This document shows positions 1 to 64,000 of a stretch of DNA of 64,000 nt, one piece after another. The stretch is from Escherichia phage 04086. The DNA lies in the sequence record OR842557; one strand, 5' to 3'. The notes beneath the pieces were generated by a model that was not told the origin of the DNA, did not search any database, and saw only the letters and a list, made by a program, of their open reading frames with translations. Every line of letters begins with the position of its first letter. The stretch's first letter is position 1. Made by a program: the position numbers and the translations under genes.

Positions 1-2
1 TC

Positions 3-62
3 AATCACAAAAATGCCGCTGAAGTCATTGCCTTGATTAAAACAACTTTTGATATCCAGTAA
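3..62 (+). CDS. C-terminal fragment of an upstream ORF running off the window start
   Basis: Frame 3 is open from the window edge to TAA at 60-62 (..NHKNAAEVIALIKTTFDIQ*). Confidence 0.25.
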   Translation, partial: NHKNAAEVIALIKTTFDIQ

Positions 63-70
63 AAAAGTAG

Positions 71-99
71 TATACAAGCCAATGGGGCTATGATACAAT
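71..99 (+). promoter_or_regulatory. Possible early sigma70-type promoter (TATACA, 17 nt spacer, TACAAT)
   Basis: Hexamers read directly; lies upstream of the 140..379 ORF. Confidence 0.35.
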
Positions 100-139
100 G
101 GTCCCATACTGAGTTAACAGCTAAAAACTGGAGAATAAA

Positions 140-379
140 ATGAAATTACAACGTGAATCAATCAAAGATTCTGAAGTTAAAGGCAAATGGTACTTCACAA
201 TCCAAGGTAATAACCCGGAAGCTCTGGAAAAAGCTGAACAAGCTTTGTGTGCGATGGGTTGGAAAGATGAGTGCGATGGGTGTCCTCTTTATGAAGACGG
301 TAGCTCATCTGGCTTCTGGATTCACCACTCTGACGTTGGCCAATTTAAAACTGACTGGAAAATCGCTAAGAAAGCGTGA
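140..379 (+). CDS. Small hypothetical early protein (79 aa)
   Basis: ORF with upstream aaactggagaataaaATG initiation module (GGAG RBS); stop overlaps next ORF region. Confidence 0.55.
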   Translation: MKLQRESIKDSEVKGKWYFTIQGNNPEALEKAEQALCAMGWKDECDGCPLYEDGSSSGFWIHHSDVGQFKTDWKIAKKA

Positions 380-390
380 GGAAAAATATA

Positions 391-724
391 ATGCTTGCTG
401 AATACACCTGTTTTGCTAAAGATGATGCACATCCTGAACTGGTTCTTGAAGTTAAGGTCGATCACCTCGACCATGAATTTGAGTGGAGCCTTTACATTTA
501 TCCTAAAAATATGTTTGATAGCGTACAAGAATTTAAACTTAACGATAAATGTATCAGTGGTATCATTGGATACGGGTCTAGTGAAAGCATATACTCATTA
601 GAAGAAATCCGTGAATCACGTTGTGCCGTAGCTTATTTTGATACCGATACCATTAAGCATCTTTATAAATTGGTTATTGAACTTCGTAAAGATTTTACTG
701 CTATTAAAAAGCTACGGGCTAATT

Positions 725-747
<23 letters not shown>
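391..747 (+). CDS. Hypothetical protein (118 aa from ATG 391; track ORF starts at GTG 376)
   Basis: ATG at 391 preceded by tgaGGaaaaatata; open frame to 747. Confidence 0.5.
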
Positions 748-2859
<2,112 letters not shown>

Positions 2860-2920
2860 AAATTCAAATAATCTGTACTCTGTTTTTGGTTATTATGGTC
2901 GGGCTGAATTTGGTGCTATA

Positions 2921-3214
2921 ATGAGAGTCTGTAGAGTTGTTAACAAGTATAAAGAAGATTTTGATGTCAACATCCAACGTGGAACTATGTGGGGTAATCC
3001 ATTTAAAGATGGAACCCGCGAGGAAAACATCAAGAACTTTAAAGAATACTTTATTGCTAAAATAAAATCGGGCGAAATTAAAAGAGAACATCTTGAAACC
3101 CTTAGAGGTATGCGTATAGCGTGTACCTGTAAACCTAAGGACTGTCATGGGGATGTGATAGCCTTGATTGTTAACAAACTTTTCAAAGACACGTTCTCAT
3201 TAGAAGACCTATAA
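2921..3214 (+). CDS. Hypothetical protein (97 aa) with RGTMWGNPF motif
   Basis: ORF between td and nrdA; motif resembles a conserved domain-of-unknown-function family (recollection only). Confidence 0.5.
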   Translation: MRVCRVVNKYKEDFDVNIQRGTMWGNPFKDGTREENIKNFKEYFIAKIKSGEIKREHLETLRGMRIACTCKPKDCHGDVIALIVNKLFKDTFSLEDL

Positions 3215-3217
3215 ATA
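3210..3217 (+). promoter_or_regulatory. TATAAATA late-promoter-like box upstream of nrdA
   Basis: Exact TATAAATA octamer on + strand. Confidence 0.3.
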
Positions 3218-3225
3218 TCAGTCCA

Positions 3226-3250
3226 TGCTTAACAGGTTCTATGATAGAAT
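3226..3250 (+). promoter_or_regulatory. Candidate MotA-dependent middle promoter (TGCTTAA box, 12 nt, TAGAAT)
   Basis: MotA-box-like TGCTTaA followed at correct spacing by a -10-like hexamer, 30 nt upstream of nrdA ATG. Confidence 0.45.
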
Positions 3251-3280
3251 AATTGTAGAACCTAACATATTGAGGAAATT

Positions 3281-5705
3281 ATGCAAGTACAAAAAAGTAG
3301 TGGTGTATCCCAAGATTTTGACGCACAAAAAATTATTAAAGTTCTGACTTGGGGCTGTGAAGGAACCCAAATCGACCCCTATGAATTATACGAAGAAATC
3401 AAATCTCATCTTCGTGATGGTATGACTACCAAAGATATCCAAAATCTGACTGTTAAGGTAGCAGCCAACCTTATTTCAGTTGAAGAGCCTGATTACCAAT
3501 ATGTTGCTGCAAAGCAATTGATGTTTGCACTGCGTAAAGAAGTTTATGGCCAGTTCGAACCACGTAGCTTTATCGACCATATTTCCTATTGTGTTAACGA
3601 AGGTAAATATGACCCTGAATTGCTGTCTCGATATTCTGCAGAAGAAATTACTTTCTTAGAATCTCATATCAAGCATGAACGTGACTTTGAATTGACCTAT
3701 GCAGGTGCGATGCAGCTGAAAGAGAAATATCTGGTTAAAGATAAGACTACGGGTAAAATCTACGAAACCCCTCAGTTCGCTATCATGTGTATTGGCATGG
3801 CCTTACACCAAGAAGAGCCAGGTAATCGTTTGGCACATATTATTCGTTTTTATGATGCTGTAAGTACCCGTCAGGTTTCATTACCAACTCCTATTATGGC
3901 TGGAGCACGTACACCTACCCGTCAATTTAGTTCTTGTGTGGTTATTGAAGCAGGCGACTCACTGAAATCTATTAACAAAACTGCTAACTCAATAATTGAA
4001 TACATTTCTAAACGTGCAGGTATTGGTATCAACGTTGGTATGATTCGTGCTGAAGGTTCTCGTATTGGCATGGGTGAAGTCAAACATACTGGCGTTATTC
4101 CATTCTGGAAACATTTCCAGACTGCTGTTAAATCATGTTCACAAGGTGGAATCCGTGGCGGCGCTGCTACTGCTTATTATCCTATTTGGCATTTGGAAGT
4201 TGAAAATCTGCTCGTTCTGAAAAACAACAAAGGCGTAGATGAGAACCGTATTCGTCATATGGACTACGGAATCCAGATGAACGACCTTATGATGGAACGT
4301 TTCGGTAAAAATGATTACATCACGCTGTTTAGTCCTCATGAAATGGGTGGTGAGCTTTATTATTCTTATTTCGAAGACCAAGACCGTTTCCGTGAATTGT
4401 ATGAAGCAGCTGAAAAAGACCCTAGTATTCGTAAGAAACGTATTAAAGCACGTGACCTCTTCGAATTGTTCATGACCGAACGTTCAGGCACTGCACGAAT
4501 TTATCCTCAGTTCGTTGATAACACTAACAACTTCACACCATTTATTCGTGAAAAAGCTCCTATTCGACAGAGCAACTTGTGTTGTGAAATTGCTATCCCG
4601 ACTACTGACGTGAATAGTCCGGACGCCGAAATTGGTTTGTGTACGTTGTCTGCATTTGTGCTGGATAACTTCGATTGGCAGGACCAAGACAAAATCAACG
4701 AGCTCGCTGAAGTCCAGGTACGTGCACTTGATAACCTATTGGACTACCAAGATTATCCTGTTCCTGAAGCTCTGAANTGTGAATAGTCCGGACGCTGAAA
4801 TCGGATTGTGTACGTTGTCTGCATTTGTGCTGGATAACTTCGATTGGCAGGACCAAGACAAAATCAACGAGCTCGCTGAAGTCCAGGTACGTGCACTTGA
4901 TAACCTATTGGACTACCAAGATTATCCTGTTCCTGAAGCTCTGAAGGCCAAGAAACGTCGTAATCTGGGTGTTGGTGTTACGAACTATGCAGCTTGGTTA
5001 GCAAGCAACTTTGCTTCTTATGAAGACGCAAACGATTTAACTCATGAACTGTTTGAGAGATTACAATATGGGCTTATCCGAGCATCAATCAAGTTGGCCG
5101 AAGAAAAAGGACCTTGCGAGTATTATTCAGACACTAAATGGTCTCGAGGCGAATTACCTATCGACTGGTACAATAAAAAGATTGACCAAATCGCAGCCCC
5201 TAACTATGTTTGTGACTGGACGTCGTTGCGGGAAGACTTGGCTAAACATGGCATCCGTAATAGCACATTATCAGCACTTATGCCGTGTGAATCAAGCAGC
5301 CAGGTTTCCAACTCTACAAACGGCATCGAACCTCCACGTGGTCCGGTAAGTATTAAAGAATCTAAAGAAGGTAACTTCCGTCAGGTAGTTCCTAATGTAG
5401 AACATAACCAAGGGCTCTACGATTACGCTTGGACCCTCGCTAAGAAAGGTAATAAACCTTATCTTACCCAAGTGGCAATAGCGTTGAAATGGGTGTGTCA
5501 ATCGGCATCAGCTAATACATATTATGACCCGCAGATTTTCCCAAAAGGAAAAGTTCCGATGTCAGTAATGCTTGATGACCTGCTGTATTTCTGGTACTAC
5601 GGTGGTAAGAACCTTTACTATCATAACACCCGTGATGGCTCTGGTACTGATGACTACGAAATCGAAACTCCTAAAGCCGACGATTGTGCAGCTTGTAAGC
5701 TTTAA
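3281..5705 (+). CDS. nrdA: Ribonucleotide reductase large subunit; frame broken by duplication at n 4777
   Basis: Class I RNR alpha features (ATP-cone N-terminus, NxCxE active-site region NLCCEIAIPT, C-terminal CAACKL tail); after removing the duplicate ~750 aa as in T4 NrdA. Confidence 0.9.
4609..4945. repeat. Direct duplication (~168 bp x2, n at 4777) inside nrdA
   Basis: Second copy repeats SPDAEIGLCTLSAFVLDNFDWQDQDKINELAEVQVRALDNLLDYQDYPVPEAL with a few synonymous differences. Confidence 0.9.
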
Positions 5706-5758
5706 TAAAATCTGATTATAATTGACTCATGGATGAGTCACTAACAAATGAGAATAAC

Positions 5759-6898
5759 ATGTCTACAGTTTTTAATACCACCCCAGTTGATGTTTTAGTC
5801 GAACCGATGTTCTTTGGTTCAGGATTGGGTATTGCTCGTTATGATATCCAACGTCATAAAGTGTTCGAAGAGCTTTGTGAGAAGCAGTTGAGTTTTTTCT
5901 GGCGTCCAGAAGAAGTCAACTTGATGATGGATGCTGCTCAATTTAATAAGCTTCCACAATTCCAACAAAATATTTTTACCAATAACCTGAAGTATCAATC
6001 ACTTCTGGATAGTATCCAAGGTCGTGCTCCTTCTGCAGCACTCCAAGCCTTGATTTCCGACCCTAGCCTTGATACTTGGGTGGCTACATGGACCTTTAGT
6101 GAGACCATTCACTCTCGTTCATATACCCATATTATGCGTAACCTCTATACAGACCCATCTAAGGTATTTGATGAAATTCTGTTAGATGATGCTATCATGA
6201 AACGTGCTGAATCCATTGGTCGTTATTATGATGACGTTATCGAGAAAACTCGCCTTTATCAGAATGCTTTAGAAGAATATCATGAGTTTAGCGAAGGCGT
6301 AAAACAGGCTAAATACGAACTAATGCGTTCTCTTTACCTCTGTCTGCACGTAATCAACGCCCTGGAAGCTATTCGTTTTTACGTATCTTTCGCATGCACC
6401 TTTAACTTCCATAAAAACATGGAAATCATGGAAGGTAATGCTAAGATTATGAAGTTCATTGCACGTGATGAACAGCTTCACCTTAAAGGTACCCAGTACA
6501 TTATTCGTCAACTCCAACTTGGTACTGATGGTGCTGAATGGGTTAAAATTGCTCAAGAGTGCGAACAAGAAGCAGTTGATATTTTCATGGAAGTTAACCG
6601 TCAAGAAAAAGAATGGGCCGCTCACCTGTTCAAAGATGGTACTTGCCCTGGATTAAATACTCAGAACATGGGTGCTTTTGTCGATTACCTGACAGTTTCT
6701 CGTATGAAGCAATGTGGCTTACCATGTCCTATTACTGATGCTCCTGCCCGCCATCCATATCCTTGGATTCGTGAATACCTGAACTCTGATGCTGTACAGG
6801 CTGCTCCTCAGGAAGTGGAAATCAGTTCTTACCTTGTAGCACAAATTGATAACGATGTTGATGAAAAAGTAATGGCATCGTACAAGAAATATTTTTAA
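5759..6898 (+). CDS. nrdB: Ribonucleotide reductase small subunit, uninterrupted (no intron)
   Basis: Start MSTVFNTTPVDV as in T4 NrdB; diiron/tyrosyl radical family; C-terminus ..KVMASYKKYF. Confidence 0.9.
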   Translation: MSTVFNTTPVDVLVEPMFFGSGLGIARYDIQRHKVFEELCEKQLSFFWRPEEVNLMMDAAQFNKLPQFQQNIFTNNLKYQSLLDSIQGRAPSAALQALISDPSLDTWVATWTFSETIHSRSYTHIMRNLYTDPSKVFDEILLDDAIMKRAESIGRYYDDVIEKTRLYQNALEEYHEFSEGVKQAKYELMRSLYLCLHVINALEAIRFYVSFACTFNFHKNMEIMEGNAKIMKFIARDEQLHLKGTQYIIRQLQLGTDGAEWVKIAQECEQEAVDIFMEVNRQEKEWAAHLFKDGTCPGLNTQNMGAFVDYLTVSRMKQCGLPCPITDAPARHPYPWIREYLNSDAVQAAPQEVEISSYLVAQIDNDVDEKVMASYKKYF

Positions 6899-6903
6899 GG
6901 AAT

Positions 6904-6917
6904 GGGGCTTCGGCCCC
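6904..6917 (+). promoter_or_regulatory. GC stem-loop with UUCG tetraloop (GGGGC-UUCG-GCCCC) between nrdB and denA
   Basis: Perfect 5-bp stem read directly; no strong U tract, so likely an RNA stability/processing element rather than a strong terminator. Confidence 0.4.
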
Positions 6918-6925
6918 TTATTGCT

Positions 6926-7336
6926 ATGAAAGAAATCGCAGACGAATTTAGCTTTATCAAGTACGTCACCCTAGAACTCCAAGATGACGCCACCATAGCT
7001 CCACTTACGGTACCAAATAAACAAAATGTAATATATGCTATAGCGGTTGATGATATACTAGTCTACGTCGGGAAGACTAAAAATCTTCGTAAGCGCATCA
7101 ACTACTACCGGACCGCTATTAATCGTAAGGACCAAACGTCAGATTCGACTAAGTCCATTCTGATTCATGAAGCATTAATGGCAGGTAAAAAGGTGGAGTT
7201 CTATGCACGGCAGTGCTTTAATCTGTCGATGACTAACGAACTTGGAACTATGTCAGTTGAGACCATGTCTCTTGAAGAGCCAATGTTCATAAAGAAATTT
7301 AATCCACCTTGGAATACCCAACACCGTGCCAAATGA
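6926..7336 (+). CDS. denA: Endonuclease II
   Basis: 136 aa from MKEIADEFSFIKY; strong match to T4 DenA (..VIYAIA..YIGKTKNLRKRINYYRTAINRKD.TSDSTKS..FYARQCFNLSMTNELGTM). Confidence 0.85.
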   Translation: MKEIADEFSFIKYVTLELQDDATIAPLTVPNKQNVIYAIAVDDILVYVGKTKNLRKRINYYRTAINRKDQTSDSTKSILIHEALMAGKKVEFYARQCFNLSMTNELGTMSVETMSLEEPMFIKKFNPPWNTQHRAK

Positions 7337-7983
7337 AGAAACATTACATATACAAAATTACAGTTATGGAAGGCCCATTTAAAGACCACTATTATATAGG
7401 TAAAAGGTCTAACGAGGACCCTGAAAATGACATTTATAGCGGTAGTGGTGTAAAACTACCGTATATAAAAAGAAATTTTAGATTTATTAAGGAAATTTTA
7501 TCATTTCATTCGGATGAACAAGAAGCTTATGATAAAGAAAAGGAATTGGTATGTTATGAGGCCTTAATGGACCCATATTGTTTAAATGTTGTTCTTGGAG
7601 GCAGGGGTCATAAAACGGGTGATAAATTATCGCAATGGTATTTTTATGATGAGCTTTTTGAATTATGGGTAAATAACGGTCTATTAGGATACGGAAGATT
7701 TGGGCGATTGGCTGTCTCATTAGGATATCCTAATGAGCATTACGGAGGCCTTATAGCGGCCTTTGAAAAAAATTCAGGATTAAAAGCAAATTCTAATACC
7801 AAAACCCTAGGAGTTCCTTCTTCCAAGCGTAAGGAACATTGGCTTTACGAAAAGGAGCTTTTCGAACATTGGGTTAAAATGGGCCGATGCGGTCATAGAA
7901 CCTTTAAACGCAAGATGGTAGCTTTAAATTATCCTGATGTATCCTATTATCAAATGGTTGAAAATTTTAAGGTAAAGCAATGA
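7333..7983 (+). CDS. GIY-YIG family homing endonuclease-like protein (Seg-like)
   Basis: N-terminal YIYKIT...YYIGKRS...YSGSG module typical of GIY-YIG; inserted between denA and rnlA; start overlaps denA stop. Confidence 0.7.
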   Translation: MKKHYIYKITVMEGPFKDHYYIGKRSNEDPENDIYSGSGVKLPYIKRNFRFIKEILSFHSDEQEAYDKEKELVCYEALMDPYCLNVVLGGRGHKTGDKLSQWYFYDELFELWVNNGLLGYGRFGRLAVSLGYPNEHYGGLIAAFEKNSGLKANSNTKTLGVPSSKRKEHWLYEKELFEHWVKMGRCGHRTFKRKMVALNYPDVSYYQMVENFKVKQ

Positions 7984-9128
7984 TTGAATTATATGATAAC
8001 TTGATGGCCCTGGTTAAAAACTCGACTAAATCTAAGTTCTTCTTTAAAGACTTTCAGAGTGCTCTAGGAGTCAACTATCGCATCTTTAGTTATAACTACG
8101 CATCATACAGTGATTGGTTGGAAGACGGCGCACTAGAGTGCCGAGGCATTATGTTTGAAATGGACGAGAAAGGTCCTGTACGTATTGCCGCTCGTCCTAT
8201 GCAAAAGTTCTTTAACCTCGACGAAAACCCTATGACTATCGGTCTAGATTTGTCGCCAGAAAATATCGACCTCGTAATGGCTAAGGAAGATGGTTCTCTG
8301 ATTTCTACATTCATGGACCGACAGTATCTTTCTGTTAAATCTAAAGGCTCTATCCATTCATCAATGGTGCATGATTCTTTACGGTTCCTTCGTCTCCCTG
8401 AGAACGAGGCTTTTGCCGCACGTCTAGAAGAAATCACCAAAGCTGGGTATACCTGCAACCTTGAATATGTAGCACCTACCAACCGTATCGTGCTGGCTTA
8501 CCAAGAAACAAACCTCATCCTGTTAAACGTTCGTAATAATGAAACAGGTGAATATATTCCGTATGCTGAATTGTTTAAAGATGGCGCGCTGCGTAAGCAT
8601 TTGGTTGAAAGCTATGACCTCACCGAAGGTGATTTCGTAGAAAACATCCGTAAACAAGAGGGTATTGAAGGTTTCATCTTTGTACTTAAAGATGGTACGT
8701 TCTTTAAACTCAAAACTGCATGGTACAGTGCACTACATCATACCAAAGATTCCATTAACAATAACGAACGTTTGTTTGAAGTTGTAGTGGCTGGTGGTAC
8801 TGACGACCTTCGTGGCCTGTTCAGTACGGATTCGTTTGCTATCGAGAAAATCGATGCCTTTGAACGTATCCATTTAGATTACTTAGAACAATCACTGGCT
8901 TTGTTAGAAGCAGCGTACTCCCAACTCAAAGGCCGCGACCGTAAGGACTACGCTGTTACAGGTCAATTAATCCTTAAGGACTTCCCAGGGTTGTTCTCTA
9001 TTCTTATGCAGGCGTACGTAGGCGGTATTAATTACGATACGGTTGTAGACCAGATTAACTCTGTGTTCTTGAAAAACCACAAAGCCCAAATCCCTGAAAA
9101 ATATTTGAAAGAAATTGTGGTAGAGTAG
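7980..9128 (+). CDS. rnlA: RNA ligase 1
   Basis: 382 aa; collinear with T4 gene 63 product (YRIFSYNYASYSDWL..ALECRGIMFEMD...EDGSL.S...FVAPTNRIVLAYQE..ILLNVR.NETGEY). Confidence 0.9.
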   Translation: MIELYDNLMALVKNSTKSKFFFKDFQSALGVNYRIFSYNYASYSDWLEDGALECRGIMFEMDEKGPVRIAARPMQKFFNLDENPMTIGLDLSPENIDLVMAKEDGSLISTFMDRQYLSVKSKGSIHSSMVHDSLRFLRLPENEAFAARLEEITKAGYTCNLEYVAPTNRIVLAYQETNLILLNVRNNETGEYIPYAELFKDGALRKHLVESYDLTEGDFVENIRKQEGIEGFIFVLKDGTFFKLKTAWYSALHHTKDSINNNERLFEVVVAGGTDDLRGLFSTDSFAIEKIDAFERIHLDYLEQSLALLEAAYSQLKGRDRKDYAVTGQLILKDFPGLFSILMQAYVGGINYDTVVDQINSVFLKNHKAQIPEKYLKEIVVE

Positions 9129-9157
9129 TTTACATCTCCTCATGTTGTGTTAGTATA
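9128..9157 (+). promoter_or_regulatory. T4-type early promoter (GTTTACA, 16-17 nt, TAGTAT) with downstream inverted repeat ctcctcat/atgaggag
   Basis: Motifs read directly upstream of 9187 ORF. Confidence 0.5.
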
Positions 9158-9186
9158 GACTTACCAACTAATGAGGAGAAAACAAA

Positions 9187-9894
9187 ATGAATATGCAAAT
9201 GATTACTAACGAAATGGTTGTTAAGGCTTTTGGTGACTCTACTGACGGTATCCAAGTTTTTAAAGGTTCTCGTGCAGTAGGTTACCTGACCGATCTTCGT
9301 GTTACTTTAGCTAAAAATGCTAAAAAGAAAATCAAGCAAAAAGAATACTCTACCCGTTATGCAGAAGAAAAGCGTGAAGCCATGCCCGAAGCTGTTAACT
9401 CTATGGTTGAGTTTCTCCGAAACAACCTTTCCAAGTACGATGCCGAGGTGTTCATTAATATTAGCCAACCCAATGTTAAAATCTCAGGTATCACTTTCTA
9501 TTTGATTTGTGACCCATTAAGCGACAAGTTTAATCGCCTTGGCATTTCAAGTCCTTACCATACCGCTGAAGAATTGTGTTTTATGTTCGAAACGTACAAA
9601 ATTCAGTGTGAAAATCCTAAAACAGTTCTTATTAATTCCCTGTCACGTGATGACATCATCGAGATTATTACCAAATGTCTAANTAAAATCTCAGGCATCA
9701 CGTTCTATTTGATTTGCGACCCATTAAGCGACAAGTTTAATCGCCTTGGCATTTCAAGTCCTTACCATACCGCTGAAGAATTGTGTTTTATGTTCGAAAC
9801 GTACAAAATTCAGTGTGAAAATCCTAAAACAGTTCTTATTAATTCCCTGTCACGTGATGACATCATCGAGATTATTACCAAATGTCTAAATTAA
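9187..9894 (+). CDS. alc: Alc-like protein (synteny-based); frame carries a duplication at n 9683
   Basis: Position immediately downstream of rnlA as T4 alc; ~165 aa after removing duplicate; sequence identity to Alc not verified. Confidence 0.45.
   Translation: MNMQMITNEMVVKAFGDSTDGIQVFKGSRAVGYLTDLRVTLAKNAKKKIKQKEYSTRYAEEKREAMPEAVNSMVEFLRNNLSKYDAEVFINISQPNVKISGITFYLICDPLSDKFNRLGISSPYHTAEELCFMFETYKIQCENPKTVLINSLSRDDIIEIITKCLXKISGITFYLICDPLSDKFNRLGISSPYHTAEELCFMFETYKIQCENPKTVLINSLSRDDIIEIITKCLN
9477..9891. repeat. Direct duplication (~206 bp x2, n at 9683) inside alc-like ORF
   Basis: Repeated KISGITFYLICDPLSDKFNRLGISSPYHTAEELCFMFETYKIQCENPKTVLINSLSRDDIIEIITKCL. Confidence 0.9.
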
Positions 9895-10235
9895 GTATTT
9901 ACCTTTTAGCTGGAGCCATTGCAGTAGGTGCTTACGGTTTTATTTCGTATCAATCAAGTCGTATTGATACCCTTACTGAAGAACTGAAAACCACCCAGCA
10001 AACGGCAAAACAGAACGCTGAAGCTGTAGAGGACCTTCGTGGTCAATACTCTGATATTGAATTCCGTACTACTGAAATGAATGCCCGAATGGATAAAATT
10101 AAGGTAGAAAATGAAAAGCTCCGTAAAGATTCGAAGAAGGCGCACGTGGTGGCAAGTAAGCCAGGACTGGTCGAAAAACAAATCAACAAGTCCTTCGATT
10201 CCTTTACAGAAGACTTCAGGAGCATTACAGAATGA
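9882..10235 (+). CDS. Putative i-spanin (Rz-like; T4 PseT.3 position)
   Basis: N-terminal TM helix (LSIYLLAGAIAVGAYGFISY) followed by charged coiled-coil-like region; overlaps next gene by ATGA. Confidence 0.55.
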   Translation: MSKLSIYLLAGAIAVGAYGFISYQSSRIDTLTEELKTTQQTAKQNAEAVEDLRGQYSDIEFRTTEMNARMDKIKVENEKLRKDSKKAHVVASKPGLVEKQINKSFDSFTEDFRSITE

Positions 10236-10695
10236 TTAAATTATCTGTAGTAGTATTATCTATTGGCTTGTTAGTTGGATGTGCCCAGGATGTCCCTGTA
10301 GTGCCTAAGCAACAACTGCATCCTTCATGGCCACAACCTATCGCCGAACATAATGTTAAATGGCAGGTTAAGGTAATCGATGGTAAGGCCTGGGTTGGAA
10401 TGCCATTTGAAGATTCCCAAGAACATCGTATTTGGTTGAATGACGTAAAAAGATATGTACAANCATCCCTGTAGTGCCTAAGCAACAACTACATCCTTCG
10501 TGGCCACAACCTATCGCCGAACATAATGTTAAATGGCAGGTTAAGGTAATCGATGGTAAGGCCTGGGTTGGAATGCCATTTGAAGATTCCCAAGAACATC
10601 GTATTTGGTTGAATGACGTAAAAAGATATGTACAAGACCAGAAATCTATGTTATGTTATTATCGTTCCGGCCTAAAAGAGGAGAAGTGCAAATGA
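10232..10695 (+). CDS. Putative o-spanin lipoprotein (Rz1-like; T4 PseT.2 position); contains duplication at n 10463
   Basis: Signal peptide with lipobox LLVGC, Pro-rich mature region; adjacent to the i-spanin candidate. Confidence 0.55.
10290..10640. repeat. Direct duplication (~173 bp x2, n at 10463) inside o-spanin candidate
   Basis: Repeated PVVPKQQLHPSWPQPIAEHNVKWQVKVIDGKAWVGMPFEDSQEHRIWLNDVKRYVQ. Confidence 0.9.
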
Positions 10696-10799
10696 TTGAG
10701 ACATGTGTTTGCGGTTGGGATGCCGTTAGATTTGGCGCTGCATTCTTTTGCTTTGGTATCGTGTTCAGCATGTGTATGCATGGTCTTTTTGGAAAGTAG
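10692..10799 (+). CDS. Small hydrophobic ORF (35 aa)
   Basis: ATG overlapping o-spanin stop (ATGA); Cys/Phe-rich hydrophobic peptide; not in ORF track (below 60 aa). Confidence 0.25.
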   Translation: MIETCVCGWDAVRFGAAFFCFGIVFSMCMHGLFGK

Positions 10800-10828
10800 T
10801 TTACAAACTCTTGGGAGCAGAGTATAAT
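10796..10828 (+). promoter_or_regulatory. T4-type early promoter (GTAGTTTACA, 17 nt, TATAAT) with flanking stem ggagc/gctcc
   Basis: Near-consensus -35/-10 with 17-nt spacer. Confidence 0.65.
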
Positions 10829-10862
10829 GCTCCTACGGATTATAAAAATTGAGGAAATTATT

Positions 10863-12066
<1,204 letters not shown>

Positions 12067-12067
<1 letters not shown>

Positions 12068-12264
12068 TGAATAATATCGAAAAGATTTTTCGTACAATCG
12101 AAGAAATTGAAAAACGTAAATGCTTTTTCTTCGGCGTGTGGCCTTTAACTGATGGACGCATTGGCCTGGATGTTATGGACTATAAAGATGAAGACAAGGT
12201 CGATGGTGGTATTTTTAAATCCGCTCCTGAACTCCTTGCCTTCTTGGAAGAACATTATGTATAA
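12067..12264 (+). CDS. Hypothetical small protein (65 aa)
   Basis: ATG overlapping pseT stop (TAATG). Confidence 0.45.
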
Positions 12265-12472
12265 CAAACACCATGAAGTTGAAGAAGAAGCTTATAAAGA
12301 GCTTCAGAAACTGGTAGGTCTGAATATGTCTCCTGCCCTCATTAACTCACTAGCAGCCCTTCGTAATGACCTCAATGAACGTTACAAAGGCGAGTACTAT
12401 GTTGAGTTCGTTCCTCTGACTGAAGTCGTTGACAGGTTTATTGTTAACGTGAAGGTCCATACAGTACACTGA
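12257..12472 (+). CDS. Hypothetical small protein (71 aa)
   Basis: ATG at 12257 in frame of track ORF 12152..12472. Confidence 0.45.
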   Translation: MYNKHHEVEEEAYKELQKLVGLNMSPALINSLAALRNDLNERYKGEYYVEFVPLTEVVDRFIVNVKVHTVH

Positions 12473-12479
12473 GGTTATT

Positions 12480-12758
12480 ATGTTCCCTACTTATTCTGAA
12501 ATTGTTAAAACCGTTTTTAGTCAGATTGTATCTGATTACCTATACGAACCCGTCGACACGTCGACTGAACTAAAAGTGCACGGTCGTTTGTCTGCTATTC
12601 TGGAAATCATGTTCCCGGATGCGGTTGATGCAATCACTGTTCAACTCACGCCTGGGGCAGCATTTGCAATTGTTCCATTTAAAATTGATAATCACATTTT
12701 GGCTATTTCATGCAAAATGGACTTCCAGAAACAAACGGTAGTTGTCGAAGCAATTTAA
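12480..12758 (+). CDS. Hypothetical protein (92 aa)
   Basis: ORF with GAGG upstream. Confidence 0.5.
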   Translation: MFPTYSEIVKTVFSQIVSDYLYEPVDTSTELKVHGRLSAILEIMFPDAVDAITVQLTPGAAFAIVPFKIDNHILAISCKMDFQKQTVVVEAI

Positions 12759-12820
12759 GTGTTTACTTTCACCAAGGACGGTGATATGATGACCTTACCG
12801 AAACAAATGAGGAAATCGAA

Positions 12821-13375
12821 ATGAGCCAGTTCTTTGAAGAGCGTAAGTTTTATAAGTTCGTCGGTGAATACACTAAAAACAAATTCACTAATAACGGTGC
12901 TTACGGCCTCAATACAGCTTTTGCCAAGTATGTAGGTATGAACCCGTTTGAAGTTGAAATTGATTACCATAACGGGAAGCCACGTGTAAGCCGAATTCGT
13001 GTATACGATGAGTTGATGTTTGTTGACCTGAGCAAAATCACAGGTAATCCCGACGATGCAACTAGTGTTCTTTTTAATTCAGTAGGCGCCTTTGCCCATG
13101 AATTCGAATACTTTATTGAAGTAGTACGTCCACTGGCTACTACGAGTATTGCTGTAAAGCCAGAACCTAAGCCAGTAAAAGCTACAGCCGATTGGAAAGT
13201 GCTTATTGTTAAAAATGGTAAGATTGAAGTTCATTCTCGCCATAACACAAAGGAACAAGCCGATCGTCAGGCCGAAGAGCTTTTGACCAGCTCGTTCCAA
13301 CAAGTGTGTTATATTGTTAAAGGCGATGTTACCCAAGCTACCACTACCAAACAACTTAAGTTGGAGACCATCTAA
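12821..13375 (+). CDS. Hypothetical protein (184 aa)
   Basis: ORF with RBS gaggaaatcgaaATG. Confidence 0.55.
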   Translation: MSQFFEERKFYKFVGEYTKNKFTNNGAYGLNTAFAKYVGMNPFEVEIDYHNGKPRVSRIRVYDELMFVDLSKITGNPDDATSVLFNSVGAFAHEFEYFIEVVRPLATTSIAVKPEPKPVKATADWKVLIVKNGKIEVHSRHNTKEQADRQAEELLTSSFQQVCYIVKGDVTQATTTKQLKLETI

Positions 13376-13611
13376 TGCTGAGCGAACAACCTATTACTGT
13401 AGAGCAGTTCCACGTTAAAGTTAAAGAATTTGCTCAAGCCCTGATTAATAAGGTTTCTGTACGTTTTCCTGACGCAACTCTGCGAGTAATCCAGGAATCA
13501 CCGCGCGCGGTATTGGTTATCGTTAATCCTAAAAATGGCGACCAAATTACCCAGTTGAAACTCGGTTCAGATGGTTTGGTCGAAGCGCAGAGGGTGTATA
13601 TTGATGCTTAA
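13375..13611 (+). CDS. Hypothetical protein (78 aa)
   Basis: Start overlaps preceding stop. Confidence 0.5.
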   Translation: MLSEQPITVEQFHVKVKEFAQALINKVSVRFPDATLRVIQESPRAVLVIVNPKNGDQITQLKLGSDGLVEAQRVYIDA

Positions 13612-13942
13612 TTTAAAACTAGCAGTTAATGCCACCTTACAATCTGACGAAGACGGAGACCATCGAGGTCTCTCTGAAAAGGCTACTCAGTACATCAAAG
13701 ACCTTTTTAAACTGAGTGAAGATTTCCAAAGCATCCATACTTCAACATATGATGCTGTGCTGGCTACTGTTCTTCCGGTTGAAATTGGTGATCGAATTCC
13801 GGCAGCGGTATTTTTCGATAAACAAAAACGCTTCCCAGACGGTTATGGTATATTAACCTCACGTGTGAAATCTATCACTAAACTTCGTACCGATTTATAT
13901 CGTGTCGAAACCAATAATACAGCTTATCTAGTGGTGATGTAA
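13604..13942 (+). CDS. Hypothetical protein (112 aa)
   Basis: ATG at 13604; ends at cd start (ATGA-type overlap). Confidence 0.5.
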   Translation: MLNLKLAVNATLQSDEDGDHRGLSEKATQYIKDLFKLSEDFQSIHTSTYDAVLATVLPVEIGDRIPAAVFFDKQKRFPDGYGILTSRVKSITKLRTDLYRVETNNTAYLVVM

Positions 13943-14714
13943 TGAAAGCAAGCACATACCTTCAGATTGCATATCTGATTTCTCAAGAATCAAAATGTTG
14001 TTCATGGAAAGTGGGTGCGGTTATCGAAAAGAATGGTCGCATTATCTCTACAGGCTATAATGGTTCACCATCCGGTGGTGTTAACTGTTGTGACCACGCT
14101 GTGGAACAAGACTGGACCCGTGTTGTGTATGACCCAGCGCGGATGTCGCATAAATCTGTTCTTCTTAAAGAACACCGCATGGCTCACGCTGCATGGTCAT
14201 CTAAAAATGAAATCCATGCCGAACTGAATGCTATTTTGTTTGCAGCTCGTACCGGAAGTTCTATTGATGGCGCTACGATGTANATAACGGTTCGCCTTCT
14301 GGTGGTGTTAACTGTTGTGACCATGCTGTGGAACAAGACTGGACCCGTGTTGTGTATGACCCAGCGCGGATGTCGCATAAATCTGTTCTTCTTAAAGAAC
14401 ACCGCATGGCTCACGCTGCATGGTCATCTAAAAATGAAATCCATGCCGAACTGAATGCTATTTTGTTTGCAGCTCGTACCGGAAGTTCTATTGATGGCGC
14501 TACGATGTACGTGACGTTATCTCCGTGCGCTGATTGTGCTAAGTCTATTGCGCAGTCCGGAATTAAAACATTGGTTTATGCTGAGCTCTATGACCGAAAT
14601 CCTGAAGGTTGGGACGATATCCTCCGTGAATCAGGCATCGAAGTTATCCAGTATAATCGTACAGGTCTCCGTTCTTTGAACTGGGAATCAATTCAAAACT
14701 ATTGCGGTGAATAA
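13942..14714 (+). CDS. cd: dCMP deaminase; frame broken by duplication at n 14283
   Basis: MKASTYLQIAYLISQESKCCSWKVGAVIEKNGRIISTGYNGSP.GGVNCCD ... HAELNAILFAAR.GSSI.GATMYVTLSPC.DCAK.IAQSGIK matches T4 Cd (zinc-binding HAE and PCxxC motifs). Confidence 0.85.
14060..14520. repeat. Direct duplication (~225 bp x2, n at 14283) inside cd; copies are slightly divergent
   Basis: Repeated GGVNCCDHAVEQDWTRVVYDPARMSHKSVLLKEHRMAHAAWSSKNEIHAELNAILFAARTGSSIDGATM. Confidence 0.9.
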
Positions 14715-15019
14715 TGAATATTTTATTTGAAAAACCTAAACAAGTGGTTACTGTTGATTACACAGATACATTTATTGATGCTCTTCTCCAAAAAGGTATC
14801 AAATCTATTAAAGTAGGTCCACTTTATGTTATTGAACAGCTTAAAGGCAATTCTACTGGCGAAATTTCGACTCATTCTACTAGTGATATCGAATATGTTA
14901 TTGACCAATTGGTAAATGTAAACCCAGAATTGGTATTAGTCCGTGAAGTTCGTAAAGAAACTCGTGGCGGCGAAACCAAGTATATTGTCCGCATTGATTA
15001 TATAAAAATCGAAGGCTAA
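14714..15019 (+). CDS. Hypothetical protein (101 aa)
   Basis: ORF overlapping cd stop. Confidence 0.5.
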   Translation: MNILFEKPKQVVTVDYTDTFIDALLQKGIKSIKVGPLYVIEQLKGNSTGEISTHSTSDIEYVIDQLVNVNPELVLVREVRKETRGGETKYIVRIDYIKIEG

Positions 15020-15042
15020 GCATCCTAATTGAAGGAAACAAA

Positions 15043-15276
15043 ATGAAATTTCGTTTAGTTAAGTTTTCAGGTCTGAACTCAAAAGGTGAAAACCTGATAG
15101 CTTATTCAGTAGAATATAAAAAGTACTTTTTCTCTCGTTGGAAATCGTACTATAAATCCGAGTGGGTTCGCGCTGAAATGAAATATAAAACGGTGCCTAT
15201 TCTTGATAATTGCCATAGCCTATTAAGAGCTCTAAAAGAGCGTAATGCAACCACTATCAAAACTATTCTGGAATAA
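15043..15276 (+). CDS. Hypothetical protein (77 aa)
   Basis: RBS gaaggaaacaaaATG. Confidence 0.45.
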   Translation: MKFRLVKFSGLNSKGENLIAYSVEYKKYFFSRWKSYYKSEWVRAEMKYKTVPILDNCHSLLRALKERNATTIKTILE

Positions 15277-15278
15277 TT

Positions 15279-15578
15279 ATGATTTTAACCGAACAAGAAA
15301 CTATTCGTCTCCGTGAAAAAGTCAAGACTATTTTGTCTGTTGGTTTTCACGAAGTCCTGTTTGAAAAAGCTGATGGTAGTGCCCGTCGTATGACTTGTAC
15401 TCGCGACTTAGACCTGCTGCCGTATAAAGAAGTCCAGGCCCCTGGGCCAGAAGCCAATAAAGAACCTGTTAATTATATCAGAGTATTTGATACCAAGGTT
15501 AATGATTGGCGCTCATTCCGTTTCGATAAGCTGATTTCTATTAACGGCCTTCAGACTGAAACTCTGCTTGTCCTGTAA
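15279..15578 (+). CDS. Hypothetical protein (99 aa)
   Basis: ORF tightly packed after previous one. Confidence 0.5.
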   Translation: MILTEQETIRLREKVKTILSVGFHEVLFEKADGSARRMTCTRDLDLLPYKEVQAPGPEANKEPVNYIRVFDTKVNDWRSFRFDKLISINGLQTETLLVL

Positions 15579-15580
15579 TA

Positions 15581-15605
15581 TGCTTTAAGAATAGCGTGTT
15601 ATTAT
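15581..15605 (+). promoter_or_regulatory. Candidate MotA-dependent middle promoter (TGCTTTA box, 12 nt, TATTAT) for gene 31
   Basis: MotA-box-like motif at correct spacing from a -10-like hexamer, ~30 nt upstream of gene 31 ATG. Confidence 0.5.
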
Positions 15606-15636
15606 TAATCTATCAACAAAACAATATGGATTAAAT

Positions 15637-15960
15637 ATGGAACTTCCTATTAAAGCGGTCGGAGAATATGTTATTCTCGTTTCCGAACCAAAACAAGCTG
15701 GTGATGAAGAAACTACTGCATCTGGTATCGTTATTGGCAAACTTCATCAAGGTGAAATCCCTGAACTTTGTGAAATTTATTCTGTAGGACCTGATGTCCC
15801 TGAAGATTTTTGTGAAGTAGGCGATTTGACTCCACTTCCTGTTGGTAAGATTGCTAACGTGCCTCATCCGTTGGTTGCATTGGGTATTAAACAACCTAAA
15901 GAAATTAAACAAAAATTCGTTACCTGTCACTATAAAGCTATTCCTTGCCTTTATAAGTGA
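15637..15960 (+). CDS. 31: Co-chaperonin (GroES-like) Gp31
   Basis: 107 aa; strong match to T4 gp31 ([21 protein letters not shown]...[18 protein letters not shown]...[32 protein letters not shown]). Confidence 0.85.
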
Positions 15961-15968
15961 TATAAATA
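15961..15968 (+). promoter_or_regulatory. TATAAATA late-promoter-like box between 31 and rIII
   Basis: Exact octamer; about 140 nt upstream of rIII ATG, so assignment is uncertain. Confidence 0.35.
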
Positions 15969-16106
15969 ATAATATGGATTGGCTGCCGGACTAGTTAGTT
16001 AACCGGAGAATCCTAAGCGGTGGACTACAACTGAGAGACTTGCCGAAAGGAAGTGAAATTCAGAAGAACGTGTCCACCAATCTTTATCTCGAATTGAGAA
16101 ACTAAA

Positions 16107-16355
16107 ATGAACAAACAATTGAATCACGCTCTTGAACTGCAACGCAACGCTTGGAACAACGGTCACGAAAACTACGGCGCATCTATTGATGTTGAAGCCG
16201 AAGCACTGGAAATCCTGCGTTATTTCAAACATCTGAATCCTGCTCAGGCTACTCTGGCTGCTGAACTGGAAGCTAAAGATGAACTGAAATTTGCTAAGCC
16301 TTTGGCTTCAGCAGCTCGTAAAGCAGTACGTCATTTTATTATTACCCTGAAGTAA
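16107..16355 (+). CDS. rIII: Lysis inhibition accessory protein rIII
   Basis: 82 aa; near-identical to recalled T4 RIII (MNKQLNHALELQRNAWNNGHENYGASIDVEAEALEILRYFKHLNPAQATLAAELE.KDELKFAKPLASAAR.AVRHF..TLK). Confidence 0.85.
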   Translation: MNKQLNHALELQRNAWNNGHENYGASIDVEAEALEILRYFKHLNPAQATLAAELEAKDELKFAKPLASAARKAVRHFIITLK

Positions 16356-16430
16356 GTTAAATCGAGGAGCCGTCGAACTGTTTGATTAATGATTTGCGAA
16401 TCATTATAGTTTTAAGACCCCAACAGTTTT

Positions 16431-16462
16431 ACGGTGTACCTCTTGAATGTATTTTGTACTAT
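16431..16462 (+). promoter_or_regulatory. Possible early promoter (GGTGTACC, 16 nt, TACTAT), same architecture as the one at 16831
   Basis: Shared ggtgtac...tactat layout with the promoter upstream of 16901 ORF. Confidence 0.35.
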
Positions 16463-16617
16463 CACGCGTCAGAAAAAGGTTATCTGTCTAAGTCGTGGTT
16501 GGTATGATGACGAGGTTTATGGTTATCCTGTCGTTAAATATCCGAAACCTATGTTCCCCTTGAGGGCTTGCGCAGGCAACGCTAATAAGTCCTGCATCCT
16601 AATTTAAGAGATTTAAA

Positions 16618-16779
16618 ATGGCTAAGAAAGAAGTTAAAGTAGTTGACGGTACCTCTAAACGCGCTGGTTACAAGCGTGCGTCCAACAAGCGTATCAATCA
16701 GGTAGTTGATAAGCTTCAAGCTCGTGCTCGTGCAGTATTGCGTGCAGATGCTGCTTGCTTTGGTAAGCCTCAGGCATAA
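16618..16779 (+). CDS. Small basic protein (53 aa), not in ORF track
   Basis: ATG at 16618 (MAKKEVKVVDGTSKRAGYKRASNKRINQVVDKLQARARAVLRADAACFGKPQA*), followed 6 nt later by a strong terminator hairpin. Confidence 0.45.
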   Translation: MAKKEVKVVDGTSKRAGYKRASNKRINQVVDKLQARARAVLRADAACFGKPQA

Positions 16780-16784
16780 GTTAT

Positions 16785-16809
16785 GGGACTCTTCGGAGTC
16801 CCATTTTTG
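16785..16809 (+). terminator. Rho-independent terminator (GGGACUC-UUCG-GAGUCCC + AUUUUUG)
   Basis: 7-bp GC-rich stem, UUCG tetraloop, U tract. Confidence 0.75.
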
Positions 16810-16830
16810 TTTCTAAATCTTTAAAAAAGG

Positions 16831-16859
16831 GTGTACATCTCCGGTAGGCATGATACTAT
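16831..16859 (+). promoter_or_regulatory. Early promoter (GTGTACA, 16 nt, TACTAT) within promoter/stem-loop cassette
   Basis: Inverted repeat tgtacat...atgtacc brackets the promoter; followed by aaactggagaataaaATG module. Confidence 0.5.
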
Positions 16860-16900
16860 AGACATGTACCAAATAATACTAAAACAAACTGGAGAATAAA

Positions 16901-17233
16901 ATGAAAACTGTAAATCTGAATGCATCTGTTAAAGCTAAATGTTTCAACGGTGAATATCAAGAAACCATGTGGGTCCTGACTGCAGTTGAAGGTGATATCA
17001 TCGAAGTTGAAACAACTGAAGGTATGGGTACTGATTTTACATTCACCATCGAGCTTCACAACTTCTTTACAGGTTGGATTTATGAACTGAAAACTGTAAT
17101 TACTGGTCGTATTGAAGAAAACAAAAATGGTGAATTCTATTATGTTAATGCCCGTACACGTGCTGAACGTCTGATTGCTCAGATGAAAAAAGTTGGTAAA
17201 CTTGATATGAAAAATTGGAATGTTGTGAAATAA
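16901..17233 (+). CDS. Hypothetical protein (110 aa)
   Basis: ORF with conserved initiation module aaactggagaataaaATG. Confidence 0.55.
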   Translation: MKTVNLNASVKAKCFNGEYQETMWVLTAVEGDIIEVETTEGMGTDFTFTIELHNFFTGWIYELKTVITGRIEENKNGEFYYVNARTRAERLIAQMKKVGKLDMKNWNVVK

Positions 17234-17237
17234 ATGT

Positions 17238-17266
17238 TTTACTTTGGTACAGGTTGTGTTATTATA
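17238..17266 (+). promoter_or_regulatory. Early promoter (TTTACT, 17 nt, ATTATA) embedded in 12-bp inverted repeat tttggtacaggt/acctgtaccaaa
   Basis: Perfect 12-bp inverted repeat flanks the -10; followed by aaactggagaataaaATG module. Confidence 0.55.
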
Positions 17267-17306
17267 GACCTGTACCAAATAATACGAAAACAAACTGGAG
17301 AATAAA

Positions 17307-17672
17307 ATGAACTACATCAACTTCGAACGTAAATATGTTTCTAACGGTATCGCTGGTTCTTCTGAAGTTATTTGCCTGTGGAAACACAACAACGGCGCGG
17401 TGTGCGAAATCGAACAGTGCATGACTCCTAACTACGTTTATATGCGCTTTGAAAATGGTATTACGGTTTCAATCACATTGGAAGGTTCTACTTTTAAAAT
17501 CGCTTTAGATGATGATTTCCGTCAACGTGATTTAGGTACCCATCCTTGCTGGAACGGTGTTAATCGTAAGCTTCTGGTTAAAACTTGGATTCGTCACATC
17601 CTGAGCAACCGAGCTAAACCTGAACACCTGGAAGCAATCTTTGATGTAGTTCTGAACGAATTCGACATCTAA
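17307..17672 (+). CDS. Hypothetical protein (121 aa)
   Basis: ORF with conserved initiation module aaactggagaataaaATG. Confidence 0.55.
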   Translation: MNYINFERKYVSNGIAGSSEVICLWKHNNGAVCEIEQCMTPNYVYMRFENGITVSITLEGSTFKIALDDDFRQRDLGTHPCWNGVNRKLLVKTWIRHILSNRAKPEHLEAIFDVVLNEFDI

Positions 17673-17683
17673 TCTTAAAAATG

Positions 17684-17702
17684 GAGGCTTCGGCCTCCTT
17701 TG
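17684..17702 (+). terminator. Stem-loop GGAGGC-UUCG-GCCUCC followed by UUUGAGG (weak terminator / RNA structure)
   Basis: 6-bp GC stem with UUCG loop right after 17307..17672 stop. Confidence 0.5.
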
Positions 17703-17713
17703 AGGAAAATATT

Positions 17714-18001
17714 ATGTTTATGACCACTTATTTTGATACTCGTAAAAATTTCTGTGAAGTTGTTTTCTCTAAAGCAGGTAAAGATGTTCCTGCCGACAAA
17801 CAACCTACTCGTGAATCTATTAAGGCTTATGCCGATGTTGTATGCCCGGTAGAATTCCGTACTGTTAATGGTCGTGATACCCTAGCAATCACTAAGCTAA
17901 ACCATGATATCAATATCGACCCAAGTGTCGCCCGTGAAGTCAATACCTCTGACATCTATGGTGGTAATGTTAAATCACATGGCTTTCAGATGAGGTTCTA
18001 A
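17714..18001 (+). CDS. Hypothetical protein (95 aa from ATG 17714)
   Basis: ATG 17714 preceded by GAGGaaaatatt; the longer track ORF from 17681 would begin inside the hairpin. Confidence 0.5.
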   Translation: MFMTTYFDTRKNFCEVVFSKAGKDVPADKQPTRESIKAYADVVCPVEFRTVNGRDTLAITKLNHDINIDPSVAREVNTSDIYGGNVKSHGFQMRF

Positions 18002-18195
18002 TGCAACTATTCTTATCACAAACTGTTCAGCTAAAAGGTGTAGGTATTCCTGGAATGATTTCAAAGGTTCTACCTGCTTTTAAATTAGGTAATGTTACTA
18101 TTAAAGAAGCCTACACCGTCCTATGGGTCGATGGAACTGAAGATGTTCGCATGGGTGGTGAACTGTCTGTAATCAAATGTTTAAAGCGAGGATAA
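18001..18195 (+). CDS. Hypothetical small protein (64 aa)
   Basis: ORF overlapping previous stop. Confidence 0.4.
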   Translation: MQLFLSQTVQLKGVGIPGMISKVLPAFKLGNVTIKEAYTVLWVDGTEDVRMGGELSVIKCLKRG

Positions 18196-18196
18196 T

Positions 18197-18409
18197 ATGG
18201 TTAAGAAATTGATTCAGAAATTATTAGGTACGGAAATGGTCGAAGTGACTTATCGTGTAACTGATTTATCTCCTGTGCATCCGCAAGATGAACCATATAC
18301 TAAAACAATTAAAATGCTGAAATCTGATGGCGGATTATCTATTGAAGACCGTCTACCTGGTTATGGTCATTGGGCTGATGTCGAAATTATAAGTGTCAAA
18401 GATATTTAA
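18197..18409 (+). CDS. Hypothetical 70-aa protein, paralog A
   Basis: MVKKLIQKLLGTEMVEVTYRVTDLSP...; RBS aagcGAGGataat. Confidence 0.5.
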   Translation: MVKKLIQKLLGTEMVEVTYRVTDLSPVHPQDEPYTKTIKMLKSDGGLSIEDRLPGYGHWADVEIISVKDI

Positions 18410-18418
18410 GGAATCTTC

Positions 18419-18631
18419 ATGATTAAGAAATTATTTAAAAAGCTGTTTGGCTTGGAACTGGTTGAAGTGACTTATCGTGTTATTGATTTATCACCGCCAT
18501 ATGCTTGCGATGAAGATGCTATTAAAACTGTTGTTATGCGAAAAACATATCGCGGGCAGTCAATTAAAGAAAGATTGCCAGACCATGGCATGTGGTATGC
18601 AACCAAGATTATCGGTGTCAAAGATGTCTGA
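18419..18631 (+). CDS. Hypothetical 70-aa protein, paralog B
   Basis: MIKKLFKKLFGLELVEVTYRVIDLSP...; same length and clearly homologous to 18197..18409. Confidence 0.5.
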   Translation: MIKKLFKKLFGLELVEVTYRVIDLSPPYACDEDAIKTVVMRKTYRGQSIKERLPDHGMWYATKIIGVKDV

Positions 18632-19082
18632 GTTAGAAATAAGAAGCAATTTTCCATGGCCATCATGTGCATTAAGTAACTTTGCTAAATGGCCTTTCGT
18701 TATGGATGGTATCCAATTTGGTGGGCTCGAAGGATTCCTCCAAGGATGTAAGGTGAGAAATCATGAACAACAAAAACGTATATTTGGGATGTCCGGTCTG
18801 GCAGCACAAAAAGCTGGACGAACTTATGCTAGGGCTCAGGACCGTGGCACGTTGTTCTGGCTTGGAACTCCCATTTCAAGATACTCTACAGCATGGAAAG
18901 AGTTGTACGAAAATGCTTATTTTGAAGCAGCGATCCAAAACCCAGGATTCCGCGACGCATTACAAGCTACAAAGGGCAAAGTTTTAAAGCATTCGATGGC
19001 GAGCCACCTTACAGAATGTGATACAATACTAACTGAAAAAGAGTTTATCGACATCCTAAACAAATTGAGAGATTTATTATGA
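18624..19082 (+). CDS. NADAR (YbiA/DUF1768)-like protein
   Basis: ATG 18624 overlaps previous stop (ATGTCTGA); LSNFAKWPFVMDG....LEGFLQGCK and FRDALQAT resemble the YbiA/NADAR motifs FSNFAAWP..VDG..W.S.EHYFQA.KF and LRALLLAT (recollection, not searched). Confidence 0.5.
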   Translation: MSELEIRSNFPWPSCALSNFAKWPFVMDGIQFGGLEGFLQGCKVRNHEQQKRIFGMSGLAAQKAGRTYARAQDRGTLFWLGTPISRYSTAWKELYENAYFEAAIQNPGFRDALQATKGKVLKHSMASHLTECDTILTEKEFIDILNKLRDLL

Positions 19083-19717
19083 AACCAGTTATCTTAACAG
19101 ATATCGATGGAGTATGTTTAAGTTGGCAGTCCGGCTTGCCTTATTTCGCACAGAAATATAATTTGCCTTTAGAACATATTTTGAATATGATTCAGGACGA
19201 ACGTTTCTTATCTCCGGGCGAGCTGTTTAATTGTGATAATGAATTAGGCGCTCGTTTAATCGAGAAATATAATCAGTCAGATTTTATTCGTTATCTGTCT
19301 CCTTACATGGACGCATTAAAACATATCAACAGGCTCAAAAAAGACTTCGATTTTGTAGCCGTGACTGCGCTAGGCGACTCAATTGATGCCCTGCTGAATA
19401 GACAATTCAATTTGAATGCTTTGTTCCCTGGCGCATTCAAGGAGATTCTGATGTGTGGTCATTCAGAATCAAAAGAAGACCTCTTCATAAGAGCTAAAAA
19501 TACGTACGGTAAACGTATTAAGTTTTATGTTGATGATTTGGCTCACCACTGTGATGCTGCATCTAATGTTCTCATGGATATCCAAGTTTATTGGTTAGCT
19601 CGTGGTGAACGTGACTTTAAACCTAATTTAGCCGTAAAGGTTAATTCATGGGACGATATCGCAGCAATCGAATCCCTTCGTAATAATGCCGCAGTTGAAT
19701 GGATTGCTCGAGGTTAA
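19079..19717 (+). CDS. HAD-superfamily hydrolase-like protein (possible nucleotidase/phosphatase)
   Basis: N-terminal ILTDIDGV (DxDG motif I of HAD enzymes); 212 aa. Confidence 0.5.
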   Translation: MKPVILTDIDGVCLSWQSGLPYFAQKYNLPLEHILNMIQDERFLSPGELFNCDNELGARLIEKYNQSDFIRYLSPYMDALKHINRLKKDFDFVAVTALGDSIDALLNRQFNLNALFPGAFKEILMCGHSESKEDLFIRAKNTYGKRIKFYVDDLAHHCDAASNVLMDIQVYWLARGERDFKPNLAVKVNSWDDIAAIESLRNNAAVEWIARG

Positions 19718-19718
19718 T

Positions 19719-19997
19719 ATGTTTGTAGTTCATACAATTTCAGACTATGGTCCTACCACTACAATGGATTATGGTCATGTAAACCAGTTTATTCGTCATG
19801 TGAATCATGATTACTCATTTGATGTAAATCCGGCTAAAGACCATCCTGTTTGGCGCGAATGCGTCGAACAGGGATTCATTTATGTCCACTTTATGTCCAA
19901 GTTCAAATCTGATGGGCGAATGAGATTTGTGTTCTCTTATCATAAGCGATTAGACTTGCTTTTGGCTGATGTGGCTTATAATAGAATCCATGACTAA
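19719..19997 (+). CDS. Hypothetical protein (92 aa)
   Basis: ATG at 19719 just after HAD-like stop. Confidence 0.45.
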   Translation: MFVVHTISDYGPTTTMDYGHVNQFIRHVNHDYSFDVNPAKDHPVWRECVEQGFIYVHFMSKFKSDGRMRFVFSYHKRLDLLLADVAYNRIHD

Positions 19998-20007
19998 TGA
20001 GGTGATT

Positions 20008-21531
20008 ATGATTTTAGATATTTTAAACGAAATTGCTGCTATTGATTCTACTAAAGCTAAAGAAGCCATTATTGCTCGTGAAAAGGACAATGAGCTTCTG
20101 AAACGTGTTTATCGTATGGCTTATACCCGTCGTCTGAACTACGGTATTAAAAAGTGGCCAGAACCTGGATTTACATCTCAATCCTTTGGTATGATTACTC
20201 TTGAAGACCTTCTTGATTTCGCTGAATTCACATTAGCCACACGTAAGATTACGGGTAATGCGGCTATTGAAGAATTGGCTCAAATCATTGCTGATGCTAA
20301 GGCCCCGGATGCCGAGGTATTACGTCGTGTAATGATGCGCGACCTTGAATGTGGTGCATCGATTTCTATTGCTAACAAGGTTTGGAAAGGTTTAATCCCT
20401 GAACAACCGCAGATGTTGGCGAGTTCTTATGATGAAGCTTTGATTAAGAAAAATATTAAATGGCCAGCGTTTGCTCAATTAAAAGCTGATGGTGCTCGTT
20501 GTTTTGCCGAAGTTCGTAACGATGGTGTGACATTCCTTACTCGTGGTGGTAATGAATATCAAGGGCTTAATCTTTTGGCTGCTGAATTAATGGCCATGAC
20601 CGAAGAAGCTCGACAACGCCATCCTAATGGCGTTATGATTGATGGCGAATTAGTTTACCATACTCCTAAGGTAGAACCTAAAGCATCTAATGATTTGTTT
20701 AGTATGTTTGACGAGGAACTTCCTGAATTAAGTAAGGCTAAGGAATTCCAAACTGTCGCCGATCGTTCTACGTCAAATGGCTTGGCTAACAAAGCTCTTC
20801 AAGGAACTATCACTCCATCCGAAGCAGCCGGTATGGTATTACAGGCATGGGATTATGTCCCGCTGGATGTCGTGTATTCTGAAGGCAAAATTAAAGGCGA
20901 TAAGTACGATGTACGCTTTACGGCCTTAGAACTTATGGTTGCTCATAATGTCGTATTGCATGGCAAAACGCGTGTTGAAGCTATCGAAAACCAGTGGGTT
21001 AATAATCTTGAAGAAGCTAAAGTCGTTTATAAAAAATATGTCGACCAAGGTCTGGAAGGTATTATCCTTAAGAACATGGACTCCTACTGGGAAAACCGCC
21101 GTTCTAAGAATCTTATCAAGTTCAAAGAAGTAATCGATATCGCTTTAGAAGTGGTAGGTTATTATGAACACTCGAAGGACCCTAACAAACTTGGTGGCGT
21201 CGAGTTAGTATCACATTGTCGTCGAATTACAAGTGACTGTGGCTCAGGCTTTAAAGATACTACCCATAAGAAAGATAAATCAGGTAAAAAGGTATTGATT
21301 CCACTGGAAGACCGTCCTGATTTAGACCGTGAACTTCTTATGAAACAAGCTCGTGAAGGTAAGTTGATTGGACGTATTGCTGACTGTGAATGTAATGGTT
21401 GGGTTCATTCTAAAGGACGTACCGATACTGTAGGTATTTTCCTTCCAATCATTAAAGGTTGGCGTTTCGATAAAACAGAAGCTGATACATTTGAAGATGT
21501 ATTTGGTGATTGGTCTCAAACTGGACTATAA
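20008..21531 (+). CDS. 30: ATP-dependent DNA ligase
   Basis: 507 aa from MILDILNEIAAIDSTKAK; collinear with T4 gp30 incl. adenylation motif AQLKADGARCFAEVR and GLEGIILKN, KFKEVIDI. Confidence 0.9.
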   Translation: MILDILNEIAAIDSTKAKEAIIAREKDNELLKRVYRMAYTRRLNYGIKKWPEPGFTSQSFGMITLEDLLDFAEFTLATRKITGNAAIEELAQIIADAKAPDAEVLRRVMMRDLECGASISIANKVWKGLIPEQPQMLASSYDEALIKKNIKWPAFAQLKADGARCFAEVRNDGVTFLTRGGNEYQGLNLLAAELMAMTEEARQRHPNGVMIDGELVYHTPKVEPKASNDLFSMFDEELPELSKAKEFQTVADRSTSNGLANKALQGTITPSEAAGMVLQAWDYVPLDVVYSEGKIKGDKYDVRFTALELMVAHNVVLHGKTRVEAIENQWVNNLEEAKVVYKKYVDQGLEGIILKNMDSYWENRRSKNLIKFKEVIDIALEVVGYYEHSKDPNKLGGVELVSHCRRITSDCGSGFKDTTHKKDKSGKKVLIPLEDRPDLDRELLMKQAREGKLIGRIADCECNGWVHSKGRTDTVGIFLPIIKGWRFDKTEADTFEDVFGDWSQTGL

Positions 21532-21532
21532 T

Positions 21533-21715
21533 ATGAAAGCTTATTTAGAAACCGTGGTTATTGGATATAAAGAAGGTGGGGATGTCTCCACTGCAGTGTC
21601 CCAAATTGTCCTTGAATTTGAAAATGAAATCGCATTCGCTGATTTTAAAGATAATTTCGACCGCTATGAAAAGGGTCCTAAATTTGAAGTATACCGTACG
21701 TTGCTACCACTTTAA
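21533..21715 (+). CDS. Hypothetical small protein (60 aa)
   Basis: ATG overlapping ligase stop; followed by terminator. Confidence 0.4.
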   Translation: MKAYLETVVIGYKEGGDVSTAVSQIVLEFENEIAFADFKDNFDRYEKGPKFEVYRTLLPL

Positions 21716-21734
21716 GGCCTTCGGGCCTTTTCTG
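21715..21734 (+). terminator. Rho-independent terminator (AGGCC-UUCG-GGCCU + UUUCUGG)
   Basis: GC stem, UUCG loop, U-rich tail after ligase operon. Confidence 0.6.
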
Positions 21735-21765
21735 GCATAAATAAGGTTATTAAAGAGGAATTATT

Positions 21766-23661
21766 ATGTCCGAACAATTGAATGAGGTATTTGACGGCGC
21801 TATAGATTTATCAGCTGTCAATTTAAACCCTAAACTTAAAGTACCACAGATTTGGAATATAAAGGCTGAAGGTAATGAGAACCTTGTTGCACGCATGGTT
21901 TCATATACTTCTGAAGGTGATACAATCCGCCAAGTTAAACCGGGTGACAAATACGTTCATATTATTTTAATGAGCCTATCATCTAAAGGGGCCCCGGCAG
22001 AACTCAAAGGTGGTTTAGGTAGTAACCCCATTTCCGCTATTCGTTCTATATTTGATACGGTTTATGAACAAGTTAAAAAGCTCCGTATGGATGCCGTTAT
22101 GTTCCGTTTTCCTACTAAGAAAATGAAAGGTCAGGAAAAAGCTGTACAACGAGTTCTAGCCAAATTAATAGCTACTAGAGCAGGTGGGCAATTCAAGGTC
22201 CTTGATGCCTTGTATCAATATACAGGCAAACATTCATATGTTTTTATCTATCGTAAAAATAAAAATATAGAATCAATAAACGGTATTCCTAATATTAATC
22301 CGGAATTGTATACTAAAGTCGAATCTGAAGTCGGTGATGTGTATGTTTCAAAGAAAACAGGCGAAGATGTTACCAAATTAGAAGCTATAGCTAAGTCTAT
22401 AGACGAAATAGAAAAATCACGTTCTGATAAAATGGTTATAACCAAGACTAAGGTTTCTAAACGGGCCGCTATAAATGCGTTATATTCTACCGCCGAGCCT
22501 ACAGGATTGAGTAAATTTTCGGCAGAGCACAAAAAAGCTTATGCAGATTATTCTGCTACTAGTTCCGTTCATTCTTCTGAAGATTCTAAAGAAAGCCAAA
22601 TAGCTTTAGCCAGTAATAAAATATTAAAAGACGCCTCTAAAGAAATGGCAGAATATTTGGATTATATTTTTAACGGTGTTAATCCATCATTTGAAGTAGA
22701 CGAGCGCAAACTTAAACTAATTGCTGATATAAAGTTTGCTTTAGAGGCATCAGATTCTTTAGATAAATCTAATAGTGTCATAGAGGCTTTAAAATCAGGT
22801 AAATCTCATGTAGACATTCTTAGACTAGTCGCTGCGGCCCTTTTAGATGATTCAGTTAAAGGTACTTGGGCTAGAGAATCTAAAATCAAGGAAGTAATAA
22901 AATCCTTAGTAGCAGTTTATACAAAATCTATCCAACCGTTGTTTAAGATATCTGATAATCCTAATTTATCCAAACCTCAAGAAGAGGCAGTCAAAAAGTA
23001 TACTCGTGGCGGCTACAACCATATAAACAACTTTTTGCTAGGTAAAACAGATACCACCGATGAAATGATAAAAATGATTGGTGAGTTGGATTCTACATTT
23101 GAAAATGGTACAAAACTTCCTAAAGGAACCATAGTGTATCGTTCTCAGATAATGCCTACCGAAATGGCTTTGAATTCTATAAAACATAAGGTGATGTATC
23201 TTCCTATTTTTGCATCAACTTCATTGGCTCCTAATATTTTCGGTGAAATGGGTCATGCTCAATCCAACTTAGACCCTGAAGCTCTTTCTAGCGATATAGA
23301 TAGTAATCTTGAAGACACCATTAAAAGTGCGACCGGAAGTGCTAGAGATACCATTAAGCTAGGGCTAATTATTAAAGGTGCTGATAAAATTAAGGTTATT
23401 GTGCCCGGTGACTTGGCTAATTGGTCTACAGAAACCGAAGTAATTCTTCCTCGTGGGGTTATGCTTAAGATTAATAAAGTATACGGTGCTTCCAAGGGAC
23501 CTATGGGTTCAATTGGTAAATATGTTTTAGTGGAATGTGAAGTTGTAGCTACAGAGCAAATCACAGAGGAAAATTCATATAGCACCGGATTCTCGTTTGG
23601 AAATTATGATAGAATTATGTATGAAGATTCTATGGAAAAATTAGCAAATTTATTTAAATAG
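21766..23661 (+). CDS. Alt-like ADP-ribosyltransferase paralog 1 (631 aa)
   Basis: Conserved Alt N-terminus (NLNPKLKVPQIW...MDAVMFRFPTKKMKGQ) and C-terminal ART motifs (YTRGGYNHINNFLLG; VYRSQ; FASTSL; ETEVILPRG). Confidence 0.8.
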   Translation: MSEQLNEVFDGAIDLSAVNLNPKLKVPQIWNIKAEGNENLVARMVSYTSEGDTIRQVKPGDKYVHIILMSLSSKGAPAELKGGLGSNPISAIRSIFDTVYEQVKKLRMDAVMFRFPTKKMKGQEKAVQRVLAKLIATRAGGQFKVLDALYQYTGKHSYVFIYRKNKNIESINGIPNINPELYTKVESEVGDVYVSKKTGEDVTKLEAIAKSIDEIEKSRSDKMVITKTKVSKRAAINALYSTAEPTGLSKFSAEHKKAYADYSATSSVHSSEDSKESQIALASNKILKDASKEMAEYLDYIFNGVNPSFEVDERKLKLIADIKFALEASDSLDKSNSVIEALKSGKSHVDILRLVAAALLDDSVKGTWARESKIKEVIKSLVAVYTKSIQPLFKISDNPNLSKPQEEAVKKYTRGGYNHINNFLLGKTDTTDEMIKMIGELDSTFENGTKLPKGTIVYRSQIMPTEMALNSIKHKVMYLPIFASTSLAPNIFGEMGHAQSNLDPEALSSDIDSNLEDTIKSATGSARDTIKLGLIIKGADKIKVIVPGDLANWSTETEVILPRGVMLKINKVYGASKGPMGSIGKYVLVECEVVATEQITEENSYSTGFSFGNYDRIMYEDSMEKLANLFK

Positions 23662-23669
23662 GATAGATT

Positions 23670-25751
23670 ATGACCCAATTAAATGAAGTGTTCGAGTCCG
23701 AAGGTACACTGCCTGTTGTGAACTTGAACCCAAAACTTAAAGTACCTCAGATTTGGAAGATTGGAGACGCGGAGTCTCAGTTAGTAGCACGTATGGTATC
23801 CTACGCTTCTGAAGGTGATGCTATTAAACAAGTTAAAATGGGTGATAAATATGCCCACGTTATCCTTATGAGCCTTTCAGCTAAAGGTTCGCCTGCCGAA
23901 CTTAAAGGCGGCTTAGGCCCTACTCCTGTAGATGCGATTAATACTATTTTTGATGTAGTTTATGACCAAGTTAAAAAGCTTCGTATGGATGCCGTGATGT
24001 TCCGTTTTCCTACCAAGAAAATGAAAGGTCAAGGCCCTATCGTTCAACGTATTATCCAACGTTTGGTAGCACAGAAAACCGGTGGACGTTTTAAAGTGGT
24101 TCCGGCTATGTACCAATTTACCGGTAAACATACTTACATCCTGGTAGTCCGTAAACAAGCTGATATCGAAGATATCAAAGGTATGCCTGGAATTAATGCT
24201 GAATTGTATACTAAGGTAGATTCTGATGTCGGTGAAGTTTATATTTCCAAAAAAGAAGGTGTGCAGGTTACTAAAGAAACTGCTATTGCTGGCAGTATTG
24301 CTAAGGTTGAAGAACGTCGCACTGATAAAATGGTTATAACCAAGACTAAGATTTCTAGGCGCGCCATTGCAGCAAGCCAATCATTGGAATCTTATCGTAA
24401 TGAAAGTGAATTGTTTAAGAAATATGAAGCTACTGCAGCGGATTTTAATAAACCGGCAACAGTTCCATTAATCCCTGAGGCTCAGGAAATGGTTACTAAT
24501 AACAATTCTCCTGCGGCTAAAAATAAGGTTGCTAATATAGTGGCTGAAGGCACTGCTGAAGAATTGCATTACGATTATAAAATGTTTCCTCTTCACGGTA
24601 TAGGTGAAATCCAAGAGAAAATTAAAGAGAAAATTCTTACAGCAATAAAAAACGAACCTTTGACATCTGTTAAAGCTCTAGAAAAATATGCCTCTGCTAT
24701 TAATACCGTTTTCGAAGAATACAAAGGTGAATGGCTGGCTATCCATAACAGAACTCGTAAAGGCCAACCTGATGACCTTTGGAACGAATTGACAGAGGCC
24801 AAGTGGAAAGCAGCCAAGACTAAGTTCATTAAAAAACGTGTATATAGTTTTGCTGGTGTGGGTGGCGGTATTATGGTTGATATTACTATTGCTCGTGAGG
24901 GCTCTAAATATACCCCATCACAAAAGCGCGGAATCAGAGAATATTGTGGTTCAGGATATACAGACATAAATAATCTTCTTTTAGGACGTTATAATCCTCA
25001 GAACTATGAGGTTATGAGCGAAAAAGATATCGAATCTGCAGTTAATAATTTGGATTCTGCTTTTGAAAACGGCGACCGTATACCAGAAGGCATCACAGTT
25101 TATCGCGCACAGAGTATGACTGCTCCTATATACGAAGCACTAGTTAAAAATAAAGTGTTCTATTTCAGAAATTTTGTATCTACTTCTTTAACTCCTATCA
25201 TTTTCGGACGTTTTGGTGTTACCCACGCAGGTATTGGTCTTTTAGAACCTGAAGTTCGCAATGAATTGACAGTCGATAAAAATGAAGAAGGAATAACTAT
25301 TAACCCTAATGAAATAAGAGCGTATAAAGAAAACCCTGATTACGTTAAAGTTCAAATAGGATGGGCAATTGATGGAGCCCATAAAGTTAATGTCGTATAT
25401 CCAGGAAATCTCGGAATAGCAACTGAAGCCGAAGTTATTCTGCCGCGTGGATTAATGGTCAAAGTTAATAAAATAACAGATGCTTCTAATAATGATGGAA
25501 CAACATCTAGTAATACAAAACTCATCCAAGCTGAAGTTATGACAACAGATGAGCTTCAAGAATCTGTGGTATATGATGGTGACGTACTAATGGAAACCGG
25601 CGAGCTGGTCGTGTATCAAGATGATTTCGATACTTCCGAAAGCCCTGTATCTTTTGATTCATTTGTTAAATCTACACGGTTTGATGTACTGCCTCTTTTG
25701 GCTTCATGCATAGACCTCTATGACATCCCAGAAAAATTCATCCAAGGGTAA
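23670..25751 (+). CDS. alt: ADP-ribosyltransferase Alt (closest to T4 Alt; 693 aa)
   Basis: Collinear with recalled T4 Alt incl. YTPSQKRGIREYCGSGYTDINNLLLGRYNP, VYRAQ, FVSTSL, EAEVILPRGLMVKVNKITDASNNDGT, C-terminal ASCIDL..P.KF.QG. Confidence 0.85.
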   Translation: MTQLNEVFESEGTLPVVNLNPKLKVPQIWKIGDAESQLVARMVSYASEGDAIKQVKMGDKYAHVILMSLSAKGSPAELKGGLGPTPVDAINTIFDVVYDQVKKLRMDAVMFRFPTKKMKGQGPIVQRIIQRLVAQKTGGRFKVVPAMYQFTGKHTYILVVRKQADIEDIKGMPGINAELYTKVDSDVGEVYISKKEGVQVTKETAIAGSIAKVEERRTDKMVITKTKISRRAIAASQSLESYRNESELFKKYEATAADFNKPATVPLIPEAQEMVTNNNSPAAKNKVANIVAEGTAEELHYDYKMFPLHGIGEIQEKIKEKILTAIKNEPLTSVKALEKYASAINTVFEEYKGEWLAIHNRTRKGQPDDLWNELTEAKWKAAKTKFIKKRVYSFAGVGGGIMVDITIAREGSKYTPSQKRGIREYCGSGYTDINNLLLGRYNPQNYEVMSEKDIESAVNNLDSAFENGDRIPEGITVYRAQSMTAPIYEALVKNKVFYFRNFVSTSLTPIIFGRFGVTHAGIGLLEPEVRNELTVDKNEEGITINPNEIRAYKENPDYVKVQIGWAIDGAHKVNVVYPGNLGIATEAEVILPRGLMVKVNKITDASNNDGTTSSNTKLIQAEVMTTDELQESVVYDGDVLMETGELVVYQDDFDTSESPVSFDSFVKSTRFDVLPLLASCIDLYDIPEKFIQG

Positions 25752-25754
25752 ATA

Positions 25755-28317
25755 ATGGAAAATTTAAACGAGGTTTTTGATAGTGATTCCGCTAAAAACT
25801 ATCCAGTAACAAATCTTAAACCGGGTTCCGGTATTCCACAGATTTTCTCTATCCAAGCACCAGGTAACGATAACCTGGTTGCTCGCATGGTATCTTATGC
25901 GTCTGAAGGCGACGCTATTAAGATGGTTAAGGCGGGCGATAAGTACGTCCATGTTATCTTAATGAGTTTATCTGCTAAAGGCGCTCCGGCAGAACTCAAG
26001 GGCGGTTTGGGTACCGATCCACTCGGTACACTGAACACCATTTTCGATACCATATATGAACAAATAAACAAACTTAAAATGGACGCGGTTTTATTCCGTT
26101 TCCCTACTAAGAAAATGAAAGGTAAGGGCCCTACCGTTCAGCGCGTATTAGCTCGTTTGGCTATGGCCCGTACCGGTGGTAAGTTTAAAGTTGTTGACGA
26201 CATGTTCCAATTCAGCGGAAAACATACCTACGTTCTTTTAGTACGTCGTGGTGCTAATATTGAAGATATCAAGGGTATGCCTGAAATTAATGCCGATCTT
26301 TATACTAAAGTTGAGTCTAAAGTTGNAGGTCCTACCGTTCAGCGCGTATTAGCTCGCTTGGCTATGGCTCGTACCGGTGGTAAGTTTAAAGTTGTTGACG
26401 ACATGTTCCAATTCAGCGGAAAACATACCTACGTTCTTTTAGTACGTCGTGGTGCTAATATTGAAGATATCAAGGGTATGCCTGAAATTAATGCCGATCT
26501 TTATACTAAAGTTGAGTCTAAAGTTGGCGAAGTGTATGTTTCTAAGAAAACCGGCCAGGCNTAAGGGCCCTACCGTTCAGCGCGTATTAGCTCGTTTGGC
26601 TATGGCCCGTACCGGTGGTAAGTTTAAAGTTGTTGACGACATGTTCCAATTCAGCGGAAAACATACCTACGTTCTTTTAGTACGTCGTGGTGCTAATATT
26701 GAAGATATCAAGGGTATGCCTGAAATTAATGCCGATCTTTATACTAAAGTTGAGTCTAAAGTTGGCGAAGTGTATGTTTCTAAGAAAACCGGCCAGGCCG
26801 TAAGTAAGGTCGAAGCAGTAGCGGCATCTATTGCACAAGTTGAAGAGAAACGTACCGATAAGGCTGTCATTACCCGTACTAAGATTTCCCGTCGTATGGC
26901 AGCAGCCGCGCAGTATTCTACTGCTGAGCCTGAAACTTTGTCCCCTAAAGAATTGCAGGTTTATAACGAGTTTGAAGCTTCTGTACCGGTTCACACGGCT
27001 GAAGGCCCTGAGAATGAAGGTATTGAACAGATTAGTCAGAACTTTAAAAAAGGTGCTATTACTAAAATGCGCCAGGCTTCTCAGTTTAAATCTAAGAGCG
27101 AGGACCTTGCCAACTTTAGATACACTATTGCCCTCACGCACGCTTTAATGACTGATAGTAAATTTAAACTAAATTATGCTAATAGAGATAAACAAGGGTT
27201 TGAAATTTACTCTAATAATATGGCATTTTTTAATACAGAAGTCGATAGACTTTTAAGTGGTCTTTCGCAAATCAATACAACCAATAGTCTGGATATTATT
27301 AAGAAAATTGTTAATAACTTGAGTGCTCGTTTTAAGGGTTCCCCTTCAGAAAAGGCCTCTCGAATTGCTTTCGCTATGGAAGCCGTTTATAAACTGGTTA
27401 ACGATTCTATTAGTGATGCATATGCTTATTCAGGCGAGCTCATTAAACCTAAGGACCTAACCAAAGACGAAAGCAATGCTATTATTGAATATTGCGCAGC
27501 TGAATATGCTCCTATGAACTTATTCCTTTTAGGTAAACCTGAATCCGAAAACAATACAACGGCTATTAAATTGATTAAGGATTTAGACTCAGCATTTACT
27601 AAGGGTATTAAACTTCCTAAGGGTACTATTTTGTATCGTGGTCAGGATTTGCCATACAAAATTCTGCGCCATAATATCGATAACAAAACATTTTACTTTA
27701 AGAACTTTGTGTCAGCCTCATTAAAGCCTAACATCTTTGGTGAATTTGGTAAAAATTATATGGCCCTCGACAACCAAGCCGTTTTTGTTGGCGGCGAAGG
27801 TTCTTTATCCTCCGCTGATGAGTTGTTTAAATTGGCTAGCGGTAGTTCATCTGATGTGGGTGAAGTCGATGACGAAGAGGTAGAATGGGAAGAAGACGAG
27901 TTCGGTAATCCAATTGCGCCCGAAGGTCCTGCGGATAGAATTGCTGAAATTGGTATGGTTATTCGAGGTGCTGAAGCAGTTAAAGTTATCGCTCCTGGTG
28001 ACCTTACAGAATATGCCGAAGAAGCAGAAATTATCCTTCCGCGTGGGTTATTGTTGAAGGTTGATAAAGTAGCGGCTTTTGCTATGAATGATAGAGTATC
28101 TCACAAATACCTTATGGAAGCTACCGTAACACCTCCTTCAGAGCTCAGTGAATCTGTTTACGATGGTGACCATTTGATGGAAACTGGTGAAGTTCGCCTG
28201 ATGGACGGCTTTAAACAGTTCTTGGTTAGTGAATCCATTTCTGAAAGTAACGAGGCTATGGAAATCCTTGCTGCATCTTTGGATATCTCTTCTTTATCAA
28301 ATAAATTCAAAATGTAG
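25755..28317 (+). CDS. Alt-like ADP-ribosyltransferase paralog 3; frame broken by two inserted duplicate copies (n at 26326 and 26561)
   Basis: Alt-like N-terminus plus C-terminal motifs YRGQ, FVSASL, EEAEIILPRG and an acidic insert (VDDEEVEWEEDEF); ~700 aa after removing duplicates. Confidence 0.75.
26118..26795. repeat. Three direct copies of a ~233-bp alt-3 segment separated by n (26326, 26561)
   Basis: Repeated GPTVQRVLARLAMARTGGKFKVVDDMFQFSGKHTYVLLVRRGANIEDIKGMPEINADLYTKVESKV. Confidence 0.9.
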
Positions 28318-28346
28318 TTTACATTACCACAAGGATGTGGTACTAT
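28318..28346 (+). promoter_or_regulatory. T4-type early promoter (GTAGTTTACA, 17 nt, TACTAT) followed by catgaggag RBS module
   Basis: Near-consensus early promoter overlapping end of alt-3; stem ccacaagga/tgtgg in spacer. Confidence 0.65.
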
Positions 28347-28374
28347 TACCTTACACAAACATGAGGAGAACATT

Positions 28375-28665
28375 ATGAAATCTACATTCCGTTTTAATGG
28401 TCAAGAACTGGTAGTTGAAAACGTTATCCCTGCTTCTGAAGAGTTTGACAGTGCAGTGGGTAATGAATTACGTCGAGTTTTCGGTGAAGACAAACAGTTT
28501 GATATCCGACCTGTTGAGAATTTTTCTTATCCAGAACAAACCGAAAACATTTTTAACGGTGTAGTGACAGGACAACTCGAATCCGAAGCTCCTATTTCGG
28601 TTACGGTGTTTGTTAAAAAGCAACCACTAATGACCACAGCAGGTTTCATTTCGTTCCGTAAATAA
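28375..28665 (+). CDS. Hypothetical protein (96 aa)
   Basis: ORF with GAGGAG RBS; bracketed by early promoter and terminator. Confidence 0.5.
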   Translation: MKSTFRFNGQELVVENVIPASEEFDSAVGNELRRVFGEDKQFDIRPVENFSYPEQTENIFNGVVTGQLESEAPISVTVFVKKQPLMTTAGFISFRK

Positions 28666-28674
28666 ACCCCTAAA

Positions 28675-28699
28675 GGAGAGCATATGCTCTCCTTTTTTG
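28675..28699. terminator. Palindromic hairpin GGAGAGCAUAUGCUCUCC + UUUUUUG (terminator between convergent genes)
   Basis: Perfect 9-bp palindrome and T6 tract between 28375..28665 (+) and gene 54 (-). Confidence 0.7.
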
Positions 28700-29629
28700 T
28701 TATAACAACCTCGATATTCCACTATTAACCAATCCTGTTAATCCACTAGAAGCTCCTGAAAGTCGGCTTAATTTAGCTACTGAAGAACTCAGGGAATTGC
28801 TCTCACTTATACCCGCCACGCCTTTAAGGACTTTATCTTCCAACCATTCATAAGCAGCTTGTTTGCCAACTGCACCAGTCTGTACACTTCTATAAGCAAA
28901 TGTAACATCAAATGAAGCAATTTGGTTATCACCGTCGTAAGATAATTCCGGGGAAGATACGCTCATTGGAACGCAACCATTAAGCATTACTACCGTATGT
29001 GGTAATCCATTACGGGAATGAAGGTTGACTTGAATGTCAGCTTCAACATCCTCCGGTAATGCTCTTAATTGTGTAATAGGGTCTTGAACACTATTGACCC
29101 AATCATTAAAAGCACGGTAGTTAGCAGCTTCAGAATCCATACGGAAGCTTAATACTAATGGAGAATATTCTCTTCCGGTAATTTTGATGTTAGGTGAGTT
29201 GTGGTTCAAATCCATTTCATAGTTCAAAGTATTATCTGGGATTTTAACGGCGTGGACTAAAAGACCTGCCGTAGGATAGGCCATATTGAAAAAATCCATC
29301 AGATATGTACCTACTTCAAACTCTCCTAGTAAGCTCTGCACAACCCTGGATGACATAGCTCCAATCAAATATTTACTTATGCCTGACTTACGAATCAACT
29401 TCTGAGTGCCCGCTGTCACTAATGTCGTAACACCTTGGGTCAACTCTCCTTGTGTAATACCAAACAAATCGCTATTCAATGGGATATTGTTAAATAAAGC
29501 TCCACCGAACTGGTCGAGGAGCGCTTGAGATTTAGAAGAAGGAACCGTTGCAAATACCACACTAAACAGGTTATTCCTCTGTAGGTCAATATTAATTGCC
29601 TGGTTCTGAAATTCTTGTAAAGTATACAT
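28700..29629 (-). CDS. 54: Baseplate tail tube initiator Gp54
   Basis: 309 aa; position and size as T4 gp54; synteny 54-48-29. Confidence 0.75.
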   Translation of the reverse strand: MYTLQEFQNQAINIDLQRNNLFSVVFATVPSSKSQALLDQFGGALFNNIPLNSDLFGITQGELTQGVTTLVTAGTQKLIRKSGISKYLIGAMSSRVVQSLLGEFEVGTYLMDFFNMAYPTAGLLVHAVKIPDNTLNYEMDLNHNSPNIKITGREYSPLVLSFRMDSEAANYRAFNDWVNSVQDPITQLRALPEDVEADIQVNLHSRNGLPHTVVMLNGCVPMSVSSPELSYDGDNQIASFDVTFAYRSVQTGAVGKQAAYEWLEDKVLKGVAGISESNSLSSSVAKLSRLSGASSGLTGLVNSGISRLL

Positions 29630-30717
29630 TAGAATCCTTCCGTATAAAGTGAGCCACGGTTCAAAGTAATGATTTCACGGAAAGTAACTTCTAAACTAAA
29701 CGTAGATGGTAAGTTAGGAGCAATAGCCAATCCGTTAAAATGGCCGTCCGGAGTTTTATCAAAACGGATACTCTGGATTTGGCATGGACCAAAAATATCT
29801 TCACGACCATCATATGAACTGCTATCACCAAAGTTTCGGATATACCAAATGGTCGGGTTACTTACCACAATAACATTAGAAAGGAAGCTTGTAATACTTT
29901 CCCCTAATAGCTTACCGTCAAACTTGTCAATAGCTTCTTTTTTAAACGTAGAACGATACCAGGTATCAATCTTCTCTTTTAATTCACCAGCGAAGGCTGA
30001 GTTGCCGGTTTCACCATAAGAATAGTAATTAAAGATTTCGTATATTTTAATAATCTGGATAAGGTCTTGGGCGTTTCGTGGAGTCATTTCCCAAGTGAAT
30101 ACCTTAGTACGGTTATCAGGCCCTGCATACATACTACGGGCGGTAGTGTATATCTGCTCGCCTGAATCGGCCATTACGCCATTAGTCACAGATTCCAACG
30201 CACCAAATACTGCAGTACTTGCAACGTTACTTAAAATACCTGTAGCAGTACCTCCACCTTTAGTAATTAATGATTCACCGACATCATTAAATTTATGCGA
30301 CACCGAATCTACGTCAGATTTAGAACGTGGGAGTAAAATATTCGCCAAAGCTTGGTTGTCAAATTTAACTCCTTTAGAGTTATTACTGAACAAGTTTTTA
30401 ACCGCGCTGAATCCTCCGGTATTACCAGTAAGTTTACTAGCGGCTTTTGAAAACTTTTTAGACATTTGACTTGATCGGTCATTACGCAAATCCGGCGATA
30501 CACGAGAGCTAAAATTATATGCCGTAAAAAGTAATCCATTTTTATATAAATCGCTTAACACCATATCTGTGGAGGTATCATTACCGGAGGCCCTTTCTGC
30601 CGGGTATTGGGCCATTACTGTAGTTTGGGCCGGTTTAGCTTTAGATTGGCCTGCGGAGGTCTTTGAACCTCCTTTAAACAAGGAGGCTACATTAATGTCA
30701 ATTTCTTTTGCTTTCAT
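29629..30717 (-). CDS. 48: Baseplate tail tube cap Gp48
   Basis: 362 aa (T4 gp48 about 364); synteny. Confidence 0.75.
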   Translation of the reverse strand: MKAKEIDINVASLFKGGSKTSAGQSKAKPAQTTVMAQYPAERASGNDTSTDMVLSDLYKNGLLFTAYNFSSRVSPDLRNDRSSQMSKKFSKAASKLTGNTGGFSAVKNLFSNNSKGVKFDNQALANILLPRSKSDVDSVSHKFNDVGESLITKGGGTATGILSNVASTAVFGALESVTNGVMADSGEQIYTTARSMYAGPDNRTKVFTWEMTPRNAQDLIQIIKIYEIFNYYSYGETGNSAFAGELKEKIDTWYRSTFKKEAIDKFDGKLLGESITSFLSNVIVVSNPTIWYIRNFGDSSSYDGREDIFGPCQIQSIRFDKTPDGHFNGLAIAPNLPSTFSLEVTFREIITLNRGSLYTEGF

Positions 30718-30725
30718 TATTAATC

Positions 30726-32662
30726 CTAATTAACTTTAGTAGCTTGACGCATACCAGGAGCAGGAGTAGAGGACTGTGGAGGTAAATTATAACTAGTCTT
30801 ACTCGTTTTCTTGATATTCGTTTGCTGATTTATTTGAGTTGGAGCCTGCTGACTATATTTAGCATTTTCCTTTGCTCTCATTTGCTCATCAACCTTTTTA
30901 ACCTGGGTATTTTCAGGAGATTCCGCTACAGAAGCAGGTTTAGGCTTTTCAGCTTCATTAAATTTCTCTAAAGATTTATTCATCTTATCAAGTAATTGCT
31001 GGATATTAAGGTCCTTCGGTGCTCCGCCTTTAGCCATAATAGGGTCGGCCAATTGTTTCTCGATATCAGCTTTAAATGCTTTAGCATTTTCGATATCTTT
31101 AGAATCAGGCTTCATTATATTATCAGCAGTTTGAGTCAAACGAATAATATCGGCTTGGGCTTTATCACGCTTCTTGAAATACTCTAATCGTTCTTCTTCA
31201 GGGAGGTCACGGAAGCTTGTGCCAATTCCACCTGCGCGTAATTGGTCAGCCTGTTCTTTAGTAAGATTACCGTATTTCTCTGCTTGGTTTATAAGCTCGG
31301 GTTTATCCTTATACTTCTTATTCATTTTCTCGGCTGTTTCTAAAGCCTCGGCAGAACGTCTATCGTGGTACTTGGCTACTTTAGTTTGGTCTTCATCATC
31401 TAAAGTGGCTCCAGTATTTTGTTGATACGACATTAAAGCGGAAGCCTCCACGTTTTCAGCTAACTCACCCATACCAGGTATTTTGCTTAAAATGGCAGAA
31501 ATCAACTTAGAAATACCGAGCATTAAAAGCTGGGCCATATTTTTAGTAAGATTAACCATACCACGAATAATGGCTTCAGCCAGACCTAACCAGTTCCCTT
31601 CACTAAACATGGCTTCAGCATTCTTGGCCCATGTCATTAGCCCTTCAAGTAATGGTCCCCACTCTTTAAACTTATCGTTAAATTCTTTCCATCCTGCCTC
31701 AAATTGGTCCATGAAATATTGGAAGTACACACGAATGGCATCTATACCAAATATTAAAAGGACTAAACCTGCGGCGAGTTTAGCAGCTTCAGCGGCAGCG
31801 GTAATGGTATACTTAAAAAGCATGCCTGAAATTCTATCAGCGACGCCTATAGAAGCTTTAAATCCCTTTTCAGTTATTTTAGTAAGGGCTTCTATTTTCT
31901 CGGAAAGAGAAGTCTTATCACCTTCTTTACCTTCATCTGAATTTTTAGGAGGCTCAGGCATAAATTCAGCGTCAGGTTTATTATCTTCAGGTGGAAGAAT
32001 ATCTTCAACAACAGCAGGAACTTTAGGAGTTTCGGCCTTAGGTTCTTCTGGAATAGAGTCTTCAATAACCTTTAATGAACTCCCTTCCGGTGGAATAGAA
32101 ATACCAGAAAATTTAGCCTCCAACATATTAGAAAGCTTATTAATCTTTTCGTTTAATGCATCCGAAAGAGCTTTAGATTGTTGAGTTTGTTCTGATATAG
32201 CTTCAGCTGTTAATTCTGTCCCGGCAACAACATCTTGGACGCTTTTATCTACTCGGTCTACAGAACTAATAATCTGATTAGACTTTGTCTCAACCACTTC
32301 AGAGAGCAATTCAGACGCCGCCTGGGAATCGGATAAAACATCTGATATATTTCCTAATTCGTCGTTCTGAGTTTNNNTTGTTGAGTTTGTTCTGATATAG
32401 CTTCAGCTGTTAATTCTGTCCCGGCAACAACATCTTGGACGCTTTTATCTACTCGGTCTACAGAACTAATAATCTGATTAGACTTTGTCTCAACCACTTC
32501 AGAGAGCAATTCAGACGCCGCCTGGGAATCGGATAAAACATCTGATATATTTCCTAATTCGTCGTTCTGAGTTTGGGCTAGCGCCTCAGCACGACGCTGA
32601 GGAGCCATTTCTTCAATCAGTTTATTGCGACGAAAACTATTCTGATTAGATTCGTTCTTCAT
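30726..32662 (-). CDS. 29: Baseplate hub / tail length determinator Gp29; frame broken by duplication at nnn 32375-32377
   Basis: Two ORFs (30726..32309, 32354..32662) share repeated SEVVETKSNQIISSVDRVDKSVQDVVAGTELTAEAISEQTQQ; about 576 aa once duplicate removed. Confidence 0.75.
32170..32580. repeat. Direct duplication (~205 bp x2, nnn at 32375-32377) inside gene 29
   Basis: Identical repeated segment either side of nnn. Confidence 0.9.
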
Positions 32663-33173
32663 TTAAGATATCCATGATTTTAAGCAATCCTTTGATAGGA
32701 CCATTAGGACCAGGGATAGCTATAGTAGAAGTTATATCGTCGGCCCATGTAGCAACAAAGGCAGGCATATCCAGAAAATCTGGTACATCATCACCAAGGT
32801 AAAGGGACTGTAATACACTATCAACAGGCCCAAATGTTTGAAATGGTTCATGTGATTTAAATTTAAATGTTTTACCTTGGAATTGGAATTCAAGTCGTTG
32901 GCAGATATAAAGGTCATTTAAGTTATAAGTAAACCCGTCTTTGGTTACTTTACTTTTTAATCTTCCATTGAATTCTAAAAGGTGAAGAGCGGCAAAATCA
33001 GTCTCTGCCGCGGATAAATCTTTATAAATGGAATTCATTAATATGTGAAGAGCCTTGTAAGGGTCTTTTTCATCTTTAACCAATTTCTGGTGTTTAAGAC
33101 CCAATTTAGGAATAGAAATCTCTTTATCACCCAGCGTTATTTTCTTGATCGGGAGTATCAGTTTTAAGTTCAT
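32646..33173 (-). CDS. 28: Baseplate hub distal subunit Gp28
   Basis: 176 aa from [11 protein letters not shown] with AAGG RBS; synteny between 27 and 29. Confidence 0.65.
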
Positions 33174-34487
33174 TTTTAACCTTCGGTGGTTCTTCAATCT
33201 TAATAGGCTTACCATTAGTAAACATATAAAGGTTTGTAATTGATGTATTGTTACTCACTTCATGAATAACTTCGTCTACATAAAAATCGTATTGGAATTG
33301 GTTTTTAGGGTCGTAGAAATTAATCTTATCACCTGGAGTTAGTTCAAAGTTACCGTATACCTTACAATGCGCGTAGCCGTCGTATTGGGCCATTGTAACT
33401 AATCTATCAGCTTCTTCATATCCATTTCGATAGGTATAATCGGAATATCCGCCAGAGCGAGAAACCAATATACTGTTTTGCCCATCGCCAAAAGTAATTC
33501 GTGTGGCGTTTTTGTCTAAGAAAGAGTGGGCGTATATAGTAGCGTTTTCATATGGCTTTCTGGAATGCTGGTTGGCTTTAGTTAACCATTCAAAATCAAA
33601 TGCGATAGGAGTATCCATATCTTGAACGTATTGGCCTATTAAACGCGGCTCACCTACCACAAAATTAATTGGCTCTTGATTAACCATAAATTCGTAGTCC
33701 ATAATAGAAATACCATCTATATCTTCCCAGACAAATACAAATTTATCAGATTCAACAGCCATACCTACTTCTCGTACAAATTCCATATAACGGTCCATTG
33801 AATCACACCAAGGAACATTAGGAACGTAAACGTTTATCCCGTTCAATGGAGGTGCAAGAAGTGGGCGGTCTTGATAAATAACACCAATCATTTCGGTTAA
33901 TGTTTCTTGAACACTTGGGAAGAACATACGTCCGAATTTAAGATTTTCTAAAAAGTGGATTGGGGCGAGTTGTATTGTTATGATATTATCACCCTTCGAA
34001 TCCACTCCTACAGCAAAGTGTTTACTTCCATAAATTCTTGATTGGGTACGTTCAGAGTTAGCATTCTTAACAGAAATTTGAATAATCTGCTCACCATCCA
34101 TTTTAGTATGAAGGTTCTTTGCATCATAAAACTGAAGCAACCCTTCATTACTACCGTAAAGNGTATTGTTATGATATTATCACCCTTCGAATCCACTCCT
34201 ACAGCAAAGTGCTTACTTCCATAAATTCTTGATTGGGTACGCTCAGAGTTGGCGTTCTTAACGGAAACTTGAATAATCTGTTCGCCGTCCATTTTAGTAT
34301 GAAGGTTCTTTGCATCATAAAACTGGAGCAATCCTTCATTACTACCGTAAAGTCCATCTCGCATTGTTAGAGTAGTAAATGTCGCGCCTAGTTCAACAAA
34401 ACGATGCTCTAACCAGGCGTCATAATCTTCGTAAAGGCGTATACTGATATTAGGAAAGCCTTCACGTTGCATAGTTTTTGAACTCAT
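33127..34487 (-). CDS. 27: Baseplate hub subunit Gp27; frame broken by duplication at n 34162
   Basis: N-terminus [48 protein letters not shown] and downstream [17 protein letters not shown] match T4 gp27. Confidence 0.85.
33975..34350. repeat. Direct duplication (~187 bp x2, n at 34162) inside gene 27
   Basis: Repeated [55 protein letters not shown]. Confidence 0.9.
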
Positions 34488-35236
34488 TTCTTAAGGTCCT
34501 TTTCAACCAAAGACAAAGCAATACCGCGTTCGATTGGAATCATCTGCATAATGCTTTCTAATGAATAATTGTTCTTTACCAATAAATGGTTTATTTGGTA
34601 AAATAAAAATATCTCATCCGGATTGACTATAAGCTTAAACACCTCTAAAATATCGGTATACGTAATTGTTCTACGATTACAGCACCCATATTTGAGTTCG
34701 AAATGAATAGGGCTAGTTTGTTTAACTATATCCTCTAAAGTGGATAAGTCTATAGCATCTATTACGGCTAATTGGTCTTCTTCAGAAAGGTCAGTCCAAT
34801 TATATTTCCCGTTTTCATCTTCTACTGTTTGGAGGGTGTTCAAAATCAATTCGGATTTGTCGTGATATTCTATTTCCGGAAATTTGAATGTTAGCTTCAA
34901 GCCTGCCACTTCAATTGTGGGGTTATCTAACTTGGCCTGTTTCAAATTGAATAAGACTTGTCTATCCTTTTCACACTTACTGCAAGTGTATCGGATAGGA
35001 ATTTTGGTCTTGCCGAGTGATGACGTGTAAAGTTCAATGAACATATACGGGCGCCATGACATAGGATATTCACCGAAGTATTCTTCCAGTAACTCATCTA
35101 AAATTTGTTTTTGCTCTTCAGGTGATTTATTATTCATGTCATTTCGAATCAAAATAAAATCACGATAATCAGCTACTGTAAAAGGTTTAAATCGGTGGAC
35201 TCCATCGGGCATTTCACAACGTACTATATTAGCCAT
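34484..35236 (-). CDS. 51: Baseplate hub assembly protein Gp51
   Basis: 250 aa from [24 protein letters not shown] (T4 gp51-like start) with AAGAGG RBS and upstream TATAAATA. Confidence 0.8.
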
Positions 35237-35256
35237 AGGGTGTCCTCTTATTGATG

Positions 35257-35268
35257 TATTTATAAATA
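35257..35268. promoter_or_regulatory. Overlapping divergent late promoters (TATTTATAAATA) for genes 51 (-) and 26 (+)
   Basis: TATAAATA readable on both strands within a 12-bp element between divergent late genes. Confidence 0.6.
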
Positions 35269-35286
35269 AGCTTAAAGGAGAAGACA

Positions 35287-35910
35287 ATGAATTATACTTT
35301 TGACGTAAAAATTAAAAACAAAACCATAAAATGCAGAGCATTTACCCTCAGAGAGTATAAGGACTTGCTCCAAGCTAAATTAGAAGGCAGAATAGAGTCC
35401 TTTATCAATGAACTCATTTCGAATTGCACAGATGCTCGTGATTTAAACAAGCAAGAATCTGAGCTCCTGGTGATAAACCTGTGGGCCCATTCATTAGCCG
35501 AAGTGAATATAGAACGTGAGTGGGTTTGTAGTTGTGGTCGCTCACAGGTTGTCCCTATGACACTAACTCGCGCAACATTAGGTAAAGAGCCTGATGTTAT
35601 TAAAGACTTTGGCAACTTTAAAATTGTTTTCAGATATCCTAAACTCTTTGAAGATAAAAATAGAGCTATGATGGTCGCAGGGTGTATCGATTATATTTTA
35701 ACTTCTGCAGGCGAAAAGCTTTTTCTTTCCGATTTAAGCGATGCGGAACTTGATGACCTTTATTCTGTGATATCAGAAAAAGACATAAAAGAAGTTTATG
35801 ATGCACTAGTTGCCCCTAAGCCTATTTTGGCCATACCTATTTCTTGTGAATGTGGTGAACATACCGTCCACGTTATTGAGGGACTTAAAGAGTTCTTTAA
35901 GGTGATGTAA
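35287..35910 (+). CDS. 26: Baseplate hub subunit Gp26
   Basis: 207 aa (T4 gp26 about 208); AAGGAG RBS; synteny. Confidence 0.8.
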   Translation: MNYTFDVKIKNKTIKCRAFTLREYKDLLQAKLEGRIESFINELISNCTDARDLNKQESELLVINLWAHSLAEVNIEREWVCSCGRSQVVPMTLTRATLGKEPDVIKDFGNFKIVFRYPKLFEDKNRAMMVAGCIDYILTSAGEKLFLSDLSDAELDDLYSVISEKDIKEVYDALVAPKPILAIPISCECGEHTVHVIEGLKEFFKVM

Positions 35911-36299
35911 TGAATATCAATAAAATGTATTCAGATTTAGACCCTGAAATGAGGACGTCTTGGAATAGAGACGTCGCTAAAGCTACGGGTGCACGTGCAG
36001 TTAAAAATAGTTTGTTAGGCATTATTACTACTCGCAAAGGTTCACGCCCTTTTATGCCTGAATTTGGGTGTGACATCAGTAACCAATTGTTTGAGAATAT
36101 TACTCCACTAATCACGGATACCATTAAGCGTAATATAGTTTCCGCTGTGCGGAACTTCGAACCCAGAATTTCTACCCTGGCTGTAGGTGTGACACCTGTG
36201 TACGATGATAACTCGATTATAGTGACCGTTCAGTTTAGTATAGTTGATGACCCGGATACATTAGAGCAAATTAGAATCCAGCTCTCACAGAGTGGTTAA
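35910..36299 (+). CDS. 25: Baseplate wedge subunit Gp25
   Basis: 129 aa; matches T4 gp25 (NINK.YSD.DPEM...SLLGIITTRKGSRPF.PEFGCD...QLFEN.TPL). Confidence 0.9.
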   Translation: MNINKMYSDLDPEMRTSWNRDVAKATGARAVKNSLLGIITTRKGSRPFMPEFGCDISNQLFENITPLITDTIKRNIVSAVRNFEPRISTLAVGVTPVYDDNSIIVTVQFSIVDDPDTLEQIRIQLSQSG

Positions 36300-36357
36300 T
36301 TGCTGTTCAAATGAATAGTGTATAATGGTCCTATGGTTATTACACAGGAAACATGCG

Positions 36358-36792
36358 ATGAGTAAAGAGATTGAATATAAATTAGAATCATTTCAGGACG
36401 CATTAGACGAGGATTTAAAGATTGATGGAACTCGTTTACAATATGAAGTACAGAACAACGTTTTGCTGCACAGCAAATGGCTAAGGCTGTATACGAATTG
36501 TAAGAAAGAAATAATGAGATTAGAAATCCAGAAAAAGACCTCACTTAAGAAGCGATTAGATTTCTACACGGGACGTGGAGAGCCTGGTGATGAGGTTTGT
36601 ATGGACCAGTATGAGAAGTCTGAATTAAAGACCGTTATGGCTGCGGATTCTAGTGTAATTAAAATCGACACATCAATCCAGTATTGGGCTTTATTACAGG
36701 ACTTTTGTAGTTCAGCACTTGATGCTATTAAGGCGCGTGGTTTTAACCTTAAGACCATGCATGAGATGAGACAATTTGAGGCAGGTAAATAA
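36358..36792 (+). CDS. uvsY: Recombination mediator UvsY
   Basis: 144 aa from MSKEIEY; matches T4 UvsY (TKLQYE..NNV.L.SKWL....KEI.RLE.QKK..LK.RLD.Y.GRG...DRYEKSE.KTV..AD..V.K.DTS.QYW..L.DFCS.ALDAIK.RGF). Confidence 0.9.
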   Translation: MSKEIEYKLESFQDALDEDLKIDGTRLQYEVQNNVLLHSKWLRLYTNCKKEIMRLEIQKKTSLKKRLDFYTGRGEPGDEVCMDQYEKSELKTVMAADSSVIKIDTSIQYWALLQDFCSSALDAIKARGFNLKTMHEMRQFEAGK

Positions 36793-36890
36793 TGAGACGT
36801 ACTAAAAATACCAAACCCATTAAAGTAGATGCCGATAAAATGAAACTTCTCCAAGAATTCATTAATGCTGCTTTAGCAAGTAATAAATAG
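36792..36890 (+). CDS. Small ORF (32 aa), uvsY.-1 position
   Basis: ATG overlapping uvsY stop; basic peptide; below track threshold. Confidence 0.3.
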   Translation: MRRTKNTKPIKVDADKMKLLQEFINAALASNK

Positions 36891-36918
36891 ATATGTAAGT
36901 TAAACTAAGGAGACAATC

Positions 36919-37086
36919 ATGTCAGATAAGATTTGCGTTGTCTGTAAAACTCCAATCGATGCTGCATTGGTTGTTGAAACAGAAAAAGGTCCGGTTCATC
37001 CGGGCTCATGTTATAATTACGTTCAAAGCCTGCCTGTTACGGAAAACACTGAAGAACAGCTGAACGAAACCCAATTACTACTTTAG
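36919..37086 (+). CDS. Small ORF (55 aa) with CxxC and GSCY motif, uvsY.-2 position
   Basis: AAGGAG RBS 8 nt upstream of ATG 36919. Confidence 0.4.
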   Translation: MSDKICVVCKTPIDAALVVETEKGPVHPGSCYNYVQSLPVTENTEEQLNETQLLL

Positions 37087-37113
37087 TCTAGTGTGTATAG
37101 CCATTTATGGTTA

Positions 37114-37146
37114 TTGGCCCTTCCGAAAGGTTGGGCCTTTTTTGTT
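37114..37146. terminator. GC-rich hairpin (GGCCC...GGGCC) + U7 tract between convergent uvsY.-2 (+) and uvsW.1 (-)
   Basis: ggcccttccgaaaggttgggcc followed by tttttttg. Confidence 0.65.
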
Positions 37147-37373
37147 TAGAAATCTTCCTCTTCCTCGTCGTCCATCGACTCCAATTCAGCTCTCTTACCA
37201 GCCAATGCATCACGCACGCTAATATCATCCGAATCACGAAGTTCAGCTTCCTTACTACGAGTTTTGTAATACTTTTCCAATTCCTTCAGACCATCCATAG
37301 TCTGACAAGAACCAATTTTAGCCATGAAGCTTTCAATAGATGCTTCTTGAATAACTTCTTTAAAGGTTTTCAT
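37146..37373 (-). CDS. UvsW.1-like small acidic protein (75 aa)
   Basis: Size and position as T4 uvsW.1 immediately downstream of uvsW. Confidence 0.55.
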   Translation of the reverse strand: MKTFKEVIQEASIESFMAKIGSCQTMDGLKELEKYYKTRSKEAELRDSDDISVRDALAGKRAELESMDDEEEEDF

Positions 37374-38866
37374 AAATCCACCTGTTTCATTACGTAATTA
37401 AATTTCTCATCAGCATAACGTTGAATACGTTCTAAAGCGTGTTTGAGGGCGTAGTTCAAATGAACATATTTCTTTTTAGCCGTAGCTGATTTAGGCTTAA
37501 CACCCATGTCGTCGATGATATCCCACACCTGTGCTGTTGATTTAGAGGCATGTTTACGGAGTACACGACCAATTGTCTGGAGTACAATGATTTTAGATTT
37601 TACTGGATGAGCAAATACAACGTGGTGAAGGTTCTTAACGGAAATACCAGTAGAGAACACACCATAACTTGCCACAACAATAATACCCTTACCATTTTCC
37701 GCCATTACTTTCAGAGCATTACGCGTTTCAGTATTAACTTCACCTGATACATAATAAACTTCTTTATGTTGCTCTTTAACCATTTCAAAAAGAGTTTTAC
37801 CGTGTTCGATGTTTTTAAACATCAGGAATACGTTCTCTTCTTTCTTAGCGAGTTTAACAGCTAAATTAGCAACCCATTTATTACGACGAGTAGCCTTAGT
37901 AATGACTTTAATTTCTGATTGGTAATCTTTACCTTTCATCTTAACAGTGAATTCGTCTGGGTATCGAAGGAAAATACTGTTGATTTTAAGGTCAGTAACC
38001 TGTCCTTCTTCCATTAATTGGGAAGTGGATACCGGCTTAAACACATCACCAAACAAACCCATATATTGCATTAAATTAGCTTTACCATCTTTTAAAGAAC
38101 CAGACAAACCGAATTTAAACATACAGTTGGTTAGGCCTTCGATGATAGTAGAAATAGATTTACCTGTAGCCAAGTGGCATTCGTCGTTCATAAACATACC
38201 GAACTGAGCAAACCATTCTTTAGGTTGCTTGATAGCAGTTTGATAAGTTGAAACATAAATCATTGCATCGGAATCACGAGCAGTACCTGAACGAATACCA
38301 AGCATTGCTGCTTTAGGGAACAATCGATAATCGATGAAGTCATTAATCATCTGGTCGACGAGTGCAGTAGTAGGAACCAGAATAAGGATTTTACCTTCGT
38401 AGTTCTCAACGTAATATCGACTCAAGAGCGCCTGAATCAATGATTTACCTGCGGATGTAGGTAAATTCAGAATTGCACGACGTTTTGTCAGGCCGTTGTA
38501 TACGGCTTCATTCTGATACCAATGAGGCTCAATCTTGGTAGACCCTGAATAAATTTCTTGAGAAGCTACCCATGAATCGAAATCTTCACGAGAAATATCT
38601 TCCTGTTCAAGAATACGTGGGTCAATCCACAGAGAGTATTCAAATTGTTCGGCGAACTTTTTAATTTGAGGGACCAGTCCATAAGGCAGTTTACGGTTAT
38701 AATCTAGAAGACGAATACGACCATCCCATTGTCCATAACGAAATTTAGGGTTGAATTTATATCCATCAGCTTCAAAGCTAAAATAGTCTCTGAGTTCGTA
38801 GAATGTGGATTCATCACACTCGATACGGACATGACTAAAATTATCAAAATGTACTTGAATTTGCAT
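37370..38866 (-). CDS. uvsW: DNA/RNA helicase UvsW
   Basis: 498 aa; collinear with T4 UvsW incl. helicase motifs NLPTSAGKS, DECH, VASYGVFSTGISVKNLHHVV, QTIGRVLRKH. Confidence 0.9.
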   Translation of the reverse strand: MQIQVHFDNFSHVRIECDESTFYELRDYFSFEADGYKFNPKFRYGQWDGRIRLLDYNRKLPYGLVPQIKKFAEQFEYSLWIDPRILEQEDISREDFDSWVASQEIYSGSTKIEPHWYQNEAVYNGLTKRRAILNLPTSAGKSLIQALLSRYYVENYEGKILILVPTTALVDQMINDFIDYRLFPKAAMLGIRSGTARDSDAMIYVSTYQTAIKQPKEWFAQFGMFMNDECHLATGKSISTIIEGLTNCMFKFGLSGSLKDGKANLMQYMGLFGDVFKPVSTSQLMEEGQVTDLKINSIFLRYPDEFTVKMKGKDYQSEIKVITKATRRNKWVANLAVKLAKKEENVFLMFKNIEHGKTLFEMVKEQHKEVYYVSGEVNTETRNALKVMAENGKGIIVVASYGVFSTGISVKNLHHVVFAHPVKSKIIVLQTIGRVLRKHASKSTAQVWDIIDDMGVKPKSATAKKKYVHLNYALKHALERIQRYADEKFNYVMKQVDL

Positions 38867-38894
38867 AAGTAATTCTCAGTTATAAATATAGTTA

Positions 38895-38902
38895 TATTTA
38901 TA
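38895..38902 (-). promoter_or_regulatory. Late promoter TATAAATA (minus strand) upstream of uvsW
   Basis: tatttata on + strand about 29 nt upstream of uvsW ATG. Confidence 0.5.
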
Positions 38903-39100
38903 CACCAACAAGAGACTAATTATGGATACTCAATATATTGAAGAGCTTCGTGCACTCGAAGATAAAAAAGAAGCTAAAGCTAAGTTAATCGAATACGGCG
39001 AACAGTTTGGTTTAAAACTTAAGAANAGATTCATCGCATTCAATACGGACATGACTAAAATTATCAAAATGTACTTGAATTTGCATAAGTAATTCTCAGT

Positions 39101-39108
39101 TATAAATA
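39101..39108 (+). promoter_or_regulatory. Late promoter TATAAATA upstream of inh-like gene
   Basis: Exact octamer 34 nt upstream of ATG 39142. Confidence 0.5.
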
Positions 39109-39141
39109 TAGTTATATTTATACACCAACAAGAGACTAATT

Positions 39142-39813
39142 ATGGATACTCAATATATTGAAGAGCTTCGTGCACTCGAAGATAAAAAAGAAGCTAAAGC
39201 TAAGTTAATCGAATACGGCGAACAGTTTGGTTTAAAACTTAAGAAAACCCGTTCGTTTGATAATTTGATTATCGATATCTCTGAAGGCCTTAAAGCCTTG
39301 GCTGACGAACCACTCCCAGAAACCGACGGGTTGTCTATTTCTGATTTGATTGATGCTGCTGACGAACTCACCGGTGATAACGATTTTATCGAAGGTGTAG
39401 AACCAGCTAAAGAAGAAGCAACCCTGTTGTTCGATGCTCCTGAGGCGGTTGTTGAAGTAATAGAGGTAGCCGAACTTCCTAAGGTAGAGATTATCGAAGA
39501 GGATGTTCCATTTGACGAAGAGAAATTCAAAGAGGCTATAGCCAAGGTTGTTGAATCTGAAAAACCTGTATTCTCTTTACCTGAAAACTTCAGTCCTAAT
39601 CTTTTGCTTATCGGTAAGAACCCAGGTTATTGCACTGTTCCTTGGTGGATTTACCAATGGATTTCTGAGACTCCGGATTGGAAAGAACGTCCAACCAGTT
39701 TCCAACATCCTACCGCACACCAAACACTATTCAGCTTGATTTATTACATCAATCGTAATGGGTCTGTTCTAGTACGAGAAACTCGTAACTCATCTTTTGT
39801 CACTTTAAAATAA
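39142..39813 (+). CDS. inh: Inh-like protein (prohead protease inhibitor position), acidic central region
   Basis: 223 aa; location between uvsW and hoc as T4 inh; sequence match not verified. Confidence 0.5.
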   Translation: MDTQYIEELRALEDKKEAKAKLIEYGEQFGLKLKKTRSFDNLIIDISEGLKALADEPLPETDGLSISDLIDAADELTGDNDFIEGVEPAKEEATLLFDAPEAVVEVIEVAELPKVEIIEEDVPFDEEKFKEAIAKVVESEKPVFSLPENFSPNLLLIGKNPGYCTVPWWIYQWISETPDWKERPTSFQHPTAHQTLFSLIYYINRNGSVLVRETRNSSFVTLK

Positions 39814-39823
39814 GGGTTTTATT

Positions 39824-40672
39824 ATGGCTTATACCGTAGATATTGCTCCTTTGGCGGCTACGGCCGTTATTGGAGCAACAACCAATTTCACTGCGACCGG
39901 TTCCGGTGCTGCAGCTGAAGGTACCGAATCATTTGTCTGGACCGTTGATGGCGTTCCTCAATCTTCTGTGACTGCTGCAATGGATTATGTTGCTGTTGGC
40001 CCGGCAGGCAGCAAGACTATTAAAGTTGTTGCAACAACTACACCGGCGGACGGCGAACCAGAAACAGCTGAAGCCGAAACAACTTTAACTATCCAGAATA
40101 AAACCATTTCCGGTGTTTCTGTGACATTAACCCCAGCTTCGATTAATGTTCCGGAAGGCACTCCAGCTTCTTTTAAAGCGGATGTGGTCGGCGCTCCTGC
40201 TGGTGCTACTTTTGCCTATTCTTGGAAGAAAGACGGTTCTCCTGTAGTTGGCACCACGGATACTCTAGCAATCGATACAAGCACTGAAGGTTCACAGGTT
40301 ATTGAAGTTTCTGTTGTGGTTTCGGCGACTGATTATAACCCGGCGACTGTCACAAAAACCGGTAATGTAACAGTCACGGCTAAAGTCGCACCGGTTCCGG
40401 ATGGCGAATTACCTTACGTTCATCCACTCCCTGTTCGTAATTCAGCATATATTTGGGTTGGTTGGTGGGTTATGGATGAAATCCAGAAAATGACTCTTGA
40501 AGGCAAAGACTGGAAAACAGATGACCCGGATAGCCCGTATTATTTGCACCGATATACACTTCAAAAAATGATTACCGACTATTCAGAGGTTGATGTACAA
40601 GAATCTCGTAATGGTCGAATTATTCATCGCACCGCTTTAGAAGCTGGTATTATATACGATTACATTTATTAA
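39824..40672 (+). CDS. hoc: Outer capsid protein Hoc (shorter than T4 Hoc)
   Basis: 282 aa; Thr/Val-rich Ig-like repeats and C-terminal capsid-binding module (YVHPLPVRNSAYIWVGWW...DDPDSPYYLHRYT). Confidence 0.75.
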   Translation: MAYTVDIAPLAATAVIGATTNFTATGSGAAAEGTESFVWTVDGVPQSSVTAAMDYVAVGPAGSKTIKVVATTTPADGEPETAEAETTLTIQNKTISGVSVTLTPASINVPEGTPASFKADVVGAPAGATFAYSWKKDGSPVVGTTDTLAIDTSTEGSQVIEVSVVVSATDYNPATVTKTGNVTVTAKVAPVPDGELPYVHPLPVRNSAYIWVGWWVMDEIQKMTLEGKDWKTDDPDSPYYLHRYTLQKMITDYSEVDVQESRNGRIIHRTALEAGIIYDYIY

Positions 40673-40676
40673 TAAT

Positions 40677-40696
40677 GGGCCGCAAGGCCCATTTTG
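40677..40696 (+). terminator. Rho-independent terminator (GGGCC-GCAA-GGCCC + AUUUUG) after hoc
   Basis: 5-bp GC stem with GNRA loop and U tract. Confidence 0.6.
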
Positions 40697-40775
40697 CATT
40701 AAAGTACAAAATTCCTGTTTACAAGTTAAAAATTCTATGTTAAGATGGGTTTACCAACTCAACGAGAGAATTGTT

Positions 40776-40976
40776 ATGGATAAGGTTAAAGTACATTTTT
40801 TACACGAATCTGGGTTGAATTTTATAGAAATTGCTAAAAAAATGGGCGGGACCGCTAAGGACATGGCCAAAGCATGGGTTGATGTAGAACAAGCCAAGGC
40901 CAAATTTAAAGCGAAAGAAAAGGTTGTTTATCGTAAGAGATTGAACAATAAGGTTCGGCGCAAAGCGCATTCTTAG
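40776..40976 (+). CDS. Hypothetical small basic protein (66 aa)
   Basis: ATG 40776 (MDKVKVHF..) within track ORF 40737..40976. Confidence 0.4.
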   Translation: MDKVKVHFLHESGLNFIEIAKKMGGTAKDMAKAWVDVEQAKAKFKAKEKVVYRKRLNNKVRRKAHS

Positions 40977-40987
40977 TCTAAAGTAAT

Positions 40988-41014
40988 ATGCTTTAAATTT
41001 AGATGTGTTATAAT
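40988..41014 (+). promoter_or_regulatory. Candidate MotA-dependent middle promoter (TGCTTTA box, ~14 nt, TATAAT) for rnlB
   Basis: atatgctttaaatttagatgtgttataatggg read directly; spacing slightly long. Confidence 0.45.
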
Positions 41015-41100
41015 GGGTCTAGGTCCTTCCGTTCAACCATTTGGTTTGGTGACAGAAGACTACTAGCTCTTCTATTTAATTATATTTATTATGGTGATTT

Positions 41101-42105
41101 ATGTTCAAGAAATATAGCAGTCTCGAAAACCACTACAACAATAAGTTTATCGAAAAACTCCGTACTAACGGTTTGACCACTGGTGAATGGGTAGCACGTG
41201 AGAAGATTCATGGAACCAACTTTAGTTTAATCATAGAACGTGACGCAGTCACATGCGCCAAGCGCACTGGCCCTATCCTCCCTGCTGAAGATTTCTATGG
41301 CTATGAAATTGTACTTAAGAACTATGCTGATTCTATTAAATCTGTTCAACATCTAATTGAATCGATTAATTACCAGTCATACCAGATTTATGGCGAATTC
41401 GCTGGGACAGGTATCCAGAAGAATGTGGACTACGGTGATAAAGACTTTTATGTGTTCGATATCCGAGTTACTAAGGAAGATGGTACTGAATCTGTTCTAA
41501 CCGATACATTGATGGAAGCATTCTGTATTATCCATAAGTTCAAGGTTGCCCCATGTCTGGCCACTGGTAGCTTTGAAGACCTTATTAAACTTCCTAATGA
41601 TTTTGATTCAGTTGTTCCTGATTATAATTTTGCAGTGGATAACGCAGGCTTAACTATTGCAAACTCAACTGATTTTATTCCTAAGGTTGAAGGTAAAGTA
41701 TTCACGGCCGAAGGCTTTGTACTGAAACCTGATGTTCCTACCTGGCTTCCAAACGGAAATCGTGTAGCGATTAAATGTAAGAACTCTAAATTCAGTGAAA
41801 AGAAAAAGTCTGATAAACCTATTAAGGCTGCAGTGGTATTGTCCCAAGACGATATGGATTTGATGTGGCAATTCACCGATTATGTGACTGTTAACCGCAT
41901 TAACAATGTCATCAGTAAGATTGGCGAAGTATCTAAAAAGGATTTTGGAAAGGTAATGGGCTTGACAGTCCAAGATATCTTAGAAGAAGCTGCCCGTGAA
42001 GAATTAGAATTAACCGATGCAGAAAATCCTGTTGAAGTTAAAAAGCAACTTGTTGAGTGTGTAAAAGATACCCTACGAGCCGTATGGATTGAATTAGTGT
42101 CGTAA
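41101..42105 (+). CDS. rnlB: RNA ligase 2
   Basis: 334 aa; N-terminus [19 protein letters not shown]...[37 protein letters not shown] matches T4 Rnl2 (lysine nucleotidyltransferase motif KIHG). Confidence 0.9.
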
Positions 42106-42110
42106 GACGA

Positions 42111-42137
42111 CAAAGGGACCTCACGGTCCCTTTTTGT
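42111..42137. terminator. Bidirectional terminator (AAAGGGACC-UCAC-GGUCCCUUU) between rnlB (+) and gene 24 (-)
   Basis: 9-bp stem with A tract 5' and U tract 3', functional on either strand. Confidence 0.75.
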
Positions 42138-43417
42138 TAGTTTAATTCAGTCAAAACTTTAGGAAGTTTCACACCAAGCAATACAGACATATCAGAACGT
42201 CCAGCCATCAAATCCATATTAGTCGCATCAATAATACGGGCTTGTTTATCATCAGCAGTAACCGTATAAGGGTTAGCAGCCAGTGCATAACGAACCATTA
42301 ATGCAATAGATGGTTGCAGGCTTTCAGGGTCAACGACCACTTTAAATGTACCTACATGTTCAGGGTCAGCCAAATCAAGGCCTTCTGTATACGGCGCATA
42401 GAACAAAGAACCTACTGCTTCTTTCCCACCAAATTCCTCTTTAACACCTACAGTAACATAATCAATTGGCGTGTTGGTATCACAATACAGAGGCAAACCA
42501 TTTTCCAGGAATCCGTATGCACTTGCAGAAAGATATTTGTCATTCTGTGGGGTATGTCTCAACCATCCGGAACCAGCCAGAACAGCAGCTACACGAGTAC
42601 TCGCTACTACATAAGTTGCCGTATAAGAGGTTGCGCGCTGGATATGAGAAACCATTTCACACACCAATTCATAAAGCTTGCGAGAAGCTTCCGGTGAGTT
42701 AGCATAACTCAGGTCAATTAAGCCATCATCACACAAACCTTCAACTTTATAACGCTTGGAAACCGTAACCAGGGACTGAAGAATATCTTTGTTGATTTCA
42801 TCAGCCATTTCAGTAGCCAGGAGGTCTTCCAAGAAATTAGGGGCATCGAAACCATTTGCTTCTAGGTCTTGAGCCAGTTCTACAGTAACAGTACTCTTCA
42901 ACTTACGGGATTTAACCGGAGCGTTCCATTTATTAACGATGAATCTGGCTTCAGAGATATCTACTTCTTGAGGACCTTCAAAACGCTCAGTCAGTGCGGC
43001 TTCGGACATAATACGGATAGTCAACTTAACAATAGCTTCTTGAAGTTGTTCGTATTCATCACCAGTAGCACCGGCAAATGGTGATGCTACCAAAGCTTTA
43101 TAAACCACGTTTTCAAATTGGAACAAATCATCTTTAGCATAAACAGCACCTGCAGTGAAAACCGGGATAGTGGCACGGTCTTTAGCGGATACTGCGCCTG
43201 AATAAGTAGCACCCGTCTGGAAAGATAATTCGTCTTTTTCTGTAAGATATTTGATACCATATAGAGCAGCCAAAGGTTGGTTAGTACGCTGCTGAGCTAC
43301 AAGGTCGGTATAAACAAGTTTGGTCGTAGCTCTGGTTAAAGCTACTAAATTTGGACGACCAATCGAAGAACTCGAAGTAATGGTCGACTCTTTTAAAAGG
43401 TCGTTAATTTTAGCCAT
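42137..43417 (-). CDS. 24: Capsid vertex protein Gp24
   Basis: 426 aa; N-terminus MAKINDLLKESTITSSSSIGRPNLVALTRATTKLVYTDLVAQQRTNQP and C-terminal region match T4 gp24. Confidence 0.9.
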   Translation of the reverse strand: MAKINDLLKESTITSSSSIGRPNLVALTRATTKLVYTDLVAQQRTNQPLAALYGIKYLTEKDELSFQTGATYSGAVSAKDRATIPVFTAGAVYAKDDLFQFENVVYKALVASPFAGATGDEYEQLQEAIVKLTIRIMSEAALTERFEGPQEVDISEARFIVNKWNAPVKSRKLKSTVTVELAQDLEANGFDAPNFLEDLLATEMADEINKDILQSLVTVSKRYKVEGLCDDGLIDLSYANSPEASRKLYELVCEMVSHIQRATSYTATYVVASTRVAAVLAGSGWLRHTPQNDKYLSASAYGFLENGLPLYCDTNTPIDYVTVGVKEEFGGKEAVGSLFYAPYTEGLDLADPEHVGTFKVVVDPESLQPSIALMVRYALAANPYTVTADDKQARIIDATNMDLMAGRSDMSVLLGVKLPKVLTELN

Positions 43418-43456
43418 TGCTATTTTCCTTATTGAGAATATAATTTTATTTATAAA

Positions 43457-43464
43457 AGTGGTTT
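43457..43464 (-). promoter_or_regulatory. Late promoter TATAAATA (minus strand) upstream of gene 24
   Basis: tatttata on + strand 40 nt upstream of gene 24 ATG. Confidence 0.55.
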
Positions 43465-43471
43465 ACACACA

Positions 43472-43500
43472 AAAAGCGTCGTGTTACTATAGACCTATCA
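43472..43500 (+). promoter_or_regulatory. T4-type early promoter (GTTTACA, 17 nt, TACTAT) followed by catgaggag RBS module
   Basis: Near-consensus motifs upstream of 43520 ORF. Confidence 0.65.
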
Positions 43501-43519
43501 AAACATGAGGAGATTAAAA

Positions 43520-43786
43520 ATGAACAAATTAAACTTTATCCGTACTACACTTTCTAACCTTGACAAAGACATCAAAGCTCTGGTAGAAAAATTCGGTACC
43601 AATCCTAACGGTAATGCAGTTAATGCATTGGTTAAGAAATACGAAGCCCTGGCTTATGAAACCGACTTCTGGTGGAACGGTGAATACTCTACCCATACCA
43701 AAGACAAATCTGGTAACTGGCTGAAAATCCAAGAAAATCGTATTGACTTCCGTGATATCATCAACCGTCGAGTTAAAGCGGAGTAA
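43520..43786 (+). CDS. Hypothetical protein (88 aa)
   Basis: ATG 43520 with GAGGAG RBS. Confidence 0.5.
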   Translation: MNKLNFIRTTLSNLDKDIKALVEKFGTNPNGNAVNALVKKYEALAYETDFWWNGEYSTHTKDKSGNWLKIQENRIDFRDIINRRVKAE

Positions 43787-43789
43787 AAT

Positions 43790-44461
43790 ATGAATTATTT
43801 AATTTACAAAATAACCAATCTCGTTAATAACAAGATTTATGTAGGAGCCCATGCCACTACAGATGTTAATGATTCTTATATGGGCTCCGGAGTTAACATA
43901 GTAAAATCCATAAAGAAATACGGTTTAGAGAATTTTAAAAAGGAAATCCTTTTCAATTTCGAAACATCTGAAGAGATGTATGCTAAGGAAGCCGAACTAG
44001 TTGACGAGGCTTTTGTCATGAGAACGGATACTTATAATGCAGCCTTAGGCGGCAAGGGTAATCCTGTTATAGTAGCTTTACAGGAACCTGGGTATCGTGA
44101 GATGTTATCCGAAAAGACCAAGGCAGGTATGACTGAGAAAGTAAAGGCCCATATTTCAAAAATGAAAAAAGGTGTAAAACAATCACCTGAGCTTATTGAA
44201 AATAAACGAATCGGTAATTTAAAATTTTACAAAGAAAACGGTTCAAGACTTAAAGGTAGAAAATTATCAGAAGAACATAAGGCCCGTATAAAGGCTAATT
44301 CCAATAAAGGCAAAAAATTTGTATTTGTTGATATAATGATTAAAGGCCGTAGATTTGATAGATACGAAAATGCAGCGAACTACTTTGGAGTAAGTGGTAA
44401 AACAATACGTAACTGGATTAAAGAAACCAGGCCACAATTTGCTGATTGTTATAAGTTATAG
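43790..44461 (+). CDS. GIY-YIG homing endonuclease-like protein (segD-like position between 24 and 23)
   Basis: N-terminal YLIYKITNLVNNKIYVGAH....YMGSG GIY-YIG module; basic C-terminal DNA-binding-like region. Confidence 0.7.
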   Translation: MNYLIYKITNLVNNKIYVGAHATTDVNDSYMGSGVNIVKSIKKYGLENFKKEILFNFETSEEMYAKEAELVDEAFVMRTDTYNAALGGKGNPVIVALQEPGYREMLSEKTKAGMTEKVKAHISKMKKGVKQSPELIENKRIGNLKFYKENGSRLKGRKLSEEHKARIKANSNKGKKFVFVDIMIKGRRFDRYENAANYFGVSGKTIRNWIKETRPQFADCYKL

Positions 44462-44471
44462 AAACAAGAAT

Positions 44472-44489
44472 GGGAGACCGAAGTCTCCC
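44472..44489. terminator. Hairpin GGGAGAC-CGAA-GUCUCCC between convergent segD-like (+) and gene 23 (-)
   Basis: 7-bp stem; flanking A/T-rich sequence but no clean U tract. Confidence 0.5.
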
Positions 44490-44520
44490 AAATAATTTTA
44501 AGAATTAATAACTTATGTTA

Positions 44521-46080
44521 TCAAATTCCTTTGACATAAACCCGACGAAAATAACCATTCAGACCAAGGCTGTTAACGATGTCAGGCATACCGCTCTGAA
44601 TACGTTTGGTAGGAGCCTGTGCAGACGGGTCAGCGAACGGGTTGATACCGATACCGTAACGAGTTTTGAAGCCCATTACCGGTTGGAAGTTCTTCGGATC
44701 GGAACCACGCAGCGGGGTCAGTGCAACGTACGGAGCATAGTAGATACCTGCGTCCATTTCGTTAGCGCCTTTATAACCGATGGTGAAGTAATCGGAACGT
44801 GCATACTGGTCGATGTAAACGCGATATTTACCACCAAGAACACCGGCAAATACTGCTTTGGTTGTGTCAACGTTGAAACCTTGACCCAGACCTTGAGCTG
44901 CATAACTTACAGAAGTATCAACTGCAGCCAGTACGTTAACTACGTTACGGGAAGCGATGATGAAGTTACCAGCACCACGACCGGTCTGACGAGCGATTTC
45001 GGCTGCTTCTTTATCAATCTGGAACAGAAGGGCTTTAAAGCTCTCACCGGCCCAACGAGCACCACGGATATCAATCGGGTCCTGGAAGTCAAACACACCA
45101 GCTTTAGCGCCAACGGTGTTGGTCATACCAGATTTACCAACCTGTGCAGAGTAGTTAATCCAATCGATAACTTCACGGTTGATTTCGAGCATAATTTCGG
45201 TAGCAAGGATACCGGACAGTTCAGCATCTGCATCCATACCGTGTACTGCACGAAGGTCCTGTGCCAGTTCGATAGAGTAGCTTGCTTTCAGCTGACGGGA
45301 TTTAGCTTCGATAACTTGTTTGTCGATGCGGAAGCCCATTTCGTTCCACGGGTTATCCTGGGAACCGTTAAAACCTTCCTGAAGTTCGGCGATAGAAGTA
45401 GCCATACCTTCAGCCAATTCAGCCAACTTACCAGCTTCAATCAAAGCGGTAACAGCAGCATCCAGTTTAGCGGCATCGGTAGCAGCAGAATCAACGGTTA
45501 CAGCTTCAACAGCCTGGAAGTGTGCAGCACCGGTAGCTTCGAAGAAGTGGGAATAAATTTTACCAACTTCCAGAACTTTGCTTGCAGCCAGTGCTTCGAA
45601 AGATTTAGCAGCACCCTGACCAGAGAACATAGCGTCCGGAGAATACATCGGATGGAAAGCTTCTTTAGCGCCAGCAGCGATAGGGTCTTTACCATAAACT
45701 GCGCGCAGGGCAAATACCTGGCCGGTAGGGTTATTCAGAGGCTGAACACCACAAATATCAAAAGCAATCAGATGAGGAATAGCACGACGAACCATACCCA
45801 TTACTGCCGGCCCAATCTGAGTTACAGCACCAGAAGTCTGGCCGGCTGCGATATTGGTAGCATCATAACCGTGGTCACCACCAATTTCAGCTTCGGTCAA
45901 GAAAGAACCAAATGCTTCGGAGATTTTTTCATCACGGTATTCCGGGGCAGTCAGGATGTCTTGTTCCTGGTTTTCGAAAATTTTAGCGATGATAGCTTGT
46001 TTAGAAGCACCCACGATTTCAGGAAGGGCTTCGTTTTCCAGCAGAGCGGACCATTTTTGAACTAATGCATTCTTTTTCAT
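44521..46080 (-). CDS. 23: Major capsid protein Gp23
   Basis: 519 aa; near-collinear with T4 gp23 (..FGSFLTEAEIGGDHGY.ATNIAAGQTSGAVTQIGPAVMGMVRRAIP.LIAFDICGVQP...RYGIGINPFA). Confidence 0.95.
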   Translation of the reverse strand: MKKNALVQKWSALLENEALPEIVGASKQAIIAKIFENQEQDILTAPEYRDEKISEAFGSFLTEAEIGGDHGYDATNIAAGQTSGAVTQIGPAVMGMVRRAIPHLIAFDICGVQPLNNPTGQVFALRAVYGKDPIAAGAKEAFHPMYSPDAMFSGQGAAKSFEALAASKVLEVGKIYSHFFEATGAAHFQAVEAVTVDSAATDAAKLDAAVTALIEAGKLAELAEGMATSIAELQEGFNGSQDNPWNEMGFRIDKQVIEAKSRQLKASYSIELAQDLRAVHGMDADAELSGILATEIMLEINREVIDWINYSAQVGKSGMTNTVGAKAGVFDFQDPIDIRGARWAGESFKALLFQIDKEAAEIARQTGRGAGNFIIASRNVVNVLAAVDTSVSYAAQGLGQGFNVDTTKAVFAGVLGGKYRVYIDQYARSDYFTIGYKGANEMDAGIYYAPYVALTPLRGSDPKNFQPVMGFKTRYGIGINPFADPSAQAPTKRIQSGMPDIVNSLGLNGYFRRVYVKGI

Positions 46081-46101
46081 GTGTTGTATAACCTTATTAA
46101 A

Positions 46102-46917
46102 TTAAGAAATTCGTGATGCTGCGATTGCAGACAGGTCCGCGAAGGACAGGGTAGGCTTAGAGCCTTTTTCTTCAACTGCTTCTGAAATGTAATTCAGGGC
46201 CGCAGCATCGTCTACATTTTTATTTATAGCGGCTTCGGTGATTGGGTTTTCAACGTCAGACTGACCTTTAACCATTTCAACAATAGCGCCAATTTTTTTA
46301 CCGAATGCATCGGAATAATCCATGCCTTCTACCAGAGAACTAACTTTTTCTTTTTGGGATTCAGTCAGGTCTTTAGTTGCTTCTGTAACAGCAACTTCAC
46401 GCTGTACGTAATTAATATACGCATCGCGCTTACCAACTTCTTCGAACAGACGAGCGGTTTCATCTTTCTGCTCTTGGAGCTCTTCTTCCATTTCAGCGAC
46501 AACATCTACTGCTTCTTCTGGAACAACCACATTGTGTTCAACAAACAGTTCTTTCATACCCATCAACATGGATTCGAACAGTTCGGCTTTAATACCTTTA
46601 TCAACAGCCAGCTGGTTTTCAGCCATCCATTCTTTAGCAACGTGGTCAAGGAAACGACCGGCAGCTTCTTGGATTTTCTTATCGGCTTTTTCTTCAGCTT
46701 CTTCTTTATTTTTCTCGACTTCTTCTTCCGCTTTTTCAGCGATTTTAGCGATGTGAGATTCAGCCAGTTTCACGGCGTGTTGCTTGACGGTAGCTTCGAA
46801 TACAGTGCCGAAAGTTTCTTTTGCTTCCGGAGAAATATTAACTGATTCGAAAATACTGTCAAGAGCAACGGAAGCATCAATATTCTGTGCTTCGGCGATC
46901 AGTTGTTCTTTAAGCAT
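46102..46917 (-). CDS. 22: Prohead core scaffold protein Gp22
   Basis: 271 aa; acidic coiled-coil protein matching T4 gp22 (MLKEQLIAEAQ.IDASVALDSIFESVNISPEAKETFGTVFEATVKQHAVKLAESHIAKIAEKAEEEVEKNKEEAEEKA). Confidence 0.85.
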   Translation of the reverse strand: MLKEQLIAEAQNIDASVALDSIFESVNISPEAKETFGTVFEATVKQHAVKLAESHIAKIAEKAEEEVEKNKEEAEEKADKKIQEAAGRFLDHVAKEWMAENQLAVDKGIKAELFESMLMGMKELFVEHNVVVPEEAVDVVAEMEEELQEQKDETARLFEEVGKRDAYINYVQREVAVTEATKDLTESQKEKVSSLVEGMDYSDAFGKKIGAIVEMVKGQSDVENPITEAAINKNVDDAAALNYISEAVEEKGSKPTLSFADLSAIAASRIS

Positions 46918-46944
46918 TTTGTAGTCCTGTTGTTTAGATAATAA

Positions 46945-46952
46945 TATTTATA
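46945..46952 (-). promoter_or_regulatory. Late promoter TATAAATA (minus strand) upstream of gene 22
   Basis: tatttata on + strand 28 nt upstream of gene 22 ATG. Confidence 0.55.
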
Positions 46953-47583
46953 ACGCTTTTTTCATGGCCTCTGCGAGAGCCATAAAGGCGTCATCGGCAC
47001 TGGTATCGGTTTCTACCGTTTGTGATTCTGTAATTTGCTTTGGAGTTACATAAGCATCAGGAGCAGATGGTCCCCATACTGCATCAACACCGACGGTTAA
47101 TTTATAACCTTCATTTACACGCTTATATCCTTTGTTGGTTTCGGTTAAAGAACCAAGACCACGAGAACTAACACCAGGAACCCAACCCGCTCGAATATTT
47201 GCGGCTAGTTTATCACCCGGGCCATGGTCACCTTCGATGATACGTGCACGTCCATAAACATCATTACCTTTCCACCACATATCTTCAATAATGATAGCAG
47301 CTTGCATAGGGTCAACGTTAGCACGAGGTGGATGGTTTAATTCTCCTAAAGCTTGTTTAGTAGCAACCTGTTCTGCCATATAATCAGAAACGGCTTTTTC
47401 CAAAATAGGTTTTGGGTAAAGGCGTTTATTACGGTTAACTACCTCTGCTTGCATGAAAATGCCTTCTATATAAAGGCCGGGAGCAAGCCCAGAATTTTTT
47501 CCATCATGAGATTCCAACATAGGAACCCCATCGATAATTTCACCTGGTTGTCCCCAATGTTCGATGAGCAATTCAGGTTTCAT
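46948..47583 (-). CDS. 21: Prohead core protease Gp21
   Basis: 211 aa; matches T4 gp21 (PGEIIDGVPMLESHDGK..GL.PGLYIEGIFMQAEVVNRNKRLYPK.ILEKAV.DY). Confidence 0.9.
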   Translation of the reverse strand: MKPELLIEHWGQPGEIIDGVPMLESHDGKNSGLAPGLYIEGIFMQAEVVNRNKRLYPKPILEKAVSDYMAEQVATKQALGELNHPPRANVDPMQAAIIIEDMWWKGNDVYGRARIIEGDHGPGDKLAANIRAGWVPGVSSRGLGSLTETNKGYKRVNEGYKLTVGVDAVWGPSAPDAYVTPKQITESQTVETDTSADDAFMALAEAMKKAL

Positions 47584-48011
47584 TAGTTAAGTCCAAAAGC
47601 TTTACGTTTAGAACGGGCTTTCTTACGCTTACGTTCGGCACGTACTTGAGTAGACGGGTTAGCACGTTTGGTTTTAGATGCTTTACGAGCAATCTGACGG
47701 CGTTTTGCTTTAGATAAACCTGTCGTTTGGAATGCGTTACGTTGACGGGTTTTAATATCTTTAGTACGAGTAAGCACACCTTTAGAGGAAACGTGTTTAA
47801 CGATAAATTCGTTAAGAGCCATTGATTCATTTAAAGAACCAAGAGCGATAGCACATTCGATATCGCCTTCAGCAATCATGTTCTCTACAAGATTATTTAT
47901 ATCGCTTTTCTCGAGCGCTTCAGAAAGAGCAGCAAAACGTCCCTGTGCTTCTGGAATTTTGGCCTCTACGCTTTCTAGAGTTAATTCGTAATCATCAGGG
48001 ATAAGGAACAT
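47583..48011 (-). CDS. 68: Prohead core protein Gp68
   Basis: 142 aa; position between 21 and 67; basic C-terminus. Confidence 0.65.
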
Positions 48012-48256
48012 TATTCGTCGTCCTCGTCGTCATCCGCATCGTCAGATTCTTTTTTGTCTTTCTTATCTGCTTTATCGGATTTTTCGTCGTCTTCGTCATC
48101 TTCGTCAGCTTCTTCGCCTTCAATCATAACGGAGCGAGCAATTTCTGCTTTACGGGCTTCAATCAAAGCGGTTACTCGAGATTCGATAAGCGGGGCTGCT
48201 GCTTTACGAACTGCTACGAGGTCGTTTGATTTAATAGCTTCGATTAAATCTTCCAT
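48011..48256 (-). CDS. 67: Prohead core protein Gp67
   Basis: 81 aa with highly acidic C-terminus ([31 protein letters not shown]); position as T4 gene 67. Confidence 0.65.
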
Positions 48257-49830
48257 TAGAAATCCTCTTCTTCTTCATCTGGGTTTTGGAAACGAGCCTC
48301 TTTAGACTCTTCTTCAATTTGCTTAGCTTCTTGATTAATTTCTTCGTCGGTCATTTGGAGGAAATCTTTCATAGCCGTTTGATGTGAAATGTACTTACCA
48401 ATAAATGGTTCAGCCATCGTTAGCATATTGATTCTGCGTTCCATGATTTCAGCATCTTTCATTTCACTGAAATAGCTATCACGGTTAAACGTAACTTTAA
48501 TATTATTTATTTCCTTTTCCCACTCATCTTCTGTAATAATCTTTTTAAGAATGAGGTTTGTTTTTAACGGGTCTAGGAAAATTTCTTCAAATTTGTTTTG
48601 TAGTTGACGAATCCATTTAGAGAATTTTAATTCGTCACGAGTGATTGCTGTACCGGCATCAAACATAACACCAGAATTAGACTCGCTAGGGATACGTGAT
48701 TCAGGAACACGCAACGCACGGTAAAGTGCTGTGCGGAAATAAAGAACGTCATCCATATCACTCATACCAGTAGCACCTGGCATTGTATCAACTTCTGTTA
48801 CCGCTTTACCATCACGACGTTGCAACCAATAGTCTTCAGTCATGGACATATTGTGTTGTTGGTTTTTAATTTTACCCGTCGAAGCATCATACACCACACG
48901 GTTTTTCATCGTGTTCATGATATGTTGCATTTGTGCTGCAGCCTTACGTGAAGGCATATTACCTGTATCGATATAAAACACACGACGGTCAGGAGCACGT
49001 GTAATACGGTAGATGACCATTGCGTCTTCCATCAATTTAAGCTGGTTTGCAGGCTTAATAGCACGTTGCAAATAGCCAATGATGTTTTTACCACAACAAT
49101 CTAATAATCCTGAATGGGCATAAACCACAGCAGCACGAGGAATTTTAACTTTAGTCCCGGCTGAATAAATGCGTCCATCTGCGCAATAGCTTTCATGACC
49201 TGTGTCGTAAACGAAAAACTCGCGATATCCGTCTACAACTTTAACACCATCTTCCATACGTGTAACGATTTCACGAATATATTGGACTTGGCGTGGGTCT
49301 AAGCGACGAAGCTCTTGTACGCCATCTTTCATTTTTTTAGGGTTTATAATTTTATGAAAGAAAATTCTTGAGTCTACATACCAGCGTTGGAAATGGTCAG
49401 TGCCTTTACGTTGGAAATTTAAAAGGTTTAAAACTTCACTGAATTCGGCCAAGATTTTATCTTTAATTGCTTGACTAAATTCTGTCCCGTCTAAGTTCAA
49501 TGCAACTACTTCTTTATCATCCTCATAGACAATAGCGTCAGACACAATTTCCTGTACGGCGTTGTCGACTTCATAGTTGTTCATTAAATTACGGTAGGTA
49601 TCAATAAGTTCCCTGGTATTTTTAACTTCAGGCTCATTACTACCAAACATCTGTTGCATAAGAGCATTATAAGGAATATTTTGCTCTTGTGTCTCAATTT
49701 CGCGAGCGCCATCATCAAGCTTAGGTGCGGTGACAGACTCTAAATTGTTATTAATTTGTTGTTTATATTCTTTTTCGTCTTCATTAGCCCATGGCTTAAG
49801 AAAACTTAATATTGTATTAAAGTTTGCCAT
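48256..49830 (-). CDS. 20: Portal vertex protein Gp20
   Basis: 524 aa (same as T4 gp20); synteny; start preceded by GGAGA RBS. Confidence 0.85.
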
Positions 49831-49878
49831 TAGAGTCTCCGATGAATGGGATAAGGAGCCGAAGCTCCTTGATAATTC

Positions 49879-49886
49879 TATTTATA
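49879..49886 (-). promoter_or_regulatory. Late promoter TATAAATA (minus strand) upstream of gene 20
   Basis: tatttata on + strand between gene 19 stop and gene 20 start; followed by hairpin AAGGAGC-UUCG-GCUCCUU in the leader. Confidence 0.55.
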
Positions 49887-49887
49887 C

Positions 49888-50379
49888 TCATTCCCACCAA
49901 TCGATAGCGAACGTACTTTCAAACGTTTCAACTTCGTTGTTCGAATCCCAATCCATCTGGACTTCACCAACGTTAGTAGGCCATAAGCCGTAAATTGTAA
50001 CTTCTTTGGTCACAGTCTTGCCGTCACGATGGAACTGGCGAACTACTGCTTGTTTCTTATATTCTGCAGGTGCTGCACCGGTAATTTCATTGGTCATACC
50101 ATGACAGAGATTCTGCCAATCAACAATTGCTTGACGAGTGTCATGTGCATCATCGTTATAAATGGTAATGGTCCAATCATCAAACGTACGGTCACCAGCT
50201 ACGTTAATTTTACGGTTCATGTAGCCAACCGGTACTTTTTCTACAATGCCTGCTGGCATAGGTGCTGCTTTACATTTAAAGCTAAAGTTTTTACCAAGAA
50301 ATGGAATTTCCACTTCGAAAAGGTTAGGGCGTGCAAAGTCACCTGACTCAAATGCACGAGTGATATCTGTCAACTCCAT
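49888..50379 (-). CDS. 19: Tail tube protein Gp19
   Basis: 164 aa from MELTDITRAFESGDFARPNLFEVEI; matches T4 gp19; GAGG RBS. Confidence 0.9.
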   Translation of the reverse strand: MELTDITRAFESGDFARPNLFEVEIPFLGKNFSFKCKAAPMPAGIVEKVPVGYMNRKINVAGDRTFDDWTITIYNDDAHDTRQAIVDWQNLCHGMTNEITGAAPAEYKKQAVVRQFHRDGKTVTKEVTIYGLWPTNVGEVQMDWDSNNEVETFESTFAIDWWE

Positions 50380-50431
50380 GGGATGCCTCATAAGCCAGTT
50401 CCTGGACACACCAGGAACGTTCTGATTAATT

Positions 50432-50439
50432 TATTTATA
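50432..50439 (-). promoter_or_regulatory. Late promoter TATAAATA (minus strand) upstream of gene 19
   Basis: tatttata on + strand; followed in leader by hairpin CGUUCCUGG-UGUGU-CCAGGAACU. Confidence 0.55.
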
Positions 50440-50564
50440 ACAGTTGATAAATCATATTCCTAAAGAATAATCAATCCCAGGCGCAATTCTACGTGATGTA
50501 CGCTGTAACCAAACTCATGGTATAATGGTTTTAGGTTCTTTATATTACAGCCTGGGATAATAGA

Positions 50565-52941
50565 TTATACTAAAGGTCCAATCAATTCATCAAAATCAGC
50601 ACCAGTGCTCGTTGCAACGAAGTTCAACGTGATGTAGTTAATAGAACGAGAAGGTTTAACATAGATATTAGCAATAAACTCATTACGGTCGATAACCGCA
50701 GGGGTGTTCACTGTAGTATCACAAACCACACGTCCTTCATAAATCCCACCAAGTGCCTTAATACCATCTAAGTACTGAGAAACTTCCATACGGAAGCTTG
50801 AACGAGTGAAGTTATCGTTCAATTCAAACAGTTTGTATTTAGAGGCATCACCGATATTTTTCTTAAGCATGTTGAACAGACGGCGAACGTTAATATGGTC
50901 CATCGGAGATGGAACTTTAGTTGCAGTCTTATCACCAAACAATACGAAACCATCGCCACCAGCAAAACCAACAACCGGGTTAATAGCTTCTTGGTACATG
51001 CGGTCACGTTGAGCTTGGCGTGGTTCAATTGCCAATTTCAGAACGTTAAGAATCTGACCACGGTTATAACCAGCCGGAGACATCCAAGGCTGAGAAACAT
51101 CATCTGTACGCGCACACAAACCAGCCATATCAGCGGCCAGAGGCACCCAACGGTTTACGTCATTATATTTGTCATACTGATATTTATAGTTACCATCAAT
51201 AGCAGCATAAGTGGTGCTAATGTTCATGTTGTTGGTATCGAAAGTACCTGCACCTGTACGCCAGTCAATAAGGTTATCTACTGCACGAGTCAATGGAACG
51301 TTAACCAACAGTCCTTTAGGAGGAGAAATAAAGGCTAAGCAATCTTGACGTTCATCAGCAATGCTCACCACGTGTTTCTGAACGGTAGAAGCAACTTCAT
51401 CGCCTTCACCAGCAACAGCACCAGCAATCAAAAGGTTAATATGGAGTGCTTCACGGTCGGCAAACAAATCCCAACCCTGCATCAAATCACTTGCAGTAAC
51501 CTGATCGTTAGCAGATACACCACCCATTAGATTAATGATACCACTGAAGCCTTTAGGCCAGTTCAAAGAGGTAGCAAAAATATAGTTAGAAGTACCTTTA
51601 GCGAAATAGTCGTCAAGATAAATGTTATTACCGTAAACGTCTTTTTCACCTTCTTTGGTAGAAAGTACGACAGATTCTACGATAGCGCCGTCACGACGAA
51701 CAATAATCGCGTATTGGTCATCTGTTTGTGGGCCGTAATTAAATACCGCCTTGGCAATAGAAGCACGGGTACCACCGCCAGGATAAATATCCAGCATTTT
51801 AGAAGAACCAACATCATAAGCTGCTTTGGAAACGATTTCTACTTCTAAGGTGGAACCAATTTCGCCTGGATAAAGAGCAACTACGCCTGGCATAGCAAAT
51901 TTCTTAAGAGATGCTTGGAATTCCAGGGAAGTAATAGCTTCTTCACTGTTCTCTGCTTCAGTTAAAAGAATACCTGAATCCGTAACAATTTTACCTACGG
52001 TAATAGTACCGGAAACACCAGAAGAAGCGGAAGTAACTTCAGCCGTCCAAGCCGGGCCCAGGGTAGGANCACGCCAGGCATACCAAACTGTTTAAGAGAC
52101 GCTTGGAATTCTAGGGAAGTAATAGCTTCTTCACTGTTCTCTGCTTCGGTCAAAAGAATACCGGAATCGGTTACGATTTTACCAACGGTAATAGTACCAG
52201 AAACACCTGAAGAGGCAGAAGTTACTTCAGCAGTCCATGCCGGGCCGAGGTTCGGATACTGGTTTAAAGAACGTGCATAAGCAATAATTTTTGCTGATGG
52301 GATAAACACGGAAAGAATTTTACCATCCGTATCTACAGAAGTCACACGNCTTCAGTTAAAAGAATACCTGAATCCGTAACAATTTTACCTACGGTAATAG
52401 TACCGGAAACACCAGAAGAAGCGGAAGTAACTTCAGCCGTCCAAGCCGGGCCCAGGGTAGGATACTGGTTTAAAGAACGTGCATAAGCAATAATTTTTGC
52501 TGATGGGATAAACACGGAAAGAATTTTACCATCCGTATCTACAGAAGTCACACGACCTTCAGATTCAACAACAGTTTGGTTGTGCTTGATATTAATTTTA
52601 TCGCCTACTGCATAGTTAGAACCAGCCGTAGTAATAGTGGTTTCGATATTGCCTGCAACAGGAGATGCGTTTTTAGCGAATTCACGGTTAACAACACGAA
52701 CAGTACGAAGGTCGTTACCATATTGGAGGAAGTTCATACCAGACATAAAATAATCTGCCACTTCGTTGTTAGGACCTCCAAACAAATCCACCAGTTCAAC
52801 TTCGTTAGTAATTTGAGTTACCTGGAAAGCAGGGCCCCACTGGAATTTACCAACCAGCGCTGCACGACCCGTTGCGTTACGAACGACAGTACTCTGTACG
52901 GACGTTTCTTTGAGCTCAATGCCCGGTGATAATAAAGACAT
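50565..52941 (-). CDS. 18: Tail sheath protein Gp18; frame broken by overlapping duplicated fragments (n at 52069 and 52349)
   Basis: Three ORF pieces (50565..51893, 51995..52345, 52342..52941) share repeated VTSVDTDGKILSVFIPSAKIIAYARSLNQYP.LGPAWTAEVTSASSGVSGTITVGKIVTDSGILLTE; about 660 aa after removing about 398 nt of duplicate. Confidence 0.9.
51885..52560. repeat. Overlapping duplicated fragments inside gene 18 joined at n 52069 and n 52349
   Basis: Segment after first n restarts about 184 nt upstream; segment after second n restarts again, as if overlapping reads were concatenated. Confidence 0.9.
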
Positions 52942-52968
52942 TTTGAATCCTCTTGGTTATGCTTTATT

Positions 52969-52973
52969 GTTAT

Positions 52974-52976
<3 letters not shown>
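52969..52976 (-). promoter_or_regulatory. Late promoter TATAAATA (minus strand) upstream of gene 18
   Basis: tatttata on + strand between gene 17 stop and gene 18 start. Confidence 0.6.
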
Positions 52977-55280
<2,304 letters not shown>

Positions 55281-55284
<4 letters not shown>

Positions 55285-56147
55285 GGGTTTCTCCTTGGTG
55301 CTGGAGGCGCTGGCTCGACAGGCACTGGAATATCTTGTGAATATGTTTGAACGGAACTTCCATCCCATTCTTTTTCTTCTATACCTCTAGGAACCACTTC
55401 GCTATCAACCGATTCGAAATTACCTTCAGGAGCGAGTTCCTTTGAGTTAGCAAAGAAATCAAGATAAATGGTTTTAATTTCGCCTTCCATTTCTTTAACT
55501 GGAGGATATAACCACCCGTTAACCTCAAACATCATAGACCATTCTAAGCGACGACGCGAAGTGGTATCACCTTCTAATTGTTCGTCCATTGCAATAGACT
55601 GGAACACAATACGAATATCACGGTCAAATTTAATCTCGTTTGTATAGAGTTCGGTAATTGTAGTATTAAAATGAGGTTGGAAATAAGGCATAATCTGTTC
55701 CACAATTTGGAACATATCATCTTGGGTTCTAGTGTAAATACCCAGTTCGAAAATCATTTTTACTGGAGTAGGAGAATATTGGCTAACTCGTTTTCTCGGG
55801 TCACCATTCTCAAATTGAATTTGTGTTCTGTTCTGAAGAGCCGTTTTGTATTGTGAGTTATAAAGCATATCAACCATTTGAAGGTTCATACGTGGAAGAA
55901 CTGTTTCCACTTTAGCTTTTTGTTCAGCTCGTTCTTTAGGAGACATATTAGGGTTTGGAATATTCTGTACTGCCGTCCATTTACCCAAATTTGCCATAAA
56001 TCTTTCTTTAGAAGCATACGTAATAGGAACTTTAATAAATTTAAGCCCCGTATCTTCTCTTTGACGTGCTACTTGAACATGGGAAAATAAATCACCCATC
56101 AAAACAATATAGCGACGTAGCGAACTATTATACCAATGTCCAAACAT
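55281..56147 (-). CDS. 15: Tail sheath stabilizer / tail completion protein Gp15
   Basis: 288 aa from [22 protein letters not shown]; matches T4 gp15. Confidence 0.85.
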
Positions 56148-56185
56148 CAAACCTCCTAAATGGCGCACCATGCGCCATGTATTAT

Positions 56186-56959
56186 TTAATCATCTAAAAA
56201 AGCATCATCAAATGCTGTAGGAGGAGCATCCTCTCCTCGTCCATTAATTACAACATAAGGATGTACGAATTCAGCCGCTTCAGCATTAATCTCATTGACC
56301 TCTTCGTATTGAATGTCAGAGATATCAGCCAACCCGTCGATATTCTTAACAGGCATTAAATCAAGCTCACTAAATTCAGGAATATTAATACCTTCATTTC
56401 TCTGTAATTCAGGACGAAGTTCTTCACCATTATAAATGAACTTGGTAGCAGTGATTCGACGCTGGACGTTAGCTCCTACTTGATAGAATGGGTCGTAAGG
56501 TTGAACCCAGTTAATTTCGAATAGGCTGTTGTCCATTGGGAAATAAATCAAGTCGCCTGAAACAGGTTCAGTGCCATTGCATTGATGTTTAAAAAGGTTA
56601 GGGTTAATTGTGATTGTTACTTCATCATTAACCATCATACCGAACTTACTGAAATAAGTATTGTCACCGGAATAACCTTCAAAGGAATCCAAATAACCTG
56701 CAAATTTCCAGGCTTTAGTAAATTTGTTCTGAAGGTCTTCGCCAAATAGCTGGTCTGGTTTAACGTATTCACGTGGTATATAATAAAGCTCAATACCACG
56801 CATTTGAATAGACTCAGCAACTAAAGCATCAGCCAATGTTTGGGTATTCTCATGCTTGTAGAAGTTGACGAACGGGTTCATTATTTCAGTTTCGTTCGTA
56901 TTAGCATAGCCAGTATTATCTTCTAGCTTGGCGAATAAACTCGAATCGAAAGTAGCCAT
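56186..56959 (-). CDS. 14: Neck protein Gp14
   Basis: 257 aa (T4 gp14 about 256); synteny. Confidence 0.8.
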
Positions 56960-56961
56960 AA

Positions 56962-57894
56962 TTATCCAATTAAAATAGGTGTTGGTGGGTCGAGCAAATC
57001 CAATTCTTCGCGAAGTCGTTCTTTTTCTAAACGAGCTTCTTCAATCAATCGAATGCCATCTACAGTGGTTCCACCCGCAAGTTGCATGCCTTGATGTTTG
57101 GCCAAAATATTACCATTGACTTCTTTAACCAATGCAGTAGCATAATCTTTAACCCAACGGTTATTATATGCACCATCTTGAAGCCCAAGGTCCTCACCCA
57201 CACGCATACCAGAAATACGACGCGCAGGGTTATCCCAAATAGCACCAGGACTCCATGCATCTTCACCACAAGCTGAAGCATAACCATATCCTACAGTATT
57301 TCCTACCATAGAATCGACCCCATTAAAAGAGCGAGTATAAACTTCAATTACAATAAAATCGCCTTTAACAAAGTTACCCATTACCTTCAACTGTTCAGTG
57401 GCATCGTTATACCAATAATCAGGTAGTGGAACCAAAAGGTCCTGCATCATAGAACGATATTGCATTAGTTGGGTAAAATAACCAAGGTCGGCGCCGAAGG
57501 CATTAGGTCCAAAACTGTTACATGAAGACCCTAACCCACCGTTAATACCTGCTAAGCCTAATACAAAATCAGTAAACCATGGATAAGTTGCTTGCCCGTC
57601 CATAGAAGTCAAAGAACCTACATTGGTTCTCAAAATTTGTGTCACCGCAAATATATTACGTCCTTTAAGGTCAAATACACCATTACGGAATTTTTCTTCA
57701 TCGTCATGACCTATATAAAAAGCCTGATAACCTTTGTTATACCCGTTATAATGATACTCACCATAGAGCTCTAGGGCTCGCTGGATGCAATCGTATACTT
57801 GGTCTGTAGTTACTTCAATATTTGTAATCGGCGCACCCAGGCGGCGCAGAATAGCGTCCTTGAGTTGCTTAGGGTTAAATGATTCACTTGCCAT
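56962..57894 (-). CDS. 13: Neck protein Gp13
   Basis: 310 aa (T4 gp13 about 309); synteny. Confidence 0.8.
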
Positions 57895-57915
57895 GTTTTA
57901 TTCCTCTAATAACCG

Positions 57916-57923
57916 TATTTATA
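57916..57923 (-). promoter_or_regulatory. Late promoter TATAAATA (minus strand) upstream of gene 13
   Basis: tatttata on + strand 22 nt upstream of gene 13 ATG. Confidence 0.55.
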
Positions 57924-57926
57924 GCA

Positions 57927-57946
57927 AAAAAGGGCCGAAGCCCTTT
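57927..57946 (-). terminator. Terminator hairpin (AAAAGGGC-UUCG-GCCCUUUU on minus strand) after wac
   Basis: 8-bp stem with UUCG loop and flanking U tract between wac stop and gene 13 promoter. Confidence 0.65.
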
Positions 57947-57948
57947 TA

Positions 57949-59493
57949 TTATGGCGCCGGGTTTAAAGTCACAAAATCCGACAATAGAACCCATGCATTA
58001 TCAACCAGAACATACGGAAGTCCGTCAGCCGCAGGAGCAACAGGAGGGCGTTTAGCCAACTCGGTTTCTAGCGCAGTGATTTTACCTTCAGCCTCCAATA
58101 AAGAAGCTTTGACTGTATCAATTTCTGTAGTGCCAAGGATTTCAGCCCAAGCCGCATCTTTACGTCCGTATAATTTACCATCAGCAGGAGCATCACCCAA
58201 TTTAGTAGGCATTTGAGCTTCAAGGCCTTTAACAGAGTTTATTAACCCTCGTTCTTCTACAGTGCCACCGTTAGGGTTTGTTCCTTCAATTTGGTTGGTA
58301 ATTTTAAGAATAGAACCTTTAATACCCGTTTGGTTATTACCAATTTCAGCCTGTAAATCCTGAATGGTTGAGGCTGAAGTATTACCTTGAGTCGTAAGGT
58401 CATTCAAACGTTTATTAATTGTTCCTGCAGCCGGACTTACATCAGCACCAATTTTACGGTCTATATCGGAAACCTGGAAACGAAGCCCTTCAGACGAACT
58501 AGCACCTACTATAGTTTTTAGTTCATTAACATCGGTACGTAAGCCACCTAATCTACCATTAATAGAAGTAGGGGTGCCTGCCTCGCCGATAGCGGTTTCC
58601 ACTGCAGTAACTCTAGGGGTCAAACCGTTATTAACAGTGTTTTCTAAAGTGGAAGTTTTAGTTTCCAGCGTGGTTACTCTTGTATCAATAGGGCCTTTAT
58701 TAAAACCTATACTGGTTTTGATAGAATCTATTGATTCGTTAAAGCTTACAGCAGCAGTTTCAAGAGTGGAAATCCTGGTATACGCCGGTTGTTTACCTAT
58801 GGTATCGATATGAGGGCCGAGTTCTTCACGAATTTCGTTAATCTTAAGCCCAAGTTGCCCTACATCAGAATCTTCGTAATTCTTTTCAAGGGTATCTATA
58901 CGTTGTGAATGGTCGACAATAACACTGGTATTATCCATAATGCGACGTTTCATGCCGGTGGCTTCAGAAGTTTCACCTGGAGGAAGCGGTTGGCTGTTTA
59001 TATCCTGGTTCGCATAATGACCAATTTCAGATTTAAGAAGATTTATATTTTCTCTGACGGTTAGATAAGTCCCGTCTAAAGCCGGGTCATAATAACCTAC
59101 ATCTTCTTCTAAAAAATTAAAATTAACGGTTAAGTCACCTAATTCTTGTTTAGTTTCGGAAGCCTTTTCATCCACAGCCAGTATATCGACACGGTTCTTT
59201 TCAATTTGCTGAATAACCGCCGTATCAGTAGAAATATCTAGGGCTTCATTAATCAAATTAACGTTATCCACAAGCTCGTTAATTTTGTCTTTAGAAGCTA
59301 TACTGTTTTCTTCTAATCTAACTACGTTGGTTTGTACTCCTAAAGCAGGGGCATTCAAATTACCGTCGTGACCGTATTTAGTCGTGGCTCCTTCAATACA
59401 TTCTCCATTGCGTATCCAACGGATACGCTCTTGGGATGCATCGGGTACACCATCGACAAACGGAAGTTCTTTAATACTCAGTTTGTCAATCAT
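57949..59493 (-). CDS. wac: Fibritin (whisker antigen control) Wac
   Basis: 514 aa; N-terminus IKELPFVDGVPDA, segmented coiled coil, TVEERGL.NS and C-terminal foldon-like DGLPYVLVDNAWVLLSDFV as in T4 fibritin. Confidence 0.8.
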   Translation of the reverse strand: MIDKLSIKELPFVDGVPDASQERIRWIRNGECIEGATTKYGHDGNLNAPALGVQTNVVRLEENSIASKDKINELVDNVNLINEALDISTDTAVIQQIEKNRVDILAVDEKASETKQELGDLTVNFNFLEEDVGYYDPALDGTYLTVRENINLLKSEIGHYANQDINSQPLPPGETSEATGMKRRIMDNTSVIVDHSQRIDTLEKNYEDSDVGQLGLKINEIREELGPHIDTIGKQPAYTRISTLETAAVSFNESIDSIKTSIGFNKGPIDTRVTTLETKTSTLENTVNNGLTPRVTAVETAIGEAGTPTSINGRLGGLRTDVNELKTIVGASSSEGLRFQVSDIDRKIGADVSPAAGTINKRLNDLTTQGNTSASTIQDLQAEIGNNQTGIKGSILKITNQIEGTNPNGGTVEERGLINSVKGLEAQMPTKLGDAPADGKLYGRKDAAWAEILGTTEIDTVKASLLEAEGKITALETELAKRPPVAPAADGLPYVLVDNAWVLLSDFVTLNPAP

Positions 59494-59502
59494 TTTATTT
59501 CC

Positions 59503-61035
59503 TTAAGCAACTTTAATAATGAATAGGATGGACATAGTCCAAGGACGGTTTTCGTTACCAACCAACCCTTCGCTGTTTAGAGTAGTTCTTGAATCTCGTG
59601 AACCTGAACCGTCAATTTCATATCCTTCGTTTGTAAAGTAAGAACGGTTATCCCAGTCCAGCCCTTTACGAGTACCTGCAAAGTTGGAACGAACGGTATT
59701 ACCAAATGCACCTGCGTTGTCGTGTTCGCCAAAACCACCAGCGTGTTTATGGAAACGAAGCTGCTGGGCTTGTACAGTGCCATGGCCATATGAGCCGCAA
59801 CCCACGCCTAATTTAGGTTTACCTTTGGCATCATTACCTTTGGCATCTCTAATTCTAACGTTGGCATCCCATTCTCTTAATCCACCGTCGTTAGTCTGGT
59901 TTGCACCTCTAGGATATAATCCACGGAAATCAGGACGAGCGCCAGTTGAACCCCATTTACTACCAACTACATTTCGGAATCCTTGTTCACCAGAGTTACC
60001 ACCATCACAAACAGCCCAACCTGCAGGGATATTATTAATCTGGCCTCCCCACATAACAATAGTACCGATAGGGACAGAATCTTTTAATTGGTCGATAGTA
60101 ACAACATCACGCCCATTGCGACGTAAAGTACCGTTAACGTTTAAAGTACCATTAATGGTGCCGCCTGTGGTAGAAATAACGTTAGCATTATATGCCAATG
60201 CAGTATTCCCATCACCAGAACCAACCGTAGTCGATAATTTAACAACACCCAACCTTCCAGTAGTACCAGTACGAGAAAGAAGAGTTGAAGGAGATAAAGC
60301 TATATTAGAATCACTGCCAGCAGAAGCTTCTTGCGGGGTGGCCAATCTAATAATACCTGCTCGTCCTTGGGTAGAAGTTAAAGATTTTAGCCCAGAAGGA
60401 GAAATTGCCACACCATTAGTCAATGTACCATTTGCCACTTCAGCATTTGTTGCAATTCTAACAATACCTTCAGTAGTTTGAGTAGCACTTGAATAAGTTG
60501 GTAATGCCGATGTAGCAGCGCCAATTGCCTGGGCGGTTTTCAGAGGTGTCATTGCCGTTGTATCATCTGTACCTGCTAGAGCAGCCGGCAGGGTTGAAAT
60601 CTTGAGTACGCCTGTAGTGTTCTCTGTGGCTAAACGATTGGTGAATGTATAATCTATAGTAGCTTTCAAAGACGATGCTACGATTGCAGCCTGGGTTTCT
60701 GTTCCGGCAATGGCTTCACCATTAGTGGCATAACGGGTGATACCTACATAAGTTTCTGTTGCTTGAGTAGGAATATCTAAACGGCCTTTTAAAGTGGCCG
60801 GAGTTACTGCAGAGAAAGTATCGGTGCCATCAATAACTTCTTGTTGGGTCGCTAATCTAATAATACCCTGTTCTGTTTCAGAAGCTGAAGGTATATTACC
60901 TGTAACACCTATAGCGGAAATAGACGCCAATGCATCCTGGACATTAGTAATAGAGGGGTCAAAATTCGACCCAGTAGGGTCGAATGTTTTAAATTCTGAT
61001 TTATCACTTATGTGTTTTAGTGTATTTGTAGACAT
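59503..61035 (-). CDS. 12: Short tail fiber protein Gp12
   Basis: 510 aa; collinear with T4 gp12 (GIIRLATQQEVIDGTD...AVTPATL; C-terminal GVGCGSYGHGTVQAQQLRFHKHAGGFGE...DWDNRSYFTNEGYEID). Confidence 0.85.
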   Translation of the reverse strand: MSTNTLKHISDKSEFKTFDPTGSNFDPSITNVQDALASISAIGVTGNIPSASETEQGIIRLATQQEVIDGTDTFSAVTPATLKGRLDIPTQATETYVGITRYATNGEAIAGTETQAAIVASSLKATIDYTFTNRLATENTTGVLKISTLPAALAGTDDTTAMTPLKTAQAIGAATSALPTYSSATQTTEGIVRIATNAEVANGTLTNGVAISPSGLKSLTSTQGRAGIIRLATPQEASAGSDSNIALSPSTLLSRTGTTGRLGVVKLSTTVGSGDGNTALAYNANVISTTGGTINGTLNVNGTLRRNGRDVVTIDQLKDSVPIGTIVMWGGQINNIPAGWAVCDGGNSGEQGFRNVVGSKWGSTGARPDFRGLYPRGANQTNDGGLREWDANVRIRDAKGNDAKGKPKLGVGCGSYGHGTVQAQQLRFHKHAGGFGEHDNAGAFGNTVRSNFAGTRKGLDWDNRSYFTNEGYEIDGSGSRDSRTTLNSEGLVGNENRPWTMSILFIIKVA

Positions 61036-61700
61036 TAACTTACTCGCTTATAGTGATATAAGGTTGTTGTTCCATTTACGGTTCCACCTGTCATAGATTC
61101 TGTAGTAGAACCTAAATATTCCCAGTATCCATAACCTGCACGAGGCTGTTGAACTATAGTCTGAGAAATGGTGCATCCTGCTTGTTTAAATGGCTCAAAA
61201 ATATGGTTTTGGTAGTCGTTATATTTAATGTTTAAAGTAGACTGGTCTAGAGGGTCGATAGACGTTTCTGCCAAAATATAACTATCGGCAATAGCGCTTA
61301 TAAAAGCATCGTTAACTTTAGAAGCAACCAGGACCGAAGAATCACCCACAATAACTTCAACAGGCAAACCGAATACCTTAATAATAACCGTATCGCCTAA
61401 TTCGCCGCCAGAAGAAATGGAGCCGGAGAAAGTTAATTTATCTGATTGTTGAATAAAGCCAGGTGCCCTGTTTTCAGTAGTAGTTACCACTGCATTGACA
61501 GGAAGTTCTGCACGGAAAGCAATATCATCAATAGCACTTTGGACCGTAGGGTAATAAACACCTTTTTGGGTTTGGTTTGCCGATGGACCACCAATAGGGC
61601 GTTGACCTGCCACTGCGGCAGGCTGATTAGTTGTAAAAGAAAATTCTAAAAAGTCGGCAAGGCGGGATTTTAACCCGCTTTTCATTTCTGTTAAAGTCAT
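61035..61700 (-). CDS. 11: Baseplate wedge / short tail fiber attachment protein Gp11
   Basis: 221 aa (T4 gp11 219); synteny between 12 and 10. Confidence 0.8.
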   Translation of the reverse strand: MTLTEMKSGLKSRLADFLEFSFTTNQPAAVAGQRPIGGPSANQTQKGVYYPTVQSAIDDIAFRAELPVNAVVTTTENRAPGFIQQSDKLTFSGSISSGGELGDTVIIKVFGLPVEVIVGDSSVLVASKVNDAFISAIADSYILAETSIDPLDQSTLNIKYNDYQNHIFEPFKQAGCTISQTIVQQPRAGYGYWEYLGSTTESMTGGTVNGTTTLYHYKRVS

Positions 61701-63511
61701 TACGCAATCCTCACCCAGCGATAAACGGTTGTATATGGAGGCAAAGTGCCAATAGGAATAGGCGTTGTAGATTGCTGTTTGTTTATCGTAGCTTTATCTT
61801 CACGATATTTTGTATAAGCCGGGCCTTGGGCATCCGGGTCTACCAAACATCCGCCAATAACAATAGGGCCGTTATCATCGGCAACTAATACCTTGTCGTC
61901 TGTATTAAGTTCAGGAACGTTTTCATATTTAATGGAAATATTATGAGAACCACCCGTACCACCTGCAGTAGATTTAGGAGCACCACCAGAATCTAAATCA
62001 TTATTGTTTGCATTGAACAACGAGTCAGCATCCGGAGACCAACCTACAAGGAAACTATCAGACAGACGTTTCCAACTACCCATACCCATATAAGTTGCAG
62101 GGTTATTAGGGTTCACGGTGTTCTCATAAATCGTTCCAATAGGGTGGAACAAATCAAACATCACTGCTGCCGTATTAATAGAAACTTCAGATTCTGCTAC
62201 AGGTTCAAAGTTAGGAGAAAATGGATTATCCACATCAGTAATACGAACCTGACCGGTTAAAGATACTGAAGGACCTTGAGAAATATAGATATCATTTGTG
62301 GTATCTAAAATCTCATCAATAGTCATAGTGGTACCAATATCATTGTTATACCAAATTACAGTAAGGATATCACCATGTTCCAGTTTACGTCCAAATTCAA
62401 ATGACTCGATTTTATCGTCATCTGCAATATTCAAAATATAATCGGATTTAGATTGGGTCCATACACCACCTGAATCTGCACAAAGGCCTGCATCATCCGT
62501 ATCAACACCTTCACAATAGAAAGCAGGGAATCCGGCAGTACCAGCTTGATGCAATAAAGTACTATTAAGCATTACCTGACAAGCATTAGGGTTAATAGGG
62601 CTTGTAGGAGAAACATTTAATTCTGCTGATGTAATAGTCTGTACGGTAGAAAGGTCTAATACTACTTTAGAACCGTTAACTGTGGTTTCATGGGTAAGGG
62701 TCGTATCTAAAATAGTAATATCGCGACGATTATAAGAACTGCGCCATTGAGCCAATCCATCGTTATACGATTTAATAATTACCGTATCGCCAGCTTCACA
62801 AGGATATTTCAAACGGATATCTTTACCGTTCAATTCAACCAATTCGCCTGGGTTTGCACCTGGGCTACCAAACTCAGAAGTGGCTTCATCAAATATATCA
62901 TCCACACCGTAGAACAAGTTGTTACCACGTTGGATAACGCTAAGACTTGAAATATTATAGGTTAGACCTGGGAAAATATCCAAGAAATCGGTTTGACCTT
63001 CGGTGGCAATAAACTGTTTAGTTGCTACAGTAGCGAGGTCGTTATTTGGAATACGGTTAACTTGTTTGTTCTCAACATATTCCCAACGTCCTGGGGCACA
63101 GTAAACAAGTTCAAGGTCAGCAAAATTACGAGCTATTTCAACCTGTACAGCGGAACCTTTAATTGTATCGCCTGGGGCCGGTATAATAGTCACAGGGTTA
63201 GCTTGCCAAGAGGAATAAACGTCACGTAAACGAATTACAAAGTTATATTCTGATGGGGTGCCTTTAGGAAGTTGAACGTTAATCCTTCCACCTTGAGTAT
63301 TCAATGTATAGCTATGACCCATAACAGCATTAAGTAAAGGACCATCTGCAGTAGAATATTGTTTCCAGGCACCAGCAGCGTGTGGATTATCTCCATCACC
63401 TAATTGATAATATAACTCATTAAAGTTATTATTGATTTTTAGACCACCTGCTCGCAGGTAATCTCCGGAGCCATCGTCAACGGCCTGGCCGATTTTTAAT
63501 TCTTGTTTCAT
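61700..63511 (-). CDS. 10: Baseplate wedge protein Gp10
   Basis: 603 aa (T4 gp10 602); synteny. Confidence 0.8.
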   Translation of the reverse strand: MKQELKIGQAVDDGSGDYLRAGGLKINNNFNELYYQLGDGDNPHAAGAWKQYSTADGPLLNAVMGHSYTLNTQGGRINVQLPKGTPSEYNFVIRLRDVYSSWQANPVTIIPAPGDTIKGSAVQVEIARNFADLELVYCAPGRWEYVENKQVNRIPNNDLATVATKQFIATEGQTDFLDIFPGLTYNISSLSVIQRGNNLFYGVDDIFDEATSEFGSPGANPGELVELNGKDIRLKYPCEAGDTVIIKSYNDGLAQWRSSYNRRDITILDTTLTHETTVNGSKVVLDLSTVQTITSAELNVSPTSPINPNACQVMLNSTLLHQAGTAGFPAFYCEGVDTDDAGLCADSGGVWTQSKSDYILNIADDDKIESFEFGRKLEHGDILTVIWYNNDIGTTMTIDEILDTTNDIYISQGPSVSLTGQVRITDVDNPFSPNFEPVAESEVSINTAAVMFDLFHPIGTIYENTVNPNNPATYMGMGSWKRLSDSFLVGWSPDADSLFNANNNDLDSGGAPKSTAGGTGGSHNISIKYENVPELNTDDKVLVADDNGPIVIGGCLVDPDAQGPAYTKYREDKATINKQQSTTPIPIGTLPPYTTVYRWVRIA

Positions 63512-64000
63512 TATACTGGGACTCCAATAGTTTGGGTATCTACGACTTTAATTGCTAATCTCATAGGGGTTTCAGATGATGCCGTAGCCACTATATAGTT
63601 GGATGTATCAAATTTAAAATCGAGATTGTAAATTTCGTCTTCATCAGTGGCTTGTCCACGACGGATAACAGCATATTCCGTGGAATATATTTTTTTAGCT
63701 TGGTTATCCATAAACAAAAGATATTCAGAAGCTTTATAAACAGTCTCATTGGCATTTACTGCCGTAACCAAAAGCTTAACTAAAGAATATTGACCTGAAT
63801 AAACCACCTGGACATCTCTAGGTACGTTGGAAATATTATATGTTCTATTTAATGGTACTCGTTTGTCACCAAACATGCTCTCAATAGAATAATCCCATAC
63901 AGCTACACCGTTTATATCGCTTACACACCATAAAAGAACTCGAGTATAAGGAGTTACTATTCTTAAGGCTGATGTAGGATGGTTCAAAAACGAATCCAAT
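63511..64000 (-). CDS. 9: Baseplate wedge protein Gp9 (partial; N-terminus beyond window end)
   Basis: C-terminal 162 aa match T4 gp9 (..LLWCVSDINGVAVWDYSIESMFG..., ..SEYAVIRRGQATDEDEI...). Confidence 0.8.
   Translation of the reverse strand, partial: LDSFLNHPTSALRIVTPYTRVLLWCVSDINGVAVWDYSIESMFGDKRVPLNRTYNISNVPRDVQVVYSGQYSLVKLLVTAVNANETVYKASEYLLFMDNQAKKIYSTEYAVIRRGQATDEDEIYNLDFKFDTSNYIVATASSETPMRLAIKVVDTQTIGVPV

Follow-up and report, generated by a model that had tools for sequence, protein, structure and literature searches.

Probable early-gene start cassettes of a Dhakavirus: putative promoters, hairpins and RegB-type sites flanking conserved T-even genes

The stretch of Escherichia phage 04086 analysed here (the window: 64,000 nt of record OR842557) is, to judge from the 94-98% nucleotide identity of Dhakavirus genomes to it, the DNA of a Dhakavirus, a T-even phage of the JS98/IME08 type. 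Short repeated modules are distributed along it, and we think it likely that these are the points at which early transcription and translation start in Dhakavirus, that they carry RegB sites and hairpins, that they double as recombination patches and that the genes flanked by them are old. They appear to be ordinary early-gene start signals, a known kind of element that is newly seen in this genus. By its sequence, each cassette begins with an A-rich tract and a putative sigma-70 early promoter of T-even type (GTTTAC(A/T), a 16-17 bp spacer and a TAYWAT-like -10), followed by a leader of 35-45 nt and a strong Shine-Dalgarno sequence (SD) by the ATG. The eight cassettes of the window, along with the terminator that precedes one of them, are:

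70-142, plus strand: frd.1 early cassette; -35 GTATACA at 70-76, -10 TACAAT at 94-99, ATG at 140-142
9128-9189, plus strand: alc early cassette; -35 TTTACA at 9129-9134, -10 TAGTAT at 9151-9156, ATG at 9187-9189
10799-10865, plus strand: early cassette at 10800; -35 TTTACA at 10800-10805, -10 TATAAT at 10823-10828, ATG at 10863-10865
12761-12823, plus strand: early cassette at 12762; -35 TTTACT at 12762-12767, -10 TATGAT at 12785-12790, ATG at 12821-12823
16783-16810, plus strand: intrinsic terminator 3' of gene 30.9, GGGACUC-UUCG-GAGUCCC with a T-run (terminator scan)
16820-16903, plus strand: gene 30.8 early cassette; A-tract at 16823-16829, -35 TGTACA at 16832-16837, -10 TACTAT at 16854-16859, then the leader, the RegB/SD site GGAGAATAAAA at 16891-16901 and the ATG at 16901-16903
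17237-17309, plus strand: gene 30.7 early cassette; -35 TTTACT at 17238-17243, -10 TATTAT at 17260-17265, ATG at 17307-17309
28317-28377, plus strand: alt.-3 early cassette; -35 TTTACA at 28318-28323, -10 TACTAT at 28341-28346, ATG at 28375-28377
43461-43522, plus strand: early cassette of the gp24/gp23 intergenic insert; -35 TTTACA at 43462-43467, -10 TACTAT at 43485-43490, ATG at 43520-43522

The sequence-only reading had likened these modules to the promoter-early-stem-loop (PeSL) cassettes of T4-type phages, and the likeness stands: an AT-rich upstream tract, a T-even early promoter, a stem-loop, an SD and an ATG recur here in clusters of small early ORFs. Published PeSL cassettes have the same parts, with the stem-loop in or near the promoter (PMC2839356, PMC4122927), and TTTACW N17 TAYWAT is their T4/PST promoter consensus (PMC4122927). 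The promoters at 28318 and 43462 are exactly TTTACA N17 TACTAT and that at 10800 is TTTACA N17 TATAAT; the alc promoter (TTTACA N16 TAGTAT) has one deviation from the consensus, and the others are TATACA N17 TACAAT (frd.1), TTTACT N16 TATTAT (P30.7) and TGTACA N16 TACTAT (P30.8). GTTTACW-N17-TANTAT has seven matches against 1.35 expected. Orthologous positions in T4 carry the same promoters, those at 30.8 and 30.7 resting there on their sequence, because the literature searched offered nothing usable in the way of genome-wide T4 transcription-start data. AT-rich tracts precede P30.8 (tttctaaatctttaaaaaa, 16810-16829) and the promoters at 28318 (aaataaattcaaaat) and 43462 (ataattttatttataaaa); P30.7 has a weaker tract, its -35 directly adjoining the stop codon upstream. 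All of the cassettes have GGAG or GAGGAG 6-8 nt ahead of the ATG, and they sit in the small-ORF clusters frd.x, pseT/cd and 30.x.

The near-identical initiation module that had been described as occurring three times is indeed an exact 18-mer, AAACTGGAGAATAAAATG, found at 125-142, 16886-16903 and 17292-17309 and in these three copies only; a fourth such site, at 21518, has 3 mismatches, and none of 100 shuffles gave four. A second family, proposed as GTTTACA-17nt-TA(c/g)TAT followed by catgaggag-ATG, is equally real, with small corrections of coordinates and detail: TTTACA-N16-TAGTAT lies at 9129-9156 and TTTACA-N17-TACTAT at 28318-28346 and 43462-43490 (the last had been placed at 43472), and the letters at 9171 are aATGAGGAG rather than cATGAGGAG. 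Downstream of all three promoters is ATGAGGAGA (at 9171, 28361 and 43505), a 9-mer with 4 matches against 0.43 expected. In view of the early promoter/leader consensus of 20 IME08 cassettes, these two "families" are sub-variants of one and the same Dhakavirus consensus, GATACTATAGACCTATCAA. The longest repetition joins the neighboring cassettes of 30.8 and 30.7:

16851-16905, plus strand: left copy of a 55-nt direct repeat (family D16), taking in the -10, leader, RegB/SD and ATG
17257-17311, plus strand: right copy of the same repeat (family D16)

The copies are 93% identical and spaced 406 nt apart, with gene 30.8 between them. One could ask whether all this is chance similarity in AT-rich intergenic DNA, and one inverted repeat considered below, at 16832-16870, is in fact at chance level; the three exact 18-mers (0.13 expected at up to 3 mismatches), the 55-nt repeat and the conservation in dozens of relatives nevertheless refute this explanation, to which we give a negligible probability. 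Across IMG/VR the 38-nt long leader is confined to 6 Dhakavirus-type contigs and, within them, to the positions of 30.8 and 30.7, which rules it out as a dispersed mobile element. An Rfam search of 15.5-18.5 kb (E <= 1) returned no family, and the many tandem repeats of 170-230 nt were dismissed as biology, being unmerged contig overlaps.

The 3' end of the module has a published counterpart. In T4 the RegB/S1 site consensus is GGAGAAUAAAA / GG*AGRAYARAA (PMC1702504, PMC3014915), and GGAGAATAAAA is the published optimal target letter for letter, agreeing at all 11 positions. GGAGRAYARAA matches only three times in the 64 kb, at 130-140 (frd.1), 16891-16901 (30.8) and 17297-17307 (30.7). T4 and all of the relatives examined have this site unchanged before 30.8, and before 30.7 too except in VR5 (L017), whose leader is CCAAAGGATAATAAAATG; the ATGAGGAG-type cassettes fit the consensus less well, that of alc having A at position 7 and C at position 9. 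In promoter-initiated transcripts the predicted probability that the GGAG is unpaired is 0.68 for frd.1, 0.64 for 30.8 and 0.40 for 30.7. The regB region lies outside the window, and the gene is annotated in Dhakavirus IME08, which is about 94% identical to it. Identity of the site and a regB in so close a relative together suggest that the frd.1, 30.8 and 30.7 mRNAs are marked for RegB cleavage: one 11-nt element would both start translation and expose the immediate-early mRNA to cutting at GG^AG, and so to rapid shut-off. Like most known RegB sites these would be intergenic SDs of early genes, with the difference that T4 has 26 mapped cleavage sites and those here are putative (PMC1702504, PMC3014915). 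Since the 3' end of the cassette is an optimal RegB/S1 site, its extreme conservation would be owed to function and not to recombination alone. The sequence-only reading had missed that the repeated initiation module is an exact RegB/S1 cleavage consensus.

The genes that follow the cassettes are not newcomers. By Pfam and T4 synteny, the flanked ORFs at 140, 9187, 16901, 17307 and 28375 are frd.1, alc, gp30.8, gp30.7 and alt.-3; three of them are:

140-379, plus strand: frd.1 gene, 79 aa, DUF5417 (Pfam PF17438, E = 1e-34)
16901-17233, plus strand: gene 30.8, 110 aa, T4-type allele (Pfam Phage_30_8, PF06019, E = 6e-48)
17307-17672, plus strand: gene 30.7, 121 aa (Pfam Phage_T4_Gp30_7, PF06919, E = 2e-51)

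T4 orthologues at the same position were found by blastn for 30.8 (77% nucleotide identity) and 30.7 (85%), and 30.7 is present in 839 phage records; the T4 identity of frd.1, alc and alt.-3 comes from Pfam matches and the "similar to T4" annotations of relatives. Thus frd.1 is so annotated in QL01, IME08 and IME281, synteny with annotated relatives makes the 9187 ORF alc, and the 28375 ORF is a DUF5498 protein that relatives annotate as alt.-3. The flanked ORFs had been put forward as the most likely recently acquired cargo; because these five genes are conserved at syntenic T4 positions they are not recent cargo, and the genes between the cassettes are old, conserved T-even genes. Only the flanked ORF at 43520 is variable (88 aa, phrog_6003; SD ATGAGGAGA at 43505-43513). 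Its locus varies among relatives together with a neighboring GIY-YIG homing-endonuclease-like ORF (43790-44461), and a homing endonuclease explains the variability without any help from cassettes.

The stem-loops call for a more differentiated treatment. Fold z-scores are -2.1 to -4.5 in 4 of the 8 window cassettes (frd.1, z = -2.1; 10800, z = -2.6; P30.7, z = -3.6; alc, z = -4.5) and -2 or lower in 11 of 20 IME08 cassettes, and the cassettes at 12762, 28318 and 43462 have no individually significant hairpin. In the frd.1 cassette AUGGGGCUAU/AUGGUCCCAU (82-91/98-107) overlaps the -10; at 10800 the stem GGGAGCA/TGCTCCT (10813-10819/10828-10834) has the -10 in its loop; at 12762 a CACC..GGTG hairpin lies inside the spacer (z = -1.1, not significant alone); and the alt.-3 cassette has the spacer hairpin CCACA..TGTGG and the SD ATGAGGAGA at 28361-28369. 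P30.8 is served by a canonical terminator hairpin 28 nt upstream (16783-16804; -15.2 kcal/mol, z = -3.2), which T4 and every relative examined also have, and by the anti-SD pairing described below.

Two of the initiation modules had been said to be preceded by promoters embedded in inverted repeats, and only the second of these repeats survives. At P30.7 the 12-bp perfect inverted repeat TTTGGTACAGGT/ACCTGTACCAAA (17243-17254/17268-17279) holds the -10 (17260-17265) in its loop, with an RNA minimum free energy of -20.2 kcal/mol (z = -4.3 for the T4 orthologue). It is conserved in T4: the stem core GGTACAGG/CCTGTACC is unchanged there, in the other relatives read and at 13 of 14 IMG/VR loci, and in L013 a single C-to-T change gives a G-U pair. 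It also covaries, with three compensatory pairs plus G-U wobbles in the stem of Klebsiella phage F48, essentially the one distant sequence that contributes to this covariation. The other repeat, tgtacat...atgtacc at 16832-16870, is just a 6-bp GTACAT/ATGTAC match whose halves lie about 24 nt apart; being at chance level, it was rejected, as it does not appear in the predicted fold and the whole 30.8 cassette has z = -0.95. A perfect 12-bp palindrome over a -10, with a core conserved from T4 to Dhakavirus, might also be a DNA operator, bound by a dimeric regulator of phage or host origin that turns off the early promoter. This is very improbable and was rejected: the arms differ wholly among the cassettes of one genome and so offer no common half-site, and the compensatory changes and G-U (in DNA, G-T) wobbles of F48 fit RNA pairing, not protein recognition. 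A further hairpin was noted beyond the gene:

17683-17698, plus strand: hairpin GGAGGC-UUCG-GCCUCC, 3' of gene 30.7 (from the sequence)

This palindromic stem was scored by the terminator scan as a minus-strand terminator-like site (17698-17683), and F48 and Entb_43 have analogous hairpins 3' of 30.7.

In the 30.8 cassette the significant complementarity is of a different kind, joining TCTCCGGT in the promoter spacer (16838-16845) to ACTGGAGA in the SD region (16888-16895); the duplex is worth -12.6 kcal/mol, with z = -3.6 to -3.9 against shuffled spacers. The alc cassette has the same design, anti-SD TCTCCTCAT (9135-9143) and SD ATGAGGAGA (9171-9179) being exact reverse complements (whole fold -21.9 kcal/mol; spacer/SD duplex z = -4.6); a promoter hairpin is present in all alc orthologues, at differing positions. 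Three unrelated 30.8 leaders covary in this respect (TCTCCGGT/ACTGGAGA, TCCTTTG/CAAAGGA and TCCAGTG/CACTGGA), and over 18 cassettes a permutation of matched against mismatched spacer/SD pairs gave p = 0.002. Anti-SD complementarity is significant in 5 of the 18 (each p <= 0.016) and not in the other 13, so that it was rejected as a general rule and describes a subclass. By prediction, the SD would be unpaired with a probability of 0.70 in the cassette's own transcript and 0.00 in a read-through transcript for alc, and of 0.64 and 0.05 for 30.8, whereas the corresponding values for 30.7, whose hairpin makes no SD contact, are 0.40 and 0.50. Since the 30.7 hairpin does not touch the SD, no single function explains all of the hairpins.

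What, then, might they do? In most cassettes the 5' arm would lie in the -35/-10 spacer, never in the cassette's own transcript, and the hairpin would therefore form only in read-through RNA; its 3' arm would be the -10/+1 region (30.7, frd.1, 10800) or the SD itself (alc, 30.8). Such hairpins may insulate transcription units by attenuating or 3'-capping the upstream RNA, those of the anti-SD kind also keeping read-through copies untranslated. T4 provides a precedent in e, soc, 49 and I-TevI, whose translation initiation regions are sequestered by hairpins (PMC3014915): there too the promoter is inside the hairpin, long upstream transcripts hide the SD and internally started transcripts, lacking the 5' arm, are translated. 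The difference is that those are late promoters and expression is delayed, whereas here the promoter is early, the 5' arm is in the -35/-10 spacer and the effect is predicted.

The authors of the PeSL papers proposed instead that such promoter-embedded stem-loops terminate or attenuate upstream transcripts, with no translational role. They call the stem-loops effective terminators, and one RB49/phi1 stem-loop was tested as such in a lacZ reporter (PMC2839356); the canonical terminator with its T-run just upstream of P30.8 speaks for this, as do some alc orthologues in which a U-rich run follows the hairpin (L031), and a position upstream of the promoter is that of T4/PST PeSL stem-loops (PMC4122927). 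However, no U-tract follows the promoter-embedded hairpins at 17243-17279 (17280 onward reads AAAUAAUAC), 9135-9179 and 10813-10834, which for that reason should be poor intrinsic terminators, and a pure terminator does not predict five cassettes in which the 3' arm is the SD and the spacer covaries with it. Termination as the whole account is doubtful in our view, and the real role of the promoter-embedded hairpins is uncertain. Tentatively, and as a possibility that we rate somewhat higher, the stem-loops may sort transcripts by start point and not mainly terminate them, each small early gene being given an autonomous on/off pulse that does not depend on its neighbors. Read-through copies of the anti-SD class (alc, 30.8, Karamvirus 30.7 and several IME08 genes) would then be silent, and also RegB-resistant because a structured GGAG is not cut; copies from the cassette's own promoter would be accessible and translated, until RegB destroyed them at the very 11 nt where their translation had started. 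As with promoter activity and RegB cleavage in this phage, we infer these hairpin functions from sequence.

With respect to recombination, the near-identical stretches (13-16 nt that do not vary from genus to genus and, in this phage, the 55 nt repeated in the cassettes of 30.8 and 30.7) are long and common to several cassettes, and would therefore act as homology patches for phage recombination. Comparison of syntenic regions, proposed as a check, was positive at the 30.x and frd.1 loci in three ways (allele swap, JM10 and the ORF-X block), and the cassettes are conserved in relatives, the non-conservation named beforehand as refuting not being the case. In IME08, IME341 and PSD2002 a 39%-identical allele takes the place of 30.8, the exchange spanning precisely the interval from one cassette to the next; identity to IME08 stops after ...GGAGAATAAAATGAAAA and restarts at TTTACTTTGGTACAGG. 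JM10 is without 30.8 and has a single hybrid cassette, whose crossover falls in the shared -10/TATAGAC zone, a deletion that is the expected genomic product of cassette-to-cassette excision. Upstream of frd.1 a promoter-plus-ORF block (ORF-X) is polymorphic and ends exactly at GGAGAATAAAATG; homology of the window to 5 of 7 relatives starts at position 130, in the frd.1 cassette. C6 has an ORF inserted where terminator and promoter meet, immediately ahead of the 30.8 cassette, and in L014 the leader of 30.8 is similar to that of frd.1 in the window. Allele replacement, deletion and insertion in natural isolates, with junctions inside cassettes, would conform to the published PeSL picture of modular shuffling.

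Either the cassettes exchange in this manner or the repeats merely reflect a functional consensus selected gene by gene, with no exchange and no shuffling role. The 13-nt GGAGAATAAAATG is itself a functional consensus (PMC1702504) and does not vary between T4 and Dhakavirus, whether at 30.8 or, VR5 excepted, at 30.7, and many IME08 cassettes carry GATACTATAGACCTATCAA though they are not adjacent. Nor are breakpoints enriched in cassettes over other gene boundaries: among indel and replacement endpoints in the first 29 kb, window against 7 relatives, 4 of about 26 fall in cassettes, compared with 7 of about 45 gene boundaries. The claim that the cassettes are recombination hotspots thus fails against a gene-boundary null, the enrichment being about 8-fold over random positions. 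Several indels are ORF-precise at ATG/stop overlaps with 4-5 nt of microhomology (for the one at the 10800 cassette, seen against 5 relatives, the ATG is the endpoint), and some are homing-endonuclease insertions. Selection gene by gene does not account, on the other hand, for a 55-nt repeat that is 93% identical at leader positions free to differ in other lineages, the T4 30.8 and 30.7 leaders being dissimilar; for the JM10 cassette, which cleanly joins a promoter half of the 30.8 type to a leader of the 30.7 type; for one promoter version occurring with both 30.8 alleles; for identical 32-nt leader blocks before unrelated genes of different phages (alc in VR5, alt.-3 in the window); or for incongruences between cassette halves and flanking genes. 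We regard it as unlikely to be the full explanation and favor early start signals that also serve as homology patches.

The composite is that of the PeSL papers (PMC2839356, PMC4122927), in which the stem-loop likewise lies upstream of the promoter, within it or overlapping the -10, and it would likewise lie between small ORFs of plastic regions, with some deletion, replacement and insertion junctions of relatives inside cassettes. There are differences: the detailed accounts cover RB49/phi1, PST/T4 and nt-1/KVP40, JS98-type phages figuring just in an aside on "PeSL-like sequences" near g43; the published stems are G(n)/C(n), whereas those here are AT-rich and diverse in sequence; and PeSL genes are ORFans, whereas here it is conserved T-even genes that the cassettes flank. 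Promoter and terminator activity and mini-circles are only predicted here. Neither the text of the 2010 paper that was searched (PMC2839356) nor the covered parts of the 2014 paper (PMC4122927) mention RegB or SD sequestration.

A broader comparison is with small genes that bring their own expression signals. The morons of lambdoid phages and the gene cassettes of integrons are of this kind. As here, gene content varies at defined intergenic points; the cassettes of the window differ in having neither an integrase nor an attC-type site, in that exchange would proceed through homology in shared regulatory sequence, and in that most of the flanked genes are resident, not accessory.

For annotation, the label of "cargo" is misleading, the flanked ORFs being core T-even accessory genes. 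The present analysis would extend the PeSL picture to the Dhakavirus/JS98 group and link two literatures, on PeSL cassettes and on RegB, that do not cite each other. The 30.9-30.8-30.7 locus, with its allele swap, JM10 deletion and C6 insertion, offers a clean natural example of the proposed PeSL mechanism, and the stem-loops, given the anti-SD sequences of promoter spacers, may have an insulating role that can be tested. If transcripts are sorted in this way, it would explain why promoter, hairpin and ribosome-binding site are kept together as a portable unit.

The window is 94-98% identical to the Dhakavirus phages JS98, IME08, QL01, WG01, IME281, LQ5 and ABTNLS3. Dhakavirus phages are T4-like, and the genes near the early cassettes (promoter, hairpin, leader, Shine-Dalgarno (SD) sequence and ATG; each named by its downstream gene) were named from annotated relatives and T4. 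Early transcription runs along the + strand. Gene positions in the window:

140-379: frd.1
9187 (start): alc
15637-15960: gene 31
16107-16355: rIII
16618-16779: gene 30.9
16901-17233: gene 30.8
17307-17672: gene 30.7
3' of gene 30.7: gene 30.6 and further genes
28375-28665: alt.-3
43520-43786: 88-aa ORF (phrog_6003), between head genes 24 and 23
3' of the 88-aa ORF, to 44461: GIY-YIG homing-endonuclease-like ORF, between genes 24 and 23

The stretch 43462-44461 (early-promoter cassette, 88-aa ORF and GIY-YIG seg-like endonuclease) lies on the strand opposite to gp24/gp23 and is at least 80% covered in only 36 phage records; IME281 lacks its endonuclease part.

The initiation module of the sequence-only reading, the 18-mer AAACTGGAGAATAAAATG, is indeed present three times in the window (125-142, 16886-16903 and 17292-17309), every copy exact, where 0.13 occurrences are expected even with three mismatches. 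Copies 2 and 3 lie within a 55-nt direct repeat (93% identical, 406 nt apart) that flanks gene 30.8 on both sides. The inverted repeats proposed around the 30.8 and 30.7 promoters (P30.8 and P30.7) fared unequally: the one at 17243-17279 forms a 12-bp palindrome without mismatch (fold z = -3.6), the -10 of P30.7 lying in its loop, whereas the one at 16832-16870 has only 6 bp (z = -0.95) and is not significant. The palindrome (GGTACAGG/CCTGTACC) also occurs in T4 at the orthologous site. The second promoter/leader family is present too, at slightly shifted coordinates, and a single consensus shared across the lineage, ...GATACTATAGACCTATCAA..., drawn from 20 non-redundant early cassettes of IME08, takes in the two families as variants. 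The window promoters match the T-even early consensus TTTACW N17 TAYWAT, which PMC4122927 gives for the promoter-early stem-loop (PeSL) cassettes of T4/PST; by sequence, T4 has like promoters at the orthologous sites 5' of 30.8 and 30.7.

The 3' part of the module, GGAGAATAAAA, has the exact letters of the published optimal RegB/S1 target: Durand et al. report GGAGAAUAAAA for T4 RegB with ribosomal protein S1 (PMC1702504), generalised as GG*AGRAYARAA (PMC1702504; review PMC3014915). In the 64 kb, GGAGRAYARAA has three matches only, all of them module copies. The motif 5' of 30.8 is unchanged in T4 and all relatives read, that 5' of 30.7 is unchanged except in VR5 (L017), and a regB gene is annotated in one close relative. 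We infer that the module unites a ribosome-binding site with a putative RegB cleavage site, which would give its extreme conservation a functional explanation. Two perfect RegB/S1 sites are found about 550 nt downstream of rIII; T4 RIII is reported, in the title of a 2022 study (PMC9409239), to bind S1 and inhibit RegB activation. The gene-end hairpins at 16783-16804 and 17683-17698 have UUCG tetraloops and GGAG inside both stems, and structured GGAG of this class is RegB-resistant according to Durand et al. (PMC1702504).

Folding is significantly better than in shuffles for 4 of 8 window cassettes and 11 of 20 in IME08, about 12 of the latter 20 having the 5' arm within the -35/-10 spacer. 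The 3' arm falls in the -10/+1 region (30.7, frd.1 and 10800 cassettes) or in the SD (alc, TCTCCTCAT/ATGAGGAGA; 30.8, TCTCCGGT/ACTGGAGA). The P30.7 hairpin is retained in T4 and throughout the IMG/VR loci, with one change to a G-U pair in L013, and three compensatory pairs plus G-U wobbles in Klebsiella phage F48; Karamvirus Entb_43 has instead an 11-bp anti-SD hairpin at 30.7. Orthologues of alc in all lineages compared have a promoter-associated hairpin, its position varying. Of 18 cassettes, 5 show significant complementarity of spacer to SD, which covaries over three unrelated 30.8 leaders; the predicted unpaired probability of the alc and 30.8 SDs is 0.64-0.70 in their own transcripts and 0.00-0.05 in read-through RNA. 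Because the promoter-embedded hairpins have no U-tracts, it is doubtful that they act as simple terminators. A canonical terminator precedes P30.8 at 16783-16804.

In the comparison of syntenic regions that the sequence-only reading proposed, ORF content differs between cassettes. In IME08, IME341 and PSD2002 the 30.8 allele has only 39% protein identity to that of the window; nucleotide identity ends after ...GGAGAATAAAATGAAAA and returns at the P30.7 -35. A single promoter version is seen with either allele, and 30.8 has at least four promoter versions in all. In JM10 (L046, PP400777.1; 530-660) gene 30.8 is naturally deleted, leaving 30.9 with its terminator, one hybrid P30.8/P30.7 cassette and 30.7. 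In this cassette a promoter half of 30.8 type meets a leader of 30.7 type; the crossover falls within the -10/TATAGAC zone that both have in common, and the arrangement is the product that recombination between the two repeats would be expected to yield. Upstream of frd.1, an additional ORF and second promoter cassette are found in the window, LQ5 and IME341, homology with the other five relatives starting at GGAGAATAAAATG. C6 (L047, MW679410.1; 560-960) carries an insertion between the terminator of 30.9 and the P30.8 cassette: a GC-rich 118-aa ORF (phrog_17531) that has a UUCG-loop terminator of its own. Leader blocks also recur in different phages in front of unrelated genes: the 32-nt leader ACCTTACACAAACATGAGGAGAACATTATGAA is identical 5' of alc in VR5 (L029) and 5' of alt.-3 in the window (28346-28377), so that leader modules have passed between genes that lack homology to each other.

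The stronger claim that the cassettes are recombination hotspots finds no support: against seven relatives, over the first 29 kb of the window, they hold only 4 of about 26 structural endpoints, the share expected of seven cassettes among about 45 gene boundaries. Other indels are ORF-precise at ATG/stop overlaps, or reflect paralogue recombination or homing-endonuclease insertions. Nor are the flanked genes recent cargo; all are conserved T-even genes, the sole exception being the gp24/gp23 insert.

Several other sites vary. At 385-950, two small ORFs (391-747, phrog_8592; the second to 963) between frd.1 and frd form a block missing in five of seven relatives, with no promoter cassette at either junction. 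A homing-endonuclease-like ORF (7324-7968, phrog_314) separates denA from rnlA and has a counterpart in IME281 alone among the seven. The paralogous 70-aa 30.4-type ORFs at 18197-18409 and 18419-18631 are 78% identical over their first 77 nt; 18404-18607 is missing in 5/7 relatives, consistent with deletion or duplication via recombination between these paralogues. At 21800-28317 lie three diverged tandem Alt-like ADP-ribosyltransferase paralogues (repeat families D1/D2, ~70% identical), present in two or three copies in relatives, with homology breaks at 22130-23650.

The record also contains near-perfect tandem duplications of 170-240 nt, with N or NNN exactly at each junction:

1954-2630, 4610-4945, 9477-9890, 10293-10635, 14057-14510, 26127-26798, 32178-32574, 33972-34352, 38808-39245, 51883-52554: tandem duplications
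2180, 2404, 4777, 9683, 10463, 14283, 26326, 26561, 32375-7, 34162, 39026, 52069, 52349: junction Ns

The duplications fall within essential genes (e.g. td, nrdA, alc, alt), and ABTNLS3 has none of them in the region compared (to ~34 kb, short of the junctions at 39026, 52069 and 52349). They look like an assembly artefact, contig ends joined with their overlaps unmerged, and a biological origin was rejected.

The likeness to PeSLs is borne out, inasmuch as the cassettes have the sequence-level defining features set out in PMC2839356 and PMC4122927. The cassettes are predicted to work like PeSLs, with promoter and terminator activity, mini-circle formation, RegB cleavage and hairpin function all putative in Escherichia phage 04086. 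Two points are added to the PeSL picture: the module coincides with the RegB/S1 consensus, and a cassette subclass has an anti-SD sequence in the promoter spacer.

Follow-up and report, generated by a model that had tools for sequence, protein, structure and literature searches.

The window, by which we mean the whole 64,000-nucleotide stretch of Escherichia phage 04086 (sequence record OR842557) that was analysed, carries at 18624..19082 on the plus strand an ORF that opens with an ATG at 18624, closes with a stop codon ending at 19082 and encodes a protein of 152 amino acids, the pieces of which read in order MSELEIRSNFPWPSCALSNFAKWPFVMDGIQFGGLEGFLQGCKVRNHEQQ...GFRDALQATKGKVLKHSMAS...EKEFIDILNKLRDLL. 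The first-pass annotation had described a 152-aa ORF here and quoted two motifs from it; both the coordinates and the motif strings are found in the sequence. In a DNA comparison the surrounding region shows 96-98% identity with T4-like coliphages of the WG01/LHE83/QL01 group (Dhakavirus), WG01/LHE83 being the closest among the matches listed. Given that Pfam identifies the neighbouring genes as gp30.8 (PF06019), gp30.7 (PF06919), gp30.1 (DUF3045) and an ATP-dependent DNA ligase, and that the gene order is that of T4 (30.8, 30.7, ..., 30.4, 30.3, 30.2, 30.1, 30 (ligase), alt), the locus is the '30.x' block of T4, as the earlier placement of the ORF in a 30.x accessory block had it. The slot in question, between 30.4 and 30.2 and upstream of the ligase gene, is part of a gene order common to T4 and RB69. 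The features of the locus are as follows.

18197..18409 and 18419..18631, plus strand: two tandem 70-aa paralogs, 30.4-like, both phrog_2042, directly upstream of adfN
18624..18631, plus strand: overlap of 8 nt, ATGTCTGA, where the upstream 70-aa 30.4-like ORF stops and adfN starts (read from the sequence)
18624..19082, plus strand: adfN (gene 30.3 ortholog), a phage-type NADAR and predicted guanine-ADP-ribose DNA glycohydrolase; motif strings ALSNFAKWPFVMDGIQFGGLEGFLQGCK at residues 16-43 and GFRDALQAT at residues 108-116 of the 152-aa protein
18729..18731, plus strand: codon GAA for Glu36, the predicted catalytic glutamate (T4 AdfN E36), invariant in 56 sequences and aligned with the Glu of TSEHYFQAQK in YbiA
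18750..18752, plus strand: codon AAG for Lys43, the predicted catalytic lysine (T4 AdfN K43), invariant in 56 sequences and aligned to the YbiA Lys
18990..18992, plus strand: codon CAT for His123, the subfamily-defining residue, invariant in 56 sequences and following the last beta-strand of the model (E120-122)
19035..19076, plus strand: intact C-terminal alpha-helix, residues 138-151 (in the model, pLDDT about 92-98)
19079..19082, plus strand: overlap of 4 nt, ATGA, where adfN stops and 30.2 starts (read from the sequence)
19079..19717, plus strand: gene 30.2 ortholog, HAD-like, with a DIDGV motif, 212 aa, phrog_420
19969..21531, plus strand: ATP-dependent DNA ligase, gene 30 (PF01068, E=1.9e-23)
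21766..23661, 23670..25751 and about 25755..28317, plus strand: three tandem Alt-like ADP-ribosyltransferase genes (PF03496), downstream of the ligase gene

The 152-aa ORF is a genuine gene. Pfam assigns the protein to PF08010 (Phage_30_3) with E=4e-65 and 218.2 bits against a gathering cutoff of 36, covering model positions 2-138 of 138, and tblastn finds homologs in 1510 phage records; together these two results exclude a chance ORF. The 8-nt overlap with the 30.4-like gene looks like a translational-coupling arrangement, and T4 has the identical 8-nt (30.4/30.3) and 4-nt (30.3/30.2) overlaps. When 15500..22000 was scanned for promoters and terminators, promoter-like sites were not enriched (14 found against 18.6 expected) and there was no notable site of either kind directly 5' of adfN, which is consistent with read-through expression within the 30.x block. 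Further upstream there is a terminator-like hairpin with a T-run behind it (ATGGGACTC-TTCG-GAGTCCCAT, 16783..16804), just 3' of a 53-aa ORF (16618..16779) that occupies the slot annotated gp30.9 in WG01; one transcription unit may end at this hairpin, ahead of the 30.8-30.1 block.

Within this shared layout the locus differs from that of T4 on both sides of adfN. Upstream, the 30.4-like gene is duplicated, where RB69 has a single gene and T4 has 30.4 plus 30.5. Downstream, gp30.2 is 74% identical to T4 gp30.2 (278 aa) over 194 aa but lacks the C-terminal extension, some 80 residues long, that is found in T4. The part of gp30.2 shared with T4 gives a weak Pfam match to NT5C, and a sequence search of the PDB with gp30.2 returned weak, non-significant matches only, among them a 5'(3')-deoxyribonucleotidase (E=0.31). 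The +1 frame inside adfN, at 18763..18987, is the counterpart of an overlapping ORF annotated in T4 as 30.3' (74 aa). No stop interrupts it over 76 codons in 12 of 13 close relatives; in three of them, however, the ORF that begins with ATG is cut to 53 codons, and distant gp30.3 homologs do not preserve the open frame. We therefore rejected the 30.3' counterpart as a conserved gene; probably there is none.

The relationship of the protein to the NADAR superfamily emerges at the level of the family. The profile search proposed earlier gave no hit with the protein itself, in that PF08719 (NADAR) was not matched at E<=0.1 in the Pfam search; an NCBIfam search likewise returned no match, and in PHROGs the protein matches only phrog_652, of 'unknown function'. 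A single-sequence phmmer search of the PDB found E. coli YbiA at E=0.79 only and, with this search so weak, the NADAR link needed a family profile, hhalign and fold searches. Using a family alignment of 56 homologs (36-93% identity), we found that: (i) 17 of the 56 members match PF08719 individually, the best at 1.5e-7; (ii) YbiA (2b3w) heads the PDB matches of the family HMM, with E=0.0039; and (iii) hhalign places the family on YbiA with a probability of 93.9% and an E-value of 1.6e-7, aligning 91 columns, with window residues 15-122 falling on YbiA 27-124. These comparisons argue that the gp30.3 family is homologous to bona fide NADARs, significantly so at the family level.

The predicted structure points the same way. 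The AlphaFold (AF2) model of the window protein has a pLDDT of 94.4 and a pTM of 0.90, and a Foldseek search with it gave a probability of 1.00 only for YbiA (2b3w) and for a Phytophthora NADAR in complex with ADP-ribose (8bau). The structure prediction suggested in the first-pass annotation thus yielded a NADAR fold and, taken with the family-level PF08719 matches and the hhalign result, it upholds the assignment to the NADAR superfamily made there. As modelled, the product would be a minimal, core-only NADAR-fold protein whose C-terminal EKEFIDILNKLRDLL forms the helix of residues 138-151.

The catalytic residues allow the placement to be refined. All 19 residues that are invariant across the 56-sequence alignment are present in the window protein, E36, K43 and H123 among them. 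E36 and K43 fall on the E-x6-K pair of YbiA, and an E-x6-K pair following the SNF motif, by which NADARs are recognised, is present. H123, on the other hand, lines up with YbiA E125 (...GKVLKHSM... against ...AKLVEHT...). The residue at this last-strand position divides the superfamily, with Glu in the YbiA family, Asp in the DarT1-associated (BC4488) NADARs and His in the phage gp30.3 NADARs (PMC11125620, PMC11543638, PMC12945103). [quoted passage not shown] Nor does it resemble a DarG1 of the BC4488 type, since the residue is His and not Asp and a scan of neighbouring ORFs between 16618 and 28317 showed nothing DarT-like; the ADP-ribosyltransferases near adfN are the PF03496 Alt-like enzymes, at least 2.7 kb away.

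The closest characterised relative is T4 gp30.3. By BLASTP the two proteins align from end to end without a gap, 130 of 152 residues being identical (86%) and 140 of 152 positive, and the 22 substitutions are mostly conservative, with none at an invariant position. Both belong to PF08010, are 152 aa long, occupy the same genomic slot, conserve E36, K43 and H123, keep the C-terminal helix and have the same three PDB NADAR structures as their sole fold matches, although T4 is a Tequatrovirus and the window phage a Dhakavirus-like T-even relative. The window gene is accordingly an ortholog of T4 gene 30.3 in syntenic position, with the fold, the catalytic residues and an intact C-terminus.

A good deal is known of the T4 protein. 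Its family was placed in the NADAR superfamily in a bioinformatic survey by de Souza and Aravind, as cited in later papers. In work by Johannesman et al. (Nat Commun 2025; PMC11825919), gene 30.3 was identified as the source of resistance to DarTG1 in T2 and T4 and given the name adfN, for anti-DarT factor NADAR. It was also shown that: (i) deletion of adfN makes T4 sensitive to DarTG1; (ii) T4 AdfN rescues RB69 on DarTG1; (iii) purified T4 AdfN strips ADP-ribose from DarT1-modified DNA; (iv) the substitutions E36A and K43A impair function; and (v) truncation of the C-terminal helix lowers activity (PMC11825919). Hydrolysis of guanine-ADPr by T4 gp30.3 in vitro was reported independently (PMC11125620), with further in vitro work in PMC12945103 and a treatment of the NADAR mechanism in PMC11543638. 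The T4 enzyme acts on guanine-ADPr only, T-ADPr and C-ADPr not being removed (PMC11125620, PMC11825919, PMC12945103). On the other hand, in uninfected cells T4 AdfN fails to neutralise DarT1, and the rescue that it gives to phages other than T-evens is weak (PMC11825919, PMC11125620), from which the authors suggested that an additional, T-even-specific factor seems to be needed (PMC11825919).

We consider it highly probable that the window gene, as the ortholog of T4 adfN, encodes a guanine-ADP-ribose DNA glycohydrolase that defeats DarTG1. With its full length, its invariant residues and its C-terminal helix, the window allele has everything on which the activity of T4 AdfN is known to depend and, by analogy with T4, the allele would be active and the window phage resistant to DarTG1. 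The scenario we favor is that, on infection of a DarTG1 host, the DarT1 toxin would attach ADP-ribose to guanine N2 in phage DNA, and that this modification would block phage replication. AdfN would then hydrolyse the guanine-ADP-ribose bond using Glu36, Lys43 and His123, the DNA would be restored and the phage could replicate, with AdfN acting, in effect, as an 'orphan antitoxin' that mimics DarG1. The first-pass annotation had called a phage NADAR a plausible anti-DarT factor, and this view gains from the experimental demonstration of the function in the 86%-identical T4 AdfN (PMC11825919). By the same token the anti-DarT role of such a NADAR is already known, and there is nothing conceptually new in it.

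Comparison with other NADARs helps to define what kind of enzyme this is. The DarG1/BC4488 antitoxins (the Geobacter lovleyi NADAR, PDB 8bat, and the E. coli C7 NADAR) have Asp at the last-strand position, carry additional elements at the N-terminus, are about 190-220 aa long, are encoded beside DarT1 and are active as antitoxins in uninfected cells. The phage protein, in contrast, has His, is core-only at 152 aa and has no adjacent DarT, and its T4 version does not rescue cells from DarT1 toxicity outside infection. E. coli YbiA (2b3w; PF08719) is about 21% identical to the phage protein, with Glu125 against the phage His123; its gene shares a LexA-controlled operon of the host with dinG, and YbiA, unlike the T4 NADAR, also removes C-ADPr (PMC12945103). 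AdfN-Bas32 and AdfN-Bas60, from T5-like and Vequintavirinae phages, are like gp30.3 in being guanine-specific orphan phage NADARs that counter DarTG1 (PMC11825919), but they were acquired independently from other NADAR branches, need no T-even context and lie outside PF08010. RB69 provides a further comparison: its gp30.3, at the same locus and 85% identical over the shared part, is frameshifted to 137 aa and ends ...DTILT without the last helix, whereas the window allele runs at full length through its C-terminus. RB69 is sensitive to DarTG1 as a result of a 1-nt insertion that truncates the allele by 15 residues, with loss of the last helix (PMC11825919).

Gene neighbourhoods were compared across phages in two ways. 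In the first, 80 viral gp30.3 loci were searched with a 30.2 HMM, absence being scored within 6 kb. A 30.2 homolog was present only where the ligase-centred T4 synteny persists, and about 55 of the 80 loci had none within 6 kb. In the second, every ORF in the +/-2.5 kb around distant gp30.3 homologs (66 distant loci) was entered into a clustering, and no conserved neighbour was found in these intervals beyond ligase (9/66) and 30.2 (8/66). The idea that 30.2, translationally coupled to adfN, is the missing T-even cofactor or the partner in a conserved module gains no support from these loci, as 30.2 tracks DNA ligase and not gp30.3 across phages; within the T-evens it may still hold. The gp30.3-type genes are genuine 'orphans'.

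Among the alternatives, the one that survives best, although we regard it as improbable, is that the window protein is an active NADAR whose main substrate is something other than DarT1-modified phage DNA, be it guanine-ADP-ribosylated RNA, the products of other host ART toxins (YarT-like or ScARP-like) or a small-molecule N-glycoside. NADARs from all families remove RNA G-ADPr in vitro (PMC12945103), E. coli YbiA is annotated as an N-glycosidase with a proposed small-molecule role in riboflavin metabolism, the full activity of T4 AdfN depends on the T-even context (PMC11825919), and the distant gp30.3 homologs have no conserved neighbour to fix their function. Against this, deletion and complementation genetics in T4, T2 and RB69 tie gene 30.3 specifically to DarTG1 resistance (PMC11825919), and the range of alternative substrates is narrowed by the failure of the T4 NADAR to remove either T-ADPr or C-ADPr, as cited above.

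Further alternatives touch on the Alt-like genes. That the genome holds three Alt-family genes was an earlier claim that the PF03496 matches and the annotation of WG01, where the three are likewise given as Alt-like enzymes, both confirm. The first two paralogs (21766..25751) share only 41% identity with each other and 34% and 48% with T4 Alt; alt is a single gene in T4 and RB69, so the window lineage has an expanded and diverged set. In the window the third gene is split into overlapping ORFs at 25755..26564 (269 aa) and 26449..28317, while WG01 has a single 707-aa gene. It contains a direct duplication, 99% identical, with copies at 26328-26560 and 26566-26798 spaced by 238 nt and, since 238 is not a multiple of 3, the frame is shifted and the gene is split. 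The result resembles the alt.-1/alt.-2 remnant of an alt duplication in T4, although the duplication could be an assembly artefact.

The apparent need of T4 AdfN for a T-even factor, taken together with the three tandem Alt copies, leaves room for a more speculative reading, in which the gp30.3 NADAR has a second role, or a partner, within the phage itself. Some T-even protein might bring it to phage DNA that is being replicated, or it might clean up ADP-ribosylation of nucleic acids by the phage's own ARTs. We hold this to be quite unlikely, and the co-occurrence tests (the 30.2 HMM at 80 loci and the clustering at 66) lend no support to the adjacent 30.2 as the partner, although the gene for a partner could lie elsewhere. 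Less likely still is the narrower notion that the gp30.3 NADAR is the eraser for the phage's own Alt ARTs, reversing or limiting self-inflicted ADP-ribosylation, which is close to the earlier remark that the phage both writes and potentially erases this modification. What speaks for it is position: the three Alt-like ART genes lie 2.7-9 kb downstream of adfN on the same strand, and adfN and alt are also co-located in T4 and RB69. Alt-type enzymes, however, modify arginine side chains of proteins. The linkage cleaved by the NADARs tested so far is, by contrast, that of guanine N2 to ribose in nucleic acids (PMC11125620, PMC11543638, PMC12945103), and the guanine-ADPr specificity of the T4 enzyme, with thymidine and cytidine adducts left in place, leaves the pairing of writing and erasing unsupported. 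Moreover, in flanks of about 6 kb around the 66 distant gp30.3 loci, 57 had no ligase homolog and 62 had no Alt homolog, and it was ligase, not Alt, that appeared in the +/-2.5-kb clustering. With Alt mostly absent at the distant loci and alt in the same place in T4 and RB69, the proximity of adfN to Alt is inherited T-even synteny. That the window allele is decayed or inactive and kept by synteny only, for which the inactive natural allele of RB69 and several truncated gp30.3 database entries (89-126 aa) offer precedent, is equally hard to credit in the face of a full-length allele that keeps every invariant residue and the C-terminal helix and gives a compact, high-confidence model.

We therefore return to adfN as the anti-DarTG1 gene of this phage. 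In WG01, LHE83, ABTNLS3 and nearly all records among the matches listed, the ORF is labelled 'hypothetical protein', and the immediate gain is one of annotation, in that the gene can be named adfN, an anti-DarTG1 counter-defence NADAR. The history of the gp30.3 family now runs from the prediction of a NADAR in 2012 through an in vitro assay in 2024 to a counter-defence gene in 2025. Should the second, phage-internal role be borne out, the NADAR would be part of a phage-encoded circuit of reversible ADP-ribosylation and more than an orphan antitoxin. On the reading we prefer, an intact adfN allele predicts that the window phage would resist DarTG1-carrying E. coli, and this prediction would be useful for forecasting host range and for the choice of therapeutic phages.

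Follow-up and report, generated by a model that had tools for sequence, protein, structure and literature searches.

A tandem trio of putative Alt-type ADP-ribosyltransferase genes at the alt locus of Escherichia phage 04086

Three neighbouring Alt-like genes, designated here as alt1, alt2 and alt3, were located on the same strand between the DNA ligase gene (gp30) and the tail-tube gene 54 in the window analysed, a stretch of 64,000 nt from Escherichia phage 04086 (OR842557). As judged from sequence comparison, their products are members of the T4 Alt family that most likely separated long ago and have each been conserved since, representing types C, A and B, respectively, and the locus probably corresponds to alt in a WG01-like Dhakavirus, with the three proteins working as co-delivered enzymes that differ in substrate. 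T4 Alt is an NAD+:arginine ADP-ribosyltransferase that acts on RNA polymerase alpha among other host proteins, and is the textbook case of a phage enzyme that enters the cell together with the DNA and reprogrammes the host. Phages with two or three Alt enzymes that are diverged and well conserved form a ready comparison set, which could reveal the substrate-choosing part of Alt and show whether injected ADP-ribosyltransferases counter host defences besides acting on transcription. The window itself is of small value, since essentially identical genes have been annotated in WG01 and target diversification has already been proposed in print.

Organization of the locus and assembly junctions in alt3

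The original prediction of three consecutive plus-strand Alt-like ORFs downstream of the ligase gene was confirmed, coordinates included (Table 1). The predicted size of about 630 to 700 aa was correct for alt1 and alt2, but the third gene was not a single ORF; as given in the window, alt3 consisted of two ORFs of 269 and 622 aa owing to junctions marked by N. The intergenic gaps were 8 nt between alt1 and alt2 and 3 nt between alt2 and alt3, with the Shine-Dalgarno sequences of alt2 and alt3 lying within the end of the preceding gene.

Table 1. Features of the alt locus (positions in the window)
Feature	Position (nt)	Strand	Remarks
Small ORF, T4 alt.1 family	21491..21715	+	5' of the array; Pfam Phage_blade PF24647; context only
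Hairpin GGCCTTCGGGCC followed by a T-run	21716..21731	+	Terminator-like; just 5' of the array
Late-promoter-like box CATAAATA	21736..21743	+	22 nt before the alt1 ATG; putative promoter
alt1 (type C)	21766..23661	+	631 aa
alt2 (type A, T4 Alt orthologue)	23670..25751	+	693 aa
alt3 (type B), span	25755-28317	+	707 aa once collapsed
alt3, initial 368 nt	25755..26122	+	Ends at the artefactual block
Assembly artefact in alt3	26123..26561	.	Two extra block copies; single N's at 26326 and 26561
alt3, remainder	26562..28317	+	After the artefactual block
Small ORF, T4 alt.-3 family (DUF5498)	28375..28665	+	3' of the array; marks where the locus ends ahead of gene 54
Terminator-like hairpin	28672-28695		3' of the alt.-3-family ORF

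The two single N's in alt3 joined three near-identical copies of a block of about 200 to 235 nt (26123-26325, 26327-26560 and 26562 onwards), the middle one of which looked like a strain variant because it differed at a few bases. Joining of the initial part to the remainder gave a gene of 2124 nt that was collinear without gaps with WG01 gp199 (98.6% identity). In the whole window, 15 N positions made up 13 junctions, one being a run of three N's, and at most of the junctions one flank recurred about 150 to 400 nt off. Such duplicated flanks, common in the window and present twice inside alt3, raise the question of whether all three alt copies are assembly artefacts of this sort, a reading that can be given virtually no credence: the paralogues differed at most positions, sharing 63% to 77% nucleotide identity even in the best-conserved part, and the same trio was present in independently sequenced isolates. 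The artefact reading was thus rejected for the array as a whole, the artefactual part being limited to 26123-26561, in agreement with the earlier view that the paralogues were not artefactual copies.

Catalytic domains and divergence of the three proteins

All three proteins matched phrog_802 ("Alt-like RNA polymerase ADP-ribosyltransferase") with E values of 1.9e-207 (alt1), 2.2e-263 (alt2) and 5.1e-180 (alt3), and Pfam PF03496 (ADPrib_exo_Tox) with 51.9, 124.5 (E 4e-36) and 64.1 bits, respectively, all exceeding the curated gathering cut-off of 23.4 bits; no family match was obtained in NCBIfam. BLASTP alignments with T4 Alt extended over about 650 to 750 columns (E 1e-98 or better) at identities of 34%, 47.5% and 32%. 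The catalytic sets consisted of R459, S484-T-S486 and E556-T-E558 in alt1, R479, S504-T-S506 and E586-A-E588 in alt2, and R482, S507-A-S509 and E610-A-E612 in alt3, in which S-A-S replaces S-T-S with both serines retained. The R, S-x-S and E-x-E residues were invariant in the three proteins and T4 Alt and at least 90% conserved among 120 homologues. In the ART literature, the E-x-E arrangement goes with arginine specificity. The ExE glutamate of T4 Alt is essential (PMC11404850). These data support the assignment of the three products to the Alt family, each with an intact R-S-E (ExE, arginine-type) catalytic set. The motifs quoted at the outset (VNLNPKLKVPQIW / TNLKPGSGIPQIF and MDAVMFRFPTKKMKGQ), the triads (YRSQ/FASTSL/ETEVILPRG, YRAQ/FVSTSL/EAEVILPRG and YRGQ/FVSASL/EEAEIILPRG) and the extra acidic insert of alt3, VDDEEVEWEEDEF (aa 558-570, nt 27865-27903), were all found.

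The AF2 models of alt1 (pLDDT 83.8) and alt3 (pLDDT 76) matched Vis, C3bot, CDTa, iota Ia and VIP2 with a Foldseek probability of 1.0 and E values of 1e-7 to 1e-5, the ART domain dominating the match lists in these searches with whole models; the top match was Vis, which has been crystallised with agmatine. The C-terminal domains were thereby seen to carry an NAD-binding (ART) fold, as had been anticipated, in the predicted structures of alt1 and alt3 and, for alt2, by the PF03496 match and an ART-domain identity of 63% to T4 Alt. When solved structures were searched by sequence, the full-length query matched only binary-toxin A components (E about 1e-3), and the N-terminal module (N-module) gave no match at E <= 10. 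C3-like toxins, VIP2, iota Ia, CDTa and Vis (PF03496) share the catalytic fold and the R / S-T-S / E-x-E residues at 13% to 21% identity, whereas the clostridial toxins and Vis lack the Alt N-module and are delivered by secretion or a binary-toxin pore instead of a phage head. T4 ModA and ModB have about 200 aa and no N-module. They share the R-S-E class of ART catalytic residues with the alt proteins and belong to the same phage group, but are short, expressed early and left out of the head (PMC5512222). By contrast, alt1 to alt3 comprise 631 to 707 aa, including the Alt N-module and the propeptide motifs. Membership of the ModA/ModB type was ruled out on the basis of length, N-module and the lack of a sigma-70-like promoter directly upstream.

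The architecture of alt1 comprised an N-propeptide motif, a basic N-module extending to about aa 235, a helical middle region, the ART domain, a C-terminal ITE-601 motif and a tail, predicted in the AF2 model to be disordered beyond residue 601. The three proteins shared 41% identity overall, with 63% to 67% in the N-module, 12% to 24% in the middle region and 36% to 43% in the ART domain, which bears out the proposed combination of a conserved N-terminus (about 235 aa) with diverged catalytic domains and adds that the middle region has diverged as well. The N-module had a pI of about 9.7 versus 4.9 to 5.8 for the effector part. Differences around the active site included the spacing from S-x-S to E-x-E (70, 80 and 101 aa in alt1, alt2 and alt3) and the residue at position -3 relative to the first Glu of ExE (W, I and Y, respectively). 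The ART domains of alt1 and alt2 shared 68% identity with SP18 alta and 64% with T4 Alt, respectively, against 35% to 38% for the paralogues among themselves, and each type was kept across genera, with orthologous ART domains 64% to 76% identical.

These patterns bear on two other readings of the array. The three proteins might all do the job of T4 Alt on the same targets, the extra copies raising amount or robustness, as would fit their common catalytic motif class and overall architecture and the fact that T4 manages with one intact copy. This seems unlikely, since the paralogues are so dissimilar in the ART domain and middle region while the types are conserved across genera, and since copies kept for dosage should have remained alike or decayed, whereas each paralogue here had a dN/dS of 0.02 to 0.08, indicative of strong purifying selection over the full length. 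Far less probable still is that one or more of the copies lack catalytic activity and serve as structural proteins of the head core, or are pseudogenes in the making. Extra copies can decay, as alt.-1/alt.-2 of T4 show, and Alt has also been counted among the core components of the head (PMC11404850); however, the catalytic residues were intact, purifying selection acted over the full length, the ART fold was confidently predicted in the alt1 and alt3 models, and intact ORFs were present in 10 or more related genomes.

Relationship to the alt loci of other T-even phages

The triple arrangement is already known from annotated relatives. The window shared 97.4% nucleotide identity with WG01 (NC_031928), a Dhakavirus with the same gene order (ligase, alt.1, three alt genes, alt.-3, 54, 48 and 29), in which gp201, gp200 and gp199, each annotated as "Alt-like RNA polymerase ADP-ribosyltransferase", were 100%, 99% and 98.6% identical in protein sequence to alt1, alt2 and alt3, respectively. 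Relative to WG01, the window is a recombination mosaic, nucleotide identity being 99.8% to 100% over alt1 and 93% to 98% over alt2 and alt3. PSD9, vB_EcoM-E33 and vB_SalD_ABTNLS3 possess the same trio with the order and flanks of WG01; three copies are annotated in WG01, PSD9, E33, ABTNLS3, QL01, MX01, C6 and fDHCT2, and the arrangement in about a dozen public phage genomes. Duplicated alt genes were noted as early as 2006 (PMC1524935), and an "expanded target range" was proposed in 2026 for a two-copy phage (PMC13600099). Two tandem copies, AltA and AltB, occupy the equivalent locus in the JS98-type phages of Dhakavirus (JS98, JS10 and IME08), those of IME08 being 97% and 96.5% identical to alt2 and alt3, respectively, and alt1 is the orthologue of alta of Shigella phage SP18 (Gaprivervirus; 63% overall). 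The order of types was C-A-B here, A-B in IME08, A-D-B in QL01 (gp200/199/198) and C-like then D-like in SP18, type D being absent from the window.

In T4, Alt is the full-length orthologue of alt2, lies after gene 30 behind a hairpin and late box as in the window, and shares its architecture, R/STS/ExE residues and gp21 cleavage motifs with all three proteins, whereas the middle regions of alt1 and alt3 are unrelated to that of T4 Alt in sequence (10% to 11%). The supposition that T4 carries a single alt was correct for intact genes but overlooked alt.-1/alt.-2, a decayed second copy which, according to the T4 RefSeq record, is left over from an old duplication covering the first part of the gene.

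The N-module of QL01 gp199 shared 92% identity with that of alt3, while its middle region and ART domain shared 83% and 76%, respectively, with SP18 altb, the N-modules of gp199 and altb being 40% identical. These comparisons showed QL01 gp199 to be a chimera, and N-modules and effector modules to recombine independently of each other. Such a pairing of a delivery domain with an exchangeable effector is akin to the organization of polymorphic toxins, a likeness in mode of working rather than in family. An N-module identity of at least 85% with an ART identity of 45% or less was found in 27 of 7021 homologue pairs, and the 120 homologues fell into about 20 sequence clusters; within the window, no chimeric alt gene was evident. 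It is conceivable, though we put it forward tentatively, that the T-even alt locus is a cassette array of injected enzymes, each joining a basic, lineage-specific module for head delivery at the N-terminus to one of a set of exchangeable arginine-ART effectors of at least four types (A to D, Dhakavirus and Gaprivervirus), one to three per phage, directed at different host targets, possibly defence or toxin-antitoxin proteins, T4 having lost all but one. P0117, a protein of 371 aa with the N-module only, was considered as a new fusion and rejected, as it resembles a truncated A-type Alt that stops within the middle region.

Putative expression, packaging and action

The hairpin upstream of alt1 was conserved in WG01, IME08, QL01 and T4, and in SP18 it carried a compensatory change. 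That alt is preceded by a conserved terminator was reported by Nolan in 2006 (PMC1524935). The box CATAAATA, the only one serving the array, differed in the first base from TATAAATA, the late-promoter box of T4; in the corresponding position, TATAAATA was present in T4 and SP18 and CATAAATA in all Dhakavirus loci, so that a conserved hairpin and [C/T]ATAAATA element precedes the first alt gene, whatever its type. No exact TATAAATA promoter was found before alt1, alt2 or alt3, CATAAATA before alt1 being the sole box conserved in position, and TTTAAATA at 23653 was discounted as an alt2 promoter, being too close to the ATG (10 nt). A sigma-70 scan gave 11 sites versus 27.5 expected and was thus uninformative; none of the sites lay directly 5' of any of the three genes.

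T4 Alt is packaged in the head at about 40 copies and injected with the DNA. It is cut by gp21 at ITE-6 and LTE-619 (PMC5694885), and motifs of this kind were located at homologous alignment columns in alt1 (LNE-7 and ITE-601), alt2 (LNE-6 and LQE-631) and alt3 (LNE-6 and LSE-653), with the Glu at least 90% conserved among the 120 homologues. Co-packaging and injection of all three proteins are plausible in view of both gp21 motifs, the basic N-module and the single hairpin and late-promoter box. One Alt homologue has been detected by mass spectrometry in virions of Morganella phage MP1 (PMC5384007); searches of the literature found no virion proteomics, activity or target data for the three proteins or their orthologues, nor biochemical data on any Dhakavirus Alt paralogue. 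The T4 internal proteins IPI to IPIII, which carry a capsid-targeting sequence, are made late, enter the prohead core, are trimmed by gp21 and are ejected with the DNA, IPI being indispensable for countering GmrSD, a restriction enzyme of the host (PMC5694885). Their likeness to Alt is one of working, the IPs being small and non-enzymatic with a propeptide of 10 to 20 aa.

From these features we infer that the three genes are co-transcribed late and that their products are packaged, cleaved, injected, specific for arginine and directed at distinct targets. The genes would be transcribed together late from the one hairpin and CATAAATA box, with alt2 and alt3 translated by coupling across the short gaps. 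Each protein would enter the prohead core via the shared basic N-terminal part (a packaging role of residues 7-235 is putative in T4 as well) and be trimmed by the gp21 prohead protease at the N-terminal L-N-E and C-terminal [LI]-x-E, as in T4 Alt; the mature enzymes of about 65 to 71 kDa would then sit with the DNA and be ejected alongside it. In the host cell, each would mono-ADP-ribosylate arginines using NAD+, as expected of the R / S-x-S / E-x-E class, and the variable helical middle region and divergent active-site loops may give each enzyme different host substrates, alt2 probably keeping those of T4 Alt. There is a slim chance that at least one paralogue modifies a non-arginine acceptor instead, such as a nucleic acid, a small molecule, or an RNA chain transferred from NAD-capped RNA: the R-S-E ART fold serves varied acceptors, the top structural match Vis was crystallised with agmatine, RNAylation is reported for T4 ModB, and alt3 stands out by its S-A-S motif and the acidic insert of 13 aa. 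However, E-x-E is retained in all three, and nothing specific points to another acceptor.

In some Acinetobacter phages, Alt is named "split" in the BFVD structure library, with separate N and ART halves, which is awkward for a purely cis-acting delivery module. Pfam PF26846 appeared in the domain column of the homologue search and was absent from the Pfam scan.

Organization of the alt locus

Genes in the region of 19.9-32 kb were arranged as in the T4 30-alt-54-48-29 segment and included three Alt-like genes, alt1, alt2 and alt3, all of whose products matched phrog_802, annotated as "Alt-like RNA polymerase ADP-ribosyltransferase" (E 1e-180 to 1e-263), and Pfam family PF03496 (51.9, 124.5 and 64.1 bits, respectively; cut-off 23.4). 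In the sequence as given, alt3 appeared as ORFs of 269 and 622 aa, a block of 200-235 nt being present there in three near-identical versions joined by single N's at 26326 and 26561. Joining 25755-26122 to 26562-28317 gave a gene of 2124 nt, whose product had the same length as its counterpart in Escherichia phage WG01 and aligned with it without gaps. The window held 15 N positions in 13 junctions, including one NNN run, which break any ORF in which one occurs. Since at most junctions a 25-nt flank recurred about 150-400 nt away, they look like a trait of the assembly and not of the phage, being apparently unresolved contig overlaps or strain variants kept by the assembler. The alt genes themselves, sharing just 63-77% DNA identity in their best-conserved stretches, were far too divergent to be artefactual copies, as the original prediction had maintained.

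Features of the alt region and N junctions in the window
Feature	Position	Strand	Remark
70-aa ORF	18197-18409		MVKKLIQKLLG...
70-aa ORF	18419-18631		MIKKLFKKLFG...
gp30.3-family ORF	~18624-19082		PF08010, E 1e-64
DNA ligase	19969-21531
Small alt.1-family ORF	21491-21715		Pfam Phage_blade
Hairpin GGCCTTCGGGCC	21716-21731
alt1	21766-23661	+	631 aa
29-nt repeat, alt1 copy	22424-22452
alt2	23670-25751	+	693 aa
29-nt repeat, alt2 copy	24322-24350
alt3	25755-28317	+	two ORFs as given; 707 aa once collapsed
DUF5498 (alt.-3-family) ORF	28375-28665
gp54, gp48, gp29 homologues	downstream end of segment	-
N junctions	2180, 2404, 4777, 9683, 10463, 14283, 26326, 26561, 32375-32377, 34162, 39026, 52069, 52349

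The 7.3-kb alt segment was 97.4% identical to that of WG01 (genus Dhakavirus), in which gp201, gp200 and gp199, each annotated in RefSeq as an Alt-like ADP-ribosyltransferase, shared 100%, 99% and 98.6% protein identity with alt1, alt2 and alt3, respectively. The same trio was annotated in the records of E33 and ABTNLS3, and three ADP-ribosyltransferase (ART) genes each were listed beneath the match to the alt segment in PSD9, C6, MX01 and fDHCT2. QL01 had three alt genes with a different middle one, IME08 and JS10 two each (called alta and altb), and SP18 (Gaprivervirus) two, while the T4 record described alt.-1 and alt.-2 as the leftover of an old duplication of the alt start. A tblastn search with the N-terminal module (N-module) hit 1820 places in 1201 phage records; the sampled Tequatrovirus rows mostly had two places, read as alt plus the remnant, and the sampled Dhakavirus rows two or three. 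Alt paralogues in 44RR and RB49 were listed by Nolan et al. in 2006 (PMC1524935), and in a 2026 report on a two-copy phage, post-duplication divergence was proposed to widen the range of ADP-ribosylation targets (PMC13600099), which is the same target-diversification hypothesis as that of the original prediction. The observation was correct and its interpretation reasonable. The tandem trio is already known, with annotations in near-identical genomes, and its proposed function has likewise been put forward in the literature.

Upstream of the ligase gene, the two adjoining 70-aa ORFs were clear paralogues, neither with a Pfam match; ABTNLS3 has both, E33 seemingly just one. The gp30.3-family ORF, 3 kb from the alt array, gave a sub-threshold and nonsignificant sequence match to E. 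coli YbiA (PDB 2b3w; E 0.79). The match is of interest only for the nearness of the gene to the array and for the association of YbiA-type (NADAR) domains with ADP-ribose metabolism.

Conserved N-module and diverged effector parts

All motifs named in the original prediction were found in the three ORFs, and a four-way alignment with T4 Alt showed the Arg of Y-R-x-Q, both Ser of S-x-S and both Glu of E-x-E to be invariant. The expected combination of a common N-module and a diverged catalytic part was borne out, identity between the window paralogues being 63-67% in the N-terminal ~235 aa, 12-24% in the middle region (next ~165 aa), 36-43% in the ART domain, and 17-37% in the tail. Against WG01, E33, IME08 or QL01, each paralogue had a dN/dS of 0.02-0.08, indicating strong purifying selection. 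These low values and the intact catalytic residues fit poorly with the idea that one copy is a silent structural protein.

AlphaFold models built from a 120-sequence alignment were of usable quality for both full-length alt1 (mean pLDDT 83.8, pTM 0.75) and alt3 residues 236-707 (pLDDT 76, pTM 0.77). Both matched solved R-S-E ADP-ribosyltransferases (Vis, C3bot, CDTa, iota Ia, VIP2 and Certhrax) with a Foldseek probability of 1.0 and E values of 1e-7 to 1e-5; the NAD-binding fold on which the original prediction depended is therefore present in the predicted structures of alt1 and alt3. For alt2, identity with T4 Alt was 63% across the ART domain. The 13-residue acidic insert of alt3 lay in a low-confidence loop of the model between S-x-S and E-x-E.

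Alt types and exchange of modules

From the identities, alt2 (47.5% with full-length T4 Alt, 97% with IME08 AltA) is the T4 Alt orthologue and alt3 (96.5% with IME08 AltB, 32% with T4 Alt) is AltB. A third type is represented by alt1, whose close relatives in the phage collection were only seven records, all of at least 99% identity, and whose nearest distinct homologue was SP18 alta (63% overall, 68% in the ART domain); QL01 gp199 is a fourth. ART domains of orthologues across genera shared 64-76% identity versus 32-40% for paralogues within a genome, which shows the effector types to be old. Simple dosage redundancy of three Alt copies fits poorly with such ancient, separately conserved types.

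The N-modules followed a different pattern, sharing 62-67% identity among themselves versus only 42-46% with that of T4 Alt, the orthologue alt2 included. In QL01 (NC_028847), the N-module of gp199 (nt 2959-5004 of the locus) was 92% identical to that of window alt3, while gp199 and SP18 altb (nt 6385-8445 of the SP18 locus) shared 83% in the middle region, 76% in the ART domain, and only 40% in the N-module. By this comparison gp199 is clearly chimeric, its two parts meeting near residue 235, which shows that modules have been exchanged there. Among the 120 database homologues, 27 pairs combined N-modules of at least 85% identity with ART domains of 45% or less, and single-linkage clustering of the ART domains at 55% gave about 20 groups. 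In the window, a 29-nt exact repeat, CTGATAAAATGGTTATAACCAAGACTAAG, was shared by alt1 and alt2 at the end of the N-module; it was the longest identical stretch between the paralogues, lay at the module boundary, and marks a possible crossover site. Over 21400-28700, alt1 was 99.8-100% identical to WG01 at the nucleotide level (dS 0.005) and alt2 and alt3 93-98% (dS ~0.19-0.20), with 86% at the start of alt3 (25800-26199), a mosaic pointing to recent recombination inside the array. Recombination between N-module and effector is the only point here beyond existing annotation, its basis being mainly the related loci and less the window.

Proposed expression, processing and action

About 40 copies of T4 Alt enter the prohead core, are cut by gp21 at ITE-6 (six residues lost from the N-terminus) and at LTE-619 (63 residues lost from the C-terminus), and leave the head together with the DNA (PMC5694885; PMC5512222). 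All three window paralogues had L-N-E at residues 4-7, and the column homologous to LTE-619 held ITE-601, LQE-631 and LSE-653 in alt1, alt2 and alt3, respectively; the Glu of this C-terminal [LI]-x-E was conserved in at least 90% of the 120 homologues, and the alt1 model was disordered beyond residue 601. The N-modules were basic (pI ~9.7) versus acidic effector parts (4.9-5.8), which would suit a DNA-associated internal protein. Upstream of alt1, a hairpin identical to that of T4 was followed by CATAAATA, a place taken by the late-promoter box TATAAATA in T4 and SP18. This element stood before the first alt gene whatever its type, and in SP18 (~4460-4475 of its locus) the hairpin read GGGCTTCGGCCC instead of GGCCTTCGGGCC, a compensatory change that kept the stem. 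Gaps of 8 nt (alt1-alt2) and 3 nt (alt2-alt3) separated the genes, with Shine-Dalgarno-like sequences for alt2 and alt3 within the end of the preceding gene. Together, the gp21-type motifs, pI split, hairpin and box, and short gaps suggest that the three genes form one late operon, the products of which would be packaged, trimmed and injected together as in the T4 frame.

Acinetobacter T4-like phages carry an Alt annotated as "split RNA polymerase ADP-ribosylase", with separate N and ART polypeptides (BFVD entries I3WW50 of phage ZZ1, and A0A410T5F4 and A0A410T542 of phage Henu6). These genes would bear on whether the N-module works in cis, and they fit awkwardly with a strictly cis-acting delivery module.

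Each paralogue is predicted to be an NAD+:arginine mono-ADP-ribosyltransferase, as E-x-E goes with arginine specificity in ARTs. A non-arginine or non-protein acceptor for alt1 or alt3 is an unlikely alternative. In iota toxin and C3, the residue 3 positions before the first catalytic-loop Glu helps substrate recognition; this residue was W, I and Y in alt1, alt2 and alt3, in which the spacing from S-x-S to E-x-E was 70, 80 and 101 residues, respectively. These differences, together with the middle regions, unrelated by sequence, suggest different substrates for the three enzymes. A T4 Alt mutant reported as E577A is catalytically dead (PMC11404850). RefSeq numbering gives E574 and E576 for the ExE glutamates, and the discrepancy is probably an offset in numbering.

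In the whole window, exact TATAAATA occurred 18 times versus 6.4 expected; 11 of these were minus-strand sites within 43447-57916, as would fit a late (structural) gene block at 43-58 kb.
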